64,000 bases of DNA from Mayamaea pseudoterrestris (lineage: Eukaryota), in NCBI GenBank assembly GCA_027923505.1, contig BROI01000002.1:620001-684000 (forward strand). The letters run 5' to 3'. Position 1 is the first letter of the stretch; each line of letters starts with the position of its first letter. The position numbers and the translations under genes were made by a program. The notes below the pieces were generated by a model. That model was not told the DNA's origin. It did not search any database and was given only the letters and a program-made list of their open reading frames with translations. This document shows, piece after piece, positions 1-64,000 of this stretch.

Positions 1-3000
1 GCTAGCGGTGCACCTTAAGTGGCAATTGAACCTTCCAAAATGGCCTGCAGACCTCATAATACAACCAATATGGATTTGAACAATGATTGGGACTCAAAGA
101 CTTGTCCATTTGGGCGTAGAGCCATCACCATGCCCTGAGACTCCGCACATTCAACCAATGGTTGAATGTGCCAGCCCTGCTCCCTTTTTGGCTGCAAAGA
201 TCATCAGCATTGCCCGCTGAGCCCTCCAATTTCTTTCAAATCATGTTTGTTGTCAATGCTGGGCCATAAGTTGGTGAGTTGCACCTCAGCATCCATCACC
301 ATGTCTGTCACAGTGAGACTGAGCAGATCCAACAACTTGTTGGATCTGCTAGCGTTGGATCTGCTAGCGGTGCACCTCAAGTGCCAATTGAGACTTCCAA
401 AATGATCTACAGACCCCATAATACATTCAGTAAGGACTTGAACAATGATTGGGACTCATAGACTTGTCCATTCGGGCGTAGATCCATCACCATGCCCTGA
501 GACTCCACACATTCAACCAATGGTTGAATGTGCCAGCCCTGCTCCCTTTTTGGCTGCAAAGATCATCAGCATTGCCTGCTGAGCCCTCCAATTTCTTTCA
601 AATCATGTTTGTTGTCAATGCCCCATAAGTTGGTGAGTTGCACCTCAGCATCCATCACCATGTGTGTCACAGTGAGACTGAGCAGATCCAACAACTTGTT
701 GGATCTGCTAGCGGTGCACCTCAAGTGGCAATTGAGACTTCCAAAATGGTCTGAAGACCCCATAATACAACCAGTAAGGACTTGAACAATGATTGAGACT
801 CATAGACTTGTCCATTTGGGCATAGAGCCATCACCATGCCCTGAGACTCCACACATTCAACCAATGGTTGAATGTGCCAGCCCTGCTCCCTTTTTGGCTG
901 CAGGGATTATCCGAATTGCCCGCTGAGCCCTCCAATTTCTTTCAAATCATGTTTGTTGTCAATGCTGGGCCATAAGTTGGTGAGTTGCACCTCAGCATCC
1001 ATCACCATGTAGCGACGTCACCCGTGGCAATTGAACCTTCAGCAAAAAAAGTCATTGGCAGGCATCACCTGCCCCGCAACTGAGCCCAACAACATGTTGG
1101 ACAAGTGTACTCAAGTGGCATTGAGATTCCAAGATGCGCCGCTAGACCCCAACAGCCAAACATGGACTTACCAGTTGAAGTGACTCAAGACTTGTCCATT
1201 TGGCGTAGGCCATCACTATGCCCTGAGACTCGCACATTCAACAACTGGTTGAATGTGCCAGCCTGCTCCTTTTTGGCTGCAGGGATAATCAGCATTGCCC
1301 GCTGAGCCCTCCAATTTCTTTCAAATCATGTTTGTTGTCAATGACTAGGCAATAAGTTGGTCCATTGCACCTCAGCATCCGTCACCATGAGACTGAACAG
1401 ATCCTACAACTTGTTGGATCTGCTAGCGGCGCACCTCAAGTGGCAATTGAACCTTCCAAAATGGCCTGCAGACCCCATAATACAACCAATATTTGGATTT
1501 GAATGTTGATTGGGACTCATAGACTTGTCCATTTGGGCGTAGAGCCATCACCATGCCCTGAGACTCCGCACACTCAACCAATGGTTGAATGTGCCAGCCC
1601 TGCTCCCTTTTTGGCTGCAAAGATCATCAGCATTGCCCGCTGAGCCCTCCAATTTCTTTCAAATCATGTTTGTTGTCAATGCTGGGCCATAAGTTGGTGA
1701 GTTGCACCTCAGCATCCATCAACATGTCTGTCACAGTGAGACTGAGCAGATCCAACAACTTGTTGGATCTGCTAGCGGTGCACCTCAAGTGGCAATTGAG
1801 ACTTCTAAAATGGTCTGCAGACCCCATAATACATCCAATATGGACTTGAACAATTATTGAGACTCATAGGCTTGTCCATTTGGGCGTAGAGCCATCACCA
1901 TGCCCTGAGACTCCACACATTCAACCAATGGTTGAATGTGCCAGCCCTGCTCCCATTTTGGCTGCAAAGATCATCAGCATTGCCCGCTGAGCCCTCCAAT
2001 TTCTTTCAAATCATGTTTGTTGTCAATGCTGGTCCATAAGTTGGTGAGTTGCACCTCAGCATCCATCACCATGTCTGTCACAGTGAGACTGAGCAGATCC
2101 AACAACTTGTTGGATCTGCTAGCGTTGGATCTGCTAGCGGTGCACCTCAAGTGGCAATTAAGACTTCCAAAATGTTCTGCAGAACCCATAATACATTCCG
2201 TAAGGACTTGAATAATGATTGGGACTCATAGACTTGTCCATTTGGGCATAGAGCCATCACCATGCCCTGAGACTCCGCACATTCAACTAATGGTTGAATG
2301 TGCCAGCCCTGCTCCCTTTTTGGCTGCAGGGATCATCAGCATTGCCCACTGAGCCCTCCAATTTCTTTCAAATCATGTTTGTTGTCAATGATGGGCCATA
2401 AGCTGGTGAGTTGCACCTCAGCATCCATCACCATGTATGCCACAGTGAGACTGAGCAGATCCAACAACTTGTTGGATCTGCTAGCGTTGGATCTGCTAGT
2501 GGCGCATCTCAAGTGGCAATTGAACCTTCCAAAATGGCCTGCAGACCCCATAATACAACCAATATTTGGATTTGAATGTTGATTGGGACTCAAAGACTTG
2601 TCCATTTGGGTGTAGAGCCATCACCAAGCCCTGAGACTACGCACATTCAACCAATGGTTGAATGTGCCAGCCCTGCTACCTTTTTGGCTGCAAAGATCAT
2701 CAGCATTGCCCGCTGAGCCCTCCAATTTCTTTCAAATCATGCTTTTTGTCAATGCTGGGCCATAAGTTGGTGAGTTGCACCTCAGCACCCATCACCATGT
2801 CTATCACAGTGAGACTGAGCAGATCCAACAACTTGTTGGATCTGCTAGCGCTGCACCTCAAGTGGCAATTGAGACTTCCAAAATGGGCTGCAGACCACAT
2901 AATACATTCAATATGGACTTGAACAATGATTGGGACTCATAGACTTGTCCATTTGGGCGTAGAGCCATCACCATGCCCTGAGACTCCGCACATTCAACCA

Positions 3001-6000
3001 ATGGTTGAATGTGCCAGCCTTGCTCCCTTTTTGGCTGCAGGGATCATCCGAATTGCCCGCTGAGCCCTCCAATTTCTTTCAAATCATGTTTGTTGTCAAT
3101 GCTGGGCCATAAGTTGGTGAGTTGCACCTCAGCATCCATCACCATGTCTGTCACAGTGAGACTGAGCAGATCCAACAACTTGTTGGATCTGCTAGCGGTG
3201 CACCTCAAGTGGCAATTGAGACTTCCAAAAGGGTCTGCAGACCCCATAATACATCCAATATGGACTTGAACAATTATTGAGACTCATAGGCTTGTCCATT
3301 TGGGCGTAGAGCCATCACCATGCCCTGAGACTCCGCACATTCAACCAATGGTTGAATGTGCCAGCCCTGCTCCCTTTTTGGCTGCAGGGATCATCCGGAT
3401 TGCCCGCTGAGCCCTCCAATCTCTTTCAAATCATGTTTGTTGTCAATGATGGGCCATAAGTTGGTCAGTTGCACCTCAGCATCCATCACCATGTATGTCA
3501 CAGTGAGACTGAGCACCTCCAACAACTTGTTGGATATGCCAGCGGTGCACCTCAGGTGGCAAGGGAAACTTCCAAAATGGCCTGCAGACCCCATAATACA
3601 ACCGATATGGACTTGAACATTGATTGGGACTCATAGACTTGTTCATTTGGGTGTGTAAGCCATCACCATGCCCTGAGACTCCGCACATTCAACCAATGGT
3701 TGAATGTGCCAGCCCTGCTCCCTTTTCGGCTGCAGGGATCATCAGCATTGCCTGCTGAGCCCTCCAATTTCTTTTGAATCATGTTTCTTGTCAATGATGA
3801 TCCATAAGTTGGTCAGTTGCATCTCAGCATCCATCAATGTATGCCACAGAGTGAAAGAGCACATCCAACAACTTGTTGGATCTGCTAGCGGTGCACCTCA
3901 AGTGGCAAGGGAAACTTCCAAAATGGCCTGCAGACCCCATAATACAACCAATATGGACTTGAACAATGATTGGGACTCATAGACTTGTCCATTTGGGCGT
4001 AGAGCCATCACCATACCCTGAGACTCCGCACATTCAACCAATGGTTAAATGTGCCAGCCCTGCTCCATTTTTGGCTGCAGGGATCATCAGCATTGCCCGC
4101 TGAGCCCTCCAATTTCTATCAAATCATGTTTGTTGTCAATGATGGGCCATAAGTTGGTGAGTTGCACCTCAGCATCCATCACCATGTCTGTCACAGTGAG
4201 ACTGAGCAGATCCAACAACTTGTTGGATCTGCTAGCGGTGCACCTCAAGTGGCAATTGAGACTTCCAAAATGGCCTGCAGACCCCATAATACAACCAATA
4301 TGGATTTGAATGTTGATTGGGACTCATAGACTTGTCCATTTGGGCGTAGAGCCATCACCATACCCTGAGACTCCGCACATTCAACCAATGGTTAAATGTG
4401 CCAGCCCTGCTCCATTTTTGGCTGCAGGGATCATCAGCATCGCCCGCTGAGCCCTCCAATTTCTATCAAATCATGTTTGTTGTCAATGATGGGCCATAAG
4501 TTGGTGAGTTGCACCTCAGCATTCATCACCATGTCTGTCACAGTGAGACTGAGCAGATCCAACAACTTGTTGGATCTGCTAGCGGTGCACCTCAAGTGGC
4601 AATTGAACCTTCCAAAATGGCCTGCAGACCCCATAATACAGCCAATATGGATTTGAATGTTGATTGGGACTCATAGACTTGTCCATTTGGGCGTAGAGCC
4701 ATCACCATGCCCTGAGACTCCGCACATTCAACCAATGGTTAAATGTGCCAGCCCTGCTCAATTTTTGGCTGCAGGGATCATCAGCATTGCCCGCTGAGCC
4801 CTCCAATTTCTTTCAAATCATGTTTGTTGTCAATGATGGGCCATAAGTTGGTGAGTTGCACCTCAGCATCCATCACCATGTCTGTCACAGTGAGACTGAG
4901 CAGATCCAACAACTTGTTGGATCTGCTAGCGGTGCACCTCAAGTGGCAATTGAGACTTCCAAAATGGCCTGCAGACCCCATAATACAACCAATATGGATT
5001 TGAATGTTGATTGGGACTCATAGACTTGTCCATTTGGGCGTAGAGCCATCACCATGCCCTGAGACTCTGCACATTCAACCAATGGTTGAATGTGCCAGCC
5101 CTGCTCCCTTTTTGGCTGCAGGGATCATCCGGATTGCCCGCTGAGCCCTCCAATTTCTTTTAAATCATGTTTGTTGTCAATGCTGGGCCATAAGTTGGTG
5201 AGTTGCACCTCAGCATCCATCACCATGTCTGTCACAGTGAGACTGAGCAGATCCAACAACTTGTTGGATCTGCTAGCGGTGCACCTCAAGTGGCAATTGA
5301 ACCTTCCAAAATGGCCTGCAGACCCCATAATACAACCAATATGGATTTGAATGTTGATTGGGACTCATAGACTTGTCCATTTGGGCGTAGAGCCATCACC
5401 ATGCCCTGAGACTCTGCACATTCAACCAATGGTTGAATGTGCCAGCCCTGCTCCCATTTTGGCTGCAAAGATCATCAGCATTGCCCGCTGAGCCCTCCAA
5501 TTTCTTTCAAATCATGTTTGTTGTCAATGATGGGCCATAAGTTGGTCAGTTGCACCTCAGCATCCATCACCATGTACGCCATTGTGAGACTGAGCGGATC
5601 CAACAACTTGTTGGATCTGCTAGCGGTGCACCTCAAGTGGCAAGTGAGACTTCCAAAATGGCCTGCAGACCCCATAATACAACCAATATGGATTTGAATG
5701 TTGATTGGGACTCATAGACTTGTCCATTTGGGCGTGGAGCCATCACCATGCCCTGAGACTCCGCACATTCAACCAATGGTTGAATGTGCCAGCCCTGCTC
5801 CCTTTTTGGCTGCAGGGATCATCCGGATTGCCCGCTGAGCCCTCCAATTTCTTTCAAATCATGTTTGTTGTCAATGCTGGGCCATAAGTTGGTGAGTTGC
5901 ACCTCAGCATCCATCACCATGTCTGTCACAGTGAGACTGAGCAGATCCAACAACTTGTTGGATCTGCTAGCGGTGCACCTCAAGTGGCAATTGAGATTTC

Positions 6001-9000
6001 CTAAAGGGTCTGCAGACCCCATAATACAACCAATATGGACTTGAACATTGATTGGGACTCATAGACTTGTCCATTTGGGCGTAGAGCCATCACCATGCCC
6101 TGAGACTCCGCACATTCAACCAATGGTTGAATGTGCCAGCCCTGCTCCCTTTTTGGCTGCAGGGATCATCAGCATTGCCCGCTGAGCCCTCCAATTTCTT
6201 TCAAATCATGTTTGTTGTCAATGATGGGCCATAAGTTGGTGAGTTGCACCTCAGCATCCATCACCATGTATGCCACAGTGAGACTGAGCAGATCCAACAA
6301 CTTGTTGGATCTGCTAGCGGTGCACCTCAAGTGGCAATTGAGACTTCCAAAATGGCCTGCAGACCCCATAATACAACCAATATGGATTTGAATGTTGATT
6401 GGGACTCATAGACTTGTCCATTTGGGCGTAGAGCCATCACCATGCCCTGAGACTCCGCACATTCAACCAATGGTTGAATGTGCCAGCCCTGCTCCCTTTT
6501 TGGCTGCAGGGATCATCAGCATTGCCCGCTGAGCCCTCCAATTTCTTTCAAATCATGTTTGTTGTCAATGATGGGCCATAAGTTGGTCAGTTGCACCTCA
6601 GCATCCATCACCATGTATGCCACAGTGAGACTGAGCAGATTCAACAACTTGTTGGATCTGCTAGCGGTGCACCTCAAGTGGCAAGTGAGACTTCCAAAAT
6701 GGCCTGCAGACCCCATAATACAACCAATATGGACTTGAACATTGATTGGGACTCATAGACTTGTCCATTTGGGCGTGGAAGCCATCACCATGCCCTGAGA
6801 CTCCGCACATTCAACCAATGGTTGAATGTGCCAGCCCTGCTCCCTTTTTGGCTGCAGGGATCATCAGCATTGCCCGCTGAGCCCTCCAATTTCTTTCAAA
6901 TCATGTTTGTTGTCAATGCTGGGCCATAAGTTGGTGAGTTGCACCTCAGCATCCATCACCATGTATGCCACAGTGAGACTGAGCAGATCCAACAACTTGT
7001 TGGATCTGCTAACGGTGCACCTCAAGTGGCAATTGAACCTTCCAAAATGGTCTGAAGACCCCATAATACAACCCGTATGGACTTGAACAATGATTGGGAC
7101 TCAAAGACTTGTCCATTTGGGCAGCCATCACTTTGCCCTGAGACTCCGCACATTCAACCACTGGTTGAATGTGCCAGCCCTGCTCCCTTTTTTGCTGCAG
7201 GGATCATTAGCATTGCCCGCTGAGCCCTCCAATTTCTTTCAAATCATGTTTGTTGTCAATGCTGGGCCATAAGTTGGTGAGTTGCACCTCAGCATCCATC
7301 ACCATGTATGTCACAGTGAGACTGAGCAGATCCAACAACTTGTTGGATCTGCTAGCGGTGCACCTCAAGTGGCAATTGAGACTTCCAAAATGGTCCGCAG
7401 ACCCCAAAATTCATTCAATATGGACTTGAACAATAAATGGGACTTCAAGACATGTCCATTTGGGCTGGGCCATAAGTTGGTGAGTTGCACCTCAGCATCC
7501 ATCACCATGTCTGTCACAGTGAGACTGAGCAGATCCAACAACTTGTTGGATCTGCTAGCGGTGCACCTCAAGTGGCAATTGAGATTTCCTAAAGGGTCTG
7601 CAGACCCCATAATACAACCAATATGGACTTGAACATTGATTGGGACTCATAGACTTGTCCATTTGGGCGTAGAGCCATCACCATGCCCTGAGACTCCGCA
7701 CATTCAACCAATGGTTGAATGTGCCAGCCCTGCTCCCTTTTTGGCTGCAGGGATCATCAGCATTGCCCGCTGAGCCCTCCAATTTCTTTCAAATCATGTT
7801 TGTTGTCAATGATGGGCCATAAGTTGGTGAGTTGCACCTCAGCATCCATCACCATGTATGCCACAGTGAGACTGAGCAGATCCAACAACTTGTTGGATCT
7901 GCTAGCGGTGCACCTCAAGTGGCAATTGAGACTTCCAAAATGGCCTGCAGACCCCATAATACAACCAATATGGATTTGAATGTTGATTGGGACTCATAGA
8001 CTTGTCCATTTGGGCGTAGAGCCATCACCATGCCCTGAGACTCCGCACATTCAACCAATGGTTGAATGTGCCAGCCCTGCTCCCTTTTTGGCTGCAGGGA
8101 TCATCAGCATTGCCCGCTGAGCCCTCCAATTTCTTTCAAATCATGTTTGTTGTCAATGATGGGCCATAAGTTGGTCAGTTGCACCTCAGCATCCATCACC
8201 ATGTATGCCACAGTGAGACTGAGCAGATTCAACAACTTGTTGGATCTGCTAGCGGTGCACCTCAAGTGGCAAGTGAGACTTCCAAAATGGCCTGCAGACC
8301 CCATAATACAACCAATATGGACTTGAACATTGATTGGGACTCATAGACTTGTCCATTTGGGCGTAGAGCCATCACCATGCCCTGAGACTCCGCACATTCA
8401 ACCAATGGTTGAATGTGCCAGCCCTGCTCCCTTTTTGGCTGCAGGGATCATCAGCATTGCCCGCTGAGCCCTCCAATTTCTTTCAAATCATGTTTGTTGT
8501 CAATGCTGGGCCATAAGTTGGTGAGTTGCACCTCAGCATCCATCACCATGTATGCCACAGTGAGACTGAGCAGATCCAACAACTTGTTGGATCTGCTAAC
8601 GGTGCACCTCAAGTGGCAATTGAACCTTCCAAAATGGTCTGAAGACCCCATAATACAACCCGTATGGACTTGAACAATGATTGGGACTCAAAGACTTGTC
8701 CATTTGGGCAGCCATCACTTTGCCCTGAGACTCCGCACATTCAACCACTGGTTGAATGTGCCAGCCCTGCTCCCTTTTTTGCTGCAGGGATCATTAGCAT
8801 TGCCCGCTGAGCCCTCCAATTTCTTTCAAATCATGTTTGTTGTCAATGCTGGGCCATAAGTTGGTGAGTTGCACCTCAGCATCCATCACCATGTATGTCA
8901 CAGTGAGACTGAGCAGATCCAACAACTTGTTGGATCTGCTAGCGGTGCACCTCAAGTGGCAATTGAGACTTCCAAAATTGCCAGCAGACCCCAAAATTCA

Positions 9001-12000
9001 TTCAATATGGACTTGAACAATAAATGGGACTTCAAGACATGTCCATTTGGGTGTGGGCGCCATCACCATGCCCTGAGACTCTGCACGTTCAACCAATGGT
9101 TGAATGTGCCAGCCCTGCTCCCTTTTGTCTGCAGGGATCATCAGCATTGACCGCTGAGCCCTCCAATTTCTAGAAAATCATGTTTGGCCATCACCATGCC
9201 CTGAGACTCTGCACGTTCAACCAATGGTTGAATGTGCCAGCCCTGCTCCCTTTTGTCTGCAGGGATCATCAGCATTGACCGCTGAGCCCTCCAATTTCTA
9301 TAAAATCATGTTTGTTGTCAATGCTGGGCCATAAGTTGGTCCGTTGCACCTCAGCATCCATCACCATGTCTGTCACAGTGAGACTGAGCAGATCCAACAA
9401 CTTGTTGGATCTGCTAGCGGTGCACCTCAAGTGGCAATTGAGACTTCCAAAATGGTCTGCAGACCCCATAATACAAACAATATGGACTTGAACAATGATT
9501 GGGACTCATAGACTTGTCCATTTGGGCGTAGAGCCATCACCATGCCCTGAGACTCCGCACATTCAACCAATGGTTGAATGTGCCAGCCCTGCTCCCTTTT
9601 TGCCTGCAAAGATCATCAGCATTGCCCGCTGAGCCCTCCAATCTCTTTCAAATCATGTTTGTTGTCAATGATGGGCCATGAGTTGGTCCCTTGCACCTCA
9701 GCATCCATCACCATGTCTGTCACAGTGAGACTAAGCAGATCCAACAACTTGTTGGATCTGCTAGCGGTGCACCTCAAGTGGCAATTGAGACTTCCAAAAT
9801 GGTCCGCAGACCCCATAATACATTCAATATGGACTTGAACAATGATTGGGACTCATAGACTTGTCCATTTGGGCGTGGAGCCATCACCATGCCCTGAGAC
9901 TCCGCACATTCAACCAATGGTTGAATGTGCCAGCCCTGCTCCCTTTTTGGCTGCAGGGATCATCCGGATTGCCCGCTGAGCCCTCCAATCTCTTTCAAAT
10001 CATGTTTGTTGTCAATGATGGGCCATAAGTTGGTCCGTTGCACCTCAGCATCCATCACCATGTCTGTCACAGTGAGACTGAGCAGATCCAACAACTTGTT
10101 GGATCTGCTAGCGGTGCACCTCAAGTGGCAATTGAACCTTCCAAAATGGTCTGTAGACCACATAATACAACCAGTACGGACTTGAACAATGATTGGGACT
10201 CAAAGACTTGTCCATTTGGGCGTAGAGCCATCACCTTGCCCTGAGACTGCGCACATTCAATTTATTAGTTGAATGTGCCAGCCCTGCTCCCTTTTTGGCT
10301 GCAGGGATCATCAGCATTGCCCGCTGAGCCCTCCAATTTCTTTCAAATCATGTTTGTTGTCAATGATGGGCCATAAGTTGGTGAGTTGCACCTCAGCATC
10401 CATCACCATGTCTGTCACAGTGAGACTGAGCAGATCCAACAACTTGTTGGATCTGCTAGCGGCGCACCTCAAGTGGCAATTGAACCTACAAAATGGCCTG
10501 CAGACCCCATAATACAACCAATATGGATTTGAATGTTGATTGGGACTCATAGACTTGTCCATTTGGGCGTAGAGCCATCACCATGCCCTGAGACTCCGCA
10601 CATTCAACCAATGGTTGAATGTGCCAGCCCTGCTCCCTTTTTGGCTGCAAAGATCATCAGCATTGCCCGCTGAGCCCTCCAATTTCTTTCAAATCATGTT
10701 TGTTGTCAATGCTGGGCCATAAGTTGGTGAGTTGCACCTCAGCATCCATCACCATGTCTGTCACAGTGAGACTGAACAGATCCAACAAATTGTTGGATCT
10801 GTTAGCGATGCACCTCAAGTGGCAAGTGAGACTTCCAAAATTGCCAGCAGACCCCAAAATACATTCAATATGGACTTGAACAATAAATGGGACTTAACGA
10901 CATGTCCATTTGGGTGTGGGCGCCATCACCATGCCCTGAGACTCCGCACATTCAACCAATGGTTGAATGTGCCAGCCCTGCTCCCTTTTTGGCTGCAAAG
11001 ATCATCAGCATTGCCCACTGAGCCCTCCAATTTCTTTCAAATCATGTTTGTTGTCAATGCTGGGCCATAAGTTGGTGAGTTGCACCTCAGCATCCATCAC
11101 CATGTCTGTCACAGTGAGACTGAGCAGATCCAACAACTTGTTGGATCTGCTAGCGGTGCACCTCAAGTGGCAATTGAGACTTCCAAAATGGTCTGCAGAC
11201 CCCATAATACATTCAATAAGGACTTGAACAATGATTGGGACTCATAGACTTGTCCATTTGGGCGTAGAGCCATCACCATGCCCTGAGACTCCGCACATTC
11301 AACCAATGGTTGAATGTGCCAGCCCTGCTCCCTTTTTGGCTGCAGGGATCATCAGCATTGCCCACTGAGCCCTCCAATTTCTTTCAAATCATGTTTGTTG
11401 TCAATGATGGGCCATAAGTTGGTAAGTTGCACCTCAGCATCATCACCATGTATGCCACAGTGAGACTGAGCAGATCCAACAACTTGTTGGATCTGCTAGC
11501 GTTGGATCTGCTAGTGGCGCATCTCAAGTGGCAATTGAACCTTCCAAAATGACCTGCAGACCCCAAAATACAACCAAAATGGACTTGAACACTGATTGGA
11601 ACACATAGATTTGTCCGTTTGGGGTGGAAGCCATCATCATGCCCTGAGACTCCGCACATTCAACCAATGGTTGAATGTGCCAGCCCTGCTACCTTTTTGG
11701 CTGCAAAGATCATCAGCATTGCCCGCTGAGCCCTCCAATTTCTTTCAAATCATGCTTTTTGTCAATGCTGGGCCATAAGTTGGTGAGTTGCACCTCAGCA
11801 TCCATCACCATGTCTGTCACAGTGAGACTGAGCAGATCCAACAACTTGTTGGATCTGCTAGCGGTGCACCTCAAGTGGCAAGGGAAACTTCCAAAATGGC
11901 CTGCAGACCCCATAATACAACCGATATGGACTTGAACATTGATTGGGACTCATAGACTTGTCCATTTGGGCGTAGAGCCATCACCATGCCCTGAGACTCC

Positions 12001-13020
12001 GCACATTCAACCAATGGTTGAATGTGCCAGCCCTGCTCCCTTTTTGGCTGCAGGGATCATCCGGATTGCCCGCTGAGCCCTCCAATTTCTTTCAAATCAT
12101 GTTTGTTGTCAATGCTGGGCCATAAGTTGGTGAGTTGCACCTCAGCATCCATCACCATGTCTGTCACAGTGAGACTGAGCAGATCCAACAACTTGTTGGA
12201 TCTGCTAGCGGTGCACCTCAAGTGGCAATTGAGACTTCCAAAATGGTCTGCAGACCCCATAATACATCCAATATGGACTTGAACAATTTTTGAGACTCAT
12301 AGGCTTGTCCATTTGGGCGTAGAGCCATCACCATGCCCTGGACTCCGCCACCACGGTCTCCCTTTTTGGCTGCAGGGATCATCCGCATTGCCCGCTGGGC
12401 CCTAAATTTCTTTCAAATCATGTTTGTTGTCAATGCTGGGCCATAAGTTGGTGAGTTGCACCTCAGCATCCATCACCATGTCTGTCACAGTGGACAGCAG
12501 ACTCAACAACTTGTTGGGCCCTCATGACATAAGCTGAAACACGCGAACCAAGGGGCTCATAGACTTGTCCATTGGGCGTGGGCCATCACCATGCCCTGAG
12601 ACTCCACACATTCAACCGTTGGTTGAATGTGCCAGCCCTGCTCCCTTTTTGGCTGCAGGGATCATCAGCATTGCCTGCTGAGCCCTCTAATTTCTTTTAA
12701 ACCATGTTTGTTGTCAATGATGGGCCATAAGTTGGTGAGTTGCACCTCAGCATCCATCACCATGTCTGTCACAGTGAGACGAGAATTGAACTGGATCTGC
12801 TAGCGGTTGCACACCGAAAACTTCCAAAATGGTCCGAGACCCCATAATACATTCAATATGGACTTGGACAATGGTTGGGACTCATAGACTTGTCCATTTG
12901 GGCGTGGAGCCATCACCATACCCTGAGACTCCGCACATTCAGCCAATGGTTGAATGTCCCAGCCCTCCCTTTTTGGCTGCAAGATAAATTGCAGACTCAT
13001 CAGCAGTTGCCCCGTGTAGC
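1..13020. repeat. Satellite I array, left block (347-bp unit = 171+176-bp dimer); continues beyond the window start
   Basis: The same sequence recurs every 347 bp (repeat-derived ORF starts at 4049, 4396, 4743, 5090, 5437, 5784, 6131, 6478). Some units are 362-364 bp because of a 15-bp internal duplication. Noisy patches occur at ~1010-1400 and ~12340-13020. Confidence 0.98.
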
Positions 13021-13852
13021 CCTCCCATAGTCGCAGGAATCAACTATGGATGATTTTATGCACCAATCTCACTGCAAGCATGTCCACAAGCATTGTCAAA
13101 CAGGATTGATGGAGCAAGACTACAATGGGTGGTAGGTTAAAGGCCATGCACGGTAGCTCCATGAACTGCCCTCCCATACCATAGCTGCTTGGAATCAGCT
13201 ATGGATTTTTTTTGCACCAGAAACACTGCAAGCATATTTCCAAGAATAGCCAAATAGGATTGATGGAGCAAGACTACAATTGGGGGTTGGTTTGGAAGGC
13301 CATGCACTGTACCGTAACACCATGGAGATGGCTACTGTGTGGGTGTTTGAATTGCCCTCCCGTAACGTAGCTGCTTGGAATCAGCTATGGATGATTTTTA
13401 AGCACCAATCTCACCGCAACCATGTCCCTAAGCATAGCCAAACAGGATTGATTGAGCAAGACTACACGTGGGGGTAGATTTGGAAGGCAATGCACTGTAG
13501 CACCATGGAGCTGGTACCTGTGTAAATGTCTGAATGGCCCTCCCATACCGTAGCTGCTTGGAATCAGCTATGAAGGATTTTTATGCACCAATCTCACTGC
13601 AAGGTTGTCCACAAGCATTGTCAAACAGGATTGATGGAACAAGACTACAATTGGGGGTTGGTTTGAAGGCCGCCTGTAGCACCATGGAGCTGGTTCCTGT
13701 GTAGATGTCTGAATTGCCCTCACATACCGTAGCTGCTTGGAATTGGCTACAGAGGATTTTTATGCACCAATCTCACCGCAAGTATGTCCCCAAGCAGGCC
13801 TACACCATGGCTTGGTCCACACGATGGTCATAGCCACACCCCAAGTTGTGGA
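13021..13852. repeat. Block of Satellite II (~4.5 units) plus the first ~60 bp of Satellite III, embedded in Satellite I
   Basis: Near-identical to ~18324-19188, including the Sat-II/Sat-III junction (caggcctacaccatggcttggtccacacg). Rejoins Sat-I at gtgga|ccataagttgg. Confidence 0.9.
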
Positions 13853-16800
13853 CCATAAGTTGGTGAGTTGCACCTCAGCATCCATCACCATGTCTGTCAC
13901 AGTGAGACTGAGCAGATCCAACAACTTGTTGGATCTGCTAGCGGTGCACCTCAAGTGGCAATTGAGACTTCCAAAATGGTCTGCAGACCCCATAATACAA
14001 CCAGTATGGACTTGAACAATGATTGGGACTCATAGACTTGTCCATTTGGGTGTAGAGCCATCACCATGCCCTGAGACTCCGCTCATTCAACGAATGGTTG
14101 GATGTGCCAGCCCTGCTCCCATTTTGGCTGCAGGGATCATCAGCATTGCCCACTGAGCCCTCCAATTTCTTTCAAATCATGTTTGTTGTCAATGATGTAC
14201 CAAAAGTTGGTGAGTTGCACCTCAGCATCATCACCATGTCTGTCACAGTGAGTCTGAGCAGATCCAACAACTTGTTGGATCTGCTAGCGGTGCACCTCAA
14301 GTGGCAATTGAGACTTCCAAAATGGTCTGCAGACCCCATAATACAAACAATATGGACCGACCCCATAATAACCCCAGTGGACTATGAACAACTTGGATTT
14401 GGGCACTTCAGTAGAACCTTAAAGCTGCAATCCATTTGGGCGTGGAGCCATCACCATGCCCTGAGACTCCGCACATTCAACCAATGGTTGAATGTGCCAG
14501 CCCTGCTCCCCTTTTGGCTGCAGGGATCATCCGGATTGCCCGCTGAGCCCTCCAATTTCTTTTAAATCATGTTTGTTGTCAATGCTGGGCCATAAGTTGG
14601 TCCGTTGCACCTCAGCATCCATCACCATGTCTGTCACAGTGAGACTGAGCAGATCCAACAACTTGTTGGATCTGCTAGCGGTGCACCTCAAGTGGCAATT
14701 GAGACTTCCAAAATGGTCTGCAAACCCCATAATACATTCAGTATGGAGTTGAACAATGATTGGGACTCATAGACTTGTCCATTTGGGCGTAGAGCCATCA
14801 CCATGCCCTGAGACTCCGCACATTCAACCAATGGTTGAATGTGCCAGCCCTGCTCCCTTTTTGGCTGCAAAGATCATCCGGATTGCCCGCTGAGCCCTCC
14901 AATTTCTTTCAAATCATGTTTGTTGTCAATGCTGGACCATAAGTTGGTGAGTTGCACCTAAGCATCCATCACCATGTCTGTCACAGTGAGACTGAGCAGA
15001 TCCAACAACTTGTTGGATCTGCTAGCGGTGCACCTCAAGTGGCAATTGAGATTTCCTAAAGGGTCTGCAGACCCCATAATACATTCAATATGGACTTGAA
15101 CAATGATTGGGACTCATAGACTTGCCCATTTGGGCGTGGAGCCATCACCATGCCCTGAGACTCCGCACATTCAACCAATGGTTGAATGTGCCAGCCCTGC
15201 TCCCTTTTTGGCTGCAAAGATCATCAGCATTGCCCGCTGAGCCCTCCAATTTCTTTCAAATCATGTTTGTTGTCAATGATGGGCCATAAGTTGGTCCCTT
15301 GCACCTCAGCATCCATCACCATGTCTGTCACAGTGAACTGAGCAGATCCAACAACTTGTTGGATCTGCTACCGGTGCACCTCAAGTGGCAATTGAGACTT
15401 CCAAAATGGTCTGAAGACCACATAATACATTCAATATGGACTTGAACAATGATTGGGACTCATAGACTTGTCCATTTGGGTGTAGAGCCATCACCATGCC
15501 CTGAGACTCCGCTCATTCAACCAATGGTTGGATGTACCAGCCCTGCTCCCATTTTGGTTGCAGGGATCATCAGCATTGCCCGCTGAGCCCTCCAATTTCT
15601 TTCAAACCATGTTTGTTGTCAATGATGGGCAATAAGTTGGTCCGTTGCACCTCAGCATCTGTCACCATGTCTGTCACTGTGAGACTGAGCAGATCCAACA
15701 ACTTGTTGGATCTGCTAGCGGTGCACCTCAAGTGGCAATTGAACCTTCCAAAATGGCCTGCAGACCCCATAATACATCCCGTATGGACTTGAACAATGAT
15801 TGGGACTCATAGACTTGTCCATTTGGGCGTAGATCCATCACCATGCCCTGAGACTCCGCACATTCAACCAATGGTTGAATGTGCCAGCCCTGCTCCCTTT
15901 TTGGCTGCAACGATCGTCAGCATTGCCCGCTGAGCCCTCCAATTTCTTTCAAATCATGTTTGTTGTCAATGCTGGGCCATAAGTTGGTGAGTTGCACCTC
16001 AGCACCCATCACCATGTCTGTCACAGTGAGACTGAGCAGATCCAACAACTTGTTGGATCTGCTAGCGGTGCACCTCAAGTGGCAATTGAACCTTCCAAAA
16101 TGGTCTGAAGACCCCATAATACATCCAATATGGACTTGAACAATGATTGGGACTCATAGACTTGTCCATTTGGGTGTAGAGCCATCACCATGCCCTGAGA
16201 CTCCGCACATTCAACCAATGGTTGAATGTGCCAGCCCTGCTCCCATTTTGGCTGCAAAGATAATCAGCATTGCCCACTGAGCCCTCCAATTTCTTTCAAA
16301 TCATGTTTGTTGTCAATGCTGGGCCATAAGTTGATGAGTTGCACCTCAGCATCCATCACCATGTCTGTCACAGTGAGACTGAGCAGATCCAACAACTTGT
16401 TGGATTTGCTAGCGGTGCACCTCAAGTGGCAATTGAGACTTCCAAAATGGTCTGCAGACCCCATAATACATTCAATATGGACTTGAACAATGATTGGGAC
16501 TCATAGACTTGTCCATTTGGGCGTAGATCCATCACCATGCCCTGAGACTCCACACATTCAACCCAGCCCTGCTCCCTTTTTGGCTGCAAAGATCATTAGC
16601 ATTGCCCACTGAGCCCTCCAGTTTCTTTCAAATCATGTTTGTTGTCAATGATGGGCCATAAATTGGTGAGTTGCACCTCAGCATCCATCACCATGTATGC
16701 CACAGTGAGACTGAGCAGATCCAACAACTTCCAACAACTTGTTGGATCTGCTAGCGTTGGATCTGCTAGCGGTGCACCTCAAGTGGCAATTGAGACCTCC

Positions 16801-18063
16801 AAAATGGTCTGCAAACCCCATAATACATTCAGTTAGGACTTGAACAATGATTGGGACTCATAGACTTGTCCATTTGGGCGTAGAGCCATCACCATGCCCT
16901 GAGACTCCGCACATTCAACCAATGGTTGAATGTGCCTGTCCTGCTCCCTTTTTGGCTGCAAAGATCATCAGCATTGCCCGCTGAGCCCTCCAATTTCTTT
17001 CAAATCATGTTTGTTGTCAATGCTGGGCCATAAGTTGGTGAGTTGCACCTCAGCACCCATCACCATGTCTGTCACAGTGAGACTGAGCAGATCCAACAAC
17101 TTGTTGGATCTGCTAGCGGTGCACCTCAAGTGGCAATTGAACCTTCCAAAATGGCCTGCAGACCCCATAATACAACCAACATTTGGATTTGAATGTTGAT
17201 TGGGACTCATAGACTTGTCCATTTGGGCGTAGAGCCATCACCATGCCCTGAGACTCCGCACATTCAACCAATGGTTGAATGTGCCAGTCCTGCTCCCTTT
17301 TTGGCTGCAAAGATCATCATCATTGCCCGCTGAGCCCTCCAATTTCTTTCAAATCATGTTTGTTGTCAATGATGGGCCATAAGTTGGTGAGTTGCACCTC
17401 AGCATCCATCACCATGTCTGTCACAGTGAGACTGAGCAGATCCAACAACTTGTTTGATCTACTAGCGGTGCACCTCAAGTGGCAATTGAGACTTCCAAAA
17501 TGGTCTGCAGACCCCATAATACAACCAGTATGGACTTGAACAATGATTGAGTTTCATAGACTTGTCCATTTGGGCATAGAGCCATCACCATGCCCTGAGA
17601 CTCCGCACATTCAACCAATCTGCAAAGATCATCAGCATTGCCCGCTGAGCCCTCCAATTTGTTTCAAATCATGTATGTTGTCAATGATGGGCCATAAGTT
17701 GGTGAGTTGCACCTCAGCATCCATCACCATGTATGCCACAGTGCAAAAATGGCCTGCAGACCCCATAATACATTCAATATGGACTTGAACAATGATTGGG
17801 ACTCATAGACTTGTCCAATTGGGCGTAGAGCCATCTCCATAGCCTGAGACTCCACACATTCAACCAATGGTTGAATGTGCCAGCCCTGCTCCCATTTTGG
17901 CTGCAGGTATCTTGGCTGCAGGGATCATCAGCATTGCCTGCTGAGCCCTCCAATTTCTTTCAAATCATGTATGTTGTCAATGATGGGCCATAAGCTGGTC
18001 AGTTGCACCTCAGCATCCATCACCATGTCTGCCACAGTGAGATTGAACAGATCTAACAACTTG
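13853..18063. repeat. Satellite I array, right block (347-bp unit), more rearranged towards its end
   Basis: 347-bp period (15532, 15879, 16226). Internal deletions at ~16563, ~17620 and ~17742. Ends inside the B palindrome at ~18063. Confidence 0.97.
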
Positions 18064-19130
18064 GTATTGATGGAGCAAGAAAACAATTGGGGTAGGCTGA
18101 ATGCCATGCACTGTAGCACCATGGAGCTGGTTCCTGTGTGGATGTCTGCACTGCCCTCCCATACCGTAGCTGCTAGGAATCAGCTTTGGATCATTTTTAT
18201 GCACGATTGTCCCCAAGCGTAGCCAAGCAGGATTGATGGAGCAAGACTACAATTAGGGGTAGATTTGGAAGGCCATGCACTGTAGCACCATGGAGCTGGC
18301 TCCTGTGTGGGTGTCTGAATTGCCCTCCCATACCGTAGCTGCTTGGAATCAACTATGGATGATTTTATGCACCAATCTCACTGCAAGCATGTCCACAAGC
18401 ATTGTCAAACAGGATTGATGGAGCAAGACTACAATGGGTGGTAGGTTTAAAAGGCCATGCACGGTAGCACCATAGTTCCAGTGGGGATGTCTGAACTGCC
18501 CTCCCATACCGTAGCTGCTTGGAATCAGCTATGGATTTTTTTTTAGCACCAGAAACACTGCAAGCATATTTCCAAGCATAGCCAAATAGGATTGATGGAG
18601 CAAGACTACAATTGGGGGTTGGTTTGGAAGGCCATGCACTGTACCGTACCACCATGGAGCTGGCTCCTGTGTGGGTGTCTGAATTGCCCTCCCGTAACGT
18701 AGCTGCTTGGAATCAGCTATGGATGATTTTTAAGCACCAATCTCACCGCAACCATGTCCCTAAGCATAGCCAAACAGGATTGATTGAGCAAGACTACACG
18801 TGGGGGTAGATTTGGAAGGCAATGCACTGTAGCACCATGGAGCTGGTACCTGTGTAAATGTCTGAATGGCCCTCCCATACCGTAGCTGCTTGGAATCAGC
18901 TATGAAGGATTTTTATGCACCAATCTCACTGCAAGGTTGTCCACAAGCATTGTCAAACAGGATTGATGGAACAAGACTACAATTGGGGGTTGGTTTGGAA
19001 GGCCATGCACTGTAGCACCATGGAGCTGGTTCCTGTGTAGATGTCTGAATTGCCCTCACATACCGTAGCTGCTTGGAATTGGCTACAGAGGATTTTTATG
19101 CACCAATCTCACCGCAAGTATGTCCCCAAG
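18064..19130. repeat. Satellite II, ~183-bp monomer, ~6 copies
   Basis: The motif gattgatgga(g/a)caagactac (gattgattgagcaagactac at 18778) recurs at 18231, 18413, 18590, 18778, 18961 (spacings 182, 177, 188, 183). Confidence 0.95.
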
Positions 19131-20075
19131 CAGGCCTACACCATGGCTTGGTCCACACGATGGTCATAGCCACACCCCAAGTTGTGGATTAATACCCCCA
19201 GGGTGCCTCATGCCTGGCCACTCAACAACCCAATGATTCAGGAAAAACATGTCCAGGGTATGTCATTATCATGTGCATAGTCTCAAACGGTGAAAAAACA
19301 ACTGCCTTGATGCCTACACCATGGAATGGTCTACACGGTGGGTCATGGTCAAGACCTTAAGTTATGGATTCATACCACCAGGATGCCCCATGCCCTGGCC
19401 ACTCAACGACCCAAAGAGTCAGGCAAAACATATACAGAATGTGCCATTGACATGTGCATAGTTTCAAATGGTGCAAAAAGGACTGCCTGGAGGCCTACAC
19501 CATAGATTTGGTCTGCACAACAGGTCATGGTCACAGACTAGGTAGTTATGGATTCATACCACTAGGATGCCCCATGTTCTGGCCACTCAACGAACCAATG
19601 AATCAGGCAAAAACTATCCAGGTGTGCCATTGACATGCACATAGTCTCAAATGGTGCAAAAAGGACTGCCTGGAGGCCTACACCATGGATTGGTCTACAC
19701 AATGGGTCACGGCCAACACCCCAAGTTATGGATTCATACCACTAGGATGCCCCATGCCCTGGCCACTCAACAACCCAATGAGACAGGCAAAACATGTTCC
19801 GGGTGTGCCATTGTCATGAGCACAGTTTCAAATGGTGCAAAACCAACTGCCTGGAGGCCTACACCATACATCGGTCAACACCTCAAGTTATGGATTCATA
19901 CCACTAGGATGCCCCATGCCCTGACCACTCAACGACCCAAAGAGTCAGGCAAAACATATCCAGAATGTGCCATTGACATGTGAATAATCTCCAATGGAGC
20001 AAAAAGGACTGACTTTGCATGTAAGCCGACACCATGGAATGGTCTACATGATAGGTATGTCCAACACCCCACATC
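19131..20075. repeat. Satellite III, ~181-bp monomer, ~5 diverged copies
   Basis: The motif cctacaccat recurs at 19135, 19313, 19494, 19677, 19858 (spacings 178, 181, 183, 181). The block aagttatggattcataccac-aggatgccccatg is shared. Confidence 0.93.
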
Positions 20076-20852
20076 CAACTGCAGCAAAGAGTGCTTGACA
20101 GCTGCTTGGAACAAGGCCACAAAACTGCTTGTGTTCAGCCACTCCAGCACAAGCCAGGAGAAAGTGATCAACAAGGCGCTATCATGCCTTCAGATGAAAA
20201 TGTGATGCTCATGGAGGACTTGTAATAACTCATTCACATTTGGCCCAAGAAAGAGTGACAAGATCTCAATTTTAAAAGCAATCATTTCACACCAATATAT
20301 TATGTCTGTCACTTCACCAATATAACTGTCTGTCATTACACCAAAGTGTTTTAATACCTTTTTTCTTTCGCTAGGGACTACCGGTAGTTCGGTGAACACA
20401 TGATAGCCTGAGTCTCGTAGCGGTACTCATTTTTGACCGCGCCGGCGCACTTCTTTCGAGACGATTGATAAGTACACTTGATGTGACCATAATTGCTCAC
20501 CTTGTCCTTTACTCGCTCTCCCTCTCACTCTTGCAAGTCTGATAATATTGTAACAAGTTGCCACATTTTAGCGCTGCACTATGCGAGTAAGTTGCTAGGT
20601 GAATGCGGTAATATGTATATCTCGTTTGGGAGTGGCAGATTAGAATTATCTCGTCGAAATAACAGCAGCGTTAAAGGCAAAACCACGACCACTTTTGCTT
20701 CTTCCTGGCTGATGGCAAGCTGAATGACTCCTGGCAGCTCTGCCAAAGTGTACTTTGTTGCTTTCGCTGGGTGGCATGATTAGATTGCTGATACTATCTG
20801 TTCTCCAATGTAAACTTGTCCAAGAAAAACTCACACGTTTCACTCCCTACAG

Positions 20853-22787
20853 AACGTAAATTCTTCATCGTCGACAGCAGCATCCAACTCCAACAATGGA
20901 ACGGACAAGTCAAGCGAGTTTCTCATTCAGCGAATCATTGGTGAAGGTTCGTTCGGCGCAGTCTATCAGACGAAACACGAAGCAACTGGTGCCATTGTCG
21001 CGGTCAAGGTAATTTCGAAACCATTTAGTGGAAACAATGGAGGCAATTTGAGTGATGAGGACCAAAAGATTCAGTCAGAGATTGATATTTTGAGTCGATG
21101 CGATTCGCCATATATTGTTGGCTACGTGGAGTGCTTTATACGACAATCACCCATGCAGTTGGCTCTTTCGCCAGCGAGAGGAAATGGCAGTCAAAAGGTG
21201 CCAGCGGGGTCGTCGGGGACGGCTGGAAGCGAAATGTGGATTGTCATGGAATACTGCGAAGGTGGAAGCATGACGAGCTTGTTGGAAGCAAGCGCCAGCA
21301 ACATGCTGCTGCCGGAGGACTGTATTCGTGCGGTGTGCGCGTCGATTGTGCTCGCCTTGGAGTATCTACATGGAGTTGCAAATGTTTGTCATCGCGATAT
21401 TAAAGGAGGCAACGTACTATTGACAAGCGAAGGACACGTCAAGTTGGCAGATTTTGGGGTCTCGGCTGAACTCAGCAATACACTAAATAAGCGCAAGACT
21501 TTGACTGGCTCACCGTATTGGATGAGTCCAGAGGTGATTCGAGAATCGCATTACGATGGACGTGCCGATGTATGGTCGTTGGGTATAACTGTTATTGAAC
21601 TTGCCGAAGGAGCACCTCCGCATGCCAACTTGCATCCGCTTAGAGCCATTTTTGTCATTCCTACCAAGCCTGCTCCAACTCTGGCGGACCCTGATATCTG
21701 GTCACCAGAAATGCTTGACTTTGTACGCTGCTGTTGCCAAAAGGATCCATCTCAGCGGCATGATTCGGCGCTCTTGTCTTCCCATCCATTTATCAAGCAA
21801 GAAGTAATTGCGCTCCGGGCTATGCACGCGGATGACCCTTTCACAACGACGTTGGCTGATCCACGGTCAAAATATAAGAGAATTGCGGCTGCAACTCACA
21901 CCAAGCCTGGCTTACCTGCCATTCGACGGGTCATGAGCAAGCTGAAAGCGCGGGTAGATCATGCCAACGAAAAGAAAGGTATCGTCAAGGTGAATGATAG
22001 CGAAGCAGCCAGCGATCGCGATCGCCGGAATAGTAAGGTTGAACTTGATACAAGCAATATATCCAGTCCAGAGATCGGTTCGTTTTCAAATTCGACTGAT
22101 GTTCGTGTCGTGGACGACTCGACGCTTCCAGCAAGGCCAAACGTTGCCAGGGTATCACAGGAGTTTGATGCGTTTGAAACTCCAGGCTCAAATATTTACT
22201 TGACACCAAACTCGCAACGATATCATTCTGCGATTACAGAAATTGAACTGGAACCTGCTTTAAAGAGTGACAAACGTTTGCATGATGAACTTAGTGTCTT
22301 GTCGTGTGCATTTCAGTGGCGGTTAGAGTCTTTGCGAAAGGCATACGAAGTAGCCCAGCAGAAAGTAATTGCGGAAGCGCGGATACGAAATGAAATTCCT
22401 ATTGACGTCGACGCGCTCATGACAAATGCTGCCATTCAGTTTGACGTGAATGAAAAGGCACGCTCTGCCTTAGCCGAGGCCAGTCGCATACCAGCAGTCG
22501 CTGACATTGTTGAGTCAGTCCAGCAAGGGGCCTATGGGTCACCAACACCAAAGAAACCGTCGCCCGGTCGCAACCGAAGTGCATCTATTGACAAAGACAG
22601 TCTGGCATCGTATGATCAGCTTCTCGACGAGTTGGACAATCCGCGGCACGCTAGGTCTCCGTCAAAAACGAGCGATACAAGCGAAGTTCAGGAATCTGCT
22701 GCACGTAACTACGGTAGTGGCAATGGTTCTCGGAGTTCAACGCAGCAATACGACAAGACTTCCCAATCGTCGATATCAATCGCTTGA
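20853..22787 (+). CDS. STE20-family (MST1/2, Hippo-like) Ser/Thr kinase; first exon unresolved
   Basis: The frame is open upstream of the ORF call at 21048 and contains IGEGSFGAVY and VAVK. Downstream motifs: HRDIKGGN, DFG, GSPYWMSPE, HPLRAIFVIPTKPAPT. Acceptor ctacag ends at 20852. Candidate first exon is ATGCGA|gtaagt at 20581 (unproven). Confidence 0.9.
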   Translation, partial: NVNSSSSTAASNSNNGTDKSSEFLIQRIIGEGSFGAVYQTKHEATGAIVAVKVISKPFSGNNGGNLSDEDQKIQSEIDILSRCDSPYIVGYVECFIRQSPMQLALSPARGNGSQKVPAGSSGTAGSEMWIVMEYCEGGSMTSLLEASASNMLLPEDCIRAVCASIVLALEYLHGVANVCHRDIKGGNVLLTSEGHVKLADFGVSAELSNTLNKRKTLTGSPYWMSPEVIRESHYDGRADVWSLGITVIELAEGAPPHANLHPLRAIFVIPTKPAPTLADPDIWSPEMLDFVRCCCQKDPSQRHDSALLSSHPFIKQEVIALRAMHADDPFTTTLADPRSKYKRIAAATHTKPGLPAIRRVMSKLKARVDHANEKKGIVKVNDSEAASDRDRRNSKVELDTSNISSPEIGSFSNSTDVRVVDDSTLPARPNVARVSQEFDAFETPGSNIYLTPNSQRYHSAITEIELEPALKSDKRLHDELSVLSCAFQWRLESLRKAYEVAQQKVIAEARIRNEIPIDVDALMTNAAIQFDVNEKARSALAEASRIPAVADIVESVQQGAYGSPTPKKPSPGRNRSASIDKDSLASYDQLLDELDNPRHARSPSKTSDTSEVQESAARNYGSGNGSRSSTQQYDKTSQSSISIA

Positions 22788-23255
22788 AGTGTTATTGTAA
22801 CTGCATTTAAAAAAGGGTCGAAGTGGAGACTTCAGTCAACGTTATAAATTTAATGATTTACGAACTGTAACTTCATCTCAATAGATCTAAGTGCGCCTTT
22901 GTGTCAGAGGAAAGTCTTGGTTCCGTTCAGACAACAACATGGACTCCCGCAAATTCCGGGCTGTCGAGATACATGTCGGATAGACTATTGCTAATCATTG
23001 TCACTACCACAGTTGTCGGGCCATTATTGTCGCGTGATAGTTTTGTGAAAAAGATGGAATGGAGTGCAGATCACAAGCTCGTCGCTTCCTGTAAACATCG
23101 CAAAGGGCACGATGTCCGCCACATACAGGATGATACTTAGTCCCTGAATCCTTCTTATTTGAGAATGTCTCGACGCTATAGTTTCAGTACAACATGGCCT
23201 CACTACACGCCCAAATTTTGTATTCATTATACACTGTCTTGTTATGCGACCTTAT

Positions 23256-26200
23256 CTAAACTATTTGTATGTCGCTGCCCATCATTTCTTTTGGCAATGC
23301 GTACTCATCTTCCTTCAGGTCAAGTGATCCGATATTGTCAAGGTTGTCGGAAGCATCGTCCGATTCCGAGTCGTCGTCGCCCGATGCGTCAGACTGAGAT
23401 GATGAATGCCGGGCAAACTCTGACGCGTGGTTGAACTCGCCGTCCTTTGGTATGAAGATAGGATTGTTTTCTTCCTTTTCGGCATTTCTTGACCTGTAGT
23501 AGCGCCACAGGAAATACGCTGATATTATCATGGCCAGCGCGCTCAGGACAAGCCCGGCAACGAGTCCACCCTTTTTGACGGTACCAGTACAAGTGTCAAC
23601 CATGTCATTGCTACCAATCGCAGAACAATCAATTCCCATACCCGATAAGACGCTGCTGTAGGCAGCAATGACGACTGCCGCACCCTGCGGTAGAGCTTTG
23701 CCAGAAATCAGGTCGAAACTGTCGGCAATTGTATTAGCTGCTTCTTCGTCAACATCGTGAATAAGCGGAAGTACCGCTTGACTATACACGTAAGCCTGAG
23801 CAAGTAGTTGTTGTTGCCTGGCACCTGAGGTTTTTTGCAGGAGCAATGCTGTGCTGATGGCGCCTTGAATCAAGGGAACGGGCAGGAGGAAGGCGACTCG
23901 ACTCGCCGACTCCTGCAAATCATTGCAGCTTTCTGTCAGGGCAGCTCCGCGACCAGTGAATAGCTGGAGCACAATCATATCATTAAACTCAGAACTGCCG
24001 CGGACTTGGTGAGAGCAAGTGTCAAATTCCTCGCATTGCTGCTTTGAAAGCGCCCATAGTAACCTTCCCTCCGTTGACCCAGCTTCGGACGTACCCTCCA
24101 TGGATCCAATAATCCAAGACGCGGCCTTGTCCCATGCGGCGCCTGCCTTTTCGCTATTGCCGTCAATGCAAGCTTCAACCGCTTCTTGTACTCCCATTAA
24201 TGCTCCCATGTAAAGAACCATGAATGAAGCGATGCCAGTCAGGAGTGTCCGACGCTCCTCGGCCTCTAGGCCATTGTTGGCCATAAAGGCGAATCGAACA
24301 ACAGTATCGGCGTACGAACTGTCGCCTTGGTTATACCGTTTAAACGACTCGAACTGGGGGACTCTGGAACGATCCATGGATGTTGCCAAACTCTGGAGAC
24401 TGAGCGCCGTCCTATCGCTCGAAGTTTCCAGTTCCACGTGCTTGCCGTACTCGTAAAGTTGCTCGGCTGCCTCGTATGCTTCCATTCGCATGAGAATGTC
24501 AAGTTCTTGAATGTCCAAGTCAATCTTTGCAAAGTTTGTAATGTCTGTCGCGGCCTTGTAGCCAGCGATGGCAAAAGTCTCTTCCGACTTGGCGCATGAG
24601 ACGCTCGTCTCCGTCTTGTGAAGTCCAACCTCGTTACAAGCAATATTGAAACAAGGGAAAGTTTTCCTAATGGCGTCTACCAGCAAGTCGACCTCAACCT
24701 CGCTGTGAGAATAATCAAGCAACTTTGAACGCAGAAATTCAAACTGCGTTGGGCTGCAAGCAGCAACAAGTGGAACATAGGCATGGGCATAAACTCGTAT
24801 ACGGGCACGGTCTCCAACTCGCAAGTTGTGAATGAGGCCTTGAGCGTTAACAACAAGCATCTGAGCTATAATCTTGTTGACGATATGGAGTAGTCGCTTG
24901 ATTGTTGCATCTTCGGCGCATGCACTTGGTAACGACAGCTCAAACTTCGCCTGATGAAATAAGCGGAGGATGTTTGTATTAACAGTCGACTGCTTGCCTT
25001 GCATAGTGTTGAAGTACCCCCCGAGTTCTTCGGCAAGGGCATAGAAAAGATGACCTTTCTTTGTGTTGTCTGGATCAGCGAGCTCGCCATCGCCTATCCA
25101 ATAGGCGACCGCGCCATCGACTGAGTGCACGGCTTCGTCGTCAGTAAACATTCTATTCTTGCAGCTCGCGACGGTTAGATACAAATCATTTGCTAGCTCC
25201 ATCCATAAATTGAGAACAACAGCAGCCTCAGCGGCCACTGGCGATTTCAGAGGTGCGCCATCTGTCAATGCTTCTTGTACAATTGTGTTGGCGTACTGTC
25301 CGGCCTGCTCTCCCATGTAAAGACCTTGACTATCACGAAGTGCATAAACAGTAACCTGGTAGAGTGGATTATTCCTCATCGTTGTACTCGCATTTGTCGA
25401 AAACGAAGCAAAACTCCTCAGGTCGACAGCGACACCTTGGGCGTCGAAAATTGGTGAATTCTCGCCTTCGTCGTAAATGATTTTTGCCAGGGCCTCACGA
25501 CCAACTACCAACGCATCTTGCATCGCCTGAATGTCTAGAGCGATGTTGGCCTTGTCTTTGACATACGTAGACGTTGTGTATAAATCTTCTCCCAAATCTG
25601 TCGGAGTGTCGCGCTTAGGTTCAGTGGCTGACGTGCCACACGCTGAAAGACCAGTTGACGCCGGAACGCCGATAACGTTGCAGCTGATATTCATGGCATC
25701 ATATGCTCCCAGAAAAGCATTGAGCACATATTCGACCCCGTCAATAACCGGTTTACCATCGAGATGAAACTCCATGTTGCTTTGAACGATTGCAGCTGAA
25801 GTCTGATTAGCACTGTTCACGAAAGGTAGAATCGAGTCCGCTAGGATTGAACCAGAGGAAAGAGTCATATTCATAGATTGAGCAGGCAGCTTTTCGTTGA
25901 GCGCAGCAAATAACAGCGTTCCTTGGATAAGTGGAACCTGCATCGTCGCCAAGAGGTCCTGCAGGATTTCCTCAGCTGCGTCGCAATTGTTGGATACCAT
26001 AGCTCGCTTCATGTCTCGAAGTGACACAAGGACGAAATCATTCACAGCAGAATCAGTTCCTTCCTCGCACTTTCCGAACGTCCGGCACATGTCTTTGCTC
26101 AGAGCAAACATCAGTTTTCCACTTCCATCAGGGTCGCCTCCAGGATCAGGTCCTTCAATTGAACCGGCGAACAATGCTGCAGCTTGGTCAACGAGAGTGA

Positions 26201-29200
26201 TGTCGTTTTGGCTTGACTTGCATAGCGTTATGGAGGATCGAAGCTTCGTAGCAATTTGCATGGACGTGACTGATGTCTGGAAAGACCTCGTCACTGCTTC
26301 GGAGAGTTGCCGACGGGAAGCGCTCGCGAATATACCATTATCGCTCTGCCAAGTCGTCATGGCAGAGAGTATTAAAGAATTGGTGTAGTTGGCGGTTTGG
26401 AAGTAATTTACATAAGAATTGAACCAGTCGCCCGCGTCGCTTCTGTCGCCTGCCGACAACGACTGTAATGTGATTGGTGTGCCATCCGCATTAAGGCTGT
26501 TCCTTCCGTTCACGTAGTAATCATAGGCAAGCTTGTAGGATTTGGTGCGCATGAAAACATCAATCTGAGTAACGTCTAGATCGATTCTCGACAATTCAGA
26601 GACATCAGTATCGGTTGCATATCCGGCTATCATAGATGCGCCCTGGAAACGTTCAATTTGCGAGCAGATTGCAGCAACCATATTCTGAAGCTCTGGGCGC
26701 GAGTTTGATGTGTCGCCAAGGTCCGCGCATGTGATTCGTAGGCAGCTAAGAACCTTGCCAAATCTCAGAATTACGTCATTGTTAATGAGCATCGAACGAT
26801 CAAAATCGAGAAATAGTGCATCTCGTAGATTTTCATATGTTCCCATGTCACATCCAGTAGCTTGCGGGATGAATGACAACGCATACAACTCGACATGGTT
26901 GCGATTGTTGTCGCTGATTGACGCAAGAAGCAACTGAAGAAGTATTTTTGATATTGACCGAACAATTTCATCCACTTTTTTCGTGAGCAAAACGGAAGTA
27001 CTGTTTATAGATCCACAGTCAACTGCGAGCTCTTGCGCATCGTTAAAGAGTTGCATGAGCTCAGAATTTATTGGGGCTTCCTTCTCGTTGTTTCCATAGC
27101 TTCGAAATGCGTGTTGCGCTTGCGCATACAGCATCCAGCCACTATTAAAACTTCCCTCCCCTTGTTCTTGGCCGATCCACAAGGCCACTGCCGAGTCAAT
27201 CATGTCAGTAGCATTTAGTTGCTTTGTGCAGCTTCTGACGGATTCATATAAACGATGCGCAATCATCATATAGCTATTCATGACAATGCTTGTATCTGCA
27301 GCAAGCTGTGGGCTGTTTCCTTTATCGGGATTCAGGGCAAGCTCAACCACCGTGTCCGCAAATGCAAAGTCTTGCTCCTGGGCCGGTTTATCGAAATCTT
27401 CATCGTCGTAGAACGCCACGAGATAGAAATTGTAAAGAGGATCATCTGCCATGAGTTCGGCTGCTTTTCTGCTAAAATCAGCCAGACTCTCCACGCCGAT
27501 GCCGCCGTATAGCCCGTTTGTTGCATACTTGGATGCACTTGAATATATTGCGGCTGCGGCTTCCACGCTGTCAGCAGTTGCAATGTCCCGAATATCCATT
27601 GAGAATTGAGAATCTCCTTCAGCAATTCGTTGATTCAAGAAGTTGTAACGTCCCCAAGCGATGCCTTTTGGGTCTGTTGGAGGAACGACAACGGGCGGTT
27701 CGGTCGCTTCAGATGAAGGTGTCGGAGCAGAAGTATCTACAGTGTCTGGTTGACCGACTGTCGGATCATCTTCACAAACACCGTACGATCCTCCAGCCAT
27801 GTTAAGTTTGCCAATGCGTCGACAATCCGTATCCATAGTTGTCAGCGCAGCACGTACCGCATCAAAGACCGCCGACACGTTCGGAGTGACTAGTACATCG
27901 GAGTTACTTTCTATCGTTGCCGCCGCCGTTGTGCTCGCTCTGTTAATAGTCGGAAGGATTGCTCTCGAATAGGCATAGAGCGCACCAGTACTTCCTTCCA
28001 TTGCGCCGTCTGTCGCAGCTGCAGTGTGATAGAGTGTCGCTTGGATAAGTGGGATCATCAAGTATGGCTTAATATTCTGCTGTATGATACTGAGCGCATC
28101 TTGGCAAGCGCCGACGGCGAGTGTATTTCGTCCAAATTCAAAGTAGTTCAGCAGCGCTTCATTAACAGCCGAGTCCATTGGAACGCATACATTAAAATTG
28201 TCGCAAAGGGAAATAGCGAGACCGAAGAGCAAACTACCCGTGTCCGCCAGCGACTCAGTTTCTCCTTCCATCGATCCAATGTAGAATGCAGCCCCGCCGT
28301 CCCAATAGGAGAGCGCAGACTCTTCGGAGCTGCTTGGATTCTCGCAAACAGAAATGGCGGACTCAAACTCGGAGGCCACTGAAAAGTACATGACGATCCC
28401 TTCCAACACCCCTGCCACGACATTGACTCGGTCTTCGACTGACATTGCATCAAAAGGCGACTGAAGATCCAACACATTCATTATCAAATTCTCCGCAAAG
28501 TTCTCATCGGGAAAATACAGCTTGAATCGCTCATACTCAACACTCGTCACGAGGCTAAAGTTGTTGGTCGCTAGCTCCTTAATGCTGAAATCGGTGTTCC
28601 ATCCGTAGTTGTAGTAGTCTCGCACCGCGTTGTACGCTTCGAGTCGCATAAACATGCGGATATGGCGAAGATCGCGATCAATATATGCCTTGCGATCAAC
28701 GTCTGTGGATGGAGCGTAGCTAGCAAGCGCCGTAATTTTATGGTCGGTGCACTCTGGGATTCGTCCACTTTGATACTCGCCAATGTCCGAGCACAAGACA
28801 TGCAAGCAGCTGTAAGCCTTTTGCAGCGTAGTCTTAATCTCGGCGCGACTGTCTGCAGTCACGGAATTCTGCACTGTCAGCTTCATTAGTGTTTCATACG
28901 CGTACGTGTCGCAAGCGGCAATCTGGGGCAGTATGGCCAGCGAGTAAAGCTCGGTAAAGTCGGAATCCGCTGTCACTTCAAGGTGGTGAAGAAACATTTG
29001 GACCAAGACAATGTTTGTTGACTTGATCAAAGACTTGACTTTGGCTCGAACCTCCTTGTAGCCATCTACTCCGGTCTTGCAAATGCCATTGTCAATGTCT
29101 TGCTTAATGCCGACAAATGTTTCCAGTACCAGCTTGTTAATTAACGCTTCGCCAGAGCTCCCATCTTGATCAAAATTCGTGCCAGATCGCTCGCCAAGAT

Positions 29201-29903
29201 TGTAAAGCATAAATCCTTGTACATTGTTTCCTCGAGGCTGGCCTTCGCCAATGTACAGTGCTGCTGCTTGGTCAAGAAATGCAATCATTTGAGAAGCGTC
29301 CCCATTCGCTTCGCAAACTTGCAGCATCTTATAAAAGGTTCCCCAGTAGCTCATGACAACATTCATAACTAGCGCTGCATCGCCTTGAATGCGCGTTCGG
29401 TTCAAGGAAAACAAGTCGTTGACCAATGTATTGCCGTATTCTTCAATGGGCGATCCATCAAAGTAACCAGTCTCGTCGCCTTCCTCTTTCATACCCAGCT
29501 CGTGAAAGGCATATCGGTAAACATTATACAGTGGAAATTCCGAGTACTGCGACGAGTTGCTGCTCAGACCAGCCAATGTCAAGGGCAGGGCATTTCTTCC
29601 ATTATCGAAAATGTTTCGCTTCTGCGAAAGATCCGTGCTCACGCGCATGTCGCGAATGTCGTAGGAAAGGTTCAGTCTGATGCAACCAACACAAATGAAA
29701 CAGCATCATGTTAGTAAATCGTAGCATTCTTATCAATGCACCTACACCGAGATGTAGAACTTTAGAACGTACAATCTGGAAACATCAGTCGTCGTCACAT
29801 ATCCAAAGGATCCGTCGGTGAGTGACGCTCTCGCCGTGGAGGCGAGCAGCAGCGCCAGTTGCAGCAAACGCCAATGGCTTCCAAAGATTGCCATGGTAGA
29901 CAT
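23256..29903 (-). CDS. Type I membrane protein (~2183 aa) with six FEA1/ISIP2A-family (low-iron-inducible) domains
   Basis: Exon 1 (29903-29773) encodes the signal peptide MSTMAIFGSHWRLLQLALLLASTARA. GT-AG intron 29772-29677 joins in frame to the 2130-aa ORF. Repeated motifs AGYxxxTD..IDLD, WDxxAAxxIGSMEG and VPLIQG. C-terminal TM helix LVAGLVLSALAMIISAYFLW. Confidence 0.8.
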
Positions 29904-30214
29904 TGACTGCTGCGTGTGTATTTGATAGCTTTGGTACGCACACCAAGGTCCTCCAAAAGGCGCGTCGCTGCGTTCGGTTGAGTCGAAAATTGGTTTGCGA
30001 GGCTTGGAATGCGTTGAGCTCGGCTGGCTTGTTTGAGAGCGCCAGCCGTGCCACGTGAAGAAGCACAGAAGCCCACTGTTGATTACTTGATACCGCTTAC
30101 TAACTCGCGCGTTCACCCAATTTCCAAGGGCAAGGTTTCAGACAGCGCAACTACCTTGACGTATACATCGTCATTGTCTCTCTCAAATATAGCTTCCAGT
30201 AGTGTAAACAAAAT

Positions 30215-30693
30215 ATGGTATGTTGACGATTGGAAATTTAGACTTACCTTGCTGACGAGGAAAGCCAAATGGACGTTGGATCTTCTTTATAAAGGAAATG
30301 GCGGCCGTCGTGTCGGTTTCTTGTTTAAAGTATCCTGCAATGTTTTCGCTCTAGCAATGATAAAGTCGCATTTTACGGCTGTTCAATGCTAATCTATTTT
30401 CTATTTTCTCGTGATTCCAGACTAAAGGTACAACATCCTTCGGAGAGCGCAAGAACAAGTCACACACAACGTGCCGTCGTTGTGGCAAGGTTTCGTTCCA
30501 CATTCAAAAGTCAACCTGCGCATCATGTGGCTACCCATCCCCTAAAATGAGACAGTACAATTGGGGTGCCAAGGCCAAGGGTCGACGCACTGAAGGTACA
30601 GGACGAATGCGTTACATGAAGCACATGACGAGAAAGTTCAAGAATGGTTTCCGGGAGGGAACACAAGCCAAGAAAATGATCAAGTCGGCGTAA
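30215..30693 (+). CDS. RPL37: 60S ribosomal protein L37 (eL37), 91 aa; exon 1 is the ATG only
   Basis: ATG at 30215-30217, intron gtatgt...ttccag 30218-30420. Exon 2 translates [39 protein letters not shown]...[13 protein letters not shown]...FKNGFREG, stop at 30691-30693. Absent from the ORF track. Confidence 0.97.
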
Positions 30694-30880
30694 ATACTTG
30701 ATATACAATCTTAACTTGACATAGAATGATGTTACACAACTCCAAAGCTGGTCCATGGCTCATTCATGTTGCGTATTGCCGGCCTAGACTTAGCTACGTC
30801 CTCCATTAATAGTAGCAGACATTAGAGTGGGATAGATCTTATAGTTTCAGATAGCAGCAAATCACGCCAAGTTATTACTT

Positions 30881-33134
30881 CTAAGAAGACTCTTCCACTG
30901 TTCCCTTCATAGTCAATTCATCGGCATCCTGTGCGCACCGATGCATTTCGTTCAGCAAATCGTCCACGGCAAAGGTTCCGAGATCGCCAAGCTTTCGACT
31001 TCGAACGGCAAGAGTTCTTGTCTCTAACTCCTTCATGCCAACAATCGCCATGATGGGAACGCGGGCTTGTTCGGCGTTGCGAATCTGCTTTGGTAGACGC
31101 TCATTGCCTCGGTCGACTTCGACCTGTAGACCCATCTTGCGGGCCTGTTGAGCGACCTCCTGGCAGTAATCGTTGACAGCATCCGTCACTGGAAGTAGCT
31201 TTAACTGTGTCGGCGCCAACCATAGTGGAAAGTCACCGGCACAATTCTCGATCAAAATGCCAAAGAAGCGCTCCAGTGACCCAAAAATGGCACGGTGCAC
31301 CATGATGGGACGCTCCCGCGTACCTTCAGCACTGACATACTCGAGACCAAATCGCTCGGGCAGGTTAAAGTCGCATTGAACAGTTGAGCACTGCCACTGG
31401 CGACCAATGGCGTCACGAATCTTCAAGTCAATCTTGGGACCGTAAAAGGCACCGCCACCTTCATCGACGCCATACTCCCAACCCTTTTGCTCGAGTGCAC
31501 CCTTGAGTGCCGCTGTTGCTGCTACCCAGATTTCGTCACTGCCAACAGCCTTTTCCGGACGCGTCGAAAGCATAATCTCGTACTTGTCAAAGCCAAAGCG
31601 AGAGAGAATGGTTTCCGTTAAGTCCAAAACGGCTACAATCTCGTCCTGCAGCTGCTCGGGCAAGCAGAAAATGTGCGCATCATCCTGCGTGAAACCGCGG
31701 ACTCGCATTAATCCGTGCAGTGTGCCGGATCGTTCATATCTGCAAAAGGAACAATGAAATTATAAATGTGTGAGAAACTGCACCAGCAAAAAAAGCTCTC
31801 AATGCCTTTGTGAATTCTTGCATAGAACATCAAGCGTACCTATAGACAGTTCCAAGCTCGGCCCATCGATATGGAAGGTCACGATATGATCGCAGCTCAT
31901 CCTTATACATTAGGCAATGAAATGGACAGTTCATGGGCTTTATTTGATACTGCTCGTCCTCGACATCCATTTGATCAAACATGTCTTGCCGATAAAAGTC
32001 AAAATGTCCACTAGTCTTCCACAAATTGATATTGGCAATATGCGGACTGTAAACAATATCGTAACCTGCCGCCACATGCGAGTCCTTCCAAAAGTCTTCA
32101 ATCAATCGTCGCACCTTACTTCCCTTGGGGTGCCAAAAGACCAAACCACCACCCGCATCCTCCTGAATACTAAACAAATCAAGCTTGTTTCCAAGTACGC
32201 GATGATCCCGCTTCTTGGCTTCCTCTACCATTTTCTTGTATTGCTTGAGTTGACTCGGCTCCTTCCAGGCTGTCGCGTAAATGCGCTGCAGCATTTCGCG
32301 GTTCTCGTCACCCCTCCAGTAGGCGCCGGCAACGTTCAACAACTGAATCGCCTTTTTCGGAATCTTGCCAGTCGATTCGACATGCGGACCCGCGCACAAG
32401 TCCCACCATTGGTCGCCAATGCTGTAAATGGTAATGGGTTCCGTCTTGATGCTGTCTAGAATTTCAAGTTTGAATGGTTCATTCAGCGTTTCAATGCGCC
32501 GGCGAGCCTCCTCGCGACTAACTTCCTCGCGCTCGATTGGTAAATTTTGTGAAATAATCTTGTCCATGGCCGACTTGATTTGCTTCAAGTCGGCGTCGGT
32601 CAGTTTGCGTCCCGTCGTTGGGGCGGCGGTGTCGTCAGTAGCAGCTGCTTCATCGTTACCATCCGCTCCTGCCACTGCTGGAAAGTAAAAGTCATAGTAG
32701 AATCCGTTATCAATCCACGGTCCAATCGTCACTTGAGCTTCTGGATATAGCTGCTGCACGGCCATGGCCATGACGTGCGCCGACGAGTGTCGAATCTTGA
32801 GCAAGTCCTCGTCGTTTTCGTTAGTGGGGAGTTCCAGCATGGGCGCTTCATTGGCAGCGTCTTGCTGTGACTGCGTTTGCTGGTCAGCGGCAGGCGCGAC
32901 GGATGCAAACAAGCGAGTGTTGCTGTTACGCGCAAAAGATAATTTGGATTGTCTGTTAATGCTGCTGCTGTCTATGAGCCATGAAGTAGTTGCTCTTGCG
33001 CATCCAGTCGTCGATTTGACGCCTCGACGCGCAATTGACGACTTTGGAATCAAGGCAGCAGCTCGCCGTGCCGTCGATGATACTGCTAACACTGCCAAAA
33101 TGGTCATGCTTCTTGCTGACAAGCCAAACTTCAT
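30881..33134 (-). CDS. thrS: Threonyl-tRNA synthetase, bacterial/organellar type with N-terminal targeting presequence
   Basis: Motifs [49 protein letters not shown] (restored across intron 31839-31740) and [11 protein letters not shown]. Likely start [20 protein letters not shown] at 33134. Confidence 0.95.
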
Positions 33135-33410
33135 GCTATGTCTATCTTCTTGGTTGCTTTTGTTGACTGCGTGATTGATGTTCGTCGGGACTGATGGGTG
33201 ATGGGTACGTCGAAAGCGATTCAAAGGTCGGATAACCTCGTCTAAAAACAGCTCACACCGTACAGTTCCGAAGCCAATTCTACGTAGATGCTCAGTGCGC
33301 ACACAAGTTGCAACAGGCGCAAAGCAAACCAGACGAAGATGGGAGCGATGTGATGGCAGACAACATGGTGATGGATGGATCTCGCGGGCGCGCGACGGCG
33401 CGGCACCGAG

Positions 33411-33467
33411 TGACGTCAACGCGAGAAGGATTTAGGGTTAAGGCTAACGGTACTAGATGACGTCATC
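33411..33467. promoter_or_regulatory. Two TGACGTCA (CRE/bZIP-type) palindromes flanking a TTTAGGGTTA telomere-like motif in a divergent promoter
   Basis: TGACGTCA at 33411-33418, GATGACGTCATC at 33456-33467 and tttagggtta at 33431-33440. Lies between the thrS (-) and DNAJC11-like (+) starts. Function is inferred only. Confidence 0.4.
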
Positions 33468-33606
33468 GTAACGCTCCGTCCGTTTCCATGGAACGAGCGG
33501 ATCGCACCATGGCAAAAGATATCCAGCACCGACTTTGATAAGCACCTCTGTAGCTGCCACTGTTACCTGTTTAAGCTTCCAATAGCTACAGCATCATCTT
33601 TCAAAG

Positions 33607-35376
33607 ATGGGTCCTACCGTCCATTGGAAGGATGACGACAGAATGCACAACGGTGGGCATCCCACTACTGTTGTTCTCTCGTCGCCGACGAATTACTCAC
33701 CCAGCAAGCGCAGCAAGAGATACACTCGTTCCCATGAAACTTCTACCATTCCTTCCTCTCCCTTTAGCGTCACGCGAAGGGCCATTTTGGAGCTTCCGGT
33801 CGATCTTGATGTCACTTCCAACAACTACGGACTCTCCCTTCGACCTGCATCCAAGCTCACTCTAAGTACAGCCTTTCCACTATTGGATTCGCTTTCAGCC
33901 TCCATTGACGCCAAGGCTGGAATTAGAGGTCAACATGGATACTACGTTACGAGAACGGGACTTACGTATCAGCACGGCTTGCATCGAAAAGTGTCGTTGC
34001 ATTCACTGTGGGATCACGGAGGAAAATTCCAAAATGTCACACTGTCGGCGCAAACCACTCGACCAGAAGCGGCGAATCTGCAAGTTTCGCTGCAGTCGCA
34101 GCATCAAGGATTGAGCAAAAGAAGTAGTGGATCCTTTCTGTCAAACGTGCTTTGGAAGCCAACCATTATCATCACAAAACCCTTGAGTGAAACGATTGTG
34201 TTTCGCACCCACGCTAGTCTAACTCCATTCAATGGCAGCCTCCTACATGCCACTGGCGACTACACGCAGCAAGTTGCCAAACAGATTGCCGGCTCATCTA
34301 GCATTGATAATGACAATGCAACTAGCAGTCTTACGCTAGCCGACTGTCCCATGCAGCCGATTCATTACGGCGTTTCAGTCGAGTCCCCATCAAGCCGGCA
34401 TGCTTGGAGCTTTGGATTCTCGCACAGCAAGCGGCGCCCGTATCAGCTGCAGTGGAGCTTGGCGCCACGACTATACGAAGGACGAAGTCTGAGTCTTTCG
34501 GGTTCGTACAGGTTGCTTCGCATGGCTGCGACAAGCGGCAGACTGTCAAACTTGCAGTTTGCATGGTCGGCCGACCAGGATCACACCAAGACTGCTTCGC
34601 CAATGGCACTTTCGCGCATTCAACTGAGCGTCTCCGATAGTATTTACTACAATAACATTACATCCGGTGGTCCAGCATGGGCCTGGATTGTTTCAGTGAC
34701 GACGCGGGGTGATTTCACCCTGCGCGTGCCCATTGTGATTGCAACGTCCGCCATGGCGGATCCGTTGCTGTATCCGGCGCAGGCACTCTACGTTGGTGCC
34801 GTGAGCTGGCTTGTTCAGGAAGCGGCGGTGCGGCTCGTGAAACGTTACGCGACGAGTGGTGCGCGACAGAACGGTCTTTCAAGGACGGCAGAAACCGATA
34901 AGGAACGACGCAAGCGCGAGCGACAAGAGGCGGAGAACCAGCAGGCACTCATGAAGTTTCAAGCTAATCGCCGCAAGACGGCCGAGAAGCAGTCCAATGG
35001 ACTTGTTATTAATGTTGCCGTTTACTACACTGTCAAGGAGAAGCTTGATGTGACAGTGCCACTGCGTTTCTGGGTGACTGATTCAAGTCTGGTATTGGCG
35101 GAAACAACAAAGTCCAATTTGTTAGGTTTCTACGACATGTCTTCGGAGAGAAAACATCCCAACCACCATCAACACCTTAAACGATCATCATGGATATCTG
35201 GTTTTTGGAGCAAGGATGATCCAACATTAAATAGCTCAATCTCGTCGTCGCGTGTCACGCCAAAACTGTCCGTCGAGTACACCTATCGCGGTGCATCATA
35301 TCAGTTGACGGTTGAGGATGATGAGGCTTTGGTATTGCCGTCCGATCAAGCGAGGCTTGTTCGACCGGCAATGTAG
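33607..35376 (+). CDS. DNAJC11-like protein (C-terminal DUF3395-type domain); no J-domain visible
   Basis: The C-terminus EKQSNGLVINVAVY...LDVTVPLRFWVTDSSLVL...KSNLLGFYD...PKLSVEYTYRG...VEDDEALVLP matches the DNAJC11 C-terminal pattern. It is preceded by a hydrophobic helix and a coiled coil. Confidence 0.75.
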   Translation: MGPTVHWKDDDRMHNGGHPTTVVLSSPTNYSPSKRSKRYTRSHETSTIPSSPFSVTRRAILELPVDLDVTSNNYGLSLRPASKLTLSTAFPLLDSLSASIDAKAGIRGQHGYYVTRTGLTYQHGLHRKVSLHSLWDHGGKFQNVTLSAQTTRPEAANLQVSLQSQHQGLSKRSSGSFLSNVLWKPTIIITKPLSETIVFRTHASLTPFNGSLLHATGDYTQQVAKQIAGSSSIDNDNATSSLTLADCPMQPIHYGVSVESPSSRHAWSFGFSHSKRRPYQLQWSLAPRLYEGRSLSLSGSYRLLRMAATSGRLSNLQFAWSADQDHTKTASPMALSRIQLSVSDSIYYNNITSGGPAWAWIVSVTTRGDFTLRVPIVIATSAMADPLLYPAQALYVGAVSWLVQEAAVRLVKRYATSGARQNGLSRTAETDKERRKRERQEAENQQALMKFQANRRKTAEKQSNGLVINVAVYYTVKEKLDVTVPLRFWVTDSSLVLAETTKSNLLGFYDMSSERKHPNHHQHLKRSSWISGFWSKDDPTLNSSISSSRVTPKLSVEYTYRGASYQLTVEDDEALVLPSDQARLVRPAM

Positions 35377-35446
35377 CAAATATATGAATAAAACTTATAT
35401 ATGTCATTGTTCATTTTACTTCGAGCGATGATTAATGTTCATTTAT

Positions 35447-36868
35447 CTATCGCCTCGTCCGTTTCTTTTTGAACTGTCCCGGTCGTTGCCTTTGCGTTTC
35501 CCAGCCTCTGCTCTTATCACCTTGTATTCGTTCCATACCTGGAACAAACATTTTTGGCTTTTCAAACGCCTTGTACGAGTCTTCGGCATCAGTTGCTGGA
35601 ACTAGAAAGTCATCGTCGTCGTCATTTTTGGCACGAGTTTCGTTTGCAACGACCTTTTCGGCAAGGTTTGCTTTCGTCTGTCCTGACCTCGTCTTCTTGA
35701 CTGCTTCTTTTTCTTCCTCTTCGTCACCGGCGCTCCTCGATGAAGAACTGCTGCTGCTACTGCTGCTGCTGCTGCTCTGACTCAAATCGTCATCATCTTG
35801 TACTGATGCATTCTTGAGTTTATCACGAGATGCCGCATCATCTAAACTATCATCAACACTCGTAGAAAGTGCATCGTCCTCCTCGAGCGTCTTGTTACCA
35901 GTCTGCTTAATTTCCGTTACATGATGCTCCAAACGATCCAGCTTGTCGTACACCCGCTGCTGCGCCAGGGGATCAGCATCATCGTTGCTGCTTGCATCGC
36001 TGCCAGACTGCGACCGTAATTCATGACTCGCAGCATCATTGTCGGCGGCAACGTCATCATCATTCAATTCATTTTCAGCTTGCAAGGCCGCCTCCAGAAG
36101 AGCTTGCTGGTCCGATTTGACGGTAAATCGGTCATCCTGCAAATCGGAGGCAGCACTCTTTCGTTTGCCACGAGCAGCATCCTCCTCGTCCAAGCATCCA
36201 AACGTCGCATGTTCGTCACTGACGGACCAATCGCTGGGAAGCAAGTCGTACAAGTCTTGCGCAATCCAATTCACGCGCTCGATATTACTTTCGTTGGATG
36301 CCAGTGCCTGCAATATTGCGTGACGTAAGTTGGCTCGCTTGGCCAAGATTTTGGGAGCGTCAATCATGCGCTCGCCGTGCTTCAACAGAGCCAAGTACTT
36401 TTTGTCGCCAGCCACTGGATAGTAGTGCGCCACGTAGACTTGATCCAGGGCAATCTTGAGCAACTCCTCTCGATTATTACCTCTACTGTTGGTCGATTCT
36501 TCGTGCCGCAGTTTACTTTCCATCCGCGTCAGTTTTTGTCGCTCCAAGAAGCGCGTTCCGTGCGAGTCCTTGGCGTATTGTCGGGTTCGCTCCGTCGCCT
36601 GACGGTCATTGGTTTGCTGCCTTAGTTCAAGAATGCGCTGCTGGATTTGCAGAATGCGTGATTTGATAGTTTCATCATTGTTATTGTCTCGTTGTTGTTG
36701 TTGCTGCAGTTTGGCCAGCAGTCGCTCCTGTCCCCGAAGCTGCTGCTTGACGGATCCAGTCTTGGAAGCATGCTTGCTCTGCTTGCGGCGCCACGACTTG
36801 AACTTGCGGTCGAGGCCATGGGCAGGGCGTGGTTTACTTGACGAGGAAAGAAGCGGAGCCTTGACCAT
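35447..36868 (-). CDS. EFG1: rRNA-processing protein Efg1-like, with long acidic/Ser-rich tail
   Basis: Basic N-terminus, then YAKDSHGTRFLERQKLTR and DQVYVAHYYP...KYLAL, resembling the Efg1 motifs YHxVRFFERxK and DLxYxxYxP..KYxSL. Confidence 0.7.
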   Translation of the reverse strand: MVKAPLLSSSSKPRPAHGLDRKFKSWRRKQSKHASKTGSVKQQLRGQERLLAKLQQQQQRDNNNDETIKSRILQIQQRILELRQQTNDRQATERTRQYAKDSHGTRFLERQKLTRMESKLRHEESTNSRGNNREELLKIALDQVYVAHYYPVAGDKKYLALLKHGERMIDAPKILAKRANLRHAILQALASNESNIERVNWIAQDLYDLLPSDWSVSDEHATFGCLDEEDAARGKRKSAASDLQDDRFTVKSDQQALLEAALQAENELNDDDVAADNDAASHELRSQSGSDASSNDDADPLAQQRVYDKLDRLEHHVTEIKQTGNKTLEEDDALSTSVDDSLDDAASRDKLKNASVQDDDDLSQSSSSSSSSSSSSSRSAGDEEEEKEAVKKTRSGQTKANLAEKVVANETRAKNDDDDDFLVPATDAEDSYKAFEKPKMFVPGMERIQGDKSRGWETQRQRPGQFKKKRTRR

Positions 36869-37182
36869 GTTGCTATAAGCTTTTGCTGGATGATGTCTTC
36901 GTCAAAGTTGCTTTGCTTTTCGACGGAACGAGTGGTGAGATTCGGTACCGGTCAGACTCATTTTTTGTCATACCGGTACTCATAGTGACGTCGCGTCATT
37001 CGAAACGGATGCGCTACGAAAAGGAGAGGGCAAAGGAGAGAAGGCTTTTCGTGACTTGTAAGAACGACCATTGCATCTCACAAGGGAGCAGCTTTCTCTA
37101 TAGTAACCTTCTGCTGCATAGAAACTTGGCTTTTTTAAATTCAAGTGTTTGTTGAATTGTCACTTTATCTTTCAGTGCCCTC

Positions 37183-39494
37183 ATGAAAGCCTTCAACGTC
37201 ATTCGCAAGAACAAGCACAAGGCCGAACGAGGTGCCTCCAGCTCGCCCAAGGCGGCCGAGGCGGCTGCCATCTTGACGCCAGTCGTAACGGCTGCCGTGG
37301 ATGAAGGTGCTCCTCAGTCTCCATTGAAAGAAGACGCATCTCCTCCATCGCTCGTCTCGTCGGTGCCCGCGTCTGTTGCCAGCAGCAACATTAAAGTATT
37401 CATTGACTCCAAGGAGCTCCAGGAAACACTTTCCTCCAAATCGTTGCCACAAATCATTGGCGCCATTGACCAAGGCACTTCGTCGACGCGATTCGTCTTG
37501 GTGTCGCAGCATGGACGCATTCTCGCATCGGCGCAGCTTGAAACGCGTCAATACTACCCGCAACCCGGTTGGCACGAGCAAGATCCAAGTGAAATTATTG
37601 ATTCGGTCATGCAGTGCGTCAAAACACTCGAGTCGAATCCGGAACTGCAGCCACTACTAGCGAAACATGGTGTCAAGGCCATTGGCATTACCAATCAGCG
37701 CGAAACGACGCTGGTGTGGAACCGCGTGACAGGCTTGCCCTACTACAAGGCCATTGTGTGGGACGACTTGCGAACAACAGAGATTGCGCAAACGATTCGA
37801 CGCCACGTGGCTTCCAAGGACTACAGTCAAAACAAGCAGCAGCAAAATGGTAACTCGCATTCGAGCAGCTGCAGTATGACGCGCAAGACTGGCTTGCTCA
37901 TCGCGTCGTACTTTTCGGGCACCAAGGTGCGATGGCTGGTTGAAAATGTCCCCGAGCTAGCCAAGGATTTGCAGGAACATCCCGAGCAAGTTTGCTTTGG
38001 AACTGTGGATGTTTGGCTGGCATACCAATTGACTGGAAAGGAGGTTGTTGTTGCCGCTGCTGCTGCTGCTGCTGCTACCACCAATGGCAATGGAAATGGA
38101 GATGCAACGTCGCACCAATTGCACAAGGGAGGATTGTTTGTCACGGACGCAACCAACGCCAGTCGATGGCTCTTTATGGACCTCATTACGCAAACCTGGG
38201 ACGATCAGTTGATCGACACAGTCGTTGGTAGCAGCAACGTTAAGGTTCCAATTTCGGCCTTGCCGGAAATTCATTCGAGCAGTCACACGTATGGAACTTG
38301 TTCGTCGGTGGAAGGTATACCAAAGATGCTGCACAATGTTCCGCTGTCAGCCATTCTGGGGGATCAACAGGCGGCACTCTTTGGACAAACTTGCTTCCTG
38401 CCGGGTGAAGCAAAGGTACGCTCAAGACGAACGCGGGGGCTAGCTTTATCGTCACTCTATCGGAAATGACACTCACTCTTGTTCTCCTTCCATTTGCGCA
38501 GAACACGTATGGTACAGGTTTGTTTCTCATGATGGTCACGGGCGACCAGCCAGTGACTAGTACGCACGGCTTGCTCACGACGATTGGGTACAAGATAGGA
38601 AAAAAGACAACGTATGCGCTCGAAGGTAGCGTCGCTCACTCGGGATCCACCATTCAGTGGCTGCGTGATCAACTACAAATCATTGACAAGGCATCCGATA
38701 CTGAAAGTTTGGCCAAGCCGCAGAATGATGGCATGTATTTTGTCCCAGCATTTGCGGGATTGTTTGCTCCGTACTGGCGACCCGACGCGCGGGCCTGCAT
38801 CGTTGGCATGACGTCGTCGCATGACAAGGGACACTTGTGTCGTGCCACGCTGGAAGCGATTGCCTATCAAACCAAGGATGTGTTCGACGCCATTGAGAAG
38901 GACTCCAACGTGTCTCTCAAGTCGCTTCGAGTTGATGGGGGAGGAACGGCCAATAATCTGCTCATGCAGTTTCAATCGGACATTATCAACGTACCAGTGG
39001 AGTGTCCCGTTGTGTTGGAGACAACTGCCATGGGTACAGCGTTTGCAGCTGGTCTGGCAGTGGGTGTGTGGAAGGATCTCGATCAGATCAAAGCACTTTG
39101 GTCAGTGGCCAAGACATTTGAGCCACAAATGTCGGAACAAGTGCGCTTAAAAAACTTGCGAGGTTGGGACAGAGCAGTCTCAAAGAGTCTTGGCTGGGTC
39201 GGAGATAACAATCAACGCAAAAGATTGAGCCGAATGGAGAGCGAGCTTGTGGAAGCCGATTATGAGGACGCCTTTTCGGATGAGGACGATCTTCAGAGAT
39301 CCATTGAAAGTCTCGACACAAAACGTGTCGAAGTTGTCGCGAGACCGACTGAAACCCGCATGGCGTGGCACATTTTCTCTCATATCTTGTTGACCGCGGC
39401 GGCGGTTGGAGCGGGCTACTTGCTGGGTGAAAGACGACCTGGATTGTTAGCGCCAGGTCGCTTCAAGCTACCGGCGTTTCAACTACGCAAGTAG
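37183..39494 (+). CDS. glpK: Glycerol kinase (FGGY family), two exons
   Basis: Motifs GAIDQGTSSTRF, GITNQRETT, TDATNASR, GDQQAALFGQ, AK|NTYGTG (across intron 38416-38501), YALEGS, VPAFAGLFAPYW, LRVDGG and ETTAMG. Confidence 0.95.
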
Positions 39495-40101
39495 ATGAAC
39501 GGTGATGTCATGGTTTGTGTAGAGTGCCTTAGAGTAATTGCTGCAATTAGACTTCCTGCGGTTGCATACAAAACTTGGGGAGTCACACCTTTACTTTACA
39601 TTTTTAAAGCATGTACTGCACAATCCCATAATAGAGCAGCAAAATCAAAGTTCGGCAGCTCCTCCATGCAACTTTAGCATACCGTGGATGGATACACAGT
39701 AGCAGCCAACTGGTATTTGAAAGCACATCGAAACTGGTTTAGAACTGGTAGCTAATGTGAGGTCCGTGACTCATTATCTCACGTCGCATTATCACCGACT
39801 GTCTTTCCGGTATTCGCGGTCTCCGCGACCTCCTGCATGCGTTCGCTGGCAGCGATATGATGGGTGACAACCAAGTTGGATCCACACCTCTGGCCTTCTC
39901 TCATGGCCTTTCTGAGAGGTTGAATAAGCAAGCAGAAAGGTATAGCCAATCCCTTTAGGTATTCTAGCAGCAAGACAATTTTTAGAGAACTAACGACGTC
40001 GTTCGGAAGAATAGCAAATATCACTGCTACCAAAGAAGATAGAGATCTCTCAATCTCGCCAGTCCCAGTACAGTCGCAGCTCCTATCATATACAAACAAT
40101 C

Positions 40102-43100
40102 ATGTCCGAAGACAGTTCCAACCAAGACGACAGCCGGGAGGATGCGCAGGCTAGAGAAATTTCCATGTTTGCAGCACTCGCTCGAGGCGACCTGACTCTG
40201 CCGACGACCGGTAGCTTTGACAGCTACTCTCAAACGACGTCAACCAACGACGACAATCCGCTGCCGCAACATGACGAAGCATCCACCATGCGCACGGCTG
40301 AATCAGTAGCACCACCACAACTATCCGCGGAGGATCGCAGGGAGCGGCGACAACGGAGCCGCAACCGCAACAGCAACATGCTTCCAAGTGACCTCGCCTC
40401 GCTGGATGAAGCAAGGGCAACGACTGACTTTGGCGCCAGCAACTTTGGCGGAGGCGGGTCCACTGACTTTGGTACCTTTCGGTACACGCAGTCGGCGAAT
40501 GCAACTAGCAGCAGCAGCGCAAGTACTGCTCCCGCGGCGGAGCAAGCCAATTTGGAGGCGGCGGCGCAGGCGCTGCGCAACATGGATGAGCAGCAGTTAA
40601 AGAGCGAATCTACCTCAGCAACAAAAGAGAATGAGAATCAATCACAACAGCCATCAATAGAGACTACGCCGGACGCGCCAATGTGCATTGAGCAGGTTGT
40701 GTTGGAGCGGCCGCTGTTCTTTGGGCCAATTTTGTCGCCTCGCCTCATTGATGAAGGTCGAAGGTTAATTGCTCCGCATGCTCATCGACCTGTCTCGGAA
40801 ATGCCTCCTGGAGTGAGAAACTTTATTGGCGCCGTTCGAACCTTTGGATTCGGCTTGGATAAGTTATTGTTTCTTGACGAGGACGAGTTCGAGCAGTACT
40901 GTTTGGAGAATCCCGAATATTGGAGAGGCGACGCCACAATTTCACTCTACAGTCCGCTGACGGATGAAGCGACGCGAGCGCAACGTATGGAGGAGGTTCG
41001 AAAGCGCAGCCATCGACCAAAACATGTGCAGCGATCGTCCATTGTGCGATCATTGACGGCGCCATCCAGGCTGGGACAACGAGGCAGAGAAAATGACTCG
41101 CAGACGATGTCACTGGCCGACGATATTGATAGCTTTTGGCAGCAGCCATCTGACGAAGGGCGGCAGCAACCGCTTGACGCTCGATCTATATCAGCTCCAG
41201 CATCCATTGATGCAACTGTTGATAGTACAGCTGCAGCAAATGATGCGTTTGGATCATGGCTGCGCGCCGAGAGTGACCGGGACGATGGGGGCGGTGCTTC
41301 GCCCACGCGATCAACAGTGGAGGAAGCGTTGTCGCAGCAGAGCGTCGAGCCTGAACAAGTCACTGAAGAGCCTCCAAAGGTCTTGACGGAGACGGAGCTC
41401 TTTGCCAAGTGGGCGAATGCTAGTGGAATGGGTACAATCTCCTTGGGCACCACACCGCGCGGCAATGATGTCACGACGGACGGCTACAATACTTTTCAGA
41501 AGGTGAGCGGCGGTCGAGATCGTACGGTCGACGATGACGACGATAATGACTCGGTTGTTGACGATGAGCTAAAGAAGCAAGTTGGGCTGAACGAGCATTT
41601 AAGCAAGGCGATTGCGTCGCTCACGGACGATGCGGGACTTGCGCCCGTTGATGATTTCACAGAAGAGGAATCGAAAGGGCTATTTAGTCGAGACAGAAAG
41701 ATGGCACCAAACAAAAGGCCCTTGAGCAATTATGAGCTCACCAAGGGCTGCGTTCCAATGTTTGGTGTTGACGATGATCCGCTACCCGTCGAGAGTGATT
41801 TGGGAGTTCATGAAACTAGAGAGGAGCAGCAGCGATCGAATGACTTGAAAAGGTCACAAGATTACATTGAGAAGTTTGTTGAACCGAATATTTTTGGCTG
41901 TGTGGCTTGTCCAAGCCCCGCGCTTGGTCCGGACGATTTTCATTCATGGAAGTCGCGGACAGCCCCATCGCAATTTCATGTTTCAGGTCCATCATCGAAC
42001 CAGCAAACCATTTCAGCGCGATCGCAGTTAAGTGAACAGTCATCTACAGAGTCGCAGTCCGCGACGCATGACAACCAACTCAAGCAGAAAGCGCCACATA
42101 AGTCTGAGTGGAAAGACCGAATGGGATGGTGGAATGTCGAACATCCTGACAAAACAGCTGGGAATGCAGAAGTTACTACCGGCATCAAGGCCATAACAGA
42201 TGAGTTTCCTTCGCTTCACCTGCCTCCTCTCTGTCATGCTTCCACCTCCATGCGAGTGTCGACGTTGTTAGAACCTACTGCACAATCTTTGCGAGAGAGA
42301 AATTCGCCGCTTGCTAACCTGCATGCCGCGACACCAATGGCCGAATGTTTACCGTACATATCCGATCGGCCACCTAGCTATAGGTATTTACAAGTTGACA
42401 CACAGGCAGTTGGATTTCCTCTCATTGGGGCTGAGATTGAGCCTCTATTCTGCTCCGTTGCGATTTATAATGTAGAGGCCGTATCTGATCACGGGACGAC
42501 TGACAAATCACCGACACCTATGCCAGATTTACAAAGATGCGGTCGTGTGACAGAAGCCTTGCACTTTGATATGGTCAGCGATGATGACGTCTTAAAGCGC
42601 TGTCGCGCTGCTTTGTGGCCAGACTCTCCACCTGAAGCCATGACTGACAACGCGCTGGAATGCTGTCGATGTGGAGTATTTCCCATACCGTCAAACTTGA
42701 GCGTTTCTCATTTATATGTTGTGCTGGTTGTGAAGAAAGTGTTTTCAGGCGATGATGGTTTGGACCCTTATCTTAAACAGTTGCACTCGACTCAAGACGT
42801 GGAACGAGATCGCAGAAAGGCCGAAACGGCGGCAAATTTATATGGCCGCTTTCTGACTCCATTTGCTTTTGGCGTAGCTCCATTGCATCAAGTTTTTGGT
42901 GCAGAAGATCCAGCTGTCGCAACCAGTAGAGCTGTCCAAATACCCTTGTTTGCGTTCCGTGGAGGTGAAAAGACAATTATTGATCATGTGATGGCCATGC
43001 TTTATTCTCGGTGCGTCCGCAAAATAAAACTACCTGCCAATCGACATCTCCGGCTAAATCTAACGTAATTTCTTCACAAAACACAGTGCCGACCCTGTTT

Positions 43101-46100
43101 TAAACCGGGCGCAGGGATCTGCATCCGTAACCAACGGGGGATCCGCAATGCTTATTATGCGAAACTTTGGTTATCTAGGTTTGCACTTGGTTGTTGACAA
43201 GAAAAGTTCTCTAGCTCGGGATCGCCTTATAGATGTTACCGGTGAAGTTCAGATGCGCATGAAATCAGTTGCAGAGACTGATGCCGACTCATTTCGGTCA
43301 GGAAACAAGAGGGAAGACTTGGGCTCGCAGGGAATATGGAAGTCGGTAGCTCCGAGCTGGCGTAGTACGTTTGTCGCCGAACCTGCGGATCACGGACGGC
43401 GAAGTGTATCAAGAGAAATGAATGCCGATCACTTGTCCCATCGTGGTGTTTATGCAAAAGAGCTCGCGGTCGTTCCCTTGCAGCTAACACCTCCCTCGCG
43501 GTTATCACTTCCACCAGCCCGTCCAGGTGTACTCCGATCACAATTACTCCGCCATGACCTTGAAGCTGTGTGCTTCACAACTTTTTGCAATGAGCTCCTG
43601 TTTCATCCACGTCTTGTTCATAACTCTTTTTCCAAGAACGTCATTGTTAAGGCAGAGCTACGTGAAATGCAATACGGCAATAAATCCCATTTCGCGCACC
43701 TGCCAGCGTGCGGTCCTAGGATATTCAACAATCGGCGCGGCCAATTCCTTGTTCAAGAGATTTTCACTTCGTGTTCAACAGAAGACTCTGATCACCAGTT
43801 CTTGGATGAGTTTAAGTTGAAGCTGCCGTTGGATTTGCACCCAGTGGCTGATGATGGGTCGTCAAGACATTTTGCTTTACTGTTCACGGTCTTTAACATC
43901 CTTATGAATAATGAAGATTCGGGTACTGTCGATGAGCGGGTAGAGGGTTGTACGACGAGTTCACTAATAGGCTTTGAAAATGCCAATGTTCTTGAACAAA
44001 TAGCTTGTGGATATCTTCCACTCTCAAGCGGTTCGACTCTGCTCGACGATGGTCTTCATGACGTCCGCATGTCATTCATGGCCCGAGGTCATCCATCTCG
44101 GAGCCATGATGATATGCATGGCCTTATACTGATGGAGCGAGATGCTGTTGATGCTAGCGATTTTGACGGTGAACCTATATCACTGTCAGTAAGAACAGTG
44201 GCTCACTCAACTTTGCACTCTCAGAACAAAACTATTTCCTCGCTGCTCCAATTGGAATCTAGAAACTCCGAGAGTCCTCCTGCATCTACTAAGACAATAG
44301 CTCTAGAGGAGCAGCCTGCAGAGGCTAAGGACGAAGGTTTGCTGTGTGAGCTTTGCATGGAACTTACCAAGCCAAGTGTCTGTGCAATACCCCAATCATC
44401 AAAACATTTTGGGCGTCTTAATCGAGTGCTTTGGCGTATCTTCATTTCCGGTTCAGGGAAAGAAGATCTGGCATGGTCAAACCCTGTCACTTCTATGGAG
44501 CTCCGTGTACAGGCCTTTGCATCCTTAATGCGTTTGCTTGGTTCAACAACGATGTATTTATCGAAAAGCGGCCGCAGCAGGATTGATGGTGCCTCGGGAT
44601 GGAGCATAGTCACACTCAGCCGCTTGGCTGCACTCGAATTTGACGAAGAGCTACTTTTTGGTCGAGGCGCAGTTGAAGCGGTAGTGCCAGACATGTGGTT
44701 GACTAAACTTCGCAGTCAAACGTTGAGTGAGTCCTCGAGCCCTGCATCGGAAAAAAGGAGGCGAAGAGGGCACGTTCGACAAACTTACGACATTTCTAAT
44801 GAAGTACGCCCTCGTCGACGAGATGTAAGTGCGTCAGTTGACTTTTCGTCGCTCAGTGGATCCATTTTTTCGTCCGATGTACCTGGCTTTGAGTCTGGAC
44901 AAAGAAGTGCAGCTAGAAATCAGGATGATCAAAGCTTAAACGTCGGAATGGCGGCAGAAAAACCAAATTTAATTCAGCGATCGAAGACTAGCGAAGGAAA
45001 TAGTAGCGATAATGCCAAACCTCTGGCACCGCTGCACGTCGACTCAAAATCCGATTTCCAGAGTCACCTCCGAGCCGCGATGTTAATGGATCAAGATGTA
45101 GATGGGTTTGACGATGTTGCAGCTCGATCGCTTGTGCACGTATTTGGAGGTGCTTCTGTAAGCGGAAACAGACGCTGGATGACTATGCCGACGCGCTCGT
45201 TGGCGACGATTCGTGAGGTTGATGCGGCCGCCGATGAAGGAACAGCATCTGACGAGTTGTTGGAAGCCACGGATGTTCTGTTGGGCACAAAGGGTCGCTC
45301 TGCAACACAGTTGCTTAAGCCTTCCGCCGTGCAAATGCGTGTACCTTCGCTCAGTAAAAAAGATAAAGTTCTTGCGTCTCCAAATAGCCCTGACTTAAGA
45401 AATGAGACTGCCATGAAATCATCATCCTTATCAGCCTTGTCTGTCCCACTGACGGACCAGGATATTGAGAGTGCAGGCTCTGCTTTTTTGGATACGATAA
45501 GTCAAAGTTTAAAAGACAATTCCGGGGACCGAACGAGTATTTTCGCGGGAGAAGAACGTCGTGTTGGGTTTACTAATCATCGCAGCGGGCGAAGCCACGG
45601 GACAAGTATTGACTGGTCCATAGCCTCAGCGTCCCGGTCAGAAAGTGATCGAGGGTCACAAAACTTTGATGCCAAAGATACAGCAGGACTGTTAATGTTG
45701 AGAGAGGAGGAGACTGGTATTCTTCGACTTCCTAATTTCAAGGAGCGGATATCGATTGATGAGGCGAATACTAGAACTTCTCGTTGGTGGCCCTATGCTT
45801 ACGAAGTTATCATCTGCCAGTGGTGTGCCATCCTGATTACGCAGCGCGTCTCAGCCGAGAAACCCGCCAAGGGAAAGGACACGAAACTGGATGGAACCGA
45901 GCGAGCTCCGTCAAGAGGCAATGATCCTCTAGCTAGAGCAGCAGAGCGATGCAGCGGTGTTTCAATTGCAAGCGCACCGATGCTTTTTGAAGTGATCAAA
46001 CAAAGTCTTGGATTTAGAATAATGAGTCTTTACCGCGGAGCGTATTCAAGCGTCGCTAGTGATCGTTATCACCCTCCTCTCATCATGCTTGACGATTCAA

Positions 46101-49100
46101 TTCTACTCAATCTGGAACACACAATCTCCATGGTGGCTGACGCATGCCTAGACGCTAGAAATTTCGATTCTTGGGAACTGCGGCAGATGAGTATCGATGT
46201 CAACGACTCTATCATACGCTTTTTATGCGATCTATTCAGTTATATAGCTCCGAATGCAGTGCATCGTCTGATTCTCCTGTACTTTTCCAGGTTTGTGACC
46301 CGCGATGGAAAACAATGGCACGAATCGGATTCCTTGATAGGTCTCCGGCCATCATGGGAAATAACAAAACTGCGTCTCAATGCGATTACAGCCCTTGTGC
46401 GCTTTCCTGACTCGATTCGCGTGAGCGGGCCCCAGACTGAAAATTGGCGCAGTAAATGGATTCCTTGTGCGACCAATGTTAAGCTTTTCGATGCGATATT
46501 AAATCAATACGATGACTATCGATTGCTTGATCTAGTTGGTGGAGACGAGATCAGCCGCAAATCCCTTATCGTGGTGCCATCAACGAGGAAGCCGCATTGG
46601 CTTTCCGAGCTGACGGTTGATGTTTGCCTCGTAGGCATCGGTCATGCCGAGCAGCAAATACAACAGCGATCATCTTCTCTCCTTTACGAATTTTTCTGGA
46701 AAGCCAGTCAACATGCTTTTCAATCGGGAGAATGCGCCGCTGTGGGCGCAATGTTTCTTACTCTCATCGAGAAGCTTTTGCCTTGTCTCCAGTATCTATC
46801 CAGTTTCAATGCTTTAAACCAGTTACGGGCGGACGTGGTTCCTTGTGCCATATTCGTCCTACAATCGGCCCCAGCTGGTCTCTTGCGAGCACTGTGGCGG
46901 CGACTTTGCGGGCATTTACCAGGAAAAGGGCGCACCGAGGTGTACGGGTTTTCGTGCGACGTGCCCACGGATCCTCAGAGGCATCAGACTGGTGAGAATG
47001 AGTGCAGCATATTGGACCTCTTTAAGCTTTTAAATCTGTCGCTAAAGACTGTTGAATATTCTGGCTGTGAAGAGAATTTGGAAACGGATCTACTCGAGAA
47101 CTGTGAAATCACCGAATGCTGGAAGCGGGATTTTTTGCTTTCCTATTCCTACGAAAACCACAATGAGAGCCAAAAGAAGCGTAAGATGCCTCCAGATTCC
47201 AGCTCCTGCAATACTACAATATCGCGGCGTTGGATGTCTCATGACGCTGCAATCGTCATAATAGACACTGCCCATGCAGTAGTGTTGGAAATGTACAACA
47301 TATTGTGCTCATCGCACGAAGGGCGATCATTTTTGAATCCTGCCGTTCGAAACCAGCATCCCTTTAGTGAGGAGATGGACACGTACGCTGCCGTTCTTGG
47401 CGTTAATCCCAAGTTAAGCCATCTCGATATTTTAACGTTTGTCAGGGGCGTAACTTCAGTGTATCTTCAGGCCCTTGTCCTTAACGAGAGTGACATTGCG
47501 ATTGTCAAAACGTTCAGAGCAGCTGCCGAAACCATAAAAATCTTTGGGATTCGTGTTTTTCTAGAAGCGCTGTAAGTATGCCTTTTCGGAATGGATGCGA
47601 CGAATCGTAATATTGATGTACACTTTTCTAAAATGTTGTATCCTCATTCCCGCTCAGGGGCGAGACACTTCAGCACTGGATGCGAGTCCTTTACTTCTTG
47701 TGTGGGGCGCGGCGAGCGCAAGTAAGAGTGGAAGCTACCGATGTCCTCGAATTGATCCTTCGAAGTTCTTGGGAATGTTACGGCAGCTTCTTTCGCATTC
47801 GAGTCCCGCTCCTTGCTGTCCAAACTGAGGTCATGGAAAGAATTGTGGCCATCGCTGCCGCACGTTTCTACAAAGAAGAAAGAAGACGTCAGGCTACGTT
47901 TTATGGAACTTTTTCAAACCTTCACGCTGAAGCTAGCTTGGTTCCTTTGTGGCGCACTCTTGATCGAATTGAAAAGCAGCCGGCAAGTCAAAACATTGCA
48001 TTTCGAGGAGCTTTGGTTCGCATAGCCGGCAAGTTGAAGAGACTCTACAGAGCGTACATCGCTGCTCGTGTCTTGTCGTTTATGCAAAGTGCACGGCAGG
48101 ACGCTCAAGGCGTTGAGCCTCCAAGAGACCGCCTGGCCGAATCATCTATGCGAGCTCAACGTATCAGCGTTTTGAGGGTTATCAATGCTTCCGAGAATTA
48201 CAGCAAGCAATTTTTGGGTCTGCAAGGTACCTACCAAAGCATACACAATCTTGCACATTATGAGGCGGTCGAAGATGCCATGGTCAATGCCGCTGACGTC
48301 TTTTCTCCGACGGAGCTACCAGAGCACCGCGTGGCGTGGCTTCGGATGCTTGCGGACTTCCATGCTACACGAAGAAAGTTTGCTGAAGAAGCTACGTGCC
48401 ACTTTCAAATCCATACGACGTTGCGACACGCAGCTCGGTTGCATGGGTCGCTGTGGTCGAATTCACCGTTTTTGCCATGGACGGATAACATGCCCGACCC
48501 GGTGTATATAGATGGAGATCGAGAATTAGCGAATACAGATGCTGAGTCAGAGTTGGATTATGACAGTAACGAAACTAGTTTTGTTCGACAAACAGAGAAT
48601 GCTAGCTCATTTCGAAGGATATTTTATCGCGTGGCGAATTCGATTGCCACCGGAATTGGTGAATGGGAAACGGGTGCGGGCAGGAACTTATTTTACGGGA
48701 CATCTTGTGCATCAGAATATAACACAGTTCTGCCCTGGTTAACATTACGTGAGATGGAAGAAAACATGGTCGAAGAGGCCGAGGCTGCAGGTGAATTATA
48801 CCTCCAGGCCGGTATCATACCTAGCTCTCGATATTCATGGAACATTGCTACCCAATACTATGCGGAAAGGTACAATTACACAAAATTGGCTCTAACATAC
48901 AGTAACTTGGCAGCTACCGTTGTCACTAGCGTGCCCCCAATTGACAAAAACATCCCACAAGAGATATCGGCAGCACTTGGTCGTTTCTACCGGGTCTGGT
49001 TTCATGGGGGCGCTCCGGATGAGCTCAGCGGCGTCGAATTTATCTACCGCACAGAAGCGAACATCCGCTTAGATAATTTTGGAGACCACTTGAAGAGCAT

Positions 49101-50877
49101 GATCAAATCAATCATTCCGGACAAGACTCCTATCCACCTTTTGCTCGACGATCGTATCGAAGAAAAAGTTGACGAGTCTAACAGCACACCCTTCGGATAT
49201 GGCCGAATCGGAGCTGCTCCTCTTGAGCCTGTCCGCATTAAAGTTACGCCGCTTCGACCGCTGACTGAGGCTTTTGGTACTGGTATGCGAGGAAGGCCGG
49301 AGTGGTTCAGGCGTTATTGCGAAGATTTCGTATCTGGTCGATCGCATCGAATGAAAAGTGATGTCCTGTCGACTACCGTCAGGCCGAATCTACGACGAAA
49401 CGCTTCTAATACGGACAATAGCGACCCACAGCACAGAGACCACGCTCGATCTTTTAGTGCGACAGGGTTTTCATCGGGCAACCATGCTCAAGGAATGTCT
49501 CAAACGCGACACCGCCTTTTAGACGTTGGAGATAGTAGCGACAGTGTCGCCCGACCTTCTGGAGGTAAATTTTTAGGAAATACTGACTGTACGGGCTTCA
49601 TCGATAAGGCGACTTGTCTAACACACTGCTTGCGCGTCATTTTAGAACTGGCTGGGGTTGACAAGTTTTGTTTTATTCAACCGAAAGAAAGAAAGTCTTC
49701 CAAAGACTGGTGGAGAACATCTTCAGGTGATGCGGCTGAGAAATCACTGAAAGTCACCCAACTACAAGTTGCTCAAGCTTTCCCAGCTTGCGTCACGCGC
49801 CAGGTTGTTGTCCATCGCTTGGTGTACTCACAAAGCCCACTTGAGGCAGGCATAGATGCAATTTGTCAATGGTGTGCTGTTCTATTCCGCACAGCAATAG
49901 CGACATCTGGACAAGCCATTCTGCAACAGAATGGCGAACCTGGAATTGGAGCAGATGCTGCCAAAGTAGTTGCCGACTGTATTCACGCAAGCAACGTCAA
50001 AGCTATTGGCATTGCATTGCTAAATGGGAATTATGAAATCTCAGACGGGGAAGGCTCCAATGAATTTTCCCACGAGTATGATCGGCTAAGTGACGAGGAA
50101 ATTTCAAAGCTTAGACAGACAGTGTCCCGCTTAATTGTTGTGTTTATCGAGTTACTGCATTTGCTCATTGTGCGAAACCGTGATCAGCTACTTGACGTTA
50201 TTCAGACGCGCAAACGAGGCGATGCAGACTCCCAGTATCCAGCCGCCAGTCTAAACGGTAAGTCAAGTGGGCGCAGCGTCAGCAATGGGCGCATGTCACA
50301 AGACCAGCGCAAAGAGACGCGTGAGCAATCGCCTGCCAGCGAGCATAGTCGCCACCTGTCTCGCGTCACCACGGGGAGCTTCGAAGGACGAAGTGCGCAA
50401 TATTCCTTCCCCTCAACAACGCCAGACCCAAAGGCTCGTATTCGTGGCACTTCGGATATGAGCTCGGTGACTCGGGGAGATCTGCACAAGAGAGGTCGAT
50501 CTGGCGGAGACACTTCTACAGTCTATAAAACAGATTCCGCAATTGCTCTACAAAGCGAACTTCAACGTGCTTTCATAGCCTTTTGCAAAATTCTACATCC
50601 CCGTATCAGCGGCGTGCTTGAGGATGAGACGCCCCGATGGCTTCGAAACTGCATTCAGGACAATTACTTTTCACTCGGCACATACCGCCACACCAAGGTC
50701 CCTATAGCCGATGAATTGTGCTTCAATTCGAACGATCGCACGGACGCTGGGTTCGTTCTCGGTCCGCCGGAAAATGTTGAAACGGTGTCATCGCATGGAA
50801 GCATGGCTGGAAGCTCCAACTCTGTGCTGTCACGAGGATCCTTTACGCGCGAAGCGAACCCATTTGGCGCCTTTTAG
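40102..50877 (+). CDS. DOCK-family (DOCK-C/D, Zizimin/SPIKE1-like) GEF-related protein, ~3510 aa
   Basis: Three ORFs are joined in frame by introns 43011-43086 and 47572-47657, plus a probable 81-nt intron 49565-49645. Motifs: EIEPLFCSVAIY..VTEALHFD, DHR-1-like FLDEFKLKLPLDL..LLFTVFNI, DHR-2-like PEHRVAWLRMLADFH and GRFYRVWFHG..EFIYR. Confidence 0.85.
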
Positions 50878-51339
50878 TCAAATGAAAAGCTGGTAGTTAT
50901 TGCGTGATCGCTCTGTTGTCTCGACTCCTTGCCGTGTAAGACGTTGTCACATATTTTCATAAATCTTAAAAATTTGTTCGCATTATTTCGCCATGGGTGG
51001 GATCCATGCATGTTAACTTTCGTTTTACAAGTGTCAGCTGCTTCTTCGCCGCGGCCTCAGCTAAGCAAGCAGCTGAAATTAAATCTTTAGCATTTTTCTT
51101 TGAGACATTCTGTCCTGCTTGAATTGTGCGTAGACGACGAGACGGACGCTTTGAACTTGTATTTCATGAAAGTCAGCGTTCACTATCGGGACAAAACAAC
51201 GAGCGTCAGATGAAGATTTCGCCATGTCTCATCGGTACACAAAATCTGCAGACATTGTTCTTTACCACAACGCCACAACCTTATCGCTTACATATATATA
51301 TAATAGTTGTTTCACTTTGCCTTATCCATCTCATACACC

Positions 51340-52905
51340 ATGGGCGACGACCAAAAGTCAATTGACGCTGACGCTGACAAGAAACTGACATCAATTGGCC
51401 CGGCGAAGCGAGACGATCATGACGGCGACATGGCTTCACCAAACAAAAAGGCTCGAACGTCAGCGGAAACCTCCATGCCCGTCGACGTTCCAATGAAATT
51501 ATTTGCGACGCTTTCCGATGTTTCTGAGCGCGCTAATCATGCAGCTGATGCGAATCATTGGAGCCAAAGTCACTGCTGGACGCTTCGGGAAATGCTTGGA
51601 TTCGATGGGAATCGTCCTTGTCATCGCATCGATTGGCTCGTCATCTGCAACTACATGATTGATTTCGAGTACTTGCTGGATGAAGTGCCAGAATTAATAT
51701 CCATTCCTCAAGTTTTATCGTTCTATGGAGTTGCCGACACGCCGTGGACCGCCTGGAAGGCTGCTTCTCCGCGCAGCGCCTTTGTGAGACTTGATCCATC
51801 GGCACCACCGGGGCAGGAGAATCCGCTCACGACTAGAATCCCCTATGGCGTTCATCACTCCAAGATTTTTCTCGTTGGGTTCGCGGATGGAACTTTGCGC
51901 GTGATTATTCACACGGCAAACTTGCGCTACAATGACATTCATCTCAAGACGCAGGCTGCATACATTCAGGACTTTGCGCTCAAGAAATCGAATGCTGCTG
52001 CTCCTTCACGACCAAATGACTTTGAAAATGGCCTGGCAATGTACTTGCAGAGCTACAAGTACCAAACTGCCTTAATGGCGACAGAATCACTTGCTGCCGA
52101 GACGCTGGTGCAACGGATCCGCCGCTACGACTACTCATCCGCACAAGTAATTCTCATTCCATCAACGCCAGGCTATCATAGTTTAGACTCGAGACTAGGA
52201 CATTTGGAATTGAGGCGTAACGTGAAGGCTCACGGGGCTCCTGTGGACCGCAATGCTCGCGTAGTTTGTCAATTATCCTCCATTGGGTCGCTGACGGAAA
52301 AGTACTTGGTTGAGTTGCAAGAGTCCATGAACCAGTCGTCATCCTCATCAGGCCAAGGAAGCAATGTGCAAATGAACATTGTCTACCCGACAGTGGAAGA
52401 GATTCGAACGTCTGTCCAAGGCTACCATGGCGGTGGATCCGTCCCAGGGTCGATCAAGAATGTGTCAAAACCGTTTCTGCAACGACTCTATCGCCGATGG
52501 TCCTCGCAAGCATGTAACCCAATCTACAAGCCACGCAACGTTCCGCACATTAAAAGCTACTATCAAACTTGTCCGGATGGCGCGTCACTGAGTTGGTTGG
52601 TTTTGTCGTCACACAATTTGAGCAAGGCCGCCTGGGGCGACGTGATCAATACGAGGTTTGGTAGAAGACTATTCATAAGACACTGGGAGCTGGGAGTGTT
52701 TCTTTCACCAAAACTGTTAAAGGCAACGCGATTGATTCCCTGGACAGCGGCGGCAGTAAGTGCAATGAGGTCTAGAGACGCGATTATTCCACTACCCTAC
52801 AATATGCATCCGGAACCGTATCAGGCAGCCGACCAACCTTGGGCTGTGGACATGCGTTACAGTCGGCCTGATAGTTTTGGTCGACTCAGCGCCCATGACC
52901 CGTAA
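51340..52905 (+). CDS. TDP1: Tyrosyl-DNA phosphodiesterase 1
   Basis: Two HxK..N motifs (GVHHSK...HTANL and PHIKSY...SHNLSKAAWG), plus QLSSIGSL, YPTVEEIR and WELGV. ATG at 51340. Confidence 0.95.
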   Translation: MGDDQKSIDADADKKLTSIGPAKRDDHDGDMASPNKKARTSAETSMPVDVPMKLFATLSDVSERANHAADANHWSQSHCWTLREMLGFDGNRPCHRIDWLVICNYMIDFEYLLDEVPELISIPQVLSFYGVADTPWTAWKAASPRSAFVRLDPSAPPGQENPLTTRIPYGVHHSKIFLVGFADGTLRVIIHTANLRYNDIHLKTQAAYIQDFALKKSNAAAPSRPNDFENGLAMYLQSYKYQTALMATESLAAETLVQRIRRYDYSSAQVILIPSTPGYHSLDSRLGHLELRRNVKAHGAPVDRNARVVCQLSSIGSLTEKYLVELQESMNQSSSSSGQGSNVQMNIVYPTVEEIRTSVQGYHGGGSVPGSIKNVSKPFLQRLYRRWSSQACNPIYKPRNVPHIKSYYQTCPDGASLSWLVLSSHNLSKAAWGDVINTRFGRRLFIRHWELGVFLSPKLLKATRLIPWTAAAVSAMRSRDAIIPLPYNMHPEPYQAADQPWAVDMRYSRPDSFGRLSAHDP

Positions 52906-53014
52906 GGCATGTATGCAAAGGTCCACGGTCGCACATTGATACCTAATGCTTTCTAAATAACATCAGATACGTTTAAACCCCCCTTAAAATACAAATACAA
53001 TCAACACAATGTCA

Positions 53015-53919
53015 TTATACCGACTCCGCCTGACTTTTTTCTGCTTCGTCAACCACTTCAATAATTTCTTCAATAGATGTTTGCTTTTCGCGTTGCGTCT
53101 TGATATAATTCTGACGCAGCTGCGCCTCACGCTGTTCCCGCGCCTTCTTGCGCTCCTCATATTGCTCCTTTTCATGTTGACGGCTCGTTTCGTAGTCCTC
53201 CTCCGTGGCATCTCCAAAGGCTAGGCCGACGCCGCAGCACTGAAATATGGATGGAATGTCAGCAGTTCCAGCGTGCAACCCCTTTTGCTGGGCCTTGCGT
53301 CGTCGCTGAGCATTTCGAATGGCAGCCGTCGATACACCATCCTTCTCCAAATCACGCAATGTCTTGTTGCGGCGAAATGCTGACTGTACCTTGATGGCTG
53401 CCGCCGTCTCCTACAAAAGCAGCAAGTATTGTTGACAGAAAATGTGAGCGACAATTTCGAAGCATCGGCTGGCGCGTTAAAGACACTAAGTAACCGTGAT
53501 GCCACCATCCAACGGTTGGAAGTCGACTACCATGGCACCATGGCGGTTTCCACGGATGATATGGATCCATCAGTAGCTTTCACGTCGATAGTGGAGGCGA
53601 TTTTATGTTATATACGTACAATATCAATCCAATCATATCGTGGAGGCCCACCGAATGCAGCTTCGCGAGCCGTTGGAGCCTGATCTAGCTTGACTTCACG
53701 AACATCTGGAACGCGCGATTTGCGCTGCTTTGGTCGATTGCTCATAGGAGAACCGACAAATGGCTCTCTTCCAGCATCCGCCTCGGGCTGCGGAGATGGA
53801 GTCCCCTCGCGCTTGTCCGCCCTGCTCTTGCGTCGCGGCAAGCGCAGTCGACTCATGAAGCCACGCTTTTGCTTGACTGGCTGTTGTTGTTGCTCGACGC
53901 TGTCGACTGCTTGCATCAT
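53015..53919 (-). CDS. Small IQ-motif / coiled-coil protein of unknown function, two exons
   Basis: Exon 53919-53620 (MMQAV...PPRYDWIDI), intron 53619-53411, exon 53410-53015 beginning ETAAAIKVQSAFRRNKT (IQ-like). Confidence 0.7.
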
Positions 53920-54164
53920 TGTTTGTGCTTTACTTTGGACTCTAATTTGTATAACTGATACCTTTAAGGGTGGCAAAGTGTGGAGATGATGCGCGAAACT
54001 ATGCGTTGGAATTATTCCAAGTTGTTGAGCTCTCCGATGAATGAATCGGAACGGGTTGCCAAAAATCCGAGAACGAGCTGGCGCGCGTTGGGTGCCATTG
54101 CGTCGCCTACTTTGCCAGAGGTTAGCTAACTACCAGCAGCTTGGACTGTCCCTCATGCACATAT

Positions 54165-54236
54165 CATACGTTCGTGTATTGTATTATGTCTTGCTGTTAG
54201 CATACGTTCGTGTATTGTATTATGTCTTGCTGTTAG
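54165..54236. repeat. Exact 36-bp tandem duplication
   Basis: catacgttcgtgtattgtattatgtcttgctgttag at 54165 and again at 54201. Confidence 0.95.
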
Positions 54237-54339
54237 CTATTTTACAATCCTTGATATTCTATCCTACATCATCATTACTATCCTCATGTGAACCTCCCTA
54301 AACGTACCGGTAGGCAATACAAACGATGCCTCAACCCCA

Positions 54340-56262
54340 CTAAACAACATCGTTATCCTTCATCTTTTCCTCCTCGCCGTCATGAAAGCTAAAGACGGAG
54401 CAATCATGTTGCAGCCCCATTCGCAACTGCTTGGATTCCTCCTTGGCTGTGGCAGCGAATTTGAGCAGCTGAGCCTTGTACCGCGTCAACTCCAATTTGC
54501 GCTTGGGCTTTCGAAGCTTGCGCCGGGCATTTTCAATCAACTCACTCTTGCAGAGACATCCGTTATTGTCCGTATCAATCCGCGCAAAGTGTTTGCGCAA
54601 CTCTTCAATGAGCTTCTTGTCAACCTTGCCCATGGCTAGCAACATGAACTCTAGAAACTCGGCTCTCGTGACATTGCCATCTCCATCATCATCCATCAGC
54701 TGCAAATCTTCGTAGGAGAGTTCGCGACTGGCCATGGCTCGTCGGAACTTTTTCGATCGCTTGTCGATAATGTGCTTGGCAATAAACTTCATCCATTGCG
54801 CCGTCGTGGCCACAATGAGGGGAATGAAAATGGAAGTAGCGAATCGGCCCCACTGCGAAACAGGCACAAGATCGCCGTATCCACACGTTGCGGCTGAAAG
54901 AGCTATAAAGTCTGTATGCCATGGATCAGGAAGGAAGTGTTGTTAGATATCAGTGTCACGCATCATGCGTTCGTCGCGAGGCATCAGGTATAACAACGTA
55001 CATGGAACATCGACATGCGGCATGGAACGGAGCGCCGGATCAAAGGACATGATAATGCCAAAGACTGTAAGCACCGACATGATCAAGAATGCACCAGTAG
55101 TAATGTTCGCAGCCGAGGTGGTTGGCTTGATATTCATTGACTTGAGCAAACTGTTCGTCGTCAAGGTCCAGTCCTCCGCTTCTTGCGTCCCCGTCGTTGC
55201 TGCCGTGGCAGTCGTCCTTCCGCCATAAGAATCAACACTCTTGCCTCCCAACGAGTCAAACGATTTGGCGGATTGAAGCTGCATGCTGGCAGACTTTGGA
55301 AACAAGTCTAGCGCCTTTCTCTTCCACTGCCTGTTGGTGCGGTCAATGGCCAGTTCCTGCGCCTCGACAATGTTTGATCCAAGCACACCAATCACAACGG
55401 ACAACCACGCGACACCCGACGCGGCGTAAAACATGGTAAAGATCTTTGCCGCCGGAGTCTCTGGGACAAGGTCGCCGTATCCCACGGTCGTGAACGTTAC
55501 TACGGAAAAGTATATGCAGTCAATGACGCTCCAGTTGTGTCCGCCAAAGACGAAGCGAAAGGCAATGACGGCAATCACGATCCAAACGAACATGCCAATC
55601 AAACATTCCTTCATGGAAAACATGTTGGCATAGGCGAGCCAGTTGCTGTACTGCGCCGACAAACTTTGCGAGTCATCTTCGTCATGGTTGCGTCGGGACA
55701 CCAAGTGTTCGCCGCTGCGCACATGGTGCGACAGCTTCCTCCATCGTTCCGAGCTGGCCTGCTTGCGGAGTCGCTGCTGTCGATGGTGGTAGGCGGCCAA
55801 ATCTTCCGGTGGCAGTGAGCATTCGCCAGCGTCGGGCAGCTGATCGCTCGAGGTACGTGTGATGGAAATGTAGGCTGGAAGAATGGGATTACTGCTGTCA
55901 ATATCAGCATGATGATGATGCGAATCTGTATGATTCTCTAGCAATGGGCGTTGTCGTTCCTTAAAGTTTTCTGCGTCTGTTGAATGTATCCTTCGTTTCA
56001 ATGGAGGTACAAACATGGCCCGTCGGTCCTTTCGCTTCGCCATAAAAGTTCGTCGGTCGGGCAGTTCAATGCATCCAATCATCGGCTGATGATGAACAAC
56101 CTCAGCATCATCATCATGAAGGGCCTTGTACGATAATTCTTCGTCATCCAGCAGCGAAGACTGTTCACATGATTGCTGTTGCTGCTCGCGCATTCGCACT
56201 GTTTGTTGATTATTATTTCGTCGTTGAAACTTGTCATTGTCGACAATGTCATTCAACGACAT
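54340..56262 (-). CDS. Two-pore-domain K+ channel (TPK-like) with two C-terminal EF-hands
   Basis: Pore 1 is YFSVVTFTTVGYGDLVP. Intron 55001-54912 restores pore 2, DVPYFIALSAATCGYGDLVP. EF-hands DDDGDGNVTRAE and DTDNNGCLCKSE. Confidence 0.92.
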
Positions 56263-56663
56263 GTTGCTGCTGCTGCTACGGTTGATCCAAGTTGAGAAAC
56301 TGATTTATGGCAGTGGGCGTTGGATATGCATCCACATGGCCATCGGCGCACTTTCCACGAGGTACGAATAATGAAGTAACCGCTTCCGTTATCCGTTGGA
56401 AGCGTGTCGGCCGAAACCTCGTACATTCGAACGCATAGTTCCGTGACCATATGAGTCATGACGGAGTAAGTCGTCAAAAATGTTCGGAATTTGTGATCGT
56501 GCATAGTTTGGTGACTGTGCTACAAACGGTGAACCAGTGCGAGACATGATCGCTGCCAACCGATTCCTTGCCACTGTGTTGGCATCGCACCGCAGCTGTC
56601 ATGACCATGGACCTTGTCCACATTCGAATGCTTCCAATCAAGCTAACGATGAGCCATGCAAAC

Positions 56664-58733
56664 ATGAATTGGAACAGAAAGCTTTGCTTACTGCTACTAC
56701 TTGTTGCGAGTTTCATATCAGGCTGTCATGCCTTTGTCCTCCAGCCGATCCCGTCACCAATAGCACTCGTTACGCAATCGCCACGACCATGTCATGCAGT
56801 CGTCAATTCGAATCAACGCAGCGTTTCTGTAATCAAAATGTCATGGAATCCAGAAAACGATGTCGTTTTAGATAGTGACGACGAAAATCTGCAAGAATTT
56901 GAACCCGTCGAGCTCCCGGATGACCGCGAAACGGCACTGTCGCTCGACGACGTGGAGTCACTCACCGTCGTGCAACTCAAGCAGCAGCTGCGACTACGCA
57001 ACCTAAAAGTGTCCGGCAACAAGGCGGAACTAATGACGCGACTATTGCAACACTCGGGAACGTATATAGATTCTACTAATAGTAGTGACGACGAGCGTTT
57101 TGTTGACGTTTCCGACTACTTGGATCCGGAGGATGCTGGGGCGTCAACCAAGTCGCAAGCCATTGGCGACCAAGCGAGTGCAGTCGATCTTGATGACGAC
57201 GATGACGAACCTTTGGAATCTATTCGCTTCAATGAAGTCTGGGGCGCCAGTGCTCGCATTGTGGAGGACTACGAGGGACGAGGATTGGTCGTGGACGGCA
57301 TGAGTCGAACCGTTGTAGAATTCACGGGATCCAATCAAACCACGGTGCAAGCCTACGTTGCAGCAACGCGCGACGCGCTGAGACCCTTTCTGCAGTCGAC
57401 CAATGTCACCATGGCCACGTCGGCGGAGGATCGACTGTTTGCGATTCAAAAGCAGCGCGAGCAGGCGGCGACGCGGCCCATTCGGTTTGACGACGAAACT
57501 GGATTGGACGAAGGCGATGAATCTGGTATATACAAGGACATACTGAACCGAGACTTTACCGATTGGGGCAAATATACGCCGACGGGCGCTCAACTATCGG
57601 CCGAGGAAGTGCAAGGCGTCTTACTGCTGAGTGATATATACGGCATGGACAATGAAGATACTCGCGCACTCGCGGAAAAAATTGCGTTCGAATGCCAACC
57701 GGTTGTTGTCATGGTACCCGACTTGTTTTGTGGCAAACCTTGGACTGGTGCAACAGATGAGCGCAATGAGCATGGCGAAACTTACGAGGAATGGCGAAAG
57801 CAGCATGACGATTTGCGAGTAAGCGTTGACATTCGAGCTGCAGCAGCTTGTTTGCGCGAACGATACGCAGTCTCGTCCATTGTCGTTTGGGGAACTTGCT
57901 TTGGGGGTGGACGCGCGCTGGAAGCTGCCTCTGGTTGGTTGCCGAATGGTAGCATTCATGACGTTGATGGTTCCATTGGTCCGCCGCTAGTGAATCCTGC
58001 CGTTGCGGTTGCATGGTATCCGACGCGTTATAATGTCGCTGAATTGTTTGGCAATGACAGAGTGGCTGCACAAGAAAGCGATGATATTGAACAACAAAAA
58101 ATGGCAGTCATGGCAGTGTTCGGAGGCAAAGATACCATACCAGGTGCCACAGCGGCAGACGCTGCAACGCTAAAGTCGCTGCTGGAGGAAGACAATCGTG
58201 TTTGTGACCTGATGGTTAAGGTTTTCCCCGAACAGGATCATGGATTTGCTCATCGCGGTCTGAGTACTCCGGAAGAGACAGACTATTTTGAACGTTTTGT
58301 TGATGAAGAGTTTGGCGGCGCTGGCAGAATTAATGTGGGCGGTGGAGATGCGGAAGTGGCATGTCTTTTATCCACAGCGTTTATGGAGACATACAGCAGA
58401 GTCTTTTTGCCCACGACTGGTCCGCCTGTAAATTTAGACGATTCTGAACTGGAATGGTCTCGCAAACTGGAGACGAAGGACCTTGTAGAAGCGAACCAGC
58501 GCGATGTTCGCAAGGAAATGGAGAATGCAATGAACAATTTTGTTGACGATCCTTTGGATGGCTATATGGTAGATCCTACGGAAGAAGCTGATCGAGAGGA
58601 GCTCGCTAAAATATTACGCTCTATGCAAGATCCTGAACTAGCAAAAGGACCGAATGCGATTGAGGATCAAGACGATTTGAATTTAGTTTATGCAAAGCTA
58701 TTATCGGGACCCGACAAATTTGAAATATTTTAA
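56664..58733 (+). CDS. Signal/plastid-targeted SAP-domain + dienelactone-hydrolase-family fusion protein
   Basis: Presequence MNWNRKLCLLLLLVASFISGCHA-FVLQP (start could be slightly upstream). SAP motif LTVVQLKQQLRLRNLKVSGNKAELMTRL. DLH motifs SDIYG, VPDLF, GTCFGG, GGKD and DHGFAHR. Confidence 0.85.
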   Translation: MNWNRKLCLLLLLVASFISGCHAFVLQPIPSPIALVTQSPRPCHAVVNSNQRSVSVIKMSWNPENDVVLDSDDENLQEFEPVELPDDRETALSLDDVESLTVVQLKQQLRLRNLKVSGNKAELMTRLLQHSGTYIDSTNSSDDERFVDVSDYLDPEDAGASTKSQAIGDQASAVDLDDDDDEPLESIRFNEVWGASARIVEDYEGRGLVVDGMSRTVVEFTGSNQTTVQAYVAATRDALRPFLQSTNVTMATSAEDRLFAIQKQREQAATRPIRFDDETGLDEGDESGIYKDILNRDFTDWGKYTPTGAQLSAEEVQGVLLLSDIYGMDNEDTRALAEKIAFECQPVVVMVPDLFCGKPWTGATDERNEHGETYEEWRKQHDDLRVSVDIRAAAACLRERYAVSSIVVWGTCFGGGRALEAASGWLPNGSIHDVDGSIGPPLVNPAVAVAWYPTRYNVAELFGNDRVAAQESDDIEQQKMAVMAVFGGKDTIPGATAADAATLKSLLEEDNRVCDLMVKVFPEQDHGFAHRGLSTPEETDYFERFVDEEFGGAGRINVGGGDAEVACLLSTAFMETYSRVFLPTTGPPVNLDDSELEWSRKLETKDLVEANQRDVRKEMENAMNNFVDDPLDGYMVDPTEEADREELAKILRSMQDPELAKGPNAIEDQDDLNLVYAKLLSGPDKFEIF

Positions 58734-58745
58734 AGCGATGAAGAG

Positions 58746-61700
58746 CTAGACTGTCTTATGGGGTAAACGGAGACGAGTCAGTTGAACCAACTGCCGCAGT
58801 GCTGTCGGATTGATTTCCGTGGCGTGACAATTGGTGCTCATTTCGCTCGATCGTTTCATGAGTTCGTGTTGAATGGAAGAACTTTCGAAGACATAAGGGA
58901 ACATGCTTACACCAGGCGCCAACTTGTTAACAAGATCTACGCACTGAATTGCGCCACTGGCAGAGAACATTGGAGCTGCGATGAGAAGCATTTTGGCGTA
59001 TGCAATGATTTTGGCATCACCAGCGAGACTTGCTGGAGGAGACATTCCTTGGCTTGCTGAGTCACTCGCGGCAGCGCTAACAGTTGCTGCAATTGTAGCG
59101 GATATCGACTCGGGTGAGGCCATCACCACACGCGTTGTAAATGGCGAAATCTTTTCAACATTTAATCCTTCGCCCGCGACAACGAGATTGGCAAGGCGTC
59201 GACTCAGCGCAGCTGTCATTATCGTATCGCAGCACACGATAATGTGGAAAAGCGTGTACCTCTCTTCCAAGACAAGTCGAGCGAATTCAAGCACTAATTG
59301 TTTAGCATCTGTTTCATCATCCAAAGCCGAAAGTGAGTGCACAATGATGGCCTGCCGATTGGGCAGTTCAATGTCTACACCACATTTGTCAACAAGGGGC
59401 GAGTCGATCAATTCAATTGGTCGGCCCATTACTGGTAACCCTGGTAACGGGGTATTATTTTCCTGATCTTGATCGGTGGTCAACGCTTTCCAGCGTCCCG
59501 AGCCGAGTTCAGCTACTAAATCTGACCAAGTTTGAAGAAAGCTTTCTGAACAAAGAATTCGCATAGGCAAGGTACTTGCATCGCTCTGTTCGGTGGAAAC
59601 GGCGAGAAGGTCATCGGTGGCACTCACTGCCGCCCAGCTCGGCGCGAATGCTGCCGCCGGAAATTGTGACGCGGTTGCTGAAGGCGTTGTTCCACGCCAT
59701 CCTCTCGTGTCTATGAAAGTTGGAGTTTGTTTTGGAGCTTTTAATTGGTGTGGAGGTGGAGTGATATCTGGATTTGTTGGCTGATGCTGAAGTTGAGTCT
59801 GAGAATGATACATTCTTGCAGCCCTATTGTCGCCATTTTGCCCTTGCGCTAAAGGAGTTGGGCGTGGCCCTGGATTGGATCCAGATCCATGTTTGGACAC
59901 AGACACAACGCCCTTGTTGTGACATGCGGTTGCTGTAATGCTGCTCGAGTACATTTTTGGGCGATAGCCAACCGATGATTGGCCTACTACCTGTTTTTTC
60001 TGGGATTTGCGGTTCATTCTACCGAGAATCCGCTTTTTCAAAATCTCGGTCTCAGTATCGCGTGCGTCTTTCGTGGATGCTGGCTGCGGCGCAAAAGTGA
60101 CTGTCTCCTTCACGGGACACAGTTTTGGAGGATCGGCAGTGACGCCTAGCTGTACCTGAGATGTAATCGGTTTGTTTTCAGTTTTATCAAAGCAGGGTGG
60201 ATGCGACTCATCAACGCTGAGTTTGCTCTCCCGCTTTCGTTGCTCCTTGCGCTCCTTCTTTCGTGCCTTTTTGGCCTTCTTTGCTGCTCGCTTTTCAAGT
60301 TCACTTTGCGATTCTATCTCGAGAGTTGTATTCTGTTTACGAATCGTCCCACCCCCACTGGCGATTACAACCTCTGTGGAAAAGGTTACGTTTTTGTCCG
60401 ATTTGGTACTTGGTAATTTATACTGCTCTTCGGACTCTGACTGAACCACCATGTTTGAATTAAGTGCGAAGAGTCCTCCTTCGGCCTTTCGTTTGTTTGA
60501 CTCCCGAGGAGTCGAGGTTGACTCATTGAACGGATTTTCGTCTATGAAGCTATGCGTCGCGTCCATAAACTGATCCTGCGGCTGCGTCGACAACCAATCA
60601 CTGGGGTGCTGCTCATTGTTGAAACCTGTCGGCATTTGGTTCAAGTTGCCGAGATCAAAGAGTGGACGTGACGCTGTAGTTGCTTCACTCTGCTGCTGCT
60701 GCTGCTGCTGCTGTGCAATTATGGCGAGTGCGAGTTGAGCCGCGTACAGCATCATTTCTTGAGAAGGTAGCGGCTGTTTAGCAATTGTCGGTCGACTGAC
60801 TTGCTGCTCTTCTTGTGGCGGTGATGGCTGATATGGAACAATAGCCGTTTCCGAAAGTTGCCCGTGCTTCGTTGTCTTGGCGGTCCAATCATGACTGAAC
60901 ATTCGGCAGCCAAAGGTTCCACCGCAAGTAGTCCATGGCGTGTATATATCAAATTTTAGTTTCTTGGATGGCTGCTGGTAAGACATGATCTCCAACTCTG
61001 CTAAAGTGGCAAGTGATGGTGTCGTGGAAGCAAGCATTGGCAAGGCAAGGCGTGATTTGACTGGAGTGCTCCAAGGTAGTTTGGGTATGGTCGATTGTCG
61101 ACTCTGACGGCGCAGGCCCTCGTTCCACGGAACATTGGTGAGGCGACGGTGTTTGGTTGCGTGATAAAGCGAAAATAGAAGGCGTTGCAACGTTTCTTGC
61201 GAACAATAACGCGTATCAGTATCGGCAAACTCCGTTCCGGTGGAGGAATGCTTGCGTTTCATGGTGCCCTTCGGTATCATTGCCGCGACAGCTTGGTCCT
61301 TGACGAGCGGTTCTTGAGCAGTAGTTGCATTATTTGTACTAACCAGGGTAGTTTTCTCGCACATCATGCTTGTAGCGATGCTAGGCTTTTTTTCAAGTTC
61401 CCGTTCGGCGCTGGTCATTGTGTCATTGGGGCTGTCGTCGCTGGCTAACATTGTCACGTCAAAAGCCACACCCAAAGTCTGTCGACTCGACTCGTCGATG
61501 GCGCCTTGATCAAGCGTCTCGGCATTCTGGTACAGGAAAGGCTGCGAAATTAAACATGATGAGTTAACGACGTACAGATAATATCTGAGTCTCTTCACAA
61601 TTACATACCTCGGTCGTCGTCATGGTGCTCTCACGCGCATGCTTGTAACGATGCTCATCTACCTCGTCCTCGTCGTCACCAAATATATTTTCGTAACGAT

Positions 61701-61977
61701 CGTCATCATCATAATCATCCATTGCAAGATTGTCCTCCATATCATTATGTGCATCTGCATCATGCTGTTTCTGCTCCTCCGCCGCTTGCATTGCCGCTTG
61801 ACTGCTTGTCATTGGCGGAAGCACGAGAATTTCAAAGTCATCGTCGTCGTCGTCGTCATCATCGTCCACGCGAGGCAGAAGCACAATCAATGACTCGCCG
61901 CTAAGTTCGCGCTCCTCCCTCCATGTGAGAATCGCCTCGGCATGATAGTCAATGTCGAGAGCCTTGGGGCAAATCAT
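58746..61977 (-). CDS. Large low-complexity protein with a C-terminal XPF/ERCC4-like domain, possibly SHOC1/Zip2-like
   Basis: Acidic exon 61977-61609, intron 61608-61527 (an alternative in-frame acceptor lies 15 nt earlier), then a long ORF to 58746. The C-terminal ~270 aa is globular. The CDS is well supported; the family call is tentative. Confidence 0.55.
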
Positions 61978-62125
61978 GGCGGCTGCTGCTGCAAAGAATG
62001 CTTCTTGCTTTCTTTTCCGCCAGGGTGATACCAAATGCGATCTTGAAATCTGACATCGTACCGGTTCTCAAGTTCGGTCCATCGGTTCCCGCAACTTTTT
62101 TTCACCATGGTGCAAATTTGCGACA

Positions 62126-63631
62126 ATGCAAAGCACCAGATCGCTATTACATCTGCTTTTCCTTGCATTACTTATATCCTGTGATTGTTATGGTGTACTT
62201 GGATTCATTGTTTGTTCAAAATGGCTGGAATTTGGCATCAAATCATTGAATAATCACCGTCTTGCAGCTTCCTTTCAACCACTGGAGTCATCCACCGACT
62301 GGCCGCTAAAGTTTCCGGCCAAGGAGCATTGCTCCAAGTGCGGACTCTGCGAAACGAGCTTTATAAAACATGTAAAGGACGCTTGCGCGTTTCTCGAGCC
62401 ATCGCCAGCAACGAGTGGCAGTCGAATGGATGAGCTGGAATTCCAAGTTCATGGACGAGGCCGAAAGCTAAATGACATGGTTTGGAAGGATAGTAAAGAT
62501 GATAACAACAATCAGCTAGCTGAAGAGGCGAGGTTTGGTGTCATGCATGAACCCATGAAGCTCGCAAAAGGCCGAATCGAGGATGCGCAATGGACCGGGC
62601 TAGTGACTGGTATTGCTCTCGCAATGCTTGAAGCCAATCAAGTCGATGCCGTCGTTTGCATTGCAGCGTCAGACTCTAACTGGAACGAACCCGAACCAAT
62701 CATTGCCAAGACTAAAGAGGAAGTTCTCCGTGGGCGCGGTGTCAAGCCCGCACTGGCGCCGTCGTTGAAAGTATTGGACGAGGTGCAGGCTGATCCGACG
62801 ATTCGTCGCTTGCTCTTTTGCGGCGTTGGCTGCGCGGTGCAAGCCTTTCGCGCCGTACAGCATCGCGTAAAATTGGATCAAGTCTATGTGCTTGGAACAA
62901 ACTGCGCCGATAATAGTCCGACACCGGAAGCGGCGGATCGTTTTGTCAAGACGGCACTTGACATTGACCAAGGCGCACGCAAATACGAGTTTATGCAGGA
63001 CTTTCGCGTTCATGTCAAGACGGATAATACTTATCTTAAAAAGCCATATTTTTGCTTGCCAGGCACAGTGGCGGAAGCATCCATTGCCAAGTCTTGTCGA
63101 GCCTGCTTTGACTATACCAATGGGCTTGCCGACGTCGTGGTTGGCTACATGGGAGCGCCACTCGAAGCAGACCGGCGCATGGATCAGTCGCTGCAGACTC
63201 TAACAATTCGCAATGAGCGAGGCGCAACCATAGTGGAGACTGCCATTCAAGCAGGTTATGTAACAATAGACGGCTTGGCTATGGCAAGCGGATCGCACGA
63301 ATTATTGGCCATGGCGACAACGGAATCGGATGTCTTGGTGCAGGCCATGCTTGGCGGCAACGTTCCCGCATTTGGCATGCCACTTTGGCTTGGCGAGTTG
63401 CTTGCTTTAGTGGTGCAAAAGCTAGGTCCCAAGGGCGTCAGCTTTGCGCGATACAGCATTGATTATCATATACTGCGAAACTACTTGCATGTTGTCAACG
63501 AATGGGGCGAGGAACGTACTCGTCGGCTCATGCCCGACTTTAGCCGAGTCATTGTGGATCACTATATGGCCATGCCGAATCGGAAACTACAGAATTTGCG
63601 AAATCAAATTGTAAACAGAAAGATTATGTAA
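62126..63631 (+). CDS. HCAR: 7-hydroxymethyl chlorophyll a reductase-like protein (FrhB family, FAD/Fe-S; HCAR/BciB group) with signal peptide
   Basis: Motifs PAKEHCSKCGLC, AQWTGLVT, RGVKPALAP, LLFCGVGC, LGTNCADN, YEFMQD, SCRACFDYTNGLADVVVGYMG and FARYSIDYH. Hydrophobic N-terminal signal. Confidence 0.85.
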   Translation: MQSTRSLLHLLFLALLISCDCYGVLGFIVCSKWLEFGIKSLNNHRLAASFQPLESSTDWPLKFPAKEHCSKCGLCETSFIKHVKDACAFLEPSPATSGSRMDELEFQVHGRGRKLNDMVWKDSKDDNNNQLAEEARFGVMHEPMKLAKGRIEDAQWTGLVTGIALAMLEANQVDAVVCIAASDSNWNEPEPIIAKTKEEVLRGRGVKPALAPSLKVLDEVQADPTIRRLLFCGVGCAVQAFRAVQHRVKLDQVYVLGTNCADNSPTPEAADRFVKTALDIDQGARKYEFMQDFRVHVKTDNTYLKKPYFCLPGTVAEASIAKSCRACFDYTNGLADVVVGYMGAPLEADRRMDQSLQTLTIRNERGATIVETAIQAGYVTIDGLAMASGSHELLAMATTESDVLVQAMLGGNVPAFGMPLWLGELLALVVQKLGPKGVSFARYSIDYHILRNYLHVVNEWGEERTRRLMPDFSRVIVDHYMAMPNRKLQNLRNQIVNRKIM

Positions 63632-63664
63632 CTTAGCACAGACTACGGCACTTTACGTAATCGT

Positions 63665-64000
63665 TTAGTTAGCGGCCACCTCCAAGTTTTGGTACATGTT
63701 CGCTGCAGCGCGAATGGGTATTGTATGAAGCATCAAATCGTCACTATCTAGCCAGCCTGTTAATTCCAGGGCGCGATATACCTCTTGGAAGACGTCAACA
63801 GGCGTTGCTGCAAAGCGAGGCTGCGGAAAACCATGAAGCGACGCCAGGAGAACTAGAAACTTACCCGAGACGAAGCTCAACACTGATTTGATAAAATCGG
63901 TGTCCTTTCCCAGAATTGAAGTCCAATAGAAAAGAATATTCAATAAAACTTTCTTGACTCGATGCATTTGACCCACCGTCGCGTCAGTAAACGCACTTAG
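63665..64000 (-). CDS. 3' end of an unidentified gene running off the window
   Basis: The frame is open from 64000 to the stop at 63665 and converges on the HCAR-like gene. No motif recognised. Confidence 0.55.
   Translation of the reverse strand, partial: LSAFTDATVGQMHRVKKVLLNILFYWTSILGKDTDFIKSVLSFVSGKFLVLLASLHGFPQPRFAATPVDVFQEVYRALELTGWLDSDDLMLHTIPIRAAANMYQNLEVAAN

Follow-up and report, generated by a model that had tools for sequence, protein, structure and literature searches.

Research on centromeres and heterochromatin has yet to settle whether dyad symmetries in satellite DNA are functional or only a by-product of the way in which repeats mutate. The window analysed here, a 64-kb stretch of a 2.78-Mb contig from a raphid pennate diatom, poses this question through a dimeric satellite, each half of which carries a palindrome. 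The array amounts to a natural experiment, with two paralogous perfect dyads, three mirrored changes between them, many one-sided intermediates and breakpoints centred on the dyads. The process behind the lasting symmetry of the two dyads, whose sequences do change, is addressed below.

The satellite array and its two dyads

The repeat is satellite DNA, forming a long head-to-tail array with high identity among its copies (Table 1). Matches to the period were 92–94% over positions 1110–9186 by TRF, and the 53 plus-strand matches to one unit found with nhmmer spanned positions 1–18065. The array extends beyond the left end of the window and is interrupted by a 183-bp satellite at about 13029–13845. 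Its GC content (0.47–0.49) equals that of the surrounding DNA, and its CpG observed/expected ratio compares with 1.09 in the adjacent genes, a strong depletion from which the satellite is probably methylated at CpG. Only one stop-free frame of at least 150 aa was present in the array (14056–14565, 169 aa), and an Rfam search of the satellite matched no family; judged by these two measures, the satellite has no coding capacity. It is an old, non-coding, dimeric repeat, and at least one pennate diatom therefore has a large CpG-depleted satellite, unlike what is described for model diatoms.

Table 1. Features of the satellite region, in positions of the window
Feature	Position	Strand	Remarks
347-bp dimeric satellite array	1–18063	+	TRF period 347; 53 nhmmer unit matches; CpG observed/expected 0.23
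Reference unit	4993–5339	+	dyad A at unit positions 77–103; dyad B at unit positions 254–282
Dyad A	5069–5095	.	perfect 13+1+13 palindrome
Dyad B	5246–5274	.	perfect 14+1+14 palindrome
Dyad A copy with one-sided variant	1232–1258	.	left-arm position 12 and centre in the dyad B state; right arm unchanged
Only copy with mirrored double change	10775–10803	.	dyad B positions 2 and 28 changed jointly, centre also changed; arms still perfect
Dyad A lacking centre and right arm	16550–16575	.	15-bp deletion placed at 16563
Dyad A cut just past its centre	17605–17625	.	32-bp deletion placed at 17620
Last dyad B	18040–18066	.	junction with the 183-bp satellite about 3 nt beyond the centre
15-bp tandem duplication	339–369	+	most of the dyad B right arm and 4 flank bases; TRF and alignment
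183-bp satellite	18066–19132, also 13162–13796	+	similarity to either half of the unit not detectable (z ≤ 2.1)
181-bp satellite	19132–19990	+	not clearly similar to either half of the unit (z ≤ 3.4)

The 347-bp unit was also found in contigs of nine public runs from three studies, and contig variants of the unit were examined in four of the nine (two studies). No RNA run was listed among the nine, which has no bearing on expression. Because contigs of these four runs carry the unit, an assembly artefact was ruled out. In all four runs, the summed contig depth was 2.5–4 times higher over both dyads than in adjacent bins; contig depth does not allow the parts of a stretch to be ranked, and this observation was given no weight.

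The palindromes of the two halves were recovered at the coordinates and with the sequences that the initial annotation had given for them. As it had also described, A and B differ at three arm positions (C/G, T/C, and C/A), and each difference is mirrored in the opposite arm (alignment columns 5, 8, and 13 against 25, 22, and 17); the centres differ as well, being a in A and c in B. Homology of A and B, part of the same description, was borne out for the two halves by 107 identical positions among 159 aligned ones, with 29 gap columns, in the consensus halves. The alignment score of the two halves was 43, against 6.0 ± 3.6 in 200 shuffles (maximum 23), and in local alignment z was 12.1; the dyads were aligned centre on centre. 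Identity between A and B was 77% in the arms (20 of 26 positions) and 66% in the flanks (about 87 of 132, by subtraction). The flanks had been said to have diverged freely; they have indeed diverged, but the contrast with the arms that this implied was not found, the arms having diverged about equally.

Ten of the 13 half-site positions are common to A and B, among them an inner core of 4 bases and an outer block of 3. The mirrored differences occupy two deep stem pairs and one loop-adjacent pair. At one pair (columns 8/22), T-G intermediates were present in 3 of 23 distinct rows; two of the three mirrored changes have no wobble route. For a perfect ancestor whose arms evolved independently at the observed divergence, the chance of staying perfect with at least three mirrored pairs was 5 × 10⁻⁶ to 9 × 10⁻⁶. 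Since three mirrored differences far exceed chance, the conclusion is supported that the symmetry of both dyads is kept up by some process even as their sequence drifts. The 25 longest pairs listed include no perfect inverted repeat from outside the array.

Folded as single-stranded DNA, dyad A was predicted to form a 12-bp stem with a 3-nt loop at −13.1 kcal/mol (z = −5.0) and dyad B a structure at −15.7 kcal/mol (z = −5.4), with none of 200 shuffles as good in either case, whereas two flank controls folded at only −0.8 and −2.4 kcal/mol. For the copy with the mirrored double change the prediction was −13.0 kcal/mol, and for the asymmetric copy at 1232 it was −11.6 kcal/mol, a cost of 1.5 kcal/mol. 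By this folding model, the dyads carry predicted hairpin or cruciform potential above background.

Variation and rearrangement of the dyads

A search allowing up to 5 substitutions located 46 A sites, of which 28 were exact, and 45 B sites, of which 35 were exact, in the window. About 100 dyads through some 18 kb had been expected from the initial annotation; the extent agrees, and the number is lower, with 91 found. The spacing of 178/169 bp that it gave is correct from centre to centre, the starts of the dyads being 177 and 170 bases apart. By hand count, the arms are perfectly complementary in 66 of the 91 dyads and imperfect in 25, and at least 9 more expected dyads have been deleted or rearranged.

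Variation among copies was compared in 45 intact units. Variable sites made up 23 of 56 in the arms and 141 of 291 in the flanks (p = 0.38), the distinct variants per site were 26/56 (0.46) and 172/291 (0.59), respectively, and the density of variants in the arms, for singletons and in total, was no lower than in the flanks. Of about 24 substitution variants in the arms, 22 were one-sided, and the remaining two formed one mirrored pair (hand count), that of the copy at 10775; the number of mirrored pairs expected by chance was estimated at a few tenths of one. Four of about 24 one-sided arm variants were in the state of the other dyad, against about 1.8 expected, so that exchange of states between A and B was not significant (hand count). 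The per-site comparison that had been proposed as a check thus shows, within the window, arms that vary about as densely as the flanks and mostly on one side, while the covariation in the consensus is real. Likewise, the proposal that symmetry rather than sequence is maintained is supported for the consensus, and no protection of symmetry is apparent in individual copies.

Two further measures differed between dyads and flanks. Variants present in at least 5 of the 45 intact units were found at 0 of 56 arm sites and 25 of 291 flank sites (p = 0.020), a value obtained at one of five thresholds tried, from variants that are linked and after 8 units had been dropped, some of them for rearranged dyads. 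Dyad B ranked first of 347 windows of 28 bp in how often it matched the consensus exactly (0.76, against a median of 0.44).

In the public runs, both changes of the copy at 1232 were common, 5080 C>A at 26–55% and 5082 A>C at 15–55%, and at the mirror place, 5084, there was no variant among those listed in four runs. The asymmetric form of dyad A accounted for 26–55% of contig depth in these four runs. The contig variants listed for them fell on at least 4 of 56 dyad places and at least 36 of 291 flank places, a difference that was not significant (p = 0.36).

Several rearrangements, placed by affine-gap alignments, involve the dyads. In addition to those in Table 1, the 15-bp duplication of the dyad B arm recurs at 2109–2139, 2471–2499, 11486–11514, and 16741–16771, further deletions within dyads lie at 12348–12358, 12518, and 12792, and in a dyad A near 10258 the 7 central bases are replaced by 8 others. 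The junction between satellites at 18063 also falls in a dyad. Dyads occupy 16% of the unit and, by hand count, are touched by 10 of the 26 events scored as indels or junctions. The choice of null moved the binomial p for this excess between 0.005 and 0.23, and under the stricter null the excess was not significant.

Processes that could keep the dyads symmetric

Our preferred reading, held tentatively at a probability of roughly 0.45, is that the dyads form hairpins in single-stranded DNA, that template switching then corrects one arm against the other, and that homogenisation of the array spreads the results. Dyad DNA made single-stranded at replication or repair would fold into a hairpin, and a mismatch between the arms would sometimes be removed by copying the other arm, that is, by the intrastrand template switching known as quasipalindrome correction. 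Half of such events would restore the old state and half would mirror the new one, the net effect being a directional mutation pressure away from asymmetric and towards symmetric states. The resulting copies would then spread through the array by unequal exchange and conversion, and in the time since A and B split this would have yielded two perfect dyads with all differences mirrored, with no need of selection on the sequence. The dyads would owe their fragility to the same hairpins, from which deletions and a junction starting at dyad centres would follow.

In the excerpts available of several studies of quasipalindromes (PMC8604942, PMC3820800, PMC7202029, PMC13100816), copying from arm to arm turns an imperfect inverted repeat into a perfect one, several mismatches can be altered at once, and the spacer may change. 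Because one template switch can copy several mismatches, the three mirrored changes between A and B need not represent three events. Arms about as diverged as the flanks would be predicted by neutral change followed by mirroring, and not by purifying selection on the sequence. The copy at 10775, with its mirrored double change and its new centre, looks as a templated event would leave it. It holds the lone mirrored pair among about 24 arm variants, and correction, if it occurs, would therefore be slow relative to the age of the variants. The paucity of arm variants that have spread and the uniformity of dyad B hint at a force that keeps arm variants from spreading, something that would not be predicted from unbiased correction alone. 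Templated repair between the arms had been named in the initial annotation as the alternative to selection, and it fits the data at least as well. If this mutational reading is true, perfect dyads and compensatory-looking changes do not by themselves prove function.

A second possibility, which we consider less probable, is that selection maintains the ability to form a hairpin or cruciform about every 175 bp because the structure serves the chromosome (in specifying the centromere, nucleating heterochromatin or controlling replication, for example), the mirrored differences being compensatory substitutions. The position of these differences in the stem would suit this reading, and the T-G intermediates at pair 8/22 correspond to the classical route of compensation. 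The common asymmetric variant affects the loop-adjacent pair and, at its cost of only 1.5 kcal/mol, would be the one least selected against. The absence of arm variants from the class found in at least 5 units and the uniformity of dyad B point in the same direction, as does the non-significant tendency among the contig variants listed, and dyad symmetries have already been proposed as centromere marks in the excerpted text of PMC5889037. However, selection on the structure should have lowered the density of singleton and total variants in the arms, which is not observed; more than a quarter of the dyads (25 of 91) are imperfect, at least 9 more have been destroyed, and an asymmetric form reaches 26–55% of contig depth. 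Moreover, with so many copies present, selection should act only very weakly on any one of them. If selection were nevertheless the cause, this would be the first natural covariation evidence of a functionally maintained non-B DNA structure in a satellite. Counting symmetry-restoring events against ordinary substitutions, across the assembly and across strains, could separate correction from selection.

Nothing places the array at a centromere, and the centromeric framing of the dyads in the initial annotation gained no support. In the excerpts available of the diatom centromere literature, the centromeres of Phaeodactylum tricornutum and Fistulifera solaris, likewise pennate diatoms, are roughly 0.5–3 kb long, low in GC, and free of repeats. 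Because known diatom centromeres are described there in this way, a centromere role is unsupported for the present satellite, a repetitive array of at least 18 kb with a GC content of 47–49%, as in its surroundings. The low-GC signature taken from that literature is a repeat-free cluster of 100-bp windows with GC of 32% or less; the whole 64 kb contained only two such windows, one at 20251 and one at 35351, neither of them in the array, and no cluster of the P. tricornutum type was present. It is accordingly unlikely that the dyads are hairpin or cruciform elements, selected for structure and not for sequence, that serve as marks of a satellite-based centromere or of a heterochromatin domain in this pennate diatom.

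Symmetry could also reflect two identical half-sites for a dimeric sequence-specific protein, or for two related ones, an explanation that we regard as improbable. An odd-centred palindrome with an inner core and an outer block is a typical layout of a dimer site, and both dyads are odd-centred perfect palindromes with most half-site positions in common. However, one tolerant protein would not force the three variable positions to stay mirrored, and two proteins would both have to co-evolve with their sites. The half-sites are not conserved above their surroundings, either between A and B or among copies, and the window's 16 long ORFs, which belong to ordinary housekeeping families, include no candidate protein. 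Inheritance of the dyad from the end of a mobile element, for example from an inverted repeat or from the hairpin that terminates a rolling-circle transposon, with the satellite amplified from that end and the symmetry once needed by the element's enzyme, is very improbable: satellites often derive from transposon parts according to the excerpted text of PMC12628747, and a palindromic hexamer directly follows dyad B (unit position 280), but no transposase, Rep or helicase domain was detected among the 16 long ORFs tested, Rfam gave no match, and persistence of the symmetry through 23–34% divergence after the split of A and B would be left unexplained.

Known systems, neighbouring satellites and unit layout

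The mirrored differences of the satellite are exactly what quasipalindrome template switching, as described in excerpts of work on bacteria, yeast, and great apes, would predict. In those excerpts, the process is known at single loci and in mutation reporters, and not as the shaper of a whole satellite family; here, template switching is deduced from a pattern, with only one young mirrored variant found. The model of Kasinathan and Henikoff 2018 (PMC5889037) likewise concerns tandem satellites whose dyads, occurring about once in each nucleosome-sized unit, are predicted to adopt hairpin or cruciform structures. The dyads in its excerpted text are shorter than 10 bp, in contrast to the perfect 13–14-bp arms here, and no mention of mirrored differences between two subrepeats was found in that text. 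The resemblance to compensatory substitutions in RNA stems is that both sides change while pairing is kept, one pair here having T-G intermediates. A 12–13-bp stem in a non-coding, CpG-depleted repeat, however, more likely acts, if at all, at the DNA level.

The adjacent 183-bp and 181-bp satellites were considered as relatives of the A and B halves and rejected: their z did not exceed 3.4, whereas the comparison of A with B gave 12.1. Without significant similarity, they cannot be used as a third paralogue. One metagenome scan with two conserved flank anchors around dyad B, the dyad itself being left free, returned no diverged relatives; a single metagenome locus (L001) proved to be a chance match in a GC-rich stretch without tandem repeat.

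The unit as a whole is not enriched in palindromes, containing five of 6 bp against 5.2 expected. An arrangement of the two halves as one large dyad was rejected, the halves being direct and not inverted repeats (minus-strand z = 2.1). Weak minus-strand nhmmer matches (20–26 bits) start and stop at the two palindromes.

Mirrored dyads of the 347-bp satellite

The 347-bp tandem array contained 53 plus-strand matches to one unit. The two halves of the unit, A and B, were identical in their consensus at 107 of 159 aligned positions, with 29 gap columns, and had an alignment score of 43, compared with 6.0 ± 3.6 in 200 shuffles; local alignment of the A half with the B half gave z = 12.1. Re-reading of the two palindromes, dyad A in the A half and dyad B in the B half, returned exactly the sequences written in the initial annotation, and the 178/169-bp dyad spacing proposed there holds for centre-to-centre distances, the dyad starts being 177 and 170 bases apart. 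With up to 5 substitutions allowed, searches detected 46 A sites, of which 28 were exact, and 45 B sites, of which 35 were exact; beyond these 91, at least 9 expected dyads have been deleted or rearranged. By hand count, the arms were fully complementary in 66 of the 91 dyads, namely 30 A copies, including two altered at the centre only, and 36 B copies, including the copy at 10775.

Dyads A and B could be aligned centre to centre without gaps. They differed at three positions per arm (columns 5/25, 8/22, and 13/17 of the column-by-column alignment of dyads), and each difference was mirrored in the opposite arm, as had been noticed from the sequence. Identity between A and B was 20/26 (77%) in the arms and about 87/132 (66%) in the remainder of the alignment; with every difference mirrored, the arms have therefore changed to roughly the same extent as the flanks without losing perfect symmetry. 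In a chance model of two arms evolving independently at the observed A/B divergence, the probability of a dyad remaining perfect while differing at three or more mirrored pairs was 5e-6 to 9e-6. When the 91 dyads were taken together (23 distinct rows), pairing held in 89.1% of cells, compared with 80.6% in shuffles (0 of 500 as high) and 24–35% when the partner was slid; the 23 rows form two clades, and the pairing statistic effectively amounts to three independent pairs and one singleton. The observation of mirrored dyads is solid.

Coordinates of features in the array and its surroundings
Feature	Coordinates (strand)	Details
347-bp-period tandem array	first base of window to ~18063	already running at first base
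Dyad A	5069-5095	perfect palindrome, 13+1+13
Dyad B	5246-5274	perfect palindrome, 14+1+14
Deletion, dyad A	16563	15 bp; centre and right arm gone
Deletion, dyad A	17620	32 bp, from just past centre
Intra-dyad deletions	12348-12358, 12518, 12792	
Replacement, dyad A	near 10258	7 central bases swapped for 8 others
Tandem duplication, right arm of dyad B	339-369, 2109-2139, 2471-2499, 11486-11514, 16741-16771	15 bp; most of arm and 4 flank bases
Further duplication, inner left arm of dyad B	unit at 16731	10 bp
Junction to 183-bp satellite	18063	~3 nt beyond centre of last dyad B
One-sided variants with other dyad's state, dyad B	3512, 3858, 6634, 8222	
One-sided variants with other dyad's state, dyad A	1232, 14081, 15511	
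183-bp satellite	13162-13796, 18066-19132	first block interrupts array
Imperfect dyad of 183-bp unit (example)	13179-13204	12-nt arms, 92% complementary
181-bp satellite	19132-19990	
Long open frames	20.8-64 kb	protein kinase, Fea1-domain protein, threonyl-tRNA synthetase, sugar kinase, DOCK-type exchange factor, Tdp1, ion channel, others
Split open frames	30881-33431 (-), 37156-39494 (+), 40015-50877 (+)	
Long Fea1-domain frame	23256-29705 (-)	2149 aa
Intergenic tandem duplication	54165-54237	perfect, 36 bp, 2.0 copies, 100% matches

Variation of arms among copies and in public runs

Symmetry is hardly protected in individual copies. The proposal that symmetry rather than sequence is maintained stands between the A and B consensus, where the arms have drifted and are still mirrored, and hardly within copies. 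Across the 53 aligned units, non-consensus bases had a mean frequency of 0.032 within dyads and 0.046 outside them, and the dyad windows ranked 67th and 137th of 347 sliding windows. Eight of the 53 units were partial or rearranged and were left out of an intact set of 45, which showed 0.46 distinct variants per site in dyads (26 on 56) and 0.59 in flanks (172 on 291), with 23/56 and 141/291 variable sites, respectively (p = 0.38); this comparison favours the arms, because 6 of the 8 omitted units have rearranged dyads. By hand count, the arms carried about 24 distinct substitution variants, 22 of them one-sided; the sole mirrored pair, positions 2 and 28 of the copy at 10775, was accompanied by an altered centre. 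None of the 56 dyad sites, but 25 of the 291 sites in flanks, had a variant shared by at least 5 units (p = 0.020); this threshold was one of five, and the remaining four gave p = 0.14–0.38. Among 28-bp windows, exact agreement with the consensus was most frequent at dyad B (0.76, rank 1); dyad A came 65th (0.62), and the median over windows was 0.44. The lack of widespread dyad variants and the uniformity of dyad B are the only sign of restraint on the arms.

The commonest arm variant, found in 6 units, affected the outermost G of dyad A, which belongs to a CpG. Several one-sided variants matched the state of the other dyad; they sit at the three pairs differing between A and B, and centre changes behave likewise. 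By hand count, 4 of the roughly 24 distinct variants in arms were of this kind, with about 1.8 expected; this excess is not significant, and such states may be due to short A/B conversion or to surviving intermediates.

Nine public runs, belonging to three studies and labelled as at least 5 organisms and one soil metagenome, contained the unit. Logan contigs of four runs (X1, X4, X5, and X6) were aligned to one unit at ≥80% likeness, and 40 of 60 variable places were listed. In dyad A, 5080 C>A made up 37, 26, 55, and 29% of depth in these runs, respectively, and the centre change 5082 A>C 28, 15, 55, and 29%; since the mirror place 5084 was absent among the variable places listed for the four runs, one-sided dyad A is common in all of them. 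The same form occurs in the window at 1232-1258, with left position 12 and the centre in the dyad B state, and its predicted hairpin energy is -11.6 versus -13.1 kcal/mol for the symmetric form. Dyad B places among those listed were the outermost 5246 (7–50%) and 5267 (3–13%), with their mirrors absent, and the listed places comprised 4/56 dyad and 36/291 flank positions (p = 0.36). Asymmetric intermediates at one of the three A/B differences persist at high frequency. Summed contig depth over both dyads was 2.5–4 times that of neighbouring bins (4993-5339, same four runs), although contig depth is unsuited to ranking parts of a stretch; the peaks may reflect dyads common to more diverged subfamilies, given that loose ends have diverged flanks, or an effect of contig breakage.

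Breakage at dyads and origin of the symmetry

Indels were identified by affine alignment of the array to its consensus and by direct reading. Ten of 26 indel or junction events (hand count) touched dyads, which make up 16% of the unit. The binomial p was 0.005 at a per-event null probability of 0.16, 0.056 at 0.23, and 0.23 at 0.30; the concentration of breakpoints at dyads is suggestive, not decisive. The two largest rearrangements (7464 and 9187, skipping 144 and 218 unit positions) and the remaining two junctions to the 183-bp satellite lay outside dyads, and a 66-bp deletion at 17744 that takes out a whole dyad B had its ends outside dyads. The 15-bp duplication in five scattered units either arose once and was multiplied by amplification or marks a site of repeated slippage.

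We assign a probability of roughly 0.45 to mutational pressure toward symmetry, in which hairpins would actually form at the dyads and copying between arms would drive asymmetric states to symmetric ones. Such pressure fits the arm divergence, which is as high as that of the flanks, and the normal input of new arm variants; it also fits the abundance of one-sided forms, the one mirrored variant with a changed centre, and the breakage at dyad centres. Selection keeping a cruciform or hairpin at the dyads is considered less likely. It would be in line with the failure of arm variants to spread within the array, with dyad B being so uniform, and with the tolerated asymmetric form hitting the least important pair; the two processes are not exclusive. 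A single protein tolerating three variable positions gives the mirroring no reason, so that selection on pairing or copying between arms remain.

Dyad-bearing satellites and quasipalindrome correction are each already known. No literature joining satellite DNA with compensatory dyad or palindrome changes was found in the collection searched, a range outside which lie older subscription-journal papers on beetle satellites. Mirrored dyads make function versus mutational by-product testable; no function of the array or dyads is shown.

Probable methylation traces, centromere proposal, and neighbouring sequences

The observed/expected ratio of CpG was 0.23 in the array, 0.20 in the two neighbouring satellites, and 1.09 in the genic part (20800-64000). 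CpG sites of the unit were more variable (0.089 vs 0.042, p = 0.006), and the CpG at 5277/5278 showed C>T and G>A at 10–69% of depth in public contigs. Depletion and variability of this kind, the usual trace of methylation, suggest that the repeats have long been CpG-methylated, and the repeat would therefore be old and probably heterochromatic. The 183-bp and 181-bp satellites were without significant similarity to the A and B halves, and the 183-bp unit has an imperfect dyad of its own. All three satellites have periods near 170–183 bp.

That dyad symmetries mark centromeres is a hypothesis in print (PMC5889037). Its extension to this array, raised in the initial annotation, was not supported, as nothing was found linking the array to a centromere. 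Centromeres of P. tricornutum (10.1101/096016) and F. solaris (10.1101/2021.11.10.468027) are described as short, low-GC, and without repeats, whereas the array is an ~18-kb tandem repeat with a GC content of 0.47–0.49, equal to that of the genes. No 100-bp window of ≤32% GC occurred inside the array, and no report of diatom centromeric satellites was present among the first 15 of 461 literature matches.

The host is a raphid pennate diatom, and the named relatives of the Tdp1 encoded in the window are from pennate diatoms (45–48% identity). Beyond the satellites, the window is densely filled with long open frames encoding ordinary eukaryotic proteins. The threonyl-tRNA synthetase, FGGY sugar kinase, and DOCK-type protein are each divided among two or three open frames that adjoin or overlap, likely due to short introns or frame changes. 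The Fea1-domain frame is unusually long for its family; two stretches of Fea1 (low-iron-inducible periplasmic protein) lie close to the C-terminus.
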